Shown one piece after another: positions 1 to 64,000 of a stretch of DNA of 64,000 nucleotides (its first letter is position 1; every line of letters starts with the position of its first letter). This stretch comes from Mobula hypostoma (lineage: Eukaryota): NCBI RefSeq assembly GCF_963921235.1, contig NC_086107.1:111662001-111726000 (forward strand), read 5' to 3'. The notes under the pieces are model-generated. The model made no database searches and was not told where the DNA came from. It saw only the letters and a list, made by a program, of their open reading frames with translations. Made by a program: the position numbers and the translations under genes.

Positions 1-1948
1 AAAAGAAGAGCTTATGAAAGGTTCAAAAAACTAGGTAATGATAGAGATCCATAAAATTATAAGGCTAGCAGGAAGGAGCTTAAGAAAGAAATTAGGAGAG
101 CCAGAAGGGGCCATGAGAAGGCCTTGTGGACAGGATTGAGGAAAACCCCAAGGCATTCTACAAATATGTAAAGAGCAAGAGGATAAGATCTGAGAGAACA
201 GGACCAATCAAGTGTGACAGTGGAAAAGTGTGAATGGAACGGGAGGAGATAGCAAAAGTACTTCATGAGTACTTTGCTTCAGTATTCACTACAGGAAAGG
301 ATCTTGGTGATTGTAGGGATGACTTACAGCAGACTGAAAAGTTTGAGCATGTAGATATTAAGAAAGGGGATGTGCTGGAGCTTTTGGAAAGCATCAGGAT
401 GGATGAGTCACCGGAACCAGATGAAATGTACCCCAAGCTACTGTGGAAGGCGAGGGAGGAGATTGCTGAGCCTCTGGCGATGATCTCTGCATCATCAATG
501 GGGACGGGAGAGGTTCCGGAGGATTGGAGAGTTGTGGATGTTGTTTGATTATTCAAGAAAGGGGGTAGAGATAGCCCAGGAAATTGTAGACCAGTGAGTC
601 TTACTTCAGTGGTTGGTAATTTGATGGAGAAGATCCTGAGATCCTAGTGGAGAGGCATAATATGATTAGGAATAGTCAGCATGGCTTTGTGAAAGGCAGG
701 TCGTGCCTTACGAGACTGATTGAATTTGTTGAGGATGTGACTAAACGTGTTGATGAAGGTAAAGCAGTAGATGCAGTGTATATGGATTTCAGCAAGGCAT
801 TCGAGAAGGTACCCCATGCAAGGCTTATTGAGAAAGTAAGGAGGGACGGGATCCAAGGGGACATTGCTTTCTGGATCCAGAACTGGCTTGCCCACAGAAG
901 GCAAAGAGTGGTTGTAGATGATTCATAAAGGTCGGACACCAGTGATGTGCCTCAGGGATCTGTTCTGGGACGCCTACTCCGTGATTTTTATAGATGATCT
1001 GGATAAGGAAGTGAAGGGATGGGTTAGTAAATTTGCTGATGACACAAAGGTTGGGGGTGTTGTGGATAGTGTGGAGGGCTGTCAGAGGTTACAACGGGAT
1101 ATTGATAGAATGCAAAACTGGGCTGAGGAGTGCCAGATAGAGTTCAACCGAGATAAGTGTGAGGTGGTTCATTTTAGTGCATCAAATATGATGACAGAAT
1201 ATAGTATTAATGATAAGACTCTTGGCATTGTGGAGGATCAGAGGGATCTTGGGATCCGAGTCCATAGGACACTCAAAGCTGCTGTGCAGGTTGACTCTGT
1301 GGTTAAGAAGACATACGGTGTATAGGCCTTCCTCAATCGTGGGATTGAGTTTAAGAGCTGAGAGGTAATGTTGCAGCTATGTAGGACCCTGGTCAGACCC
1401 CACTTGGAGTACTGTGCTCAGTTCCAGTCGCCTCACTACAGGAAGTATGTGGAAACCATAGAAAAGGTGCAGAGGAGATTTACAAGGATGTTGCCTGGAT
1501 TGGGGAGCATGCTTTATGAGAATAGATTGAGTGAACTCGGTCATTTTTCCTTGGAGCGACGGAGGGTGAGAGGTGATCTGATAGAGGTGATAGATGATGA
1601 GAGGCATTGATCGTGTGGATAGTCAGAGGCTTTTTCCCAGGGATGAAATGGCTAGCACAAGAGGGTACAGTTTTAAGGTGCTTGGAAGTAGGTACAGAGG
1701 AGATGTCAGCAGTAAGTTTTTTACGCAGAGAGTGGTGAGTGCGTGAAGTGGGCTGCCAGTGACGGCGGTGGAGGTGGATACGATAGGGTCTTTTATGAGA
1801 CTCCTGGATATGTACATGGAGCTTAGAAAAATAGAGGGCTATGGGTAACCCTAGGTAACATTGAAGGTAAGGACATGTTCAGCACAGCTTTGTGGGCTGA
1901 AGGACCTGTATTGTGCTGTAGGTTTTGTACATTTCTATGTTTCTATCT
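1..1948 (+). mobile_element. CR1-clade LINE, ORF2/RT 3' part, degenerate (frameshifts, internal deletion near 643)
   Basis: Fragments QHGFVKGRSCLT, VYMDFSKAF, SKFADDTKVGG and LVRPHLEYC; ends in an ATGTTTCT-like 3' tail. Confidence 0.9.
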
Positions 1949-1952
1949 AGAT

Positions 1953-2232
1953 CAGGAGTCTAGCGAGAAAAGAGCATGGTCTTGGTAATGAGAATCTTTG
2001 ATGGTGGATGCTGCTTTCCTATGATAGCGTTTCATGTGGATGTACTCAATGGTTGGGAGGGCTCCACCCATTATGTTCTTTGCTGAATCCATTACCTTTT
2101 GTAGGATTTTCCATTCAAGGGCATTGGCGTTCCCATACCAGGCCGTAGAACAGCCAGTCAATTCACTTTCCACCACACGTCTATAGAAGTTTGTCAATAT
2201 TTTTCATGTCATGCCAAATCTCCGCAGCTTTT
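1953..2232 (-). mobile_element. Rex1/Babar LINE 3' fragment
   Basis: FYRRVVESELTGCSTAWYGN...RKAASTIKD...HALFSL, the same C-terminus as the element at 59850-61818. Confidence 0.75.
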
Positions 2233-3883
2233 GCCATTGGAGTGTAACATAAACAGAAGTCAAACTCCAGTGTTATTATTTGGTCTTAGTGACAGCTTTA
2301 AAGTTTGTTTTCATATTTCAGTGGTGAGTAGCAACTGTACTTTGCTCTACAGCCAGCAGGGTGTATTCTCTTTGAAACAGGGATAAATGAGTAATTTATT
2401 GAGATTGAGGGTCGTGGTAAACGTGTAATGTGAACTGCTAACAGCACAGTTGGTAACTACTTCTAAAAATGCTGATTGCTGCTTGGAATGAGATGCCAGA
2501 ACTGACAAATCAGTGGCTGCATTTAAAAGATTTAACATATTCTAATGTAAAAACCTTCTTGCGTCTTCTGTGTTAAACTTGGGGTGTACTGCAGATTATA
2601 TATCCTGGTGTCCATTATCAATTCTGCATACTCAGAGATAATTGACTAGACTTGGGCGACATGCACAAAATGCTGGAAAAACTCTGCAATTGAGGCGGCA
2701 TCAATGGAGCTGAATAAACAGATGATTTTACGGGCTGAGACTCTTCTTCGAGATCCTTCATCTCGGCCTGAAACATCAACCGTTTATTCCTCTCCATAGA
2801 TGCTGTCTGGTTTGCTGAGTTCCTCCAGCATATTGTATGCGTTGATCAAGATTTCCAGCATCTGCAGAATCTCTTCTGTTTATAATTAAACTTAAGCTTT
2901 GATCAACCATCTTCCTCCTTACTTGTTGCAGGGAGAGATATTCAGTTCAGAGACCTTCTGGAAAGGGTTGATGTTAAACTGGGTGAAGTTTACCCAAAAT
3001 GAACAACCATCAAGGAGCTTCCACCCAAGAAATGCATAGAAGATGGCGTGGGGAGGAAAATTAATCGAATAAATAACCATACTGAAAATTCTCTAGGGAG
3101 AGAGGGAACATGTGGCTTGTCAAATGTCGGTTGAAATGCGAAGCCTTTGGGGTAACTTTGATCTGTGTCTTTGCTATTGCTTAGCACACGCTTGGGCTCG
3201 GTGATGGTACCGATGAGCATTTTTTTGGGGGGAGGGGGTGATCGTTGCTTGCTGCCGCTCACGCACGGGAGGGGGAAGCTGGGGGGGACTTTAGGGTTCT
3301 CACGTTTAACTGCCATTCATTCATTTGGGCACCTCTCTGTTTTCGTGGACGTTTGCAAAGAAAAAGCATTTCAGGATGTATATTGTATACCTTTCTCTGA
3401 CTTTAAATTTAACCGTTGAGCCTTTGAACAAGGAGTGCATAATAATTGAGCATGCTGACTGAAACATGGAAAAATACATCCAACCTCAACCTTCAAAGAC
3501 CACCCTTCAAAAGCAAGGCCTTACTCGGAGAAGCCGTTCTTTCCTGGTTTTTTCAAGGATCAATTTTGCAATGTAAAATAGTTGAAGTGTGGTACAAATT
3601 CCTCCACAACTGATTCAATTTTGCCTCTGTCTAAATTGGGTAAACAGAGAAAATATAGTTCTATATTCTCCCCTCATTCAAAAAACAATATCCACACTCC
3701 ATCGCACTCTCTTAGTCTCCTAGCAACAGTCATTTCAGTTCTGCACTCTGATGTCTGAACCTCTTTTATGAGACCACTGCTCAACTTCAACAGCATAATT
3801 AAAAACCTCACACCAGACATTCTCTCCTCTCCCCTCCCCAATGGGTAGAAAATACAAAGGCTTGAAAGCAGGTCCACTAGGTT

Positions 3884-4306
3884 CAAGCAACACACATCAA
3901 AGTTGCTGGTGAACGCAGCAGGCCAAGCAGCATCTATAGGAAGAGGTGCAGTCGACGTTTCAGGCCGAGACCCTTCGTCAGGACTAATTGAAGGAAGAAT
4001 GAGTAAGGGATTTGAAAGCTGGAGGGGGAGGGGGAGATCCAAAATGATAGGAGAAGACAGGAGGGGGAGGGATGGAGCCAAGAGCTGGACAGGTGATTGG
4101 CAAAAGGGATATGAGAGGATCATGGGACAGGAGGCCCAGGGAGAAGGAAAAGGGGGAGGGGGGGAAACCCAGAGGATGGGCAAGGGGTATAGTCAGAGGG
4201 ACAGAGGGAGAAAAAGGAGAGAGAGAGAAAGAATGTGTGTATAAAAATAAATAACGGATGGGGTACGAGGGGGAGGTGGGGCCTAGCGGAAGTTAGAGAA
4301 GTCAAT
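3884..4306 (-). mobile_element. Penelope-like element (PLE) terminal fragment with minimal hammerhead motif
   Basis: Same family as 17930, 39182, 44895 and 49596; minus strand reads AGTC-CTGACGA-AGGGTCTCGGCCT-GAAACGTC-GACT at 3950-3985. Confidence 0.75.
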
Positions 4307-4945
4307 CAAGACGCAGGTGTCCAACCTGGTGAGACAAAGGAGGGGCCAGGCCCGGAGTCATCCCTATAGTGCCCGGAACCTCCAAGTGTTGCAAACTAAT
4401 CTCTCGAACATGAAGTCTAACAGGAGGTGGATCAAATGGCCTGCAGCTAACATGACTTCACTGTGGAAGCAGTTTGATGAAGATGTTAACCAAATTCTGG
4501 AGGCAACGGCGAAGGGAGGGGTTGACAGGAAGCTGCAAGCCATGACAACAATTATTGTTAGCATCGAGCGAGGTGTCTCCCAGTGGAGGGTGGTTGTAGG
4601 GGATTCATAGCCCGTTCTTTAGTTAGAGCCTTCAGCATTTTGGGCATCGAGGGAGAGAGGAAGAGGAGAGCCATCCGCAGTACCACCGATGTGGCAGAGC
4701 GGGCCTCAAGATGGCTGTGGCTCAAAAGAGGGGAGCCATGGAGTCATAAGTAGCTAGCCATCTGGACACAAGCTGGGGTCTGATGTCTGATCAGCCCCGG
4801 CTGGGTCACCTGGAGGAGGTTGTGTGATGTTGAAAGACCCGAAACACCCGCTGATTCCAGGAACATCACTGAAGACGTGTCCAGAAGCATCAACAGACGT
4901 ACGTACACAGGGAGGTATAGAATGAGCTGAACTCTCTTCGATAAC
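4307..4945 (+). mobile_element. R2/Hero-like non-LTR retrotransposon, internally deleted
   Basis: IKWPAAN...WKQFDEDV..ILE (pre-RT) joined directly to the C-terminal AERASRWLWLKR segment and a 3' UTR; family assignment is from recalled motifs. Confidence 0.55.
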
Positions 4946-5430
4946 ATCAGGGTCAGGATCAGGTTTAATATAACAGGCATATGTTGTGAAATTTGTTGTT
5001 TTTGCAGCAGCAGTACAATGCAATATATGATAAATATATATATAAATGAATTATAGTAATTATATACAGTATGTATAATCAATAGTTAAGTTAATAATAT
5101 GTAGAGCAAAAACAATAAAAAGGTAGTGAGGTAGTGTTCATGGGTTCAATGTCCATGCAGAAATCGGATGGCAGAGGGGAGGGAGCTGTTCCTGAATCGC
5201 TGAGTGTGTGCCTTCAGGATCCAGCACCTCCTTCCTGATGTAACAATGAGAAGAGGGCATGTCCTGGGTGGCGGGGGTTCTCAATGATAGACACTGCCTT
5301 CCTGAGGCTCTGCTTCTTGGAGTTGTCTTGGATACTGTGGAGGCTGGTGCCAACGACAGAGATGACTAATTTTACAACTTTCTGCAACTTACTTCAATCT
5401 TGTGCAGTAGTCCCCCCCCCCCACACACCC
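4946..5430 (-). mobile_element. Rex1 LINE 3' fragment
   Basis: (CTGATT/CTGATC)n-type tail and HALFSLL-type coding remnant. Confidence 0.7.
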
Positions 5431-5827
5431 CAATACGAGACCATAATACTTTGCCTATTGGAGGCAGGATGTTTTCGGAAATGTGTAAACCCAATTCAAA
5501 CTTCCCATCTGAATTGCTACATTCATACACCTCAGGAACAATACTTAGTACATGCACCCAAACATGTCCTGTTAACTCAATACCAACCCTTGCTCTCAGA
5601 TGTGTGAGGGCCATAGTCATGATCATTGTCTTTGAATCTTACTGGGTTGTCTTGCAGCTAGAACTCAGCTAAAACTGAGCACTATCTGTGTAATTCTAGC
5701 TACTGTGCCGTCTCCAATGGTCATTTCACATGCTTATGCCTTTAACATCTCATCTCAGTTTCCGTGTGAACTTAATCTTTGTGAAAAATTATCTCCTAAA
5801 ATGTGTTCCTTGTTAACTTGAGCCTTT

Positions 5828-6462
5828 AGAAACATAGAAACATAGAAAATAGGTGCAGGAGTAGGTCATTTGGCCCTTCGAGACTGCAACGCCATTTATT
5901 ATGATCATGGCTGATCATCCAACTCGGAACCCTGTACCTGCCTTCTCTCCATACCCCCTGATCCCTTTAGCCACAAGGGCCATATCTAACTCCCTCTTAA
6001 ATATAGCCAATGAACTGGCCTCAACTGTCTCCTGTGGCAGAGAATTCCACAGATTCACCATGCTCTGTGTGAAGAAGTTTTTCCTCATCTCGGTCCTAAA
6101 AGGCTTCCCCTTTATCCTCAGACTGTGACCCCTCGTTCTGGACTTCCCCAACATCGGGAAAAATCTTCCTGCATCTAGCCTCTACAATCCCTTTAGAATT
6201 TTATACGTTTCAATCAGATCCCCCCCTCAATCTTCTAAATTCCAGAGAGTATAAGCCTAGTCGATCCAGTCTTTCGTCATATGAAAGTCCTGCCATCCCA
6301 GGAATCAATCTGGTGAACCTTCTTTGTACCCCATCTATGGCAATAATGTCTTTCCTCAGATTAGAGGATCAAAACTGCACACAATACTCTAGGTGTGGTC
6401 TCACTAAGGCCTTGTACAACTGCAATCGAACCTCCCTGCTCCTGTACTCGAATCCTCTTGCT
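5828..6462 (-). mobile_element. CR1 LINE 3' fragment, same family as 30106-34080
   Basis: (AGAAACAT)n tail; RTRGHSLRIKGKPFRTEMRKNFFTQ. Confidence 0.85.
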
Positions 6463-6934
6463 AACTATCGACATCTCTACCTCTTCCACTGAGTGACTCT
6501 GAATTCATATCCTGTTCGAACGATTAATGTCTTGGCCATGAGTTTATTGAAATATTCTGGTGTCCAACGGAGTGACTGTGATAAGTGTCAGTTTGGTCGG
6601 ATGAGCTTTGGATTTGATGCATCTTTAATTGTCCGTGACCATTGATGTAAATACTCGGTTATTTCTGCACTGGTGAGTGGCGTGGGCAGGGTTGTCAGTG
6701 TAATTGATACAGTAATGCGGGTTAGTTGGAAGCAGTTTCCAACATGAAACTATGAATGAGGTGATTGTTGAATGGGGATAACAGGGGAATTTGAAGAGTA
6801 GTGGGCCTGTCCAGCAAGCCCTCTCTGGAAGATAGTGGGTCGATGAACTTGTAGCTTGAAATAGTTCTTGACTTAGTAATCTAACCATAAATGCCATCCC
6901 ATTTGATTTTATACCAAGGTGACGGGCGCTGCCT

Positions 6935-7228
6935 AGGTACTGTAGTGGTTAACACGATGTTATTATAGCTCGGGGTGTTGGAATTTGGAGTTCAATTCCA
7001 ATGGCATCTGTAAGGAGTCTGTATATCCTCCCTGTGGAACGCATGGGCTTTCCCCAGGTCATCCGGTTTCCTCCCACAGTCCGAAGACGTACAGATCAGT
7101 AGGCTAATTGGTCATTGTAAATTGTCCCGCGATTAAGCTAGGGTTAAGTCAGGGGTTGCTGTGTGGCACAGCTCGAAGGGCCGGAAGGGACCATGCTGCA
7201 CTATATATCTCTATAAATAAATAAATAT
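6935..7228 (+). mobile_element. tRNA-derived SINE (related copies near 10535, 19765, 26100 and 27930 on +; 22740 and 23690 on -)
   Basis: A-box-like GTAGTGGTTA, B-box-like GGAGTTCAATTCC, conserved GGTTTCCTCCCACAGTCC core, (TAAA)n tail. Confidence 0.7.
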
Positions 7229-7415
7229 AAAAGATAAAGCCATTGAATGTAAATAAGCAATTCAAACATGGACAGAAATGGTTTCAGTAGCTGTTTCCTT
7301 TCAATTTTGAGAGGTTTGGTATGGGATGGGTGGGCTACTGCAGAAGAAGGAAGCTGCGGAGGATTGTAAAGAACTCCATCATGGGTACTAGCCTCTGCAG
7401 TATCCAAGACATCTA

Positions 7416-8062
7416 AGAAATTAGATTATGAGGACACGCAATCCTCATTTATTGTCATTTAGTAATGCATGCATTAAGAAATTATACAATGTTTTTCCAG
7501 AATGATATCACAGAAACACATGACAAACCGACTTAAAAACTAACAAAAACCACATAATTATAACATATAGTTACAAAAGTGCAAAACAATACCGTAATTT
7601 GATAAGAACAGACTATGGCACGGTAAAAGTCTCAAAGTCTCTCGAAAGTCCCATCATCTCACGTAGACGGTAAACCTCCAGCACCGCCAACTTGCCAATG
7701 CAGCATCCTGGAAGCATCCAACCACAGTCCGACTCCGAGTCCGTCCGAAAACTCTGAGCCTCCGACCAGCTCTCCGACACTGAGCACCGAGCACCATCTC
7801 TGCCGAGCGTTTCGACCACGGCTCCGACAACAGGCAATAGGCAAAGCCGAGGATTTGGGGCCATCCCCTCCGGAGATTCTCGATCGCACAGTAGCAGCAG
7901 CAGTGAAGCGGGCATTTCAGAAGTTACTCCAGATGTTCCTCCGTGCCTCTCACGGCTGTCTCCATCAAATCCGGATTGTGTACAGCCCCCTAGTTAACAC
8001 ATACGATATTCATTCGGAACGGCCGCGCGCGCTGTGTCGCGCCACCATCTTCTCCTCCCACT
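7416..8062 (-). repeat. Interspersed non-autonomous repeat inserted in a Rex1 fragment
   Basis: GC/CpG-rich 5' end (GAGAAGATGGTGGCG on - strand) and AT-rich 3' end; splits a Rex1 coding remnant. Confidence 0.45.
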
Positions 8063-11000
8063 TTCGTGCCTCAGGAAGGCAGCATCCATCATTAAGGACC
8101 CCCACCACCCAGGACATGCCCTCTTCTCATTGTTACCATCAGGAAGGAGGTACAGAAGCTTGAAGGCACACACTCAACAGTTCAGGAACAGCTTCTTCCA
8201 CTCTGCCATCTGATTTCTAAATGGACATTGAACCCACGAACACTACCTTACTATTTTTTTTATTCCTGATTGTGCATTAACTATCTAATATTTATATATA
8301 CAGTACATACACTGACTGTAATTCACAGATTTTTGTCTCTCTATTATTGTCATGTATTGCATTTTAATGCTGCTGCACAGTTAACAGATTTTACAACATA
8401 TGCTGGTGATATTAAACCTGATTCTGATTCTAATTTTGAGATCTTAGGACTAAGTAACAAATTTGTCTTCTTGGACACTAAACTGCACTTTTCTCCTGGG
8501 ATTAAATATGAGGACTTTGACTTGATGAATAACGCAATCCACCTCTGACTTAAACCTTGTGTGGTCATGGTGACCTTCCCGTTAGTAACTGATTTGACTG
8601 ATTCCATATTTGAATGGACTGAGCAAACCAGGTATGGGATTTGATATTTCAATTTTACAGAAGGTACCTGTGCCTTCATACTATGCAAAGCAGACTGCAG
8701 CAGAGTTGATATAGAGGAAAGAACCAGAAAGAACCAGACTTGTACAGTAACCAGGTGCTATTGGTTAACCATAACAATCAGCTAGTTATGAACCAAACCG
8801 ATTGCTTCGAATTACAAACATCAGATCTCCAGACCTGATATCCAAGAAGAAAGAATAGATGATTAAGCTAGTCCTTAAAGGATCTACCTCTCATTTGATT
8901 TGAAAGGACAACACTTGTCCTCAGATGTACAATCCTCAGCTTGTCTTCTGTTTGAATGTATAACCCTTGTTTAGAGAGACTCAGAACCAGATTCTTGCCC
9001 ACAAGTCGAAGTATTCCTTCCACATTCACTCTCTGAAACTTTCAGGATTTTGTGTTCCAAATCAGTGCCCATTCACTCTTGATTTCAATGTATCTGAGAA
9101 AGGACTGGTTGAGTATGTACCAGCCTGGTAACATCAACTGCAAATGAATAGACTGCAAAGTGATAATTTGGTACATTTACTAATATGAAGGGGCAATGTT
9201 TTAAGGTGATTCAAGGAAAGTATAGTGGTGGGGAGGGGGGGAATTGGATGTCAGGAGTAATTTTTTTTGCACCAAGAGTTGTGGGTGCATGGAGCACCCT
9301 GCCAATGGTGATGGTATAGGCAGGTACGTTAGGGCTGGGGTCCATGGACCCCTTTGGTTAATGGCATTGGTCCATGACTTTAAAAAGGTTGGGAACCCCT
9401 GTATTCGGGGCATTTAAGAAACTCTTGGATAGGCACATGGATGATAGAAAAATAGAGGCTATGTAAGGGGGAAGGGTTAAATTGATCTTAGAGCAGGTTA
9501 GAATAGGCCCACATTGTGGGCCAAAGGGTCTGCATTGTGATGTAATGTTCTTACCAAGGCTCTCCATCGGTCAGAGTCAACCATGGATGCCTACGTGATA
9601 CACAGGCCAGGGCAGTATGATGTGGAGAGCAACTGCTGCCCAAACAGCAGGCTCCCCCTCTCCACACCGCTGATGAATCCAAAGGAACGGCAGAGACTGA
9701 TACAGTTTGGCACCAGGGGTGTCGCAGGAGTTTCCAGTCAGTGGTGAACTCAATGTAGGACGGCCTTAGGGACTCCAGCAACAAGCTTTTCCACAAGGGA
9801 ATCTGCAGATGCTGGAATTTCAAGCAACACACACAAAAAATGCTCAGGACGAAGGGTCGACTGTACCTCTTCCTATAGATGCTGCCTGGCCTGCTGCGTT
9901 CACCAGCATTTTTTGTGTGTGATTCCAGGCTTTCCCTTGGGATTTACCTCCAAAGCTTTCCCCATGAGTAGGTATAGCCGCAAGGCAGCGAAGGTTTGAG
10001 ATCAGAGTTTTCCTTCTCCTGACAAGCCCCATCTGCCTAAAGTGACTGGTTTTGAGGTGGCAGTAACCCATCTTTGCCCCTTCTCCTGTTAGTAGAAAAT
10101 ATTCCACTGGGCTTACTAAACCACACGTAAAGGCCAGGAGCTGGGCTTGTGATATTGTATATTCTTTATAAGGGATACAAGTGTTAGTGAGATTTGGATA
10201 AATTTCTGGAAAGAGAGAATTATCCATGAGGCTAAAGTCGTTAGAGCTCTTCTTTGAAGAACTGAGGCATGATACAGATCCTAGGGGCCACAATGGTAGA
10301 CGTCCAGATGGTTCCAATAGTGGATCATCAGTCACAAGCAAGGGGTTGTCCATTAAAACCTGAGTTTAGATGAATCTGCTTCTCATAGAGGGTGGGGAAT
10401 ATCTAGAATGTTCTAGCCCAGAGGAATTACGGAAGTTAGAACAATGGAGTAGTTAAGGAGTAAGGAGATCAATTTTTGAAAAAATTGTAATGGAGGGCCA
10501 CATGAAACTGGTACTAACAGCTTGACATCTGGAGCACCATGGTAGCCTAGCGGTTAGCGTGATGCTGTTCCAGCTCGGGCATCAGAATGTGGAGTTCAAT
10601 TCCAATGTTATCTGTAAGGAGTTGTACATTCCCCGGGTGCTCCAGTTTCCTCCACATTCCAAAGATGTACCGGCTAGTAGGTTAATTGGTGATTGCAAGT
10701 TGATTACCTAGGATTAAATCAGGTGTTACTGGGCAGCATAGATTGAAAGGGCAGAAGGGCCTGTTCCATGTTGATCTCTAAATAAATAAACATCTAGGTA
10801 GATCAGGCACAATCGGTATTAATGGTGGGGTAGGCCTGGGGCCAGGTAACCGGACTCCTGCTCCTGTTTCCTTGTGGAGTGTTTGTTCTATTTTTAGATG
10901 AGGGGAAGGAATGCACTTTATGGTGGTAGCAACAAGTTGAGTATGGTGGAAGTTAGGATGCTCTGCTGAAATTTGAGGCAGATGGAGCGGAAGGCAAGGG

Positions 11001-11469
11001 CAGGAGGAACGCTTGCTCTAGATGGAAATGTGGCAGGGTAAAAGATCAGGAAGTGGAAGCGATTGGGGTGAGAGTTCTGTAAACTGGATGTCGATGGTGA
11101 AAATGAGCTGGATGGGATGAGGAAATTGGAAACTTGCAAAGCAGCAGAGATGTGAAAATTATCTCAGATTTAATTGGGAAGAGTCTAGAGAAATGGATAG
11201 AAAATGGAGTCAAGATAGGATTAGAAATTCTGTGGGCTAAGAGAGCAAGCAATGGAAATGGATCTTAGTGGAGGAGATAGAACTGGCCAGTGTGTAGCTG
11301 GAGATTATGAAGATGTCAACAGTGAAGGAAAGACTTCCTCAGGAATTAAGTCAGAAAGCATCTAGGAGATGCTAAGCTGATGTTTGCAGGCAGGATCATG
11401 GTCCGAAAGGAAATACATGATCCTATACAGTCCCTAACAACAATCTACTTTCCCTGAAAAGTCTATGAG

Positions 11470-11630
11470 TTTGATGTTGTGGTGTTCACCGAGTTTGGCA
11501 ATTAGCTTGCAGACATTTCATCACCAGTCGAGGTGGCATCCTCAGTGCACAGTTGTTGGTGTTTCTCGCTGGGAGTGCTCGCGTTTATATAGGCCCCCAT
11601 TCGCTTGCCTCAGTCCTGATCGACTACCGC
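11470..11630 (-). mobile_element. PLE family 2 terminal fragment with hammerhead-like core
   Basis: Minus strand TGCA-CTGAGGA-TGCCAC...GTGAT-GAAA-TGTC-TGCA at 11508-11549; homologous to 38540-38630. Confidence 0.55.
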
Positions 11631-12039
11631 TTCATTTGACCTTTGAATTCCATTTGGCAAAAGAAACGTGAGCCGGAATAAAGAGTTGACACTTCGGATG
11701 AGTCCTGCTGAAGGGTCTCAGCTTGAAACTTCGACTTTTTACTCCTCTCCATAGATGCTGCCTGACCTGCTGAGTTCCTCCAGTACTTTGCGTGTGTTTC
11801 TCAAGAGTTCTGATGAAGCGTCTCGGCCCAAAACGTCAACTGTTTATTCTTTTCCATAGATGAAGCCTGGCCCACTGAGCTCCTCCAGCGTTTGTGTATT
11901 ATTTCAGTCTGAAGACATTTTCTATACCGCTCGGAAAATTTCCGTCCTTTATACAAACATTCTGTCATGTGACAGTCCTTCTTGACACTGACAAGTTACT
12001 ACAACTCTCTGAAAGAAGCTTTAGTTATACTGTTTAATG

Positions 12040-12445
12040 CACAACCTGCTCCAACCTTATGGCATGAACATTAACTTCTCCTGGTAATTTTTAAATGTTT
12101 CTCTTTTTATTTGTTTGCCCTCCTCCTTCCTCCTTCTTCTATTTCCCATGCTTGCCTCTTTCCTCCTCCGCACACCTGCCTATCACCTCCCCCTGGTGCC
12201 TCTCCTTCTTCCCTTTCTCCCATAGTTCACTCTCTATCAGATCCCTTCTCCTCCAGCCCTTGACTTTTCCCACCCGCCTATCTTCACCTATCACCTTTCA
12301 GCTTGTCCTCCTTCCCCCTCCACCCACCTTGTTATTCTGGTAGCTTCCCCCTTCTTTCTCAGTCCTGAAGAAGGGTCTTGGCCTGAAACGTTGACTATCT
12401 ATTCATTTCCATAGATGCTGCCTGACCTGCTAAGTTCCTCCAGAT
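12040..12445 (+). mobile_element. PLE terminal fragment with minimal hammerhead motif
   Basis: AGTC-CTGAAGA-AGGGTCTTGGCCT-GAAACGTT-GACT at 12361-12396 after a pyrimidine-rich tract. Confidence 0.65.
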
Positions 12446-13599
12446 CTAACCACACTAACTTAGTAGACAATCTTTCCACTTTTTCAGGTGTGATGCAATC
12501 CTTGGTTAGCAATGCCACTCCTCCTGCTCTTTTACCTCCCTTCCTGATCCCTTTTGAAACATCTGAACCCCAGAACATCCCGCAGCCACTCCTATCCTTG
12601 CAACAGCTAGACCCCTGTAACTTTCAGTGTTAAACTAATTAGGTTCTTGCTGGCCTACCTCTGAAAACTTTTGTTATACTTTTCCCATAGCAGTTCTGCA
12701 CGGTACCACTTTGATTTTTTGGACATCATGCGTCCACTTCTCAATGACTGGCCAAAGGTGACAAGTGGTACCACCTCACCACATGCCTCTGACGTGGTTC
12801 CTTTGTATTTTTGCCGAATCATATCATTATATCTAGTTCAAGTCAGACACGGGCTCAGAACAGTCCAGCTCACCGATGCGGACTAGTCATCTTTAAGCTG
12901 ATGTTGATTCTTCAGCCTTATCAAAGAGCATCCTACAAGTAACTTATTTGGACATGATCTCTGACTAGAAGATTAGGACCTTAATTATGCCCCCTTTTAC
13001 CCAGAAAGAGTTAATTCAGAAAGCTCCTTCCACCAGCTGGCGACAACTAAGACTTTTGTTTTGTCTACTCGTGCACTGTCCTTGACTTTTTCCAGCTAGC
13101 GATTCTGCGGATTTTTTTTACTTCTCCAAGCCAACACACAGGTTGTTTCATCCATCTCTCCAATAGTTCATTCGAAAAGTCACACAGAGCTCTTGCTTGG
13201 TTTGAACAATGGATGTTGCATAGCAACCTTGGAAAGTTTACCTCAGAATCTATCTTATTCCGTTGTCCCCTTATTGTTCACCTGCTCTGCACTTTTTCTG
13301 TAGCTGTTACACTTTATTTTGCCTTCTGTTATTGCCTTACCTTGTTCTACTTCAATGCACTGTGTAATGATTTGATGTTATGAATAGTATGCAAGACAAG
13401 CTTTTCGCTCTATGTCAGTGCATCTGATGATAATAAACCATTTCCAACTTAGAATAAATGTAAATATCATAATATTGCTCCTAAAGTTGCAATTTCTAAG
13501 GAAGAAAACAAGAAAATACTCTCAGATGTAAAGCCATAGAGGACAGCCAAAGGTGGGCACATCACAGAACCTAATTTTCCAGAACTTCAGTTTTTGCAA

Positions 13600-13761
13600 A
13601 CTCCTGATTGGCTCCTTGACACCTTGATTTGATGTTCCACTTTCCCCCTATTTTCCATTGGTTATGGATCCATGAGCAGCTCCTAATTGGCTACCAGGGA
13701 ATGTCAATCATCATGGTGAGGTCAACCCTCACTATCCTGCAGGCTGATCTAGCAGTATAAG
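13600..13761 (+). promoter_or_regulatory. Ferritin A promoter: three inverted CCAAT boxes plus TATA
   Basis: ATTGG at 13607, 13657 and 13686; TATAAG at 13756-13761; blocks GGAATGTCAATCATC and TGCAGGCTGATC.AGCAGTATAAG are shared with the gene B promoter. Confidence 0.7.
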
Positions 13762-13837
13762 TACGAGGAACTGAGGAGGGAAGGTTCTTCAGCAGCTTCC
13801 CCAGGTGAGAGCGAGTTGTAGTTGTCCACTGAACAGG

Positions 13838-13939
13838 ATGGCTTCCCAAGTCTGTCAGAATTTCCACAAGGAATGTGAAGATGCAGTCAACAGGCAGATT
13901 AACATGGAGCTCTATTCCTCCTATGTTTATCTCTCCATG
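13838..13939 (+). CDS. Ferritin A (heavy/middle-type subunit, 176 aa) exon 1
   Basis: [34 protein letters not shown], then GTGAGT donor. Confidence 0.95.
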
Positions 13940-14465
13940 GTGAGTCTTTCGTTTACTTGTGTGAGGTTGTAATTCAATAAAGAATTATATTCCTTGTTGC
14001 TAGAAGTCTTGAATTAATGGTTTAGATCTTTCGCTAGTTATTGAAGGGCTTGGAAATTCTAACTTATGACTGTGTGTGTTTGTAAATGAGGTCCTCTGTA
14101 TTCAATTAGCTCAGTTGCTGAGCCCTATTGCAGCTTGTAATGGACATATACTACTGGTGTACAGGTTCTCTTGGAAATCCTGGTGGTCTTTGCAACATGG
14201 GTGTCTGATACCAAGTGGACCATTATTTTAAACCTGAAACAAACAACAGTAAGGAAAGGTAGCATCTCTATTTCTTGTGATTTGCTACTTGGCATAATGT
14301 GACCACCACCAGCATTCATTCACTGAAGAGCTGCAGTCTATAGTGACATCCAGGCTATTTGATACAGTTTGAATTGATATTCAAACTAGCTACAGTTTAT
14401 TAATGAAAGACTAGGATTACTATATTGTGATGAGCCTAACTGAAGCCCTTCTAATCTTTCCACAG

Positions 14466-14612
14466 TCCTTTTACTTTGATCGGGATGATATTAGCCTACA
14501 TCACTTCGCCACGTTCTTCAGGAAGCAGTCCCATGAGGAACAGCAGCATGCCGAGAAATGGATGGAATTTCAGAACCTGCGAGGAGGCCGGATAGAACTG
14601 GAGGACATCAAG
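14466..14612 (+). CDS. Ferritin A exon 2
   Basis: CAG acceptor; SFYFDRDD...QSHEEQQHAEKWMEFQNLRGGRIELEDIK; 147 nt; GT donor; E61, E62 and H65 present. Confidence 0.95.
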
Positions 14613-15115
14613 GTTTGGCGTGACAAATGCAGAGCAGTCTGAATGGTTCAAATAATTGTCAGCAATTAGTAATTCTAATTTCCATCCTCCCATTTCCCAC
14701 ACTGACCTTTTATTACCTCTCACCTGCCTTACTTCCCCTGCAGCCCCTCCTCCTTCCTTTTCTCCTCTGGTCTACTCTCCACTCCATCAGAATCTTTCTT
14801 CTCCAGCCCTTGACCTTGCCCACTCATCTGGCTTCATCTATCACCATCCAACCAGCCTCCTTCCCCTCCACCCACCTTTTTATTCTGGCATCTTCCCCCT
14901 TCCTTCTCAGTCCTGAAGAAGGATCTCAGTTGGAAACAGCTATTCATTTCCACAGATGCTGCCTGACAGCATTTTGTGTGCATCGCTTTTGATTCTAATT
15001 GATGCCTTGGTTTTGGCTGATACAGTATCTCTAATATTCTGCACTGATAGTGTTTGTGACTGTTCCACATATAAGTAAGCTACTCCAAATGAATTGTATA
15101 ACTTTCCCTTTTCAG

Positions 15116-15241
15116 AAGCCAGAGCAGGATGATTGGAGCAATGGTCTGGAGGCAATGCAGAGAGCTCTGCAGATGGAGAAGGACGTGAACCTGAGTCTCC
15201 TGGATCTGCACAAGCTCTCCAATCAGCATGGTGACCCTCAT
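15116..15241 (+). CDS. Ferritin A exon 3
   Basis: [42 protein letters not shown]; 126 nt; AG/GTAAGT. Confidence 0.95.
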
Positions 15242-15682
15242 GTAAGTTGCTATCCATCTATGAAGTTTGGCTAATATGATCAGGGCTTTGCTTTGCTTGG
15301 TCTTCAGCTCGAGCTTTGGCTTCTGTAACATCTAAATCCAAGAGGTAAATTTCTTTTTGAGAGAGCTGGGAACATGCTCCCAGGAGTGGTGGTAAAGGCA
15401 GACACATTCGAGGCATTCAAGAAACTCTTAGATAGGTACATGGATGATGGAGAATTCTAAGGAAGGGTTAGATTGATATTATAGTAGGTTAAAAGGCTGG
15501 CACAATATCATGGGCTGAAGGCCTGTACTGTAATGTTTATGTTCTACTGATTTGGTGAAGATCAGAGGCTGGCTGACAGGGTATTGAAACATGTCCCAGT
15601 AAAACTCTTGATGGGATAAGTGGAAATTCCCATCAATGTCATCTGCACCATTTCATGATGATCACATTCAAATATAGGGTGA

Positions 15683-15889
<207 letters not shown>

Positions 15890-15997
15890 AAGGACTTGAT
15901 GTTATTATCTGTTAAAGTTGTATAAACAAACTCTCTACTTATGTGAATCTTAACATGACTAACTATAAACGTATTGGAATGGTGTATCAACTGTGAA

Positions 15998-16003
15998 AAT
16001 AAA
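15998..16003 (+). terminator. Polyadenylation signal, ferritin A
   Basis: AATAAA about 110 nt after the stop codon. Confidence 0.7.
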
Positions 16004-17929
16004 CGTCAAAATACTTACTCTACCTCAGTGACTGCTTGTTTTCAAATTCAGTTCTGGTTTTCTGGGCTGAATAACAACTGGACTTTTACATTTTAAAACT
16101 AGGATAAATGCATTAATTTGCCAGTAGATTGACAATGGCAATAAATTCAATATTAGCTAGGTTGTGTGCACAATTAGTGCTATCCTGTTAGTGATTTTTT
16201 TAAAGGGATGATTTTCCTATGGATTTTAGTGCCTTGGATGAGGTAAATTTCAGAATCAGAATCAGGTTTAATATCACCGGCATATGCCATGAAATTTGTT
16301 AATATTGTGCCAGCAGTCCACTGCAATACATGATAAATATAGAAAAATACTGAATTATATTAAGTATTTATATGTATATTATATAGTTAAATTAAGACAG
16401 GTAGTACTAAAACAGAGACTGAAAAAACAGTAGGGAGGTAGTGTTCATGGGTTCAATGTCCATTTAGGAATCGGATGGCAGAGGGGAAGAAGCTGTTCCT
16501 GAATCGTTCAGTGTGTGTCTTCAGGCTTCTGTACCTCCTTCCTAAGCATGTAGGTTTTTTGAAAATAACATGACATGAGGCATTTTAAGTTTAATAAAAC
16601 TGTAACAATACATTTATTAAATTTATTAAACTCCAAAACCTGAACACAAAGCAGGTTTAAAGTCCTTTACGTAAATATCTCACCACATCAGACTGGCCTT
16701 TTAAAGTGAATCCCAACCCAGTATCAGTCGTCATGAATTCTGTACATTTCCACCAATTACATTACCCTACAATGGTAACAATGAGAAGAGGGCATATCCT
16801 AGGTGGTGGGAGTCCTTGATGATGGAAACCGCGTTTCTGAGGCATCGTTCCTTGAAGATGTCTTGGATACTAAGAAGGCTGGTACCCATGATGGAGCTGA
16901 GTAATTTTATAACTTTCAGCAGCTTACTTCGATCCTGTGCAGTAGAGCTACACCCGCCTCCCCTATACTCCATTCGGATCTGCATTTAAATATGCATTAA
17001 TTTTATTTGCTGCGATAACCTACTTGCAGCTGCAGGCTTTAACTTGGTGCTTAAAGCAGACAAGGTCATCGTGATACCCATTATCCATTTGTAGCGAGTG
17101 CACTTGTCAAGAAATGGTGCAGCATATATTGTTTGAATCCAGTTCCTATGAGGTGCAGAGGAAAGATCGAATTGCTAAAAAGCAAGTTAAGATATCACTG
17201 CCACCGGAATGTATATAAGCGTGTATTTGACTTTCTGAAAAGCATTATACTTTTTGATATTATTTGCTTTGGGGGATGAATTTAGTGGGTATACTTTCTG
17301 TCTCTTTGCTCCACACTCTAACTAAGTAGGTGGCAGTAAAGTTCCTTATGTTGGTCACCCAACTACCATTAAACTTTACAAGAAGAAGGTGGTATTCACC
17401 ATCAGTCCTCCATGCTTTTAAAGGAAATCAAGAAGACTTGAGCCTTGCTTGATCATCTACCTCCTACCTGCTTCCAGAAGGCAGATTCAGTTCAGTACTT
17501 CTGGAAAGGGTTGAAATTAAGTTAATTCAAAGTTCTAAGTAAAATTTAGTATCAGACTTGTCACCACACACATCCCTGAGATTCTTCTTCCTGCAGGCAT
17601 ACTCTACAAATCTAGAGAATCTAGAAATCTATAAAATTTATATAATAGTAACTTTAAACAGGATCAATGACAGATCAGGTAGAGCATAGAAGACAGCAAA
17701 CTGTGCAAAGGCAAATCTAAATAAATAAATAGCAATAAATAACAAAAACATTAAATAACAAGATAAAGAGTCCTTGAAGTGAGATCATTGATTGTGGAAA
17801 CATCTCAATAGATGAATATAATTATCCTCTTTTGTTCAACAGCCTGATGGTTGAGGGGTAGTAACTGTTCTTGAACCTGATGGTGCGAGTCCTGAGGCTC
17901 TTGTACCTTCTAGCAATGAGAAAAGAGCA

Positions 17930-18400
17930 CGCAAACACGAGGAAATCTGCAGATGCTGGAAATTCAAGCAACACACATCAAAGTTGCTGGTGAACGCAGC
18001 AGGCCAGGCAGCATCTCCAGGAAGAGGTACAGTCGACATTTCGGGCCCAGATCCTTCGTCAGGACTAACTGAAGGAAGAGCTAGTAAGAGATTTGAAAGT
18101 GGGAGGGGGAGGGGGAGATCTGAAATGATAGGAGAAGACAGGAGGGGGAGGGATGGAGCCAAGAGCTGGACAGGTGATTGGCAAAGGGGATACGAGAGGA
18201 TCATGGGACAGGAGGCCCAGGGAGAAAGAAAAGGGGGGGGAACCCAGAGGGTGGGCAAGGGGTATAGTCAGAGGGACAGAGGGAGAAAAAGGAGAGAGAG
18301 AGAAAGAATGTGTGTATATAAATAAATAACGGATGGGGTACGAGGGGGAGGTGGGGCATTAGCGGAAGTTAGAGAAGTCAATGTTCATGCCATCAGGTTG
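17930..18400 (-). mobile_element. PLE terminal fragment inserted in a Rex1 remnant
   Basis: Flanked by direct repeat GAAAAGAGCA (17920-17929 and 18401-18410); degenerate hammerhead core at 18031-18066. Confidence 0.75.
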
Positions 18401-21400
18401 GAAAAGAGCATGGCCTGGGTGGTGAGGATTTTTGTTGATAGATGCTGCTTTCCTTCAACAGCATTTTATGTAAATGTGCTTAATGGTTGGGAGGGTTTTA
18501 CTGGTAACATACTGGGCCGAATATTCTACTTTTTGTAGGGATTTCCGTTCAAAGGCATTGCTGTTTCCATTCTAGGTCATGATGCAACTGGTTAAATTCA
18601 CTGACCATCATAGAGCTTCCACCCGAGAAATGCCCCAAGAAATATAGTAAGGTAGTTCGGAATATGAAGTATTCAATTCCCATGAGAATGCACTCACGCT
18701 ACAGTAGCATGCATTCTGAAATACAGAGAAATAGATCCACCTAGCCCCCTTGCACCTGATCCCCAAATTCCGCCCTTCAGAAAAATAGAGCATTATCCCC
18801 AGAATCCTTTCCGTTCCTGGTTTAGCAGCCACATACCTTTTAAATGAGAAAATAATCAAAAGCTAATTTTAAAGAAAAGAGTCTCAATTTTGTATCATTG
18901 TAAAATGGTTGAACCTTATTTAAAACAGAAATATAATTCTAGATTCTTTCCCATAACAGGAAATAATTTCCATCCACCCTCCAGCATACTCAGTGTGTCT
19001 TAAATTATAAACTCTAACAGATACAGACTTACAACAGACATACAATGCTGGAAGAACTCAGCAGGCCAGGCAGCATCTATGGAAAAAAGTAAGTCTCCAG
19101 TCCTGATGAAAAGTCTTGGCCCAACTCATCAACTGTTTACTCTTTTCCATAGGTGCAGCCTAGCCTGCTGAGTTCCTCCAGTGTTTCGTGTGTGATGCTT
19201 TAAATTTCCAATACCTACAGAGTTTCTTGTGTTTGAGATACAGACATAACCTGTCCAACCTTTTGGTAAGATGAGTGCCTTATCTAGGCAATATGCTAGT
19301 AACCGTTTACAACCAAAAAAGAAGTGAAAGTCTCAGCTGCAAAGGATGCTCCTTGCTTACCTGAGTTTTGCTCAACTATCAGCCTTGTTTCAACAAGGAA
19401 AGATACCTGGTTCAGAGATCTTGTTTAAATAAAACAGTTAATCTGAAGTGTCCTTAGGCCCACAAAAGGCAAGTCTTATTGGACAGTTCTGCTGTCCAAC
19501 TCAGCAGCCATGTGAAGAATGATAAATTGAGCAAATCTACTTCTGATTTTCTGCTTTTTGGATCTCCTTTGGCCTTTACTGCTATAAGTAGCTAAGTTCA
19601 GTTGCTCATCATTCACAGTTTAGTTACAAACACTTCTCTTGGTGAGACAAAGACTGATTATGGTCAGTGCCCTCCACTCCAATTGAACAGAGTCAATTGT
19701 TCAAGAGTCAAAGAATCTTGTACAACAAAGAGTAACTCAGTCTCTCAATTCACTTTTGGTGTGGCATGGTAGCATAGCAGTAAAAGTAACCTGTCTGTAA
19801 GGAGTTAGTACATTCTGCCCATGATGCTGTGAGTTTCCTCCAGGTGCTCTGGGTTCCTCCCTCTTCCCAAAGATGTACGGGCTTGTAAGTTAATTAGTCA
19901 TAGTCATACTTTATTGATCCCGGGGAAAATTGGATTTCCATTACAGTTGCTCCATAAATAATAAATAGTAATAAAATCATAAATAGTTAAATAGTAATAT
20001 GTAAATTATGCCCGGAAATAAGTGCAGGACTAATTGGTCGCATGGGTGTAACTGGGCGGCTCACTCCAGTTGGGCAGGAGCGGTTGAATTGCTAAATAAA
20101 ATAAATAAATAAATCATAATGCCCTGTGCAACGGATTCAAAGTACATTTATTATCAAACTACGCATAAATTATACAACCTTGAGATCCACCTGCTTACAG
20201 GCAGCCACACAGCAAGAAACCCGAAAGAATCCAATTAAAAAAATGACCAACACCCAATACTCAGAGAGAGACAAAAAAAACACAAATCATACAAACAATA
20301 AAAGCAAGCAATAGCATTCCGAACCAAATTGAGTTTGTAGACCCCAGAGCCCAGAGCACCTGGAGTAGGCCCAAAGCCTCAGTCTATCACACATCGAGGC
20401 AAATCGTTGCAAAGCTCGCAGACACAAAGCACAGAGCAGCTGGAGCAGTCTCACGGCCTCAGTGCACTGAACTTTCCCTGTACCGGTAACAGTATATTCT
20501 GCATTCTTTTATTTTCTGATTGACGACATTGATGCACTTATGTATGGAGTGATATATCTGGATGGCATGCAGACTAAAGCTTTTCTCTGTGTTTCAGCAG
20601 ATGAAACAGTGGCCATTTCTGGTCTTAACCATGAGGTGAATGATGAAATAATGACAATTTCATGAATGAATAAAGCATGAATCTGGCATCATTTATTAAG
20701 ACCATAAGACATAGGAGCAGAATTAGGCCATTAGGCTCGTTGAGTCTGCTCTGTCATTACATAATGGCTGATTTATTATCCCTCTCAACCCCATTTCTTT
20801 CTCTCCATAACCTTTGACACCCTTACCAAATCAAGAACCTTCTAATCTCTGCTTTAAATATACCCAATGACAAAGCCTCCACACCATCTCTGGCAATGAA
20901 TCTCACAGATGCAGCATCCTCCAGCTAAATAAATCCCTCTTCATCTCTGATCTAAAGGGATGTCCTTGTATTCTGAACCTGTGCCCTCTAGACTTCCCCC
21001 ACTGTATGAATCATCCTCTCCAAGCCCACGTCCATGTATAATCCCGAGGGTTTATAGTGGGGCGTCTAGGACCAGAGTGCACAGAATAGAAGGACGTCCT
21101 TTTAGAAATAGATGATGAACACAGTTCAGTATGGAAGAGGCGGTTGGTAAATACATCTAGGGAAAATCAATTTCATAAAAAGCACATCAGGGCATAAATG
21201 GAAAATTGTTGCAAGGAGTAAGCCAAAGAATAAGGCAAAATGGTCTCCCTCTGCTCTGTGGATTTATATTGGGTCACATGGTTTGAGAACATCTGAGGTC
21301 CACTATTTCACTGAAATCCTAGTTGAACAGTTCAGTATATACTCACAATTCTGGATGTTATGATGGGAAACAGCATCTTCCCTCAGGCTGTGAGACTACT

Positions 21401-21539
21401 GAATTCCCTGCCACCATGTAGGTCTTGTCATGTGTGAAACACTATACTGTTTACCTTTTGACTTGTGTTGTAAATCCACCTCATTATTTGTTAATTTATT
21501 TGTGATAATGTTACCTTTGTGTTGTCATAAAGTTAAAGA

Positions 21540-22685
21540 GCCAGAGAAAACGACAGGAAAGAAACAGGCCCTTTGGCCCATCTAATTAATGTCAAGTCCC
21601 ATCGACCTGCCCCCAGACTATAGCCTCCCTCATACCCCTCCCATTTACCTACCCATCCAAACTTCCCTTAAAGGTTGGAATCAAAATTGCATCCACCACT
21701 TGCACTGGCAGCTCGTTCCACACTCTCACCACCCTTTGAAGAAGTTTCCCCTCATGTTCCCCTTAAACATTTCATCTTTCACCCTTGGCCTATGACTAGT
21801 TGTAGTCCCACCCATCCTCAGTGGAAAAAGCCTGCTTGCATTTATCCTATCTATAACCCTCAAAATTTTGTATACCTCTATCAAATCTCCTCTCCATCTT
21901 TTATGTTTGAGGGAAACAAGTTTTAAGCTATTCAGTCTTTTCTTGTAACTCAGATCCTTCAGATTCAGCAATGTCCTTGTAAATTTTCTCTGTATTCTTT
22001 CAATCTTATTTACGTCTTTCCTGTAGGTAGGTGGCCAAAACTGTCTACAATACTCCAAATTAGGCCTCACCAATGTCTTATAAAACTTCAACATAACATA
22101 CCAACTGCTGTACTCAGTACTTTGATCCATGAAGATCAATATGCCAAAAGTTTTTCTTATGACCCTATCTATCTGTGACGCCACTTTCAATGAATTATGG
22201 ACCTTTGTTCTCAGATCCCTTTGTTCTACCATAATCCTTGGTGCCCTACCACTCTCTGTGTGTGAGACCTACCCTGGTTGGTCCTCCCAAAGTCCCTCAC
22301 ACTCGTCTTCATTAAATTCCATCTGCCATTTTCAACCCATTTTTCCAGCTGGTCCAGATCCTGCTGCAAGCTTTGACAGTCTTCCTGGTTGGCATCATCC
22401 ACAAACTTGCTGATCCAGTTAACCACATTATCATCCAGATCATTGATAAAGATGACAAACAACAGACCCAGCATTGATCTCTGCAGCACTCTACTAGTCA
22501 CAAACCTCCAATCAGAGAGATAAACATCCACTACCACTCTCTGGATTATCCCGCAAAGCCAATATCTAATCCAAATTACCACCACATTTTGAACCTTCTT
22601 GAGCAACCTCCCATGTGGGACCTTGTCAAATGTCTTACTGAAATCCATGTAAACCACATCCACTGCCTTGCCTTCATCAACTCAA
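21540..22685 (-). mobile_element. CR1 LINE fragment
   Basis: DVVYMDFSKTFDKVPH, ISKFVDD, LVRPNLEYC. Confidence 0.85.
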
Positions 22686-25618
22686 CTTGTGTGTCAGTTC
22701 TTTATTTATTTTATTATTTATTTATTGAGTTACAGTGCAGAATAGGCCCTTCCAGTCCTTCAAGCTATGCTGCCCAGCAATCCCCTGATTTAATCAGACC
22801 CCAATCATGAGACAATTTACAATGACCAACCAACCTGCCAACCGGTACATCTTTGGACTTTGAGAGGAAACTCACACAGTCATGGGGAGACAAACTGCTT
22901 TTGGGCTGCGGCGGGAATTGAACCCGGGCCGCCCATTCTGTAATGTGTTGTGCCGTACTGTGTTATGTAGCTTGGTCTGCAGGAATATCCTTTCGTTTGG
23001 CAGTACCGTATACACGTGTATGGTTGAATGACAATAAACAAACTTGAACTTGAAATCAGACTGAATGTTAGTAGATAGCATTCACTGGAATAAATTATGA
23101 TGGAGTATGACTTCTCACTGTGTATGGCACTGTTGCTGCCCCCTGCAGCCAATGCTCAGTCACAAACCCTCTGCCCAGGATAGAATGGGAACCGTTTATA
23201 CCATCCACAGTCAAGTCTTCCCATCTCACTTTGTCATGACTGATTTGAACACTCATTAAAACCATTTGAATGCAAGTGAGCTATTCAAACATAGAGAGAG
23301 TTAAGTCTTATGGAAGATTATTTGAAATGCTTTGAGATTTTGGGTAACACCTGTATTATCCTTGAGAAACTAGGCTATACTTCTCTCCCCTGAAATTTAG
23401 CTAAGAGAGTATTGTCACAACTATGTGTGGAATAAGAATGTAATGCACTCTTGCTCTGGATATCAGCTTCTATGCACCACAGTGGATTTTCAACTAATAA
23501 CCGATTCAGGAGCACTGTGTGTTATAGAAAGACATGTGTTAAATAGCTGAGTTGTTGGGCTGTACTGCATCTCTAAATAAAATAAGAGATGAGAATTTGC
23601 CAGGTACTAACCAATTGAATTCCAGATTGCTCAACATCAGACCTTCATACATAAAATCAAAACATAAGGCAATGGCATTGAATATGTTTATTTATTTATT
23701 TAGAGATCTGCCACAGAACAGGCCCTTCTGGCCCATTGAACGGTACCACCCAGCATCACACCTACTTAACATTACCTTAATCATAGGACAATTGACATGA
23801 TCAATTAGCCTACTGACCAGTACATCTTTGGACTGTGGGAGGAAACCAGATACCTGGAGGAAACCCTCATGCTCCCACGAAGAACGTACAAACTTCTTAC
23901 AGAAGACACTGGAACTGAACTCTGAATTCCAACACCACAAGCCGTGAAAGTATTGCACTAACCGTTACACTACTTGCTTATTCAACTCCTTACAAAATAT
24001 TTCCTTTTAGGTAAGGAAGTGATGCGTGCTGTTATGTGAATTAAAATGTGAAAAGCATTTCCTCGCCTTTGTCTTTGCACCCGGAACCCACATCCCACTG
24101 TTCAACATCATGATTGAACACGTGCTTACTCACAAGAGGAAAATGTCGCATTCCACATTACCAGGTAAAGAACTCAGAATCTTGTTTTCTAATAAAGTGG
24201 CCCTTCACTCTTCTAGATCCCAATAGATACATGCTCAACCTGCCCAATACCTATGGGACTACTAGTTCTCTCCAGCTATCAGTCTGGTAATAAGCTTTCA
24301 AGCACATGATTATCCCTATCATGTGGAATTTTCAGTAGCAAAGTTCGCCATTCACATCTTGAGCTTTTCCGAACAATTTGCATGACTGCTTCCTGCAGGG
24401 CATGATACTGTTTGAAAAATTTGGGGAAAAACTTTACGGCCCTCAGAGGCACACAAATTCATGCAAGGTTCTGCTCTCCCAAGAGGACCTCCATTTTAAA
24501 TAGAACCTCCCATTTTAAATGCACAAAATCTAAACCACAAGAGGATTTTTTCCATCTTGTGAAGTTCTCAGAATGTTGTATTCAAACCAATTACTCATTA
24601 ACTCTTCTACATATCTGCTTAATGTCGTTTCTAGGCACCAAACTGACAGCAGGAATGTGAATTGGCTGCAAGCAATTCTAACTCTGAGATCTCAATTGTG
24701 AGTTATGGCTCAATATTTTCACCTCAGTGTCTCAATCTCTGCACCAATTAAATACAGAGTTTTAGACCAATACAGAGCCTGTCAACAAGTAATTCAGAAG
24801 TGAATGACTCAAGCCAGATGTGATGCTGGAACTGAGAAAAAACAACAATGCAAGTCCAAGAATCCAGAGGGCACTGGACAGTGCAATTTATTTTTAAGTT
24901 AAAAATGTTGTGACTCTCTATACGGCATTCTCTATAAAGAGGACTCCACTACTCTGTACAAGAGGCAACTGGTAACTTAAGGACAAAAAAAAAATTCAGG
25001 AAAGAAATTGGAAAATTGTTTCACAGAGCAAGCACAAGGATGAGGGCCAAATATCCTTCTTCTATTCTTTATGAATCTATATTGGGTCAGATAGATAGAC
25101 AATGCCAAATGTCCTCATTTCAAACAGGTTAAATTACCTTTTAGTCTCACTGAAATCTAACCAGATCTGTGTACAGTATCCTCAGAGTTCAGGCTGAATT
25201 TTACCAGACACCATTTCAATAGAATATAACCCAAACAAATTCAACTTCCCGCAATGCTTTCAACTGTTCCCTCTCCCTGGAGCCAATACTCAGACATATA
25301 CACTCTAGTGGGGAAGAATGAAACTGTCACACCACCCACACAGGTGTTTCTACCTTTCTCTGATAGGTAATTTAAATAAGGAATTGTTTGATTTGATTGC
25401 TTTGAATAGGGTATATACCACCAGTACAGCTTCTGACAGTTTACAACATTGGATATCTAAGAAAGACCATTGCAAATTCAATAATTTGAATATTCAACCT
25501 AAAATTGTAATGACTAGTGTCAGAAATCAAAAACAAATCACATTCTGGCTTCTTCCCCTTTATATTACTCCCCTCTTCCACTCTTGTTTGTGTTGCTCAG
25601 ATTCATGGACAATTCCCA

Positions 25619-25694
25619 GTTGGTTATTGGGAATGTCAATCATCGTTGTGAAGAAATCTTTTAATTACACTGCAGGCTGATCCAGCAGTATAAG
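25619..25694 (+). promoter_or_regulatory. Ferritin B promoter, paralogous to that of A
   Basis: ATTGG-GAATGTCAATCATC...TGCAGGCTGATCCAGCAGTATAAG; TATA at 25689-25694. Confidence 0.7.
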
Positions 25695-25780
25695 AACCAA
25701 AGAACTGAGTAAGTGATATAACTTTTTTTTTGTTTGGAGCTTCCTGAGTGGTTGTGAGGTGGATTCTTGTAGAGAAGAGG

Positions 25781-25882
25781 ATGGGTTCCCAAGTGTGTCA
25801 GAACTACCACATTGAATGTGAGGTTGCTGTCAACAACCAGATTAACATGGAACTCCATTCCTACTATGTTTATCGCTCTATG
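25781..25882 (+). CDS. Ferritin B (divergent, predicted ferroxidase-dead, 174 aa) exon 1
   Basis: [34 protein letters not shown], then GTGAGT. Confidence 0.9.
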
Positions 25883-26529
25883 GTGAGTCTTTCATTCCAT
25901 GTTTGAGGTTGTCCCTTGCTGAAATATTTGTATACTGTAGGATTCCATTAAGTAAATAGTCCTAACTTCACCTGTAGTCCATAAAGGGGAAAGTGAAACT
26001 TTTTGTAATTAAAGTTCTCTAATTGCCTGGTATTCAATAGATTCTCTGGAAACCAACTCCTCCAGTGGATGTGAAGCCTGGTGTTCAGATTGTCCTTAAA
26101 GGCATAGCTATAGTAGTTTGCATGATGCTATTATAGCTTGAGGTGTCTGAGTTTGAATTCAATCCTGGTGGCCTTTGTAAGAAGTCTTTGTATGTCCTCC
26201 CTGTGGAATATATAGGCTTTCTGAGTCCACTGGTTTCCTACCACAGTCTTAAAATCTGACTAGTTAGGTTAACTGGTCACTGTAAATTGTTGTGTGATTG
26301 GGGTAAAACTGAGGATGGTGTAGCTTGAAGGGAAGGGTCTATTCTGTGCTGTCTCTCTAAATAAATTGTTTAAAGAGCATTATTTCTTTCAGTTAAAAGG
26401 TATAAAACTTTGATAATGTTTCTTATGTCTACTAGGATCACTGTGTTTCCCCTGTCTGCTCATCAATCCCCCCTTCAAGCACTTATTCCTGTAACTATTT
26501 TACCTGCCCTACACAATCTCCTTCACCAT

Positions 26530-27185
26530 TGTTCAGGGCCCCAAACTGTCCTTCCAGATGAGACACTCCACATAGGACTCTATTAGGGTTGTTCACTGTA
26601 TTGGTGTTCCTGGTGTGGCCTCCTCTACATCAGTGAGATCAAAAGTAGAATGGGGAAAGTGCTTGATCAGGTACCTTTAACTCAATCTTTTGCAACAACC
26701 AATAGCTCCTGGTGACTAGCCACTTTAATTCCACTTCCCATTCCCACACTGTCTATCCACTGCCTCCTATGCTATCACATTGAGGCCAGAAGAAGATTGG
26801 AGGAGCAGGACTTCATTTTGTCTTGATGGTTTCCAACCTGCTGGCATTGACATTAATTTCTCTAACTTGTAAATGTTCCCCCTCTGATTTCTTCTCTCAC
26901 CCCCCTGCCCCTGTTTTCTCTAGTTCTGTCCCTTTCACCTTCCCTCTCCTTCTGGTTTCCCCACCTCCTTTTCTTTATTCCACAACTGTCCTCAAGGTTC
27001 CTTCTTTAATCCTTCCCTCTTCCACCTATCACCTCCAACTTCTCAAATCACTTGCTTTCTTCCACCCCCCCCCCCCAAAAACACGAGTTTTATATGCCTC
27101 CCCTGACCCCATGACTCTTTCCAATGTTGATGAAGGGACTTGGCTTGAAATGTTGACTGTCCACTTCCTTCTAAAAGTTTGACCT
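26530..27185 (+). mobile_element. Degenerate PLE (GIY-YIG end plus terminal region) in ferritin B intron 1
   Basis: CGLLYISEIKSRMG-like remnant, similar to 63838-64000. Confidence 0.6.
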
Positions 27186-27762
27186 GGGTGCTACTGAACC
27201 AATTGCAGTACATCATTTAAAATGACATTGGGGTTCAATTCCTCAATGTACTTCAGGGATAGTTTATATTCAATGCTGATACTAGTAACAGGAAAGTTCA
27301 GTTTGTATTAATCAGGAGTGCTGCATACACAAGGTCCTTGGTATTGTCAATGATCCTTTGCAGCAGTCCAATGATCTCTTTGACCCCTACCATCAGGCAG
27401 GAGGTACCATAACATTAGGACAAGGACTGCTAGGATGGGAAATGGCTTTCCTTTCCTCCCCCCTGTCTCCCACCCCCTAGGCAGTGAGATTGCTGAACTC
27501 ACCACACCATCCAGGTATTAATGTATGAAGGGCCAATAGCATTATACTGTTTGCTCTTTAAACTTGTGTCCTAAATGTACCTTGTTTATTTGGTAATTTG
27601 TGTGGCAATATTACCTTGTGTCAGTTGTATGTACTTTGTACACCTTGGTTTGCAGGAACATTGTTTTGCTTGCTGGTATACATGAATATGGTTGATGACA
27701 ATGGACTTGATCAGAGCAGTAAACTGAAATCCAAATAAAGGTATTCTAATCTCTCTCCACAG

Positions 27763-27909
27763 TCCTTGTACTTTGACCAGGATGATGTTGCCTTGCACCG
27801 CTTTGCTGACTTCTTCAGGAAGCAGTCCAATGAGAAATGGAAGCGTGCTAAGAAACTTCTAGCATTCCAGAACCTGCGTGGTGGCCAGATCTTGATGGAA
27901 GACATAAAG
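27763..27909 (+). CDS. Ferritin B exon 2
   Basis: SLYFDQDDVALHRFADFFRKQSNEKWKRAKKLLAFQNLRGGQILMEDIK; 147 nt; AG/GT intact. Confidence 0.9.
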
Positions 27910-28386
27910 GTTTGCCTTGACAAATTGAGTGGTGCCATAGTGTGGCTATTAGTGCAATGCTTTGCAGTGCTGGTTGTAAGATTGGGGTTCAATTCCTGCT
28001 ACTGTCTGTAGGGAGATTGTACAATCTCCCCATTACCGTGTGGGTTTCCTCCAAGTGCTTGGGATTTCGAAGGCTGAAAGAATTCTGGCTAATGAGTTGT
28101 GGACATGCTACATTGGTGCTGAAAGCATGGTAACACCTGTGGACTGCCTTGCTGATTTAATGCAAACAGCACATTTCACTGTCTTGATGCACATGGGACA
28201 AATAAAGCTGATCTCTAAATGCAAAGCAGTCAATCTGATTCCATCAAACTCTTTATCTAATCCTGTCTAAATGATACCCTTTTTGGCAACAGCTTCTATA
28301 CTCTTGTTGTATTGTCTTTGTAGTGGTTTGCTTATTTGTTTAACATGCCTAGTTCATTTCAATTGAAGTGTTGCATTTCTTGGCAG

Positions 28387-28512
28387 AAATCCGAGCAGAG
28401 TGATTGGGTTAATGGTCGTCATGCAATGCACAGAGCTCTACAGATGGAGAAGGATGTGAACCTGAGTTTACTGGATCTGTACAAACTTGCCACTCGGCAT
28501 GGTGACCCCCAA
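28387..28512 (+). CDS. Ferritin B exon 3
   Basis: [42 protein letters not shown]; 126 nt; AG/GTAAGT. Confidence 0.9.
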
Positions 28513-28741
28513 GTAAGTTGCGAGCCCTCTGATGTAAGGGGAAACTGGTGGGAGCTCCATTCAGAGATGTGGTTACTTAGGCTTGCTGTGTGTGTGTGTG
28601 TATAAGACTAGACACGGAAGCAACAATGGATAGGATTTGATAAGCAGTCCCTACAGCTTCAATTCCACCAATATGTAATGTTCCAATCCAAAGGGCTTCA
28701 AATCTAAGGAGGGGAAACCTCAGGGTGGTTATGTACATATT

Positions 28742-29682
28742 TCCATAAGACAAAGGAGCAGAATAGGGCTATTTAGCCTATGAGTCTGCTCTACCATTTA
28801 TCCATTGCTGATTAATTCTCTCAACTCCATTTTTCCTGCCTCCTCTCTGTAATTTTTGATGTTCTTGCTAAGCAAGAACCCATGTACATCTGCTTTAATA
28901 TACCCAATGACTTGATCCTCACAGCCATCTGTGGCAATGAATTCCAGATTGTCCAACCTCTGGCTAAAGAAATTTCTCATCTCAATTCTAAAGGGATGTC
29001 CTTCTATTGAGGTTCTGCCCACGAGTCCTAGATGCTCACACTATTGAAAACATCTTTCGATGTCTATTCTATCTAGGTTTCAATGAGATTTTCCCCCTCA
29101 TTCTTCTAAACTCCAGTGAGTTCAAGCCCAAATCTATCACACATGTTAACCCTTTCATTCCTATGATCATTCTTGTGAATGTTCCCCTGGACACTCTCCA
29201 AATGCCAGGACACCTTTCTTGGATTTCTTAAGGGCCAGAAACTGCTAATACTCCATAATAGTCTGACCAATGCCTTGTAAAGCTTTGGCATTAGTCCTTG
29301 CAAAATTAATGCTAACATTGCATTTGCCTTCCTTACTACTGACTCGGCCTGCAAGTTCATCATTAGAAAATTCTGTACTAGGACTCCCATGTCCCTTTTT
29401 GCAGCACAATGTCTGAATTTGCTTTCCATTTAGAAAACAGTCTACACCTTTATTCCTTCTACCATGTGCATGACCATACACTTCCCTACACTGTTTTTCA
29501 TCTGCTACTTTGCCCATTCTCCTAATCTGTCCAAATCCCTCTGCAGAATCCCTGCTTCCTCAACACTTCCTGTCCCTACACTGTCACAAAGCTATCAGTT
29601 CAGTTACCCAGGTCAGTGACGTATAACATGAAAAGAAGCAGTCCCTATGGAGTGCCTCTAGTCACAAGCAGCCAATGAGAAG
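28742..29682 (-). mobile_element. Degenerate CR1 LINE in ferritin B intron 3
   Basis: VVRKANAMLA, LYKALVR, GHPFRIEMRNFFSQR. Confidence 0.8.
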
Positions 29683-29744
29683 CATCACTGGCAGGAGTGG
29701 AAATATTCAAGATTTCTGGATGTAACTTCCAACTTTCCTTCCAG

Positions 29745-29894
29745 CTGTGTTCCTTCCTGGCAAGACATCTGCTGGATGAACAAACAATGATAATGAAGAG
29801 ACTTGGAGATCACATCACCAACCTGAGGAGACTGGGAGCCCATGAGAATGGCCGGGGAGAGTACCTGTTTGATAAGCTCTCCCTAGGGGAGTGA
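29745..29894 (+). CDS. Ferritin B exon 4
   Basis: [49 protein letters not shown]. Confidence 0.9.
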
Positions 29895-29987
29895 ACAAGT
29901 AGACTTGATGTTGAAACCTTCTGTCAGAGTTCTTGTCTAATGAAATGTGACATGATTTATGCAAAGCTGAGTCTAATGTCAATTGGA

Positions 29988-29993
29988 AATAAA
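29988..29993 (+). terminator. Polyadenylation signal, ferritin B
   Basis: AATAAA about 95 nt after the stop codon. Confidence 0.65.
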
Positions 29994-30105
29994 CTATTCA
30001 ATAGTATTCTCATTTTGGTCATGTTGGTGGCTTATTTTTAACTCCATGTTCTTAATTTTGATCTGATAGTGGGCTATATTTTCGTAAGATAAATGGGTAA
30101 ATAGT

Positions 30106-33100
30106 CATAGAAACATAGAAAATAGGTGCAGGAGTAGGCCATTTGGCCCTTTGAGCCTGCACCGCCATTTATTATGATCATGGCTGATCATCCAATTCAG
30201 AACCCTGCACCAGCCTTCCCTCCATACCCCTTGATCCCCGTAGCCAGAAGGGCCATATCTAACTCCCTCTTAAATATAGCCAATGAACTGGCCTCAACTG
30301 TTTCCTGTGGCAGAGAATTCCAGATTCACCACTCTGTGAAGAAGTTTTTCCTAATCTCAGTCCTAAAAGGCTTTGCCTTTATCCTCAAACTGTGACCCCT
30401 CGTTCTGGACTTCCCCAACATTGGGAACAATCTTCCTGCATCTAGCCTGTCCAATCCCTTTAGGATTTTATACGTTTCAATCAGATCCCCCCCTCAATCT
30501 TCTAAATTCCAACGAGTACAAGCCTAGTTCATCCAGTCTTTCCTCATGAAAGTCCTGCCATCCCAGGAATCAATCTGGTGAACCACCTTTGTACTCCCTC
30601 TATGGCAAGGATGTCCTTCCTCAGATTAGGGGACCAAAACTGCACACAGTACCCAGGTGTGGTCTCACCAAGGCCTTGTACAACTGCAGTAGTACCTCCC
30701 TGCTCCTGTACTCGAATCCTCTCGCTATAAATGCCAGCATACCATTTGCCTTTTTCACTGCCTGCTGTACCTGCATGCCCACTTTCAATGACTGGTGTAT
30801 AATGATACCCAGGTCTCGTTGCACCTCCCCTTTTCCTAATCTGCCACCATTCAGATAACAATCTGTTTTCCTACATTTGCCACCAAAGTGGAAAACTTCA
30901 TTTATCCACATTAAATTGCAACTGCCATGAATTTGCCCACTCATCCAACCTATCCAAGTCACCCTGCATCCTCTTAGCATCCTCCTCACAGCTAACACTG
31001 CCACCCAGCTTAGTGTCATCCGCAAACTTGGAGATGCTGCATTTAATTCCCTCATCCAAGTCATTAATATATATTGTAAACAACTGGGGTCCCAGCAGTG
31101 AGCCTTGTGGTACCCCACTAGTCACTGCCTGCCATTCTGAAAAGGTCCCGTTTATTCCCACTCTTTGCTTCCTGTCTGCTAACCAATTCTCTATCCACAT
31201 CAATACCTTACCCCCAATACCATGTGCTTTAAGTTTGCACACTAATCTCCTGTGTGGGACCTTGTCAAAAGCCTTTTGAAAATCCAAATATACCCCATCC
31301 ACTGGTTCTCCCCTATCCACTCTACTAGTTACATCCTCAAAAAATTCTGAGATTTGTCAGACATGATTTTCCTTTCACAAATCCATGCTGACTTTGTCCG
31401 ATGATTTCACCGCTTTCCAAATGTGCTGTTATCACATCTTTGATAACTGACTCCAGCAGTTTCCCCACCACTGACGTTAGGCTAACCGGTCTATAATTCC
31501 CTGGTTTCTCTCCCTCCTTTTTTAAAAAGTGGGGTTACATTAGCCATCCTCCAATCCTCAGGAACTAGTCCAGAATCTAAAGAGTTTTGAAAAATTATTA
31601 CTATTGCATCCACTATTTCTTGGGCTACTTCCTTAAGCACTCTGGGATGCAGACCATCTGGCCCTGGGGATTTATCTGCCTTTAATCCCTTCAATTTACC
31701 TAACACCACTTCCCTACTAACATGTATTTCACTCAGTTCCTCCATCTCACTGGACCCTCTGTCCCTTACTATTTCTGGAAGATTATTTATGTCCTCCTTA
31801 GTGAAGACAGAACCAAAGTAATTATTCAATTGGTCTGTGATGTCCTTGCTCCCCATAATCAATTCACCTATTTCTGTCTGTAGGGGACCTACATTTGCCT
31901 TTACCAGTCTTTTCCTTTTTACATATCTATAAAAGCTTTTACAGTCAGTTTTTACGTTCCCTGCCAGTTTTCTCTCATAATCTTTTTTCCCCTTCCTAAT
32001 TAAGCCCTTTGTCCTCCTCTGCTGAACTCTGAATTTCTCCCAGTCCTCAGGTGAGCCACTTTTTCTGGCTAATTTGTATGTTTCTTCTTTGGAATTGATA
32101 CTATCCGTAATTTCTCTTGTCAGCCACGGGTGCACTACCTTCCTTGATTTATTCTTTTGCCAAACTGGGATGAACAATTGTTGTAGTTCATCCATGCAAT
32201 CTTTAAATGCTTGCCATTGCATATCCACCGTCAATCCTTTAAGTGTCATTTGCCAGTCTATCTTAGCTAATTCACGTCTCATACCTTCAAAGTTACCCCT
32301 CTTTAAGTTCAGAACCTTTGTTTCTGAATTAACTATGTCACTCCATCTTAATGAAGAATTCCACCATATTATGGTCACTCTTACCCAAGGGGCCTCTCAC
32401 GACAAGATTGCTAATTAACCCTTCCTCATTGTTCAAAACCCAGTCTAGAATAGCCTGCTCTCTAGTTGGTTCCTCGACATGTTGGTTCAAAAAACCATCC
32501 CGCATACATTCCAAGAAATCCTCTTCCTCAGCACCTTTACCAATTTGGTTCACCCAATCTACATGTAGATTGAAGTCACCCATTATAACTGCTGTTCCTT
32601 TATTGCACACATTTCTAATTTCCTGTTTAATACCATCTCCGACCTCACTACTACTGTTAGGTGGCCTGTACACAACTCCCACCAGCGTTTTCTGCCCCTT
32701 AGTGTGATGCAGCTCTACCCATATCGATTCCACATCTTCCTGGCTTATGTCCTTCCTTTCTATTGTGTTAATCTCATCTTTAACCAGCAATGCCACCCCA
32801 CCTCCTTTTCTTTCATGTCTATCCCTCCTGAATATTGAATATCCCTGAATGTTGAGCTCCCATCCTTGGTCACCCTGGAGCCATGTCTCTGTGATCCCAA
32901 CTATATCATAATCATTAATAACAATCTGCACTTTCAATTCATCCACCTTGTTACGAATGCTCCTTGCATTGACACACAAAGCCTTCAGGCGCTCTTTTAC
33001 AACTCTCTTAGCCCTTATACAATTATGTTGAAAAGTGGCCCTTTTTGATGCTTGCCCTGGATTTGTCGGCCTGCCACTTTTACTTTTCTCCTCACTACTT

Positions 33101-34080
33101 TTTGCTTCTACCCTCACTTTACACCCCTCTGTCTCTCTGCACTGGTTCCCATCCCCCTGTAGTGAACTAAGCTCCTCTCGTCTAGCCTCTTTAATTTGAT
33201 TCCCACCCCGCAACCATTCTAGTTTAAAGTCACCTCAGTTGCCCTTGCTAATCTCCCTGCCAGGATATTGGTCCCCCTAGGATTCAAGTGTAACCCGTCC
33301 TTTTTGTACAGGTCACGCCTGCGCCAGAAGAGGTCCCAATGATCCAAAACCTTGAATCCCTGCCTCCTGCTCCAATCCCTCAGCCACGCATTTATCCTCC
33401 ACCTCATCGCTTTCCTATTCTCACTGTCGCGTGGCACAGGCAGTAATCCCAAGATTACTACCTTTGCAGTCCTTTTTCTCAACTCCCTTCCTAGCTCCCT
33501 ATATTCTCCTTTCAGGACCTCTTCCCTTTTCCTACCTATGTCATTGGTACCTATATGTACCACGACCTCTGGCTCCTCACCCTCCCACTTCAGGATATCT
33601 TGAACACAATCAGAAATATCCCGGACCCTGGCACCAGGGAGGCAAACTACCATCCGGGTCTCTGGACTGCGTCCACAGAATCGCCTATCTGACCCCCTTA
33701 CTATCGAGTCCCCTATCACAACTGCCCTCCTCTTCCTTTCCCTACCCTTCTGAGCTACAGGGCCGGACTCTGTGCCGGAGGCATGGCCACTGTCACTTCC
33801 CCCGGGTAAGCTGTCCCCCCCCAACACTACTCAAACAGGAGTACCTATTGTTAAGGGGCACAGCCACCGGGGTACTCTCTATTACCTGACTCTTCCCCTT
33901 CCCCCCCCTATCTGTGACCCACTTGTCTGCCTCCCGTGGCCCCGGTGTGACCACCTGCCTGTAGCTCCTCTCTATCAACTCCTCACTCTCCCTGACCAGA
34001 CGAAGGTCATCGAGCTGCAGCTCCAGTTCCGTAATGCGGTCCCTTAACAGCTGCATCTTGATGCACTTGGCGCATGTATT
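30106..34080 (-). mobile_element. Near full-length CR1 LINE (ORF1 with SGNH/GDSL esterase-like domain; ORF2 APE endonuclease plus RT), frameshifted
   Basis: ORF1: VVIGDSIVRG, HIGTNDI, DGLHLN; ORF2: NARSI, GITETWL, YRPP, GDFN, SDHN, LDFQKAFDKVPH, KFADDTK; (AGAAACAT) tail. Confidence 0.95.
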
Positions 34081-34694
34081 GACAATTGTGGAAAGCAAAC
34101 AATGACTTCATAACATAATACATTAGGTGCTGGAACTGGCGGTAATCACCAACTGCAAGGATCTCAGCAAGAAACTGGATCTGTTTGGGAAGTGGGGGTG
34201 AACATTGAGATTTTATTCTGTGACACTGCATCCGAGCTGTGAAGGAAGATTTGGTATTACAACAAATACAATTGTGGGTTTCCAGATGTGGACAAGTCTT
34301 TAAAGTAGATTCCTTAAGAGAATGTGGTGCCTGGGCTGAGCAAATTTAGAATCTGTATTAAAATAGGTCTACCTATTTTGCAATAAAACATCTCTTAACG
34401 GTATCAATCCATCAGCTTGTATTGGTCAACATCAAAGTTGCTGGTAAACACAGCAGGCCAGACAGCATCTCTAGGAAGAGGTACAGTTGATGATTCCTTG
34501 TTTGTATTGGTCAGCTGGGTAAGGATTGGATGAGCAGCATGGAGCTTCCTAAACAAAAAGGGTAATGAAATGAAAGCTTAAATTAAGGAACTATTGGCTG
34601 AATGTGTGATCCCAATATACACACTGAAATGAGGGGGGAAATTTCAGCCCACTCATAATACTGCTTCCCACCGTCAATAAGATCATTTGCTTGA

Positions 34695-35560
34695 ATATGG
34701 GTTGGCAGTGTTGTGGATAGTGTAGAAGGTTGTCTTGGGTTATCATGGGACATTGACAGGATGAAGAGCTACGCTGACAAATAGCAGATGGAGTTCAATC
34801 CAGAAAAGTGAGGTGATACACTAGGAAAGTTGAATTTGATTATAGGGTACAAAGTTAATGGTGGGATTCTTAGTTTAGAGAAAGAGGAGGATCCTGGTGT
34901 CTAAGTCCATAGATTCATCAAAGTTGCCACAAAAATTGACAGGGTTGTTAAGGTGTATGGTGTTTGCCTTTGTTCAGCAGGGATTGAATTCAAGATCCAT
35001 GAGGTAATGTTGCAGCTCTATAAAATTCTGGTTAGACTACACTTAGAATATTGTGTTTAATTTTGGTCACCTCCATTATAGGAAGGATGTGGAAGCTTTG
35101 GAGAGGGTACAGAGGTGATTTACCAGGATTGTACATGGATATAGAGCAGATCCTTTGAGAAAAGGTTGAGCAGAGCTTTTCCGTTTGGAATGAAGGAGGA
35201 TAAGAAAGGAATTGATAGTGGTGTAAAAGAGGCGTAGATAGTTGATAGCCAAAGTTTCACAACCTCCCCCCCCCCAATAGAAATGGCTAATACATGAGGA
35301 TGTATTCTAAGATCATTAGAGGAAAATGCAGGGAGGAGACCAGAGGTAGGTTTTCACAGGGAAACAAGCACATTGAATACACTACTGGGGATGGTGATGG
35401 AAGTAATTATGTAAAAGATGCTTAAGACACGCTTATGCAGGCACTTGGATGAAAGAAAATGGAGGGCTAGGTGACAGAAAAGAATTCAGTTGAACATAAG
35501 AATTGGTTAAAAGGTCAGCACAACATTGTGGGCTGAAGGGCTTGTACTGGTCTATGATAT
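34695..35560 (+). mobile_element. Old CR1 3' fragment
   Basis: Degenerate LYKILVR.HLEYCV..WSP motif. Confidence 0.7.
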
Positions 35561-35589
35561 TACAAGACATCAGGTGGCTCATCTTATGA

Positions 35590-36342
35590 GGGGTGGCTCA
35601 TTTTGGTAGGTCAAATATGACAACAGAATATAGTATTAATGGTAAGACTCATGGCAGTGCAGAGGATCAGAGGGATCTTAGGATCAGAGGGATCTTGAGA
35701 TCAGAGTCCATAGGGCACTCAAAGCTGCTGCGCAGGTTGACTCTGTGGTTAAGAAGGCATATGGTGTATTGGCCTTCATCAATCGTGGGATTGAGTTTAG
35801 GAGCCGAGAGGTAATGTTGCAGCTATATAGGACCCTGGTCAGACCCCACTTGGAGTACTGTGCTCATTTCTGGTCACCTCGCTATAGGAAGGATGTGGAA
35901 ACCATAGAAAGGGTGCAGAGGAGATTTACAAGGATGTTGCCTGGATTGGGGGGTATGCCTTATGAGAATAGACTGAGCAAACTCAGCCTTTTTTCCTTGG
36001 AGCGACAGAGAATGAGAGGCATTGATCAAGTAGATAGTCAGAGGCTTTTTCCCAGGGCTGAAATGGCTAACGTGAGAGGGCACAGTTTTAAGGTGCTTGG
36101 AAGTAGGTACGGAGGAGATGTCAGGGGTAAGTTTTTTACGCAGAGAGTGGTGAATGTGTGGAATAGGCTGACAGTGATGGGATATGATAGGGTCTTCTAG
36201 GAGACTCCTGGACAGGTACATGGAGCTCAGAAAAATAGAGGGCTATGGGTAACCCTAGGTAACTTCTAAGGTAAGGACACGTTTGGCACAGCTTTGTGGG
36301 CCGAAGGGCCTGTATTGCGCTGTAGGTTTTTTTGATGTTTCT
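35590..36342 (+). mobile_element. CR1 3' fragment, same subfamily as 1-1948
   Basis: VKKAYGVLAFINRGIEFRSREVMLQLYRTLVRPHLEYC; highly similar to 1165-1945. Confidence 0.9.
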
Positions 36343-36695
36343 AAGACTATTGCACATATCAAGTAATTCCTGGGAACCACCTTTCCAAAGTAAAGATCAA
36401 AAAATGGTTAGAAAACTCCAGCATCAAAAATCATTCCTGTAATTAACTGGAGCTTTTCTCAACTATTTGCCTTCCTGCCTCAGGGAATGATGGTCAAGTT
36501 GGAGAGCTTGTGGGAAGGGTTGAACACAAGAGCCACAGGGGTTGTGTGAGGAACGTTTGTGAAGTTGGGTTTTCTTGTGGGTTGTATCTATCATGTTAAG
36601 ATGCTGTCATCCAAATTTCAGGGGATGGGCATTCGTCTTCCTTGGACATAGTATATGTCCTCTATGAGATAACTTCATTTCCTCCCTCCCTCCAG

Positions 36696-37172
36696 CTATG
36701 TCACAATTGCGTAGAGGTTAGCACTGCTATTACAGTACTGGCTGTCAGAGCTCTGAGCTCATTCCCGGCGCTCTCTGTACGTCCTCCCCGTAGAATGTGT
36801 GGGTTGTTTTTCCAGGTCCTCTGAACACCCTGCCGCATCACATTTGACCAGCTAAACTGTTCTGTACCTGATAATATTTAATTTACGTTCTTCACTTTAT
36901 TCTTAATTCATTTGAAGATTTTTATCCTTATTTTCTTAAGTTATTGTGTGTTTATGTATGCTACTGAGCTTTACACCCTGGTTTGGAGAAATGTGGTCTC
37001 ATTTGATGGTACACATGTACATAGTTAAATAACAATAAACTTGATTTGAGTTGAAGTGAAGATAATCTAGAATCCTGAAGATCACATCATCAACTTGGAG
37101 AGACTGGGAGCCCCTGAGAATGGCCTGGGAGAGAATCTGTTTGACAAGCTCTCCCGGGAAGAGAGTAAATAG
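36696..37172 (+). pseudogene. Ferritin C: orphan exon 4 broken by a SINE/repeat insertion
   Basis: CCAG|CTATGTCAC (LCH) at 36696, insertion, then [37 protein letters not shown] (37056-37172); 3' flank TAGAAGGACTTGA matches gene A. Confidence 0.85.
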
Positions 37173-38340
37173 AAGGACTTGAAGCTGAAACCTCATGTCA
37201 GAATTTTAAAATTCTCAATTTGTTTATCATGCAATCAGTACAGAGCAACTGTAATATAAAACTGTTCAATCAAGTATTTGATGTGGGTTTCAGCGAATGC
37301 TTATTTTCAAATTTAGTTTCATGTCTGTGGGTTAAGTGACAGCTTTATTTTGCTTATCATACAAGGCACTATTTTCCAACGGGACAGATTGCACGTGGGA
37401 ATGGAATGGTTAGGCTCTGTATTTAAATATGCTGTAAATGATTTAATTTACAAAACACCACTGCTTTCTGCAAACTTTAAGCTTCATGGGTAAAGCAGTC
37501 TTGACATTCCTCTGTAGAAATCTACCATATTTACATTTAGCAGCTAGAGGTGGATTCAAGCAAGATGTAGTTTCCAAGTTATTCCCCAACTTTAATTATT
37601 AGATAAGAATCATTACATTTCCATACAAGAAATTATTGCATTGGAAAAAACTAAATATTGACTACCCATTCCCACTTATTGGTCTATGGCCCCCTCTACT
37701 GCCACAGTGAAACCACATTCAGTTTGGAGGAGCAACTCCTCATATTCTGTCCAGGAAGCCATCAAACTGATTGTATCAACATCAATTTCTCTAACTTCCA
37801 GTAGTTTCTCCCCTTCTGCCTTCCCTCTTCTTTCATTTCCCACTCTGACTCCCATCGTACCTTTTCCCTTCTCACCTGTCTATCACTTCCCCCTGGGGCC
37901 CCTCCACCTTCCCTATCTCCCATGATCCACTCTCCTCTCCTATCAAATTCTTTCTTCTTCGAGTCTTCACCTTTTCCACCTATCACCTCCCAGCTTTTTA
38001 CTTCAAAACCACCCCTCCCCCACCAACTTCTGGTTTATATTCCTTCAATTATAACTGTTTGAATAGCACATCAGGAGCTAAGGACTTTTTTTGATGCCTA
38101 GTCTTGGGCAACATATCTTGTAATGATGTTCCAAGCTCACCTATTGGTTCGGTTAGATTCCATGATTTTTCTCCAGTCCTGTGGTTAAATTGTAATAATT
38201 AGTAAATGAAAGCATTGATCAGTGACAAACTAGTGTCATAGAGCACTACAGCAGAGAAACAGGCCCCTTGGCCCATCTAATTCATACTATTATTTTGCCT
38301 AGTTCCATCAACCGGTAACTGGACCACACACTTCCCATTT

Positions 38341-38650
38341 ACGAGGCACACACAAGAATTTTTAGGAGTGTGGTTCTCTTTTGATACCTCCATAAACAAA
38401 CATATTGAAATAGACGCCATCTATGAACCCCTAAGAGCCAAAGAAACATGAGCTAACAGATCTCAAAAAGGTCAACTGAAGGGGTAGCCGATCAGGACCG
38501 AGGCGGGGGGGGGAACTATATAAACGCGAGCACCAGAGAGAAACACCAACAACTGCGCACTGAGGATGTCACGCAACTGGTGATGAAAAATCTGCAAGCT
38601 AATTGCCAAGCTAGGTGAACACTACAATACCTCAACGCGAGCTACCAACA
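38341..38650 (+). mobile_element. PLE family 2: ORF C-terminus plus terminal region
   Basis: EFLGVWFS..TSINKHIEIDAIYEPLR resembles the PLE post-GIY-YIG tail; CTGAGGA...GAAA core at 38556-38596. Confidence 0.6.
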
Positions 38651-38928
38651 TTCACCACCATCCTAAACTTTCCACTTATGTACTTAGCTAAATTCTTCTT
38701 AAATGTTGAAATAGAATCCACTGGCAGCTTGTTCCATGCTCCCAATACCCTCTGAATGAAGAAATTGCCCCTCAGGTTCCCCTTAAATATTTCACCTTTC
38801 ACCCTTAATGTAGAATATATGAAGTTTATTGACAGACGTGAACAATTTGAATATCTATTCAGCATGGGATGGGCTGGGTGGTACAGAATGGAAAGATGTT
38901 GTTGAATAAATGAGGTCCTGATGCTGTA

Positions 38929-40065
38929 TTAACTATATTTCCCGATGTGTGTTTGTTGAATAGATATTCAGCTATTTCATTCCAGGGAGCACCAAGATGA
39001 TGCAAGTTTGTAATGTGGACCCTGTTAGGGCATATTCTGGAGTTAGCAAATATTAACTGCACCAGCAACCAATCTTCAGGCATGAACAAGGATGTTAGGT
39101 TGAATTTAAAATGCAGCCCTGAACAATTGTTTTCCTGGAGCTGTGCACTGGAATTGATTGCAAACCAGACAATGCTGATTAACGCAAACACGAGGAATTC
39201 TGCAGATGCTGGAAATTCAAGCAACACACATCAAAGTTGCTGGTGAACGCAGCAGGCCAGGCAGCATCTCTAGGAAGAGGTACAGTCGACGTTTCGGGCC
39301 CAGACCCTTCGTCAGGACTAACTGAAGGAAGAGCTAGTAAGAGATTTGAAAGTAGGAGGGGGAGGGGGAGGGGGAGATCCAAATTGATAGGAGAAAACAG
39401 GAGGGGGAGGGATGGAGCCAAGAGCTGGACAGGTGATTGGCAAAAGGGATATGAGAGGATCATGGGACAGGAGGCCCAGGGAGAAAGAAAAGGGGGGGGG
39501 AACCCAGAGGATGGGCAAGGGGTATAGTGAGAGGGACAGAGGGAGAAAAAGGAGAGAGAGAAAGACCTTACAACACCTTATATTCCGTCTGGGTAGCCTC
39601 CAACCTGATGGCATGAACATTGACTTCTCAAACTTCCGCTAATGCCCCACCTCCCCCTCGTACCCCATTCGTTATTTATTTATATACACACATTCTTTTT
39701 CTCTCTCTCTCTCCTTTTTCTCCCTCTGTCCCTCTCACTATACCCCTTGCCCATCCTCTGGGTTTTTCCCCCCTTCCCCTTTTCTTTCTCCCTGGGCCTC
39801 CTGTCCCATGATCCTCTCATGTCCAGTCCTGACGAAGGGTCTCAGCCCGAAACATCGACTGTACCTCTTCCTAGAGATGCTGCCTGGCCTGCTGCGTTCA
39901 CCAGCAACCTTGATGTGTGTTGCTTGAATTTCCAGCATCTCCAGAATTCCTCGTGTCTACACTGTAGCTATATTGTAACTATAGAATTGTTCTACTGTTA
40001 GCTTTGATATTTGGCATAGTCTTGACTTGTTTTTCAAAATATTGAGTATCCAGAAACTCACACAA
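38929..40065 (-). pseudogene. Ferritin D (inverted): exon 4 split by a ~1-kb insertion
   Basis: TACAG|LCEFLDTQYFEKQVKTM (40065-40015) and HITNLHHLGAPWNEIAEYLFNKHTSG (39017-38940). Confidence 0.85.
39182..39957. mobile_element. Inverted pair of PLE termini inside pseudogene D exon 4
   Basis: Arms are reverse complements of each other; hammerhead cores at 39284-39319 (-) and 39825-39860 (+). Confidence 0.75.
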
Positions 40066-40857
40066 CTGTAAGAAAATGAAATTGAAAGCAGTTTAGTATG
40101 AATAAGCATAGAAGCCAATTATCATGCATAAACCACTTACATTCCAGGCAGTTTTATCATTCACCAAGATTGTGAATGATCTTTAAAGTCAACCCTGCTT
40201 TCTAACGTTGAACACGTTTCCCTTTATTCCTTTTACTAATCAATAATCTGTATTTCTCCAAACTAAGTTTACTCCTTGGACAAACATTTACAGGAGGGAT
40301 TAGTGTTCGGGTGTTTTTGATTTGCTTTTTAGCTGGTTCAGCACAACACTGTGGGCCAAATGGCCTGTTCCTGTGTTGTACTGATCCGTGTTCTGGGGTT
40401 TAAATTTCCAAATAACGGTAAAACTCAAAGTGAATAAATTCCTTCTCATCTTAATTCTAAACATCAGTCTCAGCTAGGAAGAGAAAAAAAAACTCCACCA
40501 TGGACAGTCCCAAGCTCAGTAGGAGGAGGGCTGAGCATGGAGATAGCAAACCCATCTTGTAAAAACCCAGTGCTACAGAAATGGCAACAGAAACTCCAAA
40601 GACCTCATCCCTAGGAAGGAAGGGTATTTGCCTGGAAGAAATATGATACACCTGGGGACTACTTGAAAGACTAACCTTGGACAGAAGACTCTGGTGAGCT
40701 GCTGTCAGCCGCTTATGCTCAAATAGGAGTGATGGGCTTAAGAAGAATGTTTTAAAAATCTCATTTCATCCTGCGAAATCATCTGCAAATTTTGCTTAGT
40801 TCAAGGAAGTTGTCCATGTTCTGATTTCCTGAGAATATAGGCCCATTCTGCTTATAG

Positions 40858-40937
40858 CAGGGGTTCCCAACCTGGGGTTCAGGGACCCCTTGGTTAATGG
40901 TGGGGGTCCATGATATGATAAAGGTTGGGAACCCCTG
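40858..40937. mobile_element. hAT (Charlie-like) MITE, 80 bp
   Basis: TIR CAGGGGTTCCCAACCT/AGGTTGGGAACCCCTG; imperfect 8-bp TSD GCTTATAG/ACTTATGG. Confidence 0.8.
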
Positions 40938-41154
40938 ACTTATGGCCTACTCAACCAAGTGATATAATCTCCTGCATCCATCAATGAAATAGCATTGTGA
41001 AAACCACATTTTTCAGAGTGTCATTGCTAAACCAATGAAGCCACAAATGGGAAGTGAATTGTGTTACCTCATAAGATGGGTACATCAGAATCAGATTCAG
41101 GTTTAATATCACCGGCATATGTCGTGAAATTTGTTGTTTTGCGGCAGGAGTAAT

Positions 41155-41452
41155 GTGGGCACGTGGCCAAGTGGTTAAGGCATTGGACTAGCAACCTGAA
41201 GGTCGTGAGTTCGAGCCCCAGCCGAGGCAGCAGGTGTGTCCTTGAGCAAGGCACTTAATCACACATTGCTCTGCAATGACACTGGTGCCAAGCTGTATGG
41301 GTCCTAATGCCCTTCCCTGGGACAACATTGATATCGTGGAGAGGGGAGACTTGCAGCATGGGCAACTGCTGGTCTTCCATACAACCTTGCCCAGGCCTGC
41401 GCCCTGGAGAGTGAAGACTTTCCAGGCGCAGATCCATGGTCTCACAAGACTT
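41155..41452 (+). mobile_element. tRNA-derived SINE nested in a Rex1 tail
   Basis: A box TGGCCAAGTGG, B box GTTCGAGCC, followed by a non-tRNA body. Confidence 0.75.
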
Positions 41453-42589
41453 CAGAATACATAATAATTTTAAAAACGATAAATTACAATAAAAATATAT
41501 ATTATAAATTAAATAAGTAGTACAAAAGGAGAGGCGAAAAAAGAGAAAAAAATTGTGAGGTAGTGTACATGGACTCATTGTCCATTCAGAAATCTGATGG
41601 CAGAAGGGAAGAAGCTGTTCCCAATATTGTTGAGTGCGTGTCTTAAGGCTCCTGTTCCACTTCCTTGATGGTAGCAAATGGAAGAGGCCGTGTCCTGCAT
41701 GATGGGGGTCCTTAATGATGGATGCCATCTTTTTGAGACATTCCCTTTTGAAGGTGTCCTTGAGGCCGGGGAGGCTAGTGTGCATGATGGAGCTGGCTAA
41801 GTCTGCAACTTTTTCCAGTCCTGTGCAGTGACCTCCACGTACCAGACGGTGATGCAATTAGTTAGAATGTACCCCTTGGTACATCTGTAGAAATATATGA
41901 GTCTTCGTGACATACCAAATGATGGCTTCTGTGACTGACAGCTTCTGGATAGATCATGAAACCAATTTTTTTCACTTCTATTATGTATGTGGTTCTGGAA
42001 CTGTCAAAGCCTGCGTTTTGCTGTTTGGAGATCGTTCAGGTGCCTCTGCGCTCTGCGATCTCCGAAATTCCAGGAGGCAGATACAGCATAAGCAAACCTC
42101 GTGGTGAGAAAGCTGCAGGATGGCACGCGAGTTTGACCACATTTTGCCCATTATAGCTTCCACTGTTCACTAATTAAAGCGACGAGGACAATTGAAACAT
42201 CAAGCCATGTGCAGAAGCTTGGAAATCATTTGGGTGTTCCAGTGCTCTGCAGTCTCTGAGAAGATTCCAGGAAGCAGAGACAGCATGCGTGAACTCGTAG
42301 CGGACAGGATGCAAGCCAAAGTTTGGCTCCAGTTCTCCGATTAAAGCTTCCATTATTCGGCAAGTCAAGTAACAAGGGCGAATGAAGCATCAACATGAGT
42401 GCAGAGGGTGAGCGCTGGCTGCCTGTCTTTTGATTGCTCTGTAGCAGAGAGGGGAGAGCCTGCTACTGCATCCAGGCCCGAAAAGTGTTGTCCAGATTTT
42501 TTCTGCGTTTTGGCTTTGGACTTTGGACTATTGACTCTATTTTCAGTCTTATAGATTTTATATTCTGTGTTTTTTCACTGAATCTTCTT

Positions 42590-43000
42590 GCTTTTTTGTG
42601 TGGGGGGGATTTGGGGGTTAATGTGCCTGATATGCTTTGCTTGTTTCTTTTGTGGGGGTGGAGGAATTTGGGGAGGTCAATGTGTCTGATCTGTTTTGCT
42701 TGTTTTTTTTGTGCGCGAGGGGGAATTTGGGGTTTGATGCTGCTGATCCATTTTGTTCGTTTTTCTGTGTGGCGAGGGGGATTTGGGGGTTGATGTGCCT
42801 GTTCTGTTGTTGTTCATTTTTTGTGTGGGAGGAGGGATTTGGGGTCGATGTGCCTCATCTATTTTGCTTGTTTTTTTGTGTAGGAAGGAGGGATTTATGG
42901 GTTAATGCACCTGTTCTGTTTTTGATTTTTTTTTTTGCCTGTTCTGTTTTTGATTTTTTTTTGGGTGTATTTGGGAATTGTGTTGCCTTTTTTTTCTTTT
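42590..43000 (+). repeat. Degenerate G/T-rich tandem repeat (~57-60 bp unit) within a retroelement 3' region
   Basis: Recurrent GGGGGATTTGGGGGTTGATGTGCCTG..TTTTG. Confidence 0.7.
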
Positions 43001-43467
43001 TCTTTCTTGGTTTCATGGCTACCTGGAGAATTGAAGAGTTTCAGAGTTGTATACTTTGATAATAAATGAAGCTTTGAACATACCGATTCTCCTCAAAATC
43101 CAAATGAAATATCACCACATTTTCTATTGCTCACATCATTAAGGGGTCAATTTACATATCTAAAGGAAATAATTCACTAAATCAAGTGGAATGAATTCAA
43201 AAATCTCATTAAGATGTAATTTGAGCACACTGTAAATGTATTAGTCTAGTGTGTACTCCTGTGTTGTAAATGGACTGAACTTCAAACAAAAATTCCACAC
43301 CAGAGATCTGAAGAATTTTGAAACCATGATAATCCTTTATAACAACCCCATCAAAGATATTGGCAACATTGGTTGAAAATCTAAATTCCTTTTCACTGAC
43401 AGATTTTCTTCCTCATGCATGTTGAATTTTCAAAAATTGTAAAGTCTGTTTTTTTTTTAATACTTAC

Positions 43468-43590
43468 ATGAGGGTCAATTCAATCCTTGGACAACTTATA
43501 TAACTCCAGAAGATGTTGATTAAATTTCTTCTCAACTTGCAGTGCACTTTGCATTGTCTGCAAACCATTATCCCAGACTTGCTCTGGCTT
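43468..43590 (-). pseudogene. Ferritin D (inverted): exon 3 with in-frame stop
   Basis: TTTAG|KPEQVWDNGLQTMQSALQVEKKFNQHLLELYKLSKD*IDPH|GTAAGT; 123 nt (one codon short). Confidence 0.9.
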
Positions 43591-44443
43591 CTAAAGAGGG
43601 AAAAAAATGCAATTATTCTCATTTGGCTCAGATTCACATACAAAGAAGACACAAATTCACAGGATTCTTGTATGATCTGCTTATGCTATTAAATTGGCAT
43701 CTACCTCACTTACCTAGGCAGTTTTTCTCTGGGAAGTAAATATACAGAGGTTGCTGGTGAAAACAGAAATGTACACTGAGTGTATATTGTTGCTTGCTGG
43801 GTCTAAAGTCATAGAATTCCCTCCTTGAGAGCATTTTGAAAACACTTCACCAAAAGCCCTGCAGCAGGTCAAAAAGTTTTATCACTGCCTTCAGGGTAAT
43901 TAGGGATTGGGCACAAAATGCTGCCTTACCTTTGATGCACACATCCTGAAAAATCAATAAAAACCCTATACAACAGCCTCTAGGTATATTCCCAACATCT
44001 CTATCATTAATTAATTATTCAAAGGATTTGGACTAGCTTATGTAACAATGTGCTAGATAGACAGGCCAAATATTATCTCTTAATGTCGGCCTGATTATAT
44101 AATTCTAATAGAACTATAATGTGAGTTTGCTTTCAATGTTCCTGTGCTCCATTTAGCTAGGATGGTTGTAGCAGTGTCTAGAATTCATCCAGCGGCCTGT
44201 GCAAAATATGGTTAAAGCTCAACTGGAGTGTTATGTTTTTAATTGTGAACACTGCACTTTGGAGAGGAGGTCAAGGCTGTGGAGAAAGTAGAGAGATTAA
44301 CTGGAATGGTCTTGATGGTGAGGGGCTTCAATAATGAAAGAGGTGAGGCTGAGGTTATCAATTCATACCTGCAGTTAACTAGCATTGTGACCATTCAGGC
44401 TACAATCTGATACAAAGGCTCTGCAGACATGCTTTCAGGTAGG

Positions 44444-46270
44444 AATCAGAATCAGGTTTATTATCACCGGCGTGTGACGTGAAATTTGTTAACTTAGCAG
44501 CAGCAGTTCAATGCAATGTATAATATAAGAAGAAAAAAATTCAAAATAAAATAATAATAAATACATAAATTACAGTATACATATATTGAATAGATTAAAA
44601 ATCATGCAAAAAAATCAGAAATATATATTTAAAAAGTGAGGTAGTCTCCAAGGGTTCAATGCCCATTTAGGATCGGATGGCAGAGGGGAAGAAACTGTTC
44701 CTGAATTGCTGAGTGTGTGCCTTCAGGCGTCTGTACCCCCTACCTGATGGTAACAGTGAGAAAAGGGCATGCCCTGGGTGCTGGAGGTCCTTAATAATGG
44801 AAGCTGCCTTTCTGAGACACCGCTCCTTAAACATGTCCTGGGTACTTTGTAGGCTAGTATCCAAGATGGAGCTGACTAAATTTACAACTCTGCAACACAC
44901 ACAAAAAATGCTGGTGAACGCAGCAGACCAGGCAGCATCTATAGGAAGAGGTACAGTTAACATTTCGGGCCGAGACCCTTTGTCAGGACTAACTGAAAGA
45001 AGAGCTAGTAAGAGATTTGAAAGTGGGAGGGGGAGGGTGTGATCCAAAATGATAGGAGAAGACAGGAGGGGGAGGGATGGAGCTAAGAGCTGGAAAGTTG
45101 ATTGGTAAAAGGGATATGAGGCTGGAGAAGGGACAGGATCATGGGACCGGAGGCCTAGGGAGAAAGAAAGTGGGAGGGGGGAAAAACCCAGAGGATGGGC
45201 AAGGAGTTATAGTGAGAGGGACAGAGGGAGAAAAAAAGGGGAAAGAAAAAAAAACAATAATAATAAATAAATAAATAAGGGATGGGGTACGAAGGGGAGG
45301 AGAGGCATTAACGGAAGTTGGAGAAGTCAATGTTCATGCCATCAGGTTTGAGGCTACCCAGACAGAATATAAGGTGTTGTTCCTCCAACCTGAGTGTGGC
45401 TTCATTTTGACAGTAGAGGAGGCCGTGGATAGACATATCAGAATGAGAATGGGATGTGGAATTAAAATGCCACACTCATTTTGGAAGAACAACACCTTAT
45501 ATTCCGTCTGGGTAGCCTCCAACCTGATGGCATGAACACTGACTTCTCTAACTTCTGTTAATGCCCCCCCGCCCGCCGTACCCCATTCCTTATTTATTTA
45601 TTTTTCTTTCCCCTTTATTTCTACCTTTTTTCTCCCTCTGTCTCTCTCACTATAACTCCTTACTCATCCTCCGGGTTCCCCCCTCCCTTTCTTTCTCCCT
45701 AGGCCCCCTGTCCCATGATCCTCTCTCTTCTCCAGCCTCGTATCCCTTTTGCCAATCACCTGTCCAGCTCTTGGCTCCATCCCTCCCCCTCTGTCTTCTC
45801 CTATCATTTCGGATCTCCCCCTCCCACTTTGAAATCTCTTACTATCTCTTCTTTCAGTTAGTACTGACGAAGGGTCTCAGCCCGAAACGTTGACTGTACC
45901 TCTTCCTATTGGTGCTGCCTGGCCTGCTGCGTTCACCAGCATTCTTTGTGTGTGTTGCTTGAATTTCCAGCATCAGCAGATTTCCTTGTGTTTACAACTC
46001 TGCAGCTTCTTTTGGTCTTGTGCAGCAGCACCTCCATACCAGACATTGATGCAGCTTGTCAGAATGCTCTCCACGGTACAACCACAGAGGTTTTTGAGTG
46101 TCTTTGTTGACATACAAAATCTCTTCAAACTGCTAATGAAGTATAGCCACTGTCCTGCCTACTTTATAACTGCATCGATATGTTAGGACCAGCTTAGGTC
46201 CTCAGAGATCTTGAAACCCAGGAACTTAAAACTGCTCACTCTCTCCACTTCCTGATCCCTCTATGAGAAT
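44444..46270 (-). mobile_element. Rex1 3' fragment interrupted by an inverted PLE pair (44895-45990)
   Basis: 14-bp direct repeat TTTACAACTCTGCA at 44881-44894 and 45991-46004 flanks the PLE insertion. Confidence 0.8.
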
Positions 46271-47319
46271 TGGAGACAAGTCCACCAACAATGATGCATT
46301 CCTCGAGAATCCTACCAGTTTTCATAATTACCAAAAATTCTGGGTAAAATCTGCTAGGCTGTAAGATCAATAAGAGAATTTGACATCATAAGCAGAGAGA
46401 AATTTCATTATCATAAGGATTCCAGCGATGAAGGATTCAGTTATGTGAAGAGACAGACGGAGCTGGAATTGTCAGTGAAAAGGATGCAAATGGTTCCAGT
46501 GATGGTTATCAACTTGAAATATTAACAATCTCTCTCTCTCTTCTAATGTTACTTGACCTCCTGACTATTTTCAGCTACTCCTAACATGACAACAAACTTC
46601 TAATTATACAGCAAGCCTTTAGGATGTGGGGTGTGCTGTGAGAGATGGCAGTGCACACAGATTTAATTGTACAGTTCGAAAGGGAAATGGATAAGTTTCT
46701 GAAAGAAAAGATATGCAAATTTATGAGCAAAAGGTTAGGAGTTTGTACTAGTTGCATTATTCATTGCTCTTAAATAGAGATGGCATATACTTAAGGAATT
46801 AAATCTTCATTTGGTGGGAACTCCAAAACTGCTCTGAATGCTTGATATCAACAGCCTGGTCTTGCCACCCGAGGCACTGATTCAACAGTTACCACCTCAG
46901 GTGTTGTCTTACCTCCTCAAATTTTCCAAGTGCTCCCTTTGAATTCTGAGCTGAGTCCTGCTCTCTGCTTAATTTAATTCCCGACCATCGAGTACACCTA
47001 CATGGGAGCACTGTCACAGTAAGGCAGCATCGATCATCAGGTACCCCCACCAACCAGGTCATGCTCTCTTCTCAGTGCTGCCATCAAAAAAAAAAGGTAC
47101 AGGAGTCTCAAGACTCACACCACCAGGTTCAGGATCAGTTATTACCCCTCAATCATCAGGCTCTTGAACCAGAGGGAATAACTTCATTCAACTTCACTTG
47201 CCCCATCACTGAACTGTTCCGACAACCTATGGACTCACTTTCAGGGTCTCTTCATCTCATGTTCTTGACATTTATTGATTAGGTATTTACTATTATTATC
47301 ATGTCTTTCTCTTTTTGTA

Positions 47320-47975
47320 CAGGTTGAGTACCCCTTATCCAAAATTCAAAAATCAGAAAACCTCCAAAATCCAAAATTCTTTTGAGCGCTGACATAATGT
47401 CATGAATGGAGAATTCCTCATGGCGCTGGGAAGGTTGCCACGCAATGCGTAGGTTTCTGCAGATGACAGTTCCAAGGAGTGACCTCACATATTTAATTTG
47501 CTGAAGCTAATGAAAAATAGAAACATTGCATAAAGCGAAAACTGAAGATCGTGATTGTTTATAGAGAGTGGATTTATCAGCCTTGGGAGTGAGCATATGC
47601 TGCTTATTGGTACACTGATCATGACACAAGTGAAAACCTATCACGATGAACTGAAACTTTAAGAAAATTATGAATATTCAGCAGGTCGGTTGCAGAATTT
47701 TAAGAAAAGGCGTTAATTTTTTAAAGATTGGCGGTGATAAAGCATCTGCTGATCACAAAGAAGCAAAGAATGAGCATTGATGAGTTTGCTGAAAGATCTT
47801 CGCTAATGAAAATCACGCTGAACAGCTGCATCCATACACATGTGTGATGACATTGACTGCTTATTGGTAGCACATAAATTCAGAGTTGAAAATGATGGCG
47901 ATCCCAAGCTATCTCATTATATATTCCAAAAAAACTTACAGCCCCAAGCAATTTGGATTAGGGGTGTTCAACGTG
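47320..47975 (+). mobile_element. Tigger/pogo-like DNA transposon, internally deleted
   Basis: Imperfect TIRs CAGGTTGAGTACCCCTTATCC / GGATTAGGGGTGTTCAACGTG, TA on both sides, CENP-B-HTH-like remnant EYSAGRLQNFKKR. Confidence 0.75.
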
Positions 47976-48239
47976 TATTGCACAATTTGTTGTCTTTTGC
48001 ACATCGGCCGTTCATCCATCCTGTTGGGTGCGGAATTTCATTGACTGTATTCTGTTTCTTGTACTTACTGTGAATGCCCGCAAGAAAATGAAGCTCAGGA
48101 TTGTAAATGGCGACATATATGTACTTTGATAATACATTTACTTTGAACTTTAGATGCCCCCTTCATAGCTAGTCTTATGTCGATTGGAAAAGTGCAAAAC
48201 ATTTTTACTTCCACTACTTCAAGGTCTTGCCCTGGAACT

Positions 48240-48720
48240 TCCAGGGCCACACTCAAAATGGCGACCCCGCCTCTGAGCTCCTAAAATGGAGGATCAAGAG
48301 ACTGCAGAAGCTGGAATCTGGAGCGGAATTATATAACGCCAAAATACTGTAGATAAATATCGGTGGACGTTTCGGGTCGAGTCACACTGCATCAGGACCG
48401 AACTGGCGGACTGGGGAAGATTCAGCGCGGACACCGCATTCAAATTCTGGCAAAATTCGGCGGGGAAAGGAACCAGGCACAAAATGCTAGAGTCATCGGG
48501 CAGTGTCTACGGAGGGAGATAAACAGTCGATTTTTCGGATCGAAACCCTTCACTAAGACTGGAAAGGAAAGGAAAGCGGTGTTGAAGAATTAGCTGCCAC
48601 TCTCAAGATGGCGGTCGCAGGTTCCCATTCCCTACGACCCTCCAAATATGGTGGTGCGCTGACAAGGACTAGCCAATCAGGGACCGTGTTGTGAGACGGC
48701 GGGCTGTCGTTGGCGACGCT
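48240..48720 (+). promoter_or_regulatory. CpG-rich promoter of ferritin E with YY1-type and CCAAT motifs
   Basis: High CpG density from ~48240 to 49030; AAAATGGCG at 48255, AAGATGGCGG at 48605, AGCCAATCAG at 48671-48680; no TATA box near the ATG. Confidence 0.65.
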
Positions 48721-48972
48721 ATGGGGAGCTTGTGGCGAGCGTGGCCGGCTGTGGCGGTGGGCTTGTTCCCGAAACGGGGCTTGCCCTGTCGCCTCCAGTG
48801 CAGGGTTGGCCCGCCGCTCTGGACCGAGGGGCGGGGGCAGCCCCGGAGGGCAGCTCAGTGCGGGCAGAGCCACGGTCACTCGGTGCGCCAGAACTATTCC
48901 AGGGAGTGCGAGGAGGCGATCAACCAGCAGATCAATCAGGAGCTCAGCGCTTTCTACGTCTACCTGTCCATG
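48721..48972 (+). CDS. Ferritin E (226 aa, putative mitochondrial ferritin) exon 1 with 50-aa N-terminal extension
   Basis: MGSLWRAWPAVAVGLFPKRGLPCRLQCRVGPPLWTEGRGQPRRAAQCGQS-HGHSVRQNYSRECEEAINQQINQELSAFYVYLSM, then GTGAGA donor. Confidence 0.9.
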
Positions 48973-49025
48973 GTGAGAGAGAAGACAGGTTCTCACTCCC
49001 CAGCGGGGTGGTCACAGACTCCCGG

Positions 49026-49415
49026 CCCAGCAGGGAGAACTAGACTGTCTTAACACATCTTCTGAAAAAATCCCAGCAGCGAGAACCAGACCTCATTAAT
49101 TTGAACACATTTCCCTAAATACCAGCAAGAGAACTAGACAGTCTCACCACACTTCCCGAATACCAGCAGAGAAACAGGACCTCCTAATTTGAACACATTT
49201 CCGAATACCAGTAGGGAGAACGAGAATGTCTTACCACATTTTCTGAAAAGTCCTAGCAGGGAGAACCAGACCTCATAATTTCAACATACTTCCCGAATAC
49301 CAGCAGGAAGAACTAGACAATCTTATCACATTTACTGAAAGATACCAGCAGAGAAAACAGGACCTCATAATTTGACCATAGTTCCCGAGCACCAGCAGGG
49401 AAAACCTGACCATCC
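49026..49415 (+). repeat. Minisatellite, ~45-bp units alternating A/B (about 9 units)
   Basis: Units begin (A/C)CCAGCAGRGARAAC; alternate TAGAC.GTCTT.CAC and CAGACCTCATAATTTGAAC. Confidence 0.8.
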
Positions 49416-49595
49416 CAGTAAAGAGACTGGACACGTTCCACTTAACAAAATCCACCAATGTACATTATATCCCGGTAGGGAAACCGTCACACACCAGCAG
49501 GAATATCCAGCATAGCCCACGTAGAGCCATAAATCACGACCTAGAAGCAGGCCCTTCAGCCGGTCTAGTACATGCCAAACAATCACCAGGTTATT

Positions 49596-50057
49596 CTGGT
49601 GAACGCAGCAGGCCAAGCAGCATCTCTAGGAAGAGGTACAGTCGACGTTTCAGGCCGAGACCCTTCGTCAGGACTAACTGAAGGAAGAGTGAGTAAGGGA
49701 TTTGAAAGCTGGAGGGGGAGGGGAAGATGCAAAATGATAGGAGAAGACAGGAGGGGGAGGGATAGAGCCGAGAGCTGGACAGGTGATAGGCAAAAGGGGA
49801 TATTTTGCCTATCACCTGTCCAGCTCTCGGCTCTATCCCTCCCCCTCCTGTCTTCTCCTATCATTTTGCATCTCCCCCTCCCCCTCCAGCTTTCAAATCC
49901 CTTACTCACTCTTCCTTCAGTTAGTCCTGACGAAGGGTCTCGGCCTGAAACGTCGACTGTACCTCTTCCTAGAGATGCTGCTTGGCCTGCTGCGTTCACC
50001 AGCAACTTTGATGTATGTTGCTTGAATTTCCAGCATCTGCAGAATTCCTGTTGTTTG
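49596..50057. mobile_element. PLE-derived palindromic insertion in ferritin E intron 1
   Basis: Arms 49596-49795 and 49803-50002, 7-nt spacer; direct repeat ACCAGGTTATTCTG at 49585-49598 and 50058-50071. Confidence 0.85.
49923..49958 (+). ncRNA. Minimal type I hammerhead ribozyme motif (PLE-associated)
   Basis: Helix I AGTC/GACT, core CTGACGA, stem II GGGT(CTCG)GCCT, GAAA, palindromic ACGT helix III, GUC site. Confidence 0.65.
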
Positions 50058-50355
50058 ACCAGGTTATTCTGCCTTGTTCTATCTGCCTGAGCCTGAATCA
50101 TAACCCACCATACCCCTCCTATTGAAGTACTTATCGAACCTCGCACTTCCAAATCCCCCCTTAAATATTTAACCTTTTCCCTTAACCCATGACTTCTTGT
50201 TCTAGTCCCACCTAACCTCAGTGGAAAAAGTCTGCTTGCATTGACCATATCTATACCTTTCATAATTTTGTATACCTCTATCAAATCTCCCTTCATTCTC
50301 CAACACTAATTAAGTGGTGAAGCAAGCATATAAAGGCTGCATAGTGCCTCTAATC

Positions 50356-50430
50356 CAAGGGTTCCCAACTGGGGTCCATGGACTCCTCAGTTAATAGACT
50401 CCATGGCATAAAAACGTTTAGGAAACCCTG
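50356..50430. mobile_element. hAT MITE copy
   Basis: Same family as 40858; perfect 8-bp TSD CTCTAATC. Confidence 0.8.
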
Positions 50431-53400
50431 CTCTAATCCTTTCATACAGTCTCAATAACTCCAGGAGGATACAAATACAAAAATGTCACCTAATCCCAGC
50501 AGTGTTATGCATCGTATATGCTCATATAATCTAAATGTCACTCCTTAAAATTCAATACATTGCCTCTCAACACCATTATCAATTCATACTATCGACTGCC
50601 ATAGTGTCTTGGCTCGTGGCCCAGGTTTCACCCCTTTTCTTACAGCATCACAACTCCGGTTTAGCCTTTGGTGCTGTCTCTGTGGAGTTTGTACATTCTC
50701 CCTATATCTGAATGAATTTATCCTGTAGTTCCACCCCACATCCTAAATATATACAGGTTGGGAGGTTAATTGGCCTCTGTAAATTGCCCCAGGTGTGTAG
50801 TTCGACATCAGTGTATATGGGGAGATTAAAATGAGATTATTGTAAATGGGTGCTTGAAGGTCAGTACAGACTTGTGTAGGCCAATAGGCCTGTTTCTGTG
50901 CTGTATGACCCATTCTACTGCAATCCAACAGGTTTGCAAATCATAAACACAAAGGATTCTGCAGATCCAAAGGGCTGAAGGAACTCAGCAGGAAAGGCAG
51001 CATCTATGGAAATGAATAAACAGTTGACATTTCAAGCCAAGACCCCTCATCAGGACTGGAAAGGAAGAGGGAAGATGCTGGAATAAAAAAAGTGGGAGGA
51101 GGGGGATGAGAATTAGCTAGGAGGTGATAGGTGAAGCCAGATGGGTGGGAAAGGAAAAGGGTTAGAGAGGAAGGAATCTGATAGGAGAGGAGAGTTGACT
51201 ATGGGAGAAAAGGAAGGAGGGGAACCAGAGGGAGGTGATAGACAGGTGAGGAGAAGAGGTAACAGACCAGATGGGGAATGGAAGGGGGGAGACTAAAAGA
51301 AAAAAAAAGTTGCCAGAAGTTGGAGAAATCAATGTTCTTGCCATCAGGTTGGAAGCATGATAAATCAGCCATGATGAAATGATGTAGCAGACTTGATGGG
51401 CCGAATTGGTTAATTCTGCTCCAATATCTTGCCTAGACAGTATATTAGGTGCTGCTCCTCCACCCTGAGAATAGCCTCAACCTGCCAGGAGGAGACCATG
51501 AACCGAAATGTTGGAACAGAAATGAGGATTAGAATTGAAACAGTTGGCCCCATTTTACAAATACAAAAATAAAGTGTGAGCAATTACTTTAGAAGTGACA
51601 TGTAATAGAGCATTTGTTTCAAATAAAACATTTTCAATAGAAACTATGGCAACAGATAATTCTCGGATGAGATTGAGGCCAAACTCAGTGGCTATCTTTG
51701 CAAAAAAGGAACAGGATGACAGAAGCAAATGCTGTTTCCTAGACACCTGAACTAAAAGTAGATGTAATATACTACAGACATCATCCTTAAAGAAAGAACA
51801 ACTTAACCTTTTAAGTTGAAGACCAATTACCGAATTAGATGTCTGAAATTACCATTTTTGAACAAACATTTTGGATTATTAAAATACGAGCCAGAGGTAA
51901 ACCCAACAAAGTTGTTTTGAGGTATTCGATGTCATGTGCATAATTGATGCTACATACCAAAGTTAATACCACCTATAGGGTCACATGTCAACTTTCAGTG
52001 CTAAGAAGATTAAAGTTTATTTAGCGTGAAGATTGTGGAATTTCCACAATTAATGCAGTGCCACTGAACGATATTATAGTAATGGTTAATAACTGTTTGT
52101 AATATAAGAAGCGGTTTAGCTAATTTATGCGTAACATGCTCCCGACAGCAGCATGGGAGTGTTAGTGTGCTTTTAGTATTGGAAGTTGAAGGAGAAATAT
52201 TGTCCAGGACACTGGGAGCAAAAATCCTGCTCTTTCTCAAAATTGTACCAATTGGATTATTTTCAAAAGTGTCTGGCAATGGCTATCTCCAACAAGAGAT
52301 TCAAAGCATTTACGGTTGGCATTTAATGGCATTACTTGCTGAGTTTTCATCAGTACCCTGGAGGCCAAATTTGACCAGAAATTCAAATGGACCAGTCACA
52401 GCTTCAGGAGAATTGACTCATATCCTGACACCTCAAAGCTCTTCCACATTTTGAATGTTTCACTAACTTGGATGTGTATGGCTCCATCATAACTCAAGAA
52501 GCTTGTACCTACCCAGAACAATAATTGGTTGGCACCCTATCCACCACCATAAACATTCATTCTCTCCACCACCATTTCACTGCGTCTGCACTTTGTGTCA
52601 TTTACAGCAACTGCCGAAGCTGTGATCTCAATCAGCAGGAAGGGCACACACAACAAAAGAATGGGAATATCTTCCCCTCCATGTAACACACTATCCTGAC
52701 TTGTCATTGCTGTGATCAAATCATAGAACTTAACCAACAACCAACACTCTTATCAAAAATATGATAAATAAGGGTGTGCATTCTGAAAGTGAATTAAAAA
52801 ATACACCACCTGGAGGGCAGATGAGTATTAACATCTTATCTGAAAGAAGACATTTTCAACAATGGATAGCACACTCAATACAGGGACTGAAACCCACAAC
52901 CTTCTGATTCAGAGGAGAGAGTGCTACAGCTGAGCTTCAGTAAACTATCTTTAGGAGTGCTAAGAAGCTGGTCGGGTGCCCTGGTTGTAGATAGAAACAC
53001 AGAAGTGCTGGTTAGGATTCATGAAGTATTACAGCACAGTACAGACCCTTCAGTGTACAATGTCACACTGACCTTTTAACTCACTCTAACCCTTCCCTCC
53101 TACATAGCCCTCCATTTTTCTATCATCCATATGCCTATTTAAGAGTTTCTTAAATGTCCTTAGTACATTTGACTCTACAATCACCCTTGGCAGGGTGTTC
53201 CACAGAGCTACCAGTCTCTGTAAAAATTATCTCTGACATCCCCCCTAAACTCTCCTCCAAACACTTTAAAATAATGCATCCTCGTCTTAGCCATTTCTGC
53301 CCTGGGAAAAAGTGTCTGGCTATCCACTCGGTCTAGGCCTCTTATCACCTTGTACACATTCCTAGGATCTTGACCAACAACAGTGAAAGGAAGATGGGTT

Positions 53401-54320
53401 ATCCCAAAGTGGTGTGCACTTTGAGAACGTTACATATGATATTCAGGAGCTACAGTTGTCAGGGGCAGGAACAACATGTAATCCTCATTCCTGATTCCCT
53501 TTGAAAAGGTGATGGTAGTTTGCCACATGAAGTACTGACTTATTGGTGAACGTGCTTCCACAGTGTTGTTGCGTAAGAAATTCCAGGTTAAGACCCAGTG
53601 ACAGAGGAGCAATCAGACAATTTACCTCAAGCCAGGATAGTATTCAACTTGGAGACGGACAGGATTGATGCCTTTGCCAAACATCATCAGCCCTTGTCCT
53701 CCGAGGTGGTGGTGGTTGCACTTGTGGAAAATACTGTTGAAGTATTTGTGATTGCAGTAGGTTTATTAGATGCTACAATGCAATGTGATGGAGTGTGTAA
53801 AAAATTAGGGTGATATTGGTGCTCCAGTGAAATAGGCTTTATCTAGGATTGTTATGATTTTCTTCAGTGTTGTAGGTCTACTCACCCACGCAGATGGACA
53901 GTTTTCCATTATCCTCCTGACGTATGATGCTGGAAGGGCTGTGGATAATCAAACCTCTTCACTTAAGCCCATCACCCCTACTGAGCCATAGGCCGCTGAC
54001 AGCAGCTCGCCAGAGTCCTCTGTCCTGGCCCAATCTTTCAAGTTGTCCCCAGGTGTAGACCTTTATCTTGGTCTATGCTTATCCTTCCTCTTCCTGGGAT
54101 GAGGTCTATTGGCCTTACAGTAGCTCTAGGGTTTTACGGGATGGGGTTGCTAGCCTCCGCCTTTTGGAGTTGAGATTGGGACCGTCCTTGGCGGAAGATG
54201 TGGGGAGTCAAAAGTTGTCCAATAATCTTCCTACTGACTAAGCTGCAGTTACAGCCACAAGGCTTTATGTGACTCGTCCCACTAAATTTACAGTACCAAC
54301 ATTGCTTGTTTTTGTTTCAG

Positions 54321-54467
54321 TCATATTACTTCGACCGTTATGATGTTGCTTTGAGAAACTTTGCCAAGTTTTGCTTGGAGCAGTCTGCTGAAGAGCAGAA
54401 GCATGCTGAGAAGCTGATGGAGTTTCAGAATATGCGTGGAGGCAGCATTGTCCTGTATGATATCAAG
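54321..54467 (+). CDS. Ferritin E exon 2
   Basis: [49 protein letters not shown]; 147 nt; AG/GTTAGT. Confidence 0.95.
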
Positions 54468-55674
54468 GTTAGTGGGAGAGAAGTATCCCCATCATCTTCA
54501 TCACTTTTCTCATCCCGTCTTTTGAAATAAGAATAACTTTACAAGATGAGGGTGTTGGATAGGTGATCGTAAGTCATTTTCAGTATAACTTCGGTAATAG
54601 TGTCGGTGTGCAGAGTGACCTGTGTGTCAATCCAATTGAATCCCTGAAGTCAAAGTGCGGGTAACTTAATTACTTACTGTCCATTATGCCGCTGGTGTTT
54701 AGGGAAGCAATGAAGATCCTCTATCTCCGTCTGTACAGAAAGGTTCTTCATTGCTGTTTCCATAACAATCGCTTTTTGATAAGTCAGGGTTGTTAGCCCT
54801 GAGCTGAACCCCCAAACCCAGAGGATTTGTGGACCACTCTGAGTCTGGCTTCTACCCTTTGACCTGCTTGGCATGGGTGACCCTACCAGGAGCCAAAGCA
54901 CAAGACCCTGACTCCAGCCAACATAGCTCTCCGGGACATTGAGGCACGCAAGCCTCCAAACCCTATGACAACGTTGTGCAGGGAAAGCAGAGGTATAAAA
55001 GGTCATGAGGGACACACAATGTGAAAGCACGTAGTGTTTTCCTGGGGAGGGGTGTTAAAAACAAGAAGGCATGCGTTTAAAGCCAGAGGCAAGAGATTTA
55101 AGTGGGACATCAGGGGCAGCTTCTTCTCACAAGGGGTAGTGTGTATTTGGAGTGGGCTGCCAGTGGGTTGAGGTGGGCAAATCTTGATAAGGATATGAAT
55201 AGGAGAGGTTTAAAGGGCTGTGGGCCAAATGCAGGTAGATGGGACTAACTCACTGGACAATGCAGTCAGCATGTTAGGATGAATGCTGTATGATTGTAAT
55301 AAGGAACACAAATAGCGCATTGGGCTTTATGCAAGAGAGTTTGAGAATAACAGTAATGTCTTCTTACTGGAATTACATCAGCTCTGATTAGCCATGTTCT
55401 TAATGAATGGTAGAACAGATACAAAAGATCAAAATGGCCTTTTCTACTTAATTTCTATTTGTGAACAGAAGGGCCTGTATATGGCAGCATTATTTGCCAT
55501 TATCATTCTTGTTGAAAGAGGTTGGGAGGAGCTTTAGCCGACACAAGTGATATAGATTTTATACACGTTACACAGTACAGGCACTTTGTGTCAGAGGTGG
55601 AGCTGGAACCTGTTTGTTAATAGAGCCCCAATCATACATTCTATTGGACGCTGTGAAGCTTCTCGTGTTTTCAG

Positions 55675-55800
55675 AAACCTTTCCAGGATGAATGGGGCAG
55701 CGGCTTAGAGGCAATGGAGCATGCATTGGAGCTTGAGAAAGAGGTCAATCAAAGCATTCTGAACCTGCACAAGCTGGCAAGTGAACAGAACGATCCAAAT
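55675..55800 (+). CDS. Ferritin E exon 3
   Basis: [42 protein letters not shown]; 126 nt; AG/GTAAGT (absent from the ORF track). Confidence 0.95.
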
Positions 55801-57504
55801 GTAAGTATGTAAACCTCATCAAATCATGGGCAGAGTGATTTTATGCTCAAATTTATTGTGCGTAGTTTGGAGGAGTATTCAAAGGCAGCAGTTGGAAATG
55901 CAAAGGTCTACGGAGAGTAAAAGGCCTGAAGGTGGTGTCCAAGGAGACATCATCAGGAAACACGGTTTCAATCTGAAACATTGAGTATTTATTTCCTGCC
56001 ACAGATGCTGTACGAGCCACTGAGTTCTTCCAGCACTTTGTTTTGTTGCTTCAGAGGTACTTCAATTGACTCAATTCTGGAGAAACAGATTTAAGATAAC
56101 TGGCAAAAAAAATCAGTCTAGCCATAACAGTGAAAATAAAAATGTTTTGAGATCTGAAATGTTCTGGTTGAACATTCAAGGAAGCAATTTCAACAGATAC
56201 GTTCAAAGGGGAACTGAGAAACAGCTTGAGAAAAAAAGTCCAGAGGATGATACCAAAGTTCTGGGTCTGTGATTTATGAATTGGACCGTGGTTCTCAGCA
56301 TACATTTATCAATCCTTGTCAGAATCACAAATATGTTGTGACATGGGGAAAGAGAATGAAGAAGATAGTGATGTACTGGTTGTGGGTTGGTTTATTGTTC
56401 GTTCAGAAATCTGATGGTGAAGAGAAAAAAGCTGTTCCTAAAGCACTGAGTTCGAGGTACATTCATTATCAAAGTATGTATGCAGTATACAATTCTGAAA
56501 TTCATCTTCTCGAGACAGCCATGAAGCAAAGAAAGCATGGAAGCCACTCAAAGAAAAGCATCAACCCCCCTCCACACAAAAAAAAAACAAATTGTACAAA
56601 TGGCACAGCAACAGGAACTTCAAACCACTGTCCCCCATTCACAAAAAAACAAATACCTGTAGTGCAAATGGAAGCAAGAAAGAATGGGTGAAAACACAGA
56701 ATATCAAAAACAGAAAACAGAAAAAATCCAAGCGAACCATGGTCCAATTCATAAATCGCAGACCCAGAACTTTGGTATCATCCTCTGACAGCACTGAGGG
56801 AGAGACAGAGACCGTTCGAATGCAGTGCCCTTCCCTTAGGACCAGCATATGCAGTGTGTGTCTTCCCAGACAGTACCTCCTCCCAGATGGTAGCAATGAG
56901 AAGAGGGCATGTTCAGGGTGATGGGGATCCTTAATGACTGATGCTGCCTTTTTGATGCATCACCTTTTGAAGATGTCCTCGATGCTGGGGAGGCTAGTGT
57001 TTGTAATGGAGCTGGTTGAGTTTGCAACCCTCTGCAGTTTTTTTCTAATCCTGTGCAGTGGCCCCTCCGTACCAGACCAGTTAGAATGCTCTCCGCGATA
57101 CATCTGTAGAAATGTTGGAAGAGAAATTTTATAATTCTGCCTGATGTCATTCACCTTGGAAGAGTATACTTTAAATTCCCCCCAGCCTTGATTACCAACA
57201 ATGAACCTGGAAGGAGAGCACACATCGTTTCCCTCATGAGAGGTAGACAAAAGTTACACACAATAGAGCAAAACCTGGACTGAATTTCCTATCAATAATT
57301 TACAAAAGCCAGTCCCGCATCAGTTACTCTGCATTAAATACCAGGTAATAAAACCAATGATTGAAACCTCCTCAACAGTTTGCTCTCCTTAGTAAATTTC
57401 TCTGCACCATGTAGTGAACTTGGCACTTCTTGATTATTTGAAGTGTATAAAGAAGCTTTTCCATTTTCAAGAAACAAAGTATTATTATTATTATTATGTC
57501 TGTT

Positions 57505-58585
57505 GCCTATACAAAGGGATCTGGGAGTACAGATCCACAATTATTTGAAAGTGGTGTCTGTTATGTTTTGTAACTTCAAAATATTAAACTCATTTAGAGG
57601 AAGACATGTGAGTCTAACTTCGGGTTTACTTTAAGCGAGGTGCGCATTTATCAATTGGTAGCATAATGATGTAGGCAATTTGCGTATTTATACGTACAGT
57701 ATAACCCATAATGAATTATTGAAATGAACCAAAAATGCTTAACCTATATGTTTGTGTGTGTGTATATATATACACACAAACACACACACATACATTAATA
57801 CAAGATTATTCAAATAATAAAAAAAATTATATACACAACAGTCTCACAGGTAGATAGGGTCGTAAAAAGCGCTTTTGGCACATCAGCCTTCAGAAGTGAG
57901 AGAGTGAGAGTATTGAATACAGGAAGTAGGATGTTATGTTGAAGTTGTATAAGACATTGGTGAGGTCTAATTTGGAGTATTTATGTGCATCTATGTACAG
58001 GAAGTATATCAATAAGATTGAAATACAGAGAAAATCTACAAGGATATTGCCAGGGCTTGAGGATCTGTGTAATAGGGAAAGGTTGAATAGGTTAGGACTT
58101 TATTCCCTAGAGCAGCCGTTCCCATCCTTACTTATACCATGGATCAATACCATTCAGCAAGGGGTTCATGGACCCCAGGCTGGGAATCCTTGTCCTACAT
58201 TATAAGAAAATGAGAGGAGATTTGATAGAAGTATACAAAATTATGAGGGGTATAGATAGGGTATATGCAAGTAGGCTTTTTTCCACTGAGGTTGGGTGAG
58301 ACTAGAACTAGAGGTCATGGGTTAAGGATGAAGGGTGAAATGTTTAAGGGCAACATGAGGGGAAACATCTTCACTCAGAGGGTGAAAGCGTGGAATGTGC
58401 TATCAGTGGAAATGGTGAATGCAGGTTCTATTTCAACATGTAAGAGAAATTTGGAAAAGTATATGCATGGGAGAGGTACAGAGAGCTATGGTCCAAGCGC
58501 AGGTTGATGGGATGAGACAGAGTATCAGTTCAGCATGAACAAGATGGGCTGAAGGGCCTGTTTCTGTGCTATAGTGCTCTATGAC
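57505..58585 (+). mobile_element. CR1 3' fragment with nested insertions, in ferritin E intron 3
   Basis: MLKLYKTLVRSNLEY, TRTRGHGLRMKGEMFKGNMRGNIFTQR. Confidence 0.8.
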
Positions 58586-59849
58586 TTATTGATATTCATC
58601 TTAAGGTTAAAATATACTGGTCTCATCCCCAAGTGAGCAAACTGCACCTTGGAATTTATGTAGATTTTTTTTTAATTCTAGCGTCTGGCAAAATATCAAA
58701 TAAAATTTTGCACCAAACCACATATTAGGACAGAACCATCAAAGTGTGTTTCTTTCGATCATAGGGATTTTGGTTCAAAGCCCACTGAATTTACAGGCAA
58801 TTTTGGTTTATTTTTGCACAAATTGGGATAGAGCCCAGTTTTATATTTAATAAATAAAATTACATTAGCAATATTTATATATTCAAAGATCCAGTTGGAA
58901 CTTCAATGTTTTGTAACTCTCCATAAATATATTTATGTGTAGCAGGATATCAATACCTTAAATTTCATCTGAGTAGCCTCCAACCTCATGGCATGAATAC
59001 TGATTTCTCCCTTCTGTAAAAGAGATTTATTCCCCATTCTGATCTTTTACCTCTTCTCACCTGCCTATCACTTCTACCTGGGTCCCCTCCTCCTCCCCTT
59101 TCTCTGTGGTGCACTTTCTTCTCCTATCAAATTCCTTCTTTACCAGTCCTTTACCTTTCCTACCCACCTGCCATCACAAATCACCCTCCAGCTAGCCTCC
59201 TTTCCCTCCCTTCAACTTTTTATTGTTGCATCTCCCCCCCCCCACCACTTCCTACTCAGTCCCGAAGAAGGTCTTTGCTCAAAACGTTGACTGTTAATTC
59301 GTTTCCATAGCTCCTGCTATGAGTTCTTTCAGCATTTTGCGTGTGTTACTTTGGATTTCCAGCGTTTGCAGATTTTCTCATGTTTATGAAAAAGTTTATA
59401 CTTTTTGATCAGTAGATGGCTCTCTTACACATAGAAATTAATAGAAGCTAAAAGTGTTTGGATGTAATATCTTTCAGATGAGATGTGCACAGAAACTGTC
59501 AGACCAAATGCTTTTAAAGGGTAAGTATAGCTAGATGGTCAGCCAAAACACGTTGGGCCAAAGGACCATTTTCTGTGCCGTATGAATCTGAGATGACCAG
59601 AAGCTCAGTCGAGCTGTCCTTTAAGGAACATACTAAGAGTAGTAGAGGGAGAAAGATTTGAAAATAAATACATTCTTAAGGACAAATAAAGGCACATTAA
59701 CACTGATAGATAGTGATTAAAATCAGAGGAGTGCCAGTGAGAGATATCAGAAAAAGATTGCTTATACAGAGGTTCAGAGACATGATAACCAATCTGATTT
59801 GTGAGAAGTTTAGAACTTGAAATTTGTCTCACCATTCTTCTTCAAACTT

Positions 59850-61818
59850 GGATGAGTATGCTGCATTAAAACCTGTGTGGATGAGTGTGTGCCTACAAAG
59901 ACCTACTATACATTCCCAAACCAAAAGCCATGGATGAACCAGGAGGTACATTGTCTGCTGAAGGCTAGATCTGTGGCATTCAACTCTGGCGACCCAGGCC
60001 TGTACCAGAAAACAGGTATGATTTGTGGAGGGCTATTTCAAGGGCAAAAAGGCAATTTCAAATGAGGCTGGAGGCGACATTAGATGCGTGACAACTCTGG
60101 CAGGGTTTGCAAGACATTACTTCTTACAAAGTAAAACCCGATAGCATGAATGGCAGTGATACTTCATTACCAGATGAACTCAACGCCTTCTATGCCCGCT
60201 TTGAAAGGGAGAACACAACTACAGCTGTGAAGATCCCTGCTGCACCTGATAACCCTGTGATCTCTGTTTCAGAGGCCTACGTTAGGCTGTGTTTAAAGAG
60301 AGTGAACCTTTGCAAGGCAGAAGGTCCCAATGGAGTACCTGGTAAGGCTCTGAAAACCTATGCCAACCAACTGGCCGGAGTATTCAAGGACATTTTCAAC
60401 CTCTCACTGCTACGGGTGGAAGTTCCCACTTGCTTCAAAAAGGCAACAATTTTACCAGTACCTAAGAAGAATAATGTGAGTTGCCTTGATGACTGTCGCC
60501 CGGTAGCACTCACATCTACAGTGATAAAATGCTTTGAGAAGTTTGTCATGACCAGACTGAACTCCTGCCTCAGCAAGAACCTGGACCCATTGCAATTTGC
60601 TGAACGCCACAATAGATCAACAGCAGATGCAATCTTAACTGCTTTAGACCACCTGGGCAACACAAACACCTATGTCAGGATACGATCATTCCCACAATCC
60701 TGATTGAGAAGTTGCAGAACCTGGGCCTCTGTACCTCCCTCTGCAATTGGATCCTCAACTTCCTAACTGGAGGACCACAATCTGTGCGGATTGGTGATAA
60801 CATCTCCTCCTCGTTGACTATCAACACTGATGCGGTTCAGGCGTTTGTGCTTAGCCCACTGCTCTACTCTCTAGATACCCATGACTGTGTGACTAGGCAT
60901 AGCTCAAATACCACCTATAAATTTGCTGATGATACGACTATTGTTGGTAGAATCTCAGATGGAGACGACACAGCGCACAGGAGTGAGATATGCCAACTAG
61001 TGGAGTGGTGTCGCAGCAACAAGATTGCACTCAACGTCAGTAAGACGAAAGAGCTGATTGTGGACTTCCAGAAGGGTAAGAAGAAGGAACACACACCCAT
61101 CCTCTTAGAGGGATCAGAAGTGGAGAGAGTGAGCAGTTTCAAGTTTCTGGGTGTCAAGATCTCTGAGGAGCTAACCTGGTCCCAACATATCGATGCAGTT
61201 GTAAAGAAGGCTGTTATACTTCATTAGGAGCTTGAGGAGATTTGCTATGTCAACAAATACACTCAAAAACTTCTATAGATGTACCATGGAGAGCATTCTG
61301 ACAGGCTGCATCACTCTCTGGTATGGAGGGGGTGAGGGGCTACTGCACAGGACCAAAAGAAGCTGCAGAGGATTGTAAATTTAGTCAGCTCCATCTTGGG
61401 TACTAGCCTACAAAGTACCCAGGGCATCTTCAGGGAGCAGTGTCTCAGAAAGGCAGCATCCATTAGTAAGGACCTCCAGCACCCAGGGCATGCCCTTTTC
61501 TCACTGTTACCATCAGGTAGGAGGTACAGAAGCCTGAAGGCACACACTCAGCGATTCAGGAATAGCTTCTTCCCTTCTGCCATCTAATTCCTAAATGGAT
61601 ATTGAATCTTTGGACACTACCTCACTTTTTTTTTAATTATAGAGATTTTTGTTTTTGCATGTTTATTTTAAATCTATTCAATATACATAATTGATTTACT
61701 TGTTTATTTATTATTATTATATTTTCCTCTGCTAGATTATGTATTGCATTGAACTACTGCTGCTAAGTTAACAAATTTCACATCACATGCCGGTGATAAT
61801 AAACCTGATTCTGATTCA
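59850..61818 (+). mobile_element. Rex1/Babar LINE (RT region to 3' tail) in ferritin E intron 3
   Basis: [52 protein letters not shown]; AATAAACCTGATTCTGATTC tail. Confidence 0.9.
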
Positions 61819-61915
61819 GTCAAAAGAGCAGTGATTGATACTCCTAACAGTCATAGCATGTGGTGGTTTTGGAGTTTGTGTTTCCCGTGTTGGATGAATT
61901 AAGCGATGATGTTGA

Positions 61916-62107
<192 letters not shown>

Positions 62108-62355
62108 TGACATGCTTTGATAAATGCATCCTCTTAGGGAATGCCCTGTGCTTGGCTTTTATCATTTTCTGCAAATCTTTCCAAATCTACAGAAAAGATT
62201 CCTATATTCACCTGAGAGATGTGTTGCGGTAGATCCCAGTGCCCCCACTGTTAAATTAGAACAATTGTTGCCAATCTAATCCTGGTTAATGTAGGGCCAG
62301 ATTAAAGATGACTTTGAAAAATACTGTGTGTAGAACATGTTGCCATCTGTTTCCA

Positions 62356-62361
62356 AATAAA
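62356..62361 (+). terminator. Polyadenylation signal, ferritin E
   Basis: AATAAA about 250 nt after the stop, followed by a T/GT-rich tract. Confidence 0.65.
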
Positions 62362-62529
62362 ACCTGATAAACTGGACCACTTTGTCTGCTGTTTTTGTTG
62401 GATCAGGAGGAGAACTTAGTCAGTGCATGAGTATGGCAGTTATGTCCTTATTCAGGAAGGGTAGATTTGCAGGATTAACTCCTGTAGTAGTAGTAGTATG
62501 CAATCACTCAAGTCAAAAATGATCATACC

Positions 62530-63440
62530 ACCATAAGACATGGGAATTGGGCTGCTCGGCTCATCAAGTCTGCTCTGACATTCCATCATGGCTGATTTAT
62601 TATCCCTCTCAACTCTATTCTCCTGTCTTCTCCCTGTAACCTCTGATGCCTTTAATAACAAAGAACCTATCAACCTCTGCCTTAAGTGTACCCAATGATT
62701 TGGCCTGCATGGCTGTCTATGGCAATAAATTCCATCCTATGGCTAAAGAAATTTTCCCTCATCTCTGTTCTAAAAGCACATCCCTCAATTCTGTGCCCTC
62801 TGGCCATAGACTCCCCACTATAGGAAACATCCTCTCCACATTCACATTATCCAGACCCCCCAATTTTCAAAGTTCAAAATAAAATTTGTTATCAGAATAC
62901 ATACATGTCAGCACATACAAACCCTGAGATTTTTTTTCTACGGCATACTTGGCAAATCTATAAAACAGTAATTGTAAACTGTAAACATCAGGAACTATAA
63001 TCTGTAAACAAACTGTGCAAATGCAGATATAAACAAATTCAATAGGTTGCAATGAGATCCCTCCAACTCATTCTTCTAAACTCTAGCAAGTACAGGCCCA
63101 GAGCTATCAAACGCTCATTTGTTAACCCTTTCACTCCTGGAGATCATTCTCATGTACCTCCTCTGGACTCTCTCCAATGCCAGCACATCTTTTCTTAGGA
63201 TAAGATGCCCAAAACTGCTTATAATACTTCCAAGTGTGGTCTGATCAATGCCTTATATAGCTTCAGCATTATATCCTTGCTTTTGTATTCTAGTCCCCTT
63301 GAAATGAATGCTATCATTGCATTTGCCTTTCTTACCACCGACTCAGCCTGCTAGTTAACATTTAGAGAATCCTGTACGAGAACACCCAAGTCTCTCTGAA
63401 CCTCTGATTTTTCAACTTTCTCCCCAGTTAGAAAATAGTC
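62530..63440 (-). mobile_element. CR1 3' fragment with nested repeat
   Basis: Similar to 28742-29682. Confidence 0.7.
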
Positions 63441-63837
63441 CAGTTAAGAGATTGTCTACTTGTGGCTGTAGAGACTGATCTGGGATCACCACGGGACATA
63501 ATTCAGGATGTTATGGTGGATTTCCTTAATGGAAAATTGCTATGTGTGATTTTGTTCAATGTGGGGAGGCTGATGCATGGCAGCCACCAGACTGTACTTG
63601 ATAGATGGGTGACCCTACCAAGATGTAAGTTCCAGACAGCATACAAGAATTCACAAGCCACTGTGACTATCCTAGAAGAAGTAACTCCTGTAACTGGTGC
63701 AACACACACAAAATGCTGGAGGAAATGAATACACAGTCGACATCCGGCGCCGAGATCCCTCATCAGGAAGGGTCCTGCATTTTGTGTGTGTTTGTCTAGA
63801 TTTCCAATATGCAAGATTTCTTATGTGCTGTAATTGG

Positions 63838-64000
63838 TGTGGCCTCCTGTATATCAGTGAGACCCGACGTAGATTGGGAGACTGCTTCGCCGAGCACCTA
63901 CACTCTGTCTGCCAGAAGAAGCAGGATCTCCCGGTGGCCACCCATCGTAATTCCACTTCCCATTCCCATCCCGATATGTCAATCCATGGCTTCCTCTACA
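63838..64000 (+). mobile_element. PLE GIY-YIG endonuclease fragment
   Basis: CGLLYISETRRRLGDCFAEHLHSVCQKKQDLPVATH. Confidence 0.8.

What the first reader, a model, noticed from the sequence alone, without database searches (positions are those of the whole stretch)
25781..29894. Intact but iron-incompetent ferritin paralog: ferroxidase site, inner glutamates and 3-fold channel all altered
Seen: open frame, all splice sites, promoter and polyA signal are intact. Yet helix B QSHEEREHAE has become QSNEKWKRAK (E62K, E64K, H65R, E67K), the 3-fold channel is changed (H118Y, D131S, E134A), Y137 is Leu, and 4-fold channel L165 is Arg. Hand count: 23 D/E vs 24 K/R, against 32 vs 21 in paralog A. Known: E62/H65 substitution abolishes ferroxidase activity, D131/E134 are required for Fe2+ entry, and L-chains lose ferroxidase activity but keep acidic nucleation sites and the channel, which this copy does not. 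Inference: a repurposed cage subunit (cationic lumen for anionic cargo, a modulator in heteropolymers, or a nuclear/germline role analogous to mammalian FTHL17) rather than an iron store.
Basis: partly seen in the sequence, partly recalled or inferred. Interest (0 to 1): 0.8.

Follow-up and report, generated by a model that had tools for sequence, protein, structure and literature searches.

The report
Conserved catalytically dead ferritin in rays
This is an intact ferritin-like gene of manta and stingrays that lost its iron-entry, iron-oxidising and iron-nucleating residues long ago yet has been kept almost unchanged, so it most likely has a job other than storing iron, much like the mammalian ferritin FTHL17.

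Summary
The window is a Mobula (devil ray) ferritin gene array. The four exons at 25781-29894 splice GT-AG in phase 0 into a 174-aa ferritin, 100% identical to a RefSeq model, "ferritin heavy chain, oocyte isoform-like".

It is not a decaying copy:
- Syntenic, intron-containing orthologs exist in two stingray genera. They are about 91% identical to the Mobula protein and 100% identical to each other over 177 aa.
- They share E62K, E64K, E67K, D131S, loss of E134, Y137L, L165R, L35R and L97R.
- H65R and H118Y are Mobula-only.
- The clade has a long stem (0.36 substitutions per site) and short crown branches.
- About 170 nt of proximal promoter is conserved with the catalytically intact neighbour A, while the introns no longer align.
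- Other ferritin relics in the same array carry stop codons.
- No iron-responsive element was found.

Best reading: a selectively maintained, ferroxidase-dead ferritin-fold subunit. It is probably a non-catalytic partner of neighbour A, or it has a non-iron role. This converges with tetrapod L chains (K62) and with FTHL17.

Expression, cage assembly and DNA-level dN/dS could not be tested here. I class it as a new variant of a known kind, of moderate interest.

The parts
25600..25780 (+). Proximal promoter and short 5' UTR of paralog B. Blocks conserved with paralog A lie at 25629-25644, 25670-25682 and 25684-25694. The last block holds TATAAG at 25689-25694.
   Evidence: This is the only non-exonic stretch that aligns between the A and B loci. 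39 of 40 block positions are identical, against 55% expected at neutral sites for dS 0.68 (P about 2e-9). No IRE was found by Rfam or by a motif scan.
25781..25882 (+). Exon 1 (34 codons, ATG to a phase-0 GT donor). It encodes helix A, with E27 and Y34 retained and L35R.
27763..27909 (+). Exon 2 (49 codons). It encodes helix B with QSNEKWKRAKK: E62K and H65R in the ferroxidase centre, and E64K and E67K on the inner nucleation face.
28387..28512 (+). Exon 3 (42 codons). It encodes the BC loop and helix C, with L97R, E98H, E107 retained and H118Y.
29745..29894 (+). Exon 4 (49 codons plus TGA). It encodes helices D and E, with D131S, E134A, Y137L and L165R. E140 and Q141 are retained.
29987..29992 (+). 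AATAAA polyadenylation signal, 93 nt after the stop codon. It lies in a block shared with A's 3' UTR.
13838..15889 (+). Paralog A, a 176-aa protein with the same exon structure and a canonical ferroxidase centre. It is the upstream neighbour, shares the promoter, and is the likely co-expressed partner.
   Evidence: The A-then-B order with a gap of about 9-10 kb is conserved in Hemitrygon, Hypanus and a second Mobula assembly.

Best explanation
Paralog B is a functional, selectively maintained ferritin-fold subunit specific to Myliobatiformes (manta and devil rays plus stingrays). Its three iron-handling modules were dismantled in the ancestor of the clade.

1. Oxidation. E62, which bridges the di-iron site, is Lys. 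This is the same change as in tetrapod L chains and in the laboratory ferroxidase-null mutant. Mobula adds H65R. I infer that the two cationic side chains pair with the retained E107 and E27 and plug the site.
2. Entry. The acidic 3-fold pore residues D131 and E134 are Ser and Ala/Thr.
3. Nucleation. E64 and E67 on the cavity face of helix B are Lys.

The subunit still folds as a ferritin. It carries no IRE, so it lies outside IRP control. It keeps a core promoter shared with its catalytically intact neighbour A.

The most likely mechanism is inferred, not shown. B is co-expressed with A, probably in germline or oocyte, and co-assembles into 24-mers as a non-catalytic subunit. There it lowers the number of active centres and acidic pores and makes the inner surface less acidic. 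This would be a convergent, nucleation-less counterpart of an L chain.
For: Intact gene: open frame and GT-AG splice sites.

Ferritin membership: Pfam PF00210 at 101 bits. The AlphaFold2 model has pLDDT 87.9 and TM 0.95 to human H chain.

Orthologs in Hypanus sabinus and Hemitrygon akajei:
- They are syntenic and contain introns, with gene ranges of 4056 and 4089 nt against 4114 nt here, and a ferritin gene upstream.
- They share E62K, E64K, E67K, D131S, loss of E134, Y137L, L165R, L35R and L97R.
- They are identical to each other over 177 aa. A-type retrocopies in the same two genera differ at 6 residues plus an indel.
- The protein is identical in two Mobula assemblies.

Tree: the B clade has 100/100 support, a stem of 0.36 substitutions per site, and crown branches of 0.07 and 0.035. 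The 37 stem substitutions shift net charge by +9, and +6 of that falls on helix B. B is the most positive of 157 homologs compared.

Divergence between Mobula and Hemitrygon over exons 2-4 is 13 residues for B and 11 for the catalytically intact A.

Promoter: it is conserved with A while the introns cannot be aligned.

Open frame: a neutral copy of this age would keep an open frame in under 1% of simulations, and sister relics in the array carry stops.

Germline transcription: an intronless copy of B on another chromosome of Hypanus (540-nt gene range for 179 aa) implies transcription in the germline.

Residue roles from the literature:
- E62K/H65G is ferroxidase-null (PMC4029007).
- D131A abolishes rapid Fe2+ oxidation, and E61/E64 anchor the core (PMC12022971).
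Against: - There is no direct evidence of expression. The 15-billion-protein collection holds B-type proteins only from genome annotations, none from transcript assemblies.
- Ortholog DNA could not be fetched, so no dN/dS or branch-site test was run.
- Since the split from stingrays, the Mobula branch is about twice as long as the stingray branch and three times as long as the Mobula A branch. It includes H65R and H118Y, so some relaxation in Mobula is possible.
- A purely 'null' diluent subunit does not obviously explain conservation stronger than that of the A-type retrocopies within Dasyatidae. A specific new interaction would explain it better.
- Cage assembly, heteropolymer formation and the K62-E107 and R65-E27 pairings are all inferred.
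Confidence: 0.45

Rival explanations
1. B forms its own cages or smaller oligomers with a non-iron role. The neutral-to-basic inner face (K57, K64, K67, K68, plus R65 in Mobula) would bind an anionic partner such as nucleic acid, polyphosphate or phosphate, or an acidic protein. Alternatively the protein acts in the nucleus of germ cells, as proposed for FTHL17.
For: All three iron modules were removed at once, and the basic replacements have been kept for the life of the clade. Conservation between stingray genera is perfect and stronger than for the A-type retrocopies, which suits a specific new interaction. B is the most positive of 157 homologs. The retrocopy implies germline transcription. 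FTHL17 is a precedent: no ferroxidase activity and partly nuclear (PMC5312872 citing Ruzzenenti 2015).
Against: Net charge is only about +1 in Mobula and slightly negative in stingrays, far from engineered supercharged cages. The KRAK motif exists only in Mobula, where stingrays have KHAK. The promoter shared with A favours co-assembly. No lumen model and no binding data exist.
Confidence: 0.27
2. B is still an iron store. It takes up and mineralises iron slowly without a ferroxidase centre, as L-chain homopolymers do, or it uses the retained E27, E61, E107, E140 and Q141 as a weak site.
For: Five of the seven centre or transit residues are conserved in all B orthologs. L-type ferritins mineralise iron without a ferroxidase centre (PMC12022971, discussion).
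Against: L chains keep D131, E134 and the acidic nucleation cluster. B lost both (one search shows amphibian L-type rows keeping D131, E134, E64 and E67). D131A alone abolishes rapid oxidation in FtMt (PMC12022971). There is no IRE, so no iron-responsive translation.
Confidence: 0.1
3. In Mobula the gene is a relaxed duplicate on its way to becoming a pseudogene. It is intact only by chance and is annotated only because the frame is open.
For: The Mobula branch is longer than the stingray branch and adds hits to functional residues (H65R, H118Y). There are no transcript-derived sequences. L35R and L97R could be destabilising.
Against: L35R, L97R and most other changes are shared with stingray orthologs that are under strong constraint. 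The protein is identical in two Mobula assemblies whose gene ranges differ by 133 nt. Promoter blocks, splice sites and the polyA signal are all kept. True relics in the same array have stops and missing exons.
Confidence: 0.1

Closest known systems
Mammalian FTHL17 (ferritin heavy polypeptide-like 17)
   Same: A ferritin H-derived paralog with the ferritin fold that lacks ferroxidase activity and an iron-storage role, and is linked to germline expression (PMC5312872). A rhinoceros FTH-like hit that may belong to this group (not verified) shows H65L, D131S, E134K and net charge +2, the same pattern as B. Mammalian FTHL17 mRNAs also lack an IRE (my own knowledge).
   Different: It arose independently. 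B nests inside a chondrichthyan-specific H-like clade and keeps all three introns and the parental promoter in a tandem array. FTHL17 genes are X-linked and intronless in mammals (my own knowledge). B changes E62, E64 and E67, which the rhinoceros protein keeps.
Tetrapod ferritin L chain
   Same: A non-catalytic partner subunit with Lys at position 62 and E107 retained. The K62-E107 salt bridge is established knowledge. L chains co-assemble with H chains. Amphibian L-type hits show E62K and H65Q.
   Different: L chains keep D131 and E134 and an acidic nucleation cluster (E60, E61, E64, E67), and they have Q141E. B lost the pore acids and turned E64 and E67 into Lys. There is no orthology: cartilaginous fish sequences form separate clades.
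Neighbouring paralog A and the elasmobranch 'oocyte isoform-like' H ferritins
   Same: Same four-exon structure with phase-0 introns, 70% amino-acid identity, a homologous promoter, and no IRE.
   Different: A keeps E27, Y34, E62, H65, E107, Q141, D131 and E134 and has net charge -11. B carries 37 clade-specific substitutions.
Artemin and avian ferritoid (ferritin homologues with non-iron roles)
   Same: Precedents for ferritin-fold proteins repurposed as chaperone, RNA-binding or nuclear-transport factors (my own knowledge, not tested here).
   Different: Those carry added domains or tails that fill the cavity or provide an NLS. B has no extension at all: 174 aa, aligned without gaps to H chains.

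Membership tests
Ferritin family (Pfam PF00210), eukaryotic 24-mer subunit | Ferritin-like four-helix bundle plus a short C-terminal E helix | tested here: met
   PF00210 at 101 bits against a cut-off of 24.5. The AlphaFold2 model has helices at 11-39, 46-72, 93-120, 124-154 and 162-170, with pLDDT 87.9. TM is 0.95 to human, mouse and frog H/M chains. Alignment to solved chains is gapless.
Ferritin family (Pfam PF00210), eukaryotic 24-mer subunit | Assembly into a 24-subunit cage | not testable with these tools
   Only a monomer could be predicted. L165R at the 4-fold axis and R63W are conserved in all B orthologs, but their effect on assembly is unknown.
H-type (catalytic) ferritin | Complete ferroxidase centre: E27, Y34, E62, H65, E107, Q141 | tested here: not met
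   E62K in all B orthologs and H65R in Mobula. 103 of 157 homologs compared keep all six residues.
H-type (catalytic) ferritin | Acidic 3-fold pore (D131, E134) | tested here: not met
   D131S in all B orthologs. E134 is Ala in Mobula and Thr in stingrays.
IRP-regulated cytosolic ferritin (FTH1/FTL type) | Iron-responsive element in the 5' UTR | tested here: not met
   No Rfam IRE at gathering threshold in the whole window, and none at E up to 10 in 24700-25850. The motif scan found no convincing C-bulge/CAGUGN hairpin upstream of B or A.
L-type ferritin | Inactive centre with K62 plus an acidic nucleation cluster on helix B | tested here: not met
   K62 is present, but E64K, E67K and H60N leave only E61 on the nucleation face. 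Phylogenetically B lies inside a chondrichthyan H-like clade.
FTHL17-like germline ferritin | Ferroxidase-dead H-derived paralog with germline-restricted expression and partial nuclear localisation | tested here: inconclusive
   The sequence criterion is met. For expression there is only an indirect hint, the intronless retrocopy in Hypanus. It is not orthologous, being an independent origin in rays.
Unprocessed pseudogene | Disabling mutations, loss of regulatory signals, neutral divergence among orthologs | tested here: not met
   No stop or frameshift and all splice sites intact. The promoter is conserved. Orthologs are intact and 91-100% identical. By contrast, the relics at 37038-37163, 38937-39017 and 43462-43590 carry stops.

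The most novel reading that the evidence does not exclude
B assembles into cages whose inner surface is basic rather than acidic, and these package or sequester an anionic cargo (RNA, DNA or polyphosphate) in ray germ cells or embryos. This would be a natural counterpart of engineered positively charged ferritin containers, evolved from an iron store by about 37 substitutions.
Probability: 0.12. Interest if true: 0.8.

Novelty: new variant of a known kind. Interest (0 to 1): 0.42.

Why it matters
Ferritin is a textbook case of a cage whose entry pores, catalytic centre and nucleation face are each tied to a few acidic residues. Here a vertebrate lineage replaced all three sets at once and then held the result nearly constant across two ray families.

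That gives a natural, independently evolved comparison for mammalian FTHL17, whose function is still unclear. It also compares with the H/L division of labour, in a group (cartilaginous fish) that has no L chain.

If the protein co-assembles with its neighbour A, it shows how a non-catalytic partner can arise by tandem duplication with a shared promoter. If it acts alone, it is a candidate natural non-iron ferritin cage.

The practical payoff is modest until expression and assembly are shown.

Tried and rejected
1. Ortholog DNA for dN/dS. The look-up of encoding contigs located the genes in GCA_030144855.1, GCA_048418815.1, GCA_030028105.1 and GCA_963921235.1 but returned no DNA because the files are too large. 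Only protein-level rate comparisons were possible.

2. Representative-library search with exon 2. No representative was more than 62% identical, because B-type proteins are folded into ordinary ferritin clusters at 50% identity. The route that worked was a profile made from a shark ferritin plus the four exon translations, followed by cluster listing.

3. IRE search by Rfam at gathering and permissive thresholds, plus a hand-written motif scan. Nothing credible was found. The best motif hit, at 13410, has a poor stem and no Rfam score.

4. Relative-rate test of A against B with C as outgroup. B has 21 unique residues against 10 for A, P = 0.07. Synonymous sites to C are saturated.

5. Polarising Mobula against stingray changes with outgroups. 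Most sites were ambiguous because of homoplasy, for example R65 recurs in several elasmobranch paralogs.

6. Charge sign test on the stem substitutions (12 up, 6 down, P = 0.24). The direction alone is not significant. The concentration on helix B and the pore is the informative part.

7. Literature searches for elasmobranch ferritin expansions or this paralog found nothing relevant.

8. The top structural hit being a 'positively supercharged' human ferritin variant was rejected as meaningless, because all H chains score the same.
Full report
**What is in the window**

The window is vertebrate DNA carrying a tandem array of ferritin H-like genes.

- The finding (paralog B) has four exons at 25781-25882, 27763-27909, 28387-28512 and 29745-29894. 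All introns are phase 0 and GT-AG. They give a 174-aa open frame.
- Paralog A lies upstream at 13838-15889. It encodes 176 aa with the same exon lengths.
- Paralog C lies downstream at 48721-62107. It encodes 226 aa with an N-terminal Arg-rich extension. In the tree it groups with shark and ray proteins that carry similar N-terminal extensions, which I take to be mitochondrial-ferritin-like.
- Between B and C lie three decayed ferritin fragments with in-frame stops.

B is 100% identical to protein P0270, a RefSeq model of Mobula hypostoma named 'ferritin heavy chain, oocyte isoform-like'. The same sequence carries a second accession from another assembly. The annotated gene range in GCA_963921235.1 is 4114 nt, exactly the span found here.

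**Checking the observation**

Gapless alignment to solved H chains fixes the numbering at residue index + 3.
- H60N, E62K, E64K, H65R and E67K in helix B.
- H118Y, D131S and E134A at the 3-fold pore.
- Y137L, L165R, L35R and L97R.

E27, Y34, E61, E107, E140 and Q141 are retained. The hand count of charges is exact: 23 D/E and 24 K/R in B, against 32 and 21 in A. Calculated pI is 7.8 for B and 5.2 for A.

Among 157 full-length homologs collected here, B has the most positive core charge, +2 against a median of -8. Of those homologs, 103 keep the full ferroxidase sextet.

**Is it a real, maintained gene?**

Several independent lines say yes.

1. *Orthologs.* The only proteins more than 71% identical to B in a 5.8-billion-cluster database are one cluster from Myliobatiformes. 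It holds Mobula, Hypanus sabinus (two copies) and Hemitrygon akajei.

2. *Synteny.* One Hypanus copy and the Hemitrygon copy contain introns, with gene ranges of 4056 and 4089 nt. Each sits downstream of another ferritin gene. In Hemitrygon that neighbour is the A ortholog, about 9 kb upstream. This matches the A-then-B order in the window, where the gap is 9.9 kb.

3. *Shared changes.* All orthologs share E62K, E64K, E67K, H60N, R63W, D131S, loss of E134, Y137L, L165R, L35R, L97R and E98H. These changes therefore predate the split between Myliobatidae and Dasyatidae. H65R and H118Y are found only in Mobula.

4. *Rates.*
   - The Hypanus and Hemitrygon B proteins are identical over 177 aa. Intronless A-type copies in the same two genera differ at 6 residues plus an indel.
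   - Over exons 2-4, Mobula and Hemitrygon differ at 13 residues in B and 11 in the catalytically intact A.
   - In the maximum-likelihood tree the B clade has 100/100 support. Its stem of 0.36 substitutions per site is the longest internal branch. The crown branches are short, 0.072 and 0.035.

5. *Regulatory DNA.* Between the A and B loci only the exons and about 170 nt of proximal promoter still align. The introns do not. Within the promoter, 39 of 40 positions in three blocks are identical, including the TATAAG at 25689-25694. The synonymous divergence of 0.68 predicts 55% identity, so P is about 2e-9.

6. *Open frame.* A copy evolving neutrally for half of that divergence keeps an open frame in about 0.6% of simulations, counting substitutions only. 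The relics in the same array show what decay looks like.

7. *Retrocopy.* A second Hypanus copy on another chromosome has a 540-nt gene range for a 179-aa product. It is therefore intronless and differs from its parent at 2 residues. A retrocopy requires the parent mRNA to be present in germline cells. This is the only evidence for expression, and it is indirect.

**What the changes should do**

- E62K with H65G is the standard ferroxidase-null H-chain mutant (PMC4029007).
- In human mitochondrial ferritin, D131A abolishes rapid Fe2+ oxidation and E134A lowers Fe2+ delivery. E61 and E64 anchor the nascent core on the inner surface (PMC12022971).
- B therefore lacks the bridging catalytic ligand, the acidic entry pore and most of the nucleation face.
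- The 37 substitutions on the clade stem shift net charge by +9. Of that, +6 falls on helix B.
- On the helix-B face that carries E61, E64 and E67, B reads K57, N60, E61, K64, K67, K68 and A71. That gives net +3, against -1 in A.
- Lys62 also occurs in tetrapod L chains, where it pairs with E107 (established knowledge). The amphibian L-type hits show E62K and H65Q but keep D131, E134, E64 and E67.
- I infer that K62, and R65 in Mobula, neutralise the retained E107 and E27. That would explain why those glutamates stay conserved in a dead site. This is inference only.

**Fold and regulation**

- The protein is a confident ferritin. Pfam PF00210 scores 101 bits. The AlphaFold2 model has pLDDT 87.9, four long helices and an E helix, and TM 0.95 to human, mouse and frog chains.
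- No iron-responsive element was found anywhere in the window or upstream of A or B.
- A and B therefore lie outside IRP control, as do FTMT and FTHL17 in mammals (my own knowledge).

**Most likely mechanism and rivals**

That B is functional and cannot oxidise or funnel iron normally seems likely, about 0.8.

- *Preferred (0.45).* B is a non-catalytic partner co-expressed with A from the shared promoter. It co-assembles into cages and reduces active centres, acidic pores and inner-surface acidity.
- *Rival: non-iron role (0.27).* B acts as its own cage or in the nucleus, as suggested for FTHL17 (PMC5312872). This fits the very strong conservation of the basic replacements. It is weakened by the modest net charge and by the KRAK motif being Mobula-only.
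- *Rival: slow L-like iron storage (0.10).* This is disfavoured by the loss of the pore and nucleation acids.
- *Rival: decay in Mobula (0.10).* This is suggested only by the longer Mobula branch. The identical protein in two Mobula assemblies and the intact signals argue against it.

**Comparison with known systems**

- B is a member of the ferritin family, but it fails the tests for catalytic H type, IRE-regulated ferritin and L type.
- It works most like FTHL17 but arose independently. It nests within a chondrichthyan-specific H-like clade, apart from the canonical FTH1, FTMT-like and M-like clades. It also keeps its introns and parental promoter.
- Loss of ferroxidase residues is common in this elasmobranch clade. 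H65R or H65Q occurs in sawfish, skate, white-shark and basking-shark paralogs, and in the Hemitrygon A ortholog.
- What is unusual in B is the combination of losses and its long retention.
- I found no paper describing it.

**Limits**

- No ortholog DNA could be fetched, so there is no dN/dS.
- There are no expression data.
- There is no multimer model.
- Divergence times and neutral rates for these rays were not available from the tools.

Noticed in passing
window 48721-62107 (+): Paralog C is an intron-containing ferritin with a 50-residue Arg-rich N-terminal extension and a complete ferroxidase centre. It has the same three phase-0 introns. In the tree it groups with Narcine, Mustelus and Heptranchias proteins that carry similar extensions (100/100). 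This suggests that mitochondrial ferritin in cartilaginous fish is a spliced member of this array rather than a retrogene as in mammals.
   Followed up: partly
window 37038-37163 (+), 38937-39017 (-), 43462-43590 (-): Three decayed ferritin exon relics with in-frame stops. One is exon-4-like on the + strand. The other two are exon-3-like and exon-4-like on the - strand. Hemitrygon has a weak 109-aa ferritin call on the - strand about 9 kb downstream of its B ortholog, so the inverted relic may be old.
   Followed up: partly
window 25629-25644 and 13697-13712: A 16-nt block, GGGAATGTCAATCATC, is identical in the A and B promoters. Its reverse complement resembles, from memory, a PBX-MEIS composite site next to a TEAD (CATTCC) motif. 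This may point to the tissue in which both genes are expressed.
   Followed up: no
outside the window: Hypanus sabinus and Hemitrygon akajei (P0167, P0268, P0273): Intronless ferritin copies with open frames. There is one B-type retrocopy in Hypanus (540-nt range). A-type retrocopies sit on a chromosome of about 66 Mb in each genus (519 and 528 nt) and carry ferroxidase-site damage, for example E61G in Hypanus.
   Followed up: partly
outside the window: shark ferritin clusters (P0166, P0163, P0176, P0201): Clusters at 90% identity with 69-180 member sequences in single shark species (Heptranchias perlo, Pristiophorus japonicus, Chiloscyllium plagiosum, Stegostoma tigrinum). This points to very large recent expansions of this H-like ferritin clade in sharks. 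I found no paper on it.
   Followed up: no
outside the window: Cetorhinus maximus P0280: A basking-shark 'middle subunit-like' ferritin has E62K and H65R but keeps E60, E61, E64, E67, D131 and E134. This may be a true L-chain analogue in sharks, in contrast with B.
   Followed up: no
outside the window: Hemitrygon akajei P0301: The syntenic A ortholog in Hemitrygon has H60Y and H65R. One annotated isoform starts at an alternative first exon about 80 kb upstream. So even the 'intact' neighbour has lost a ferroxidase ligand in stingrays.
   Followed up: no
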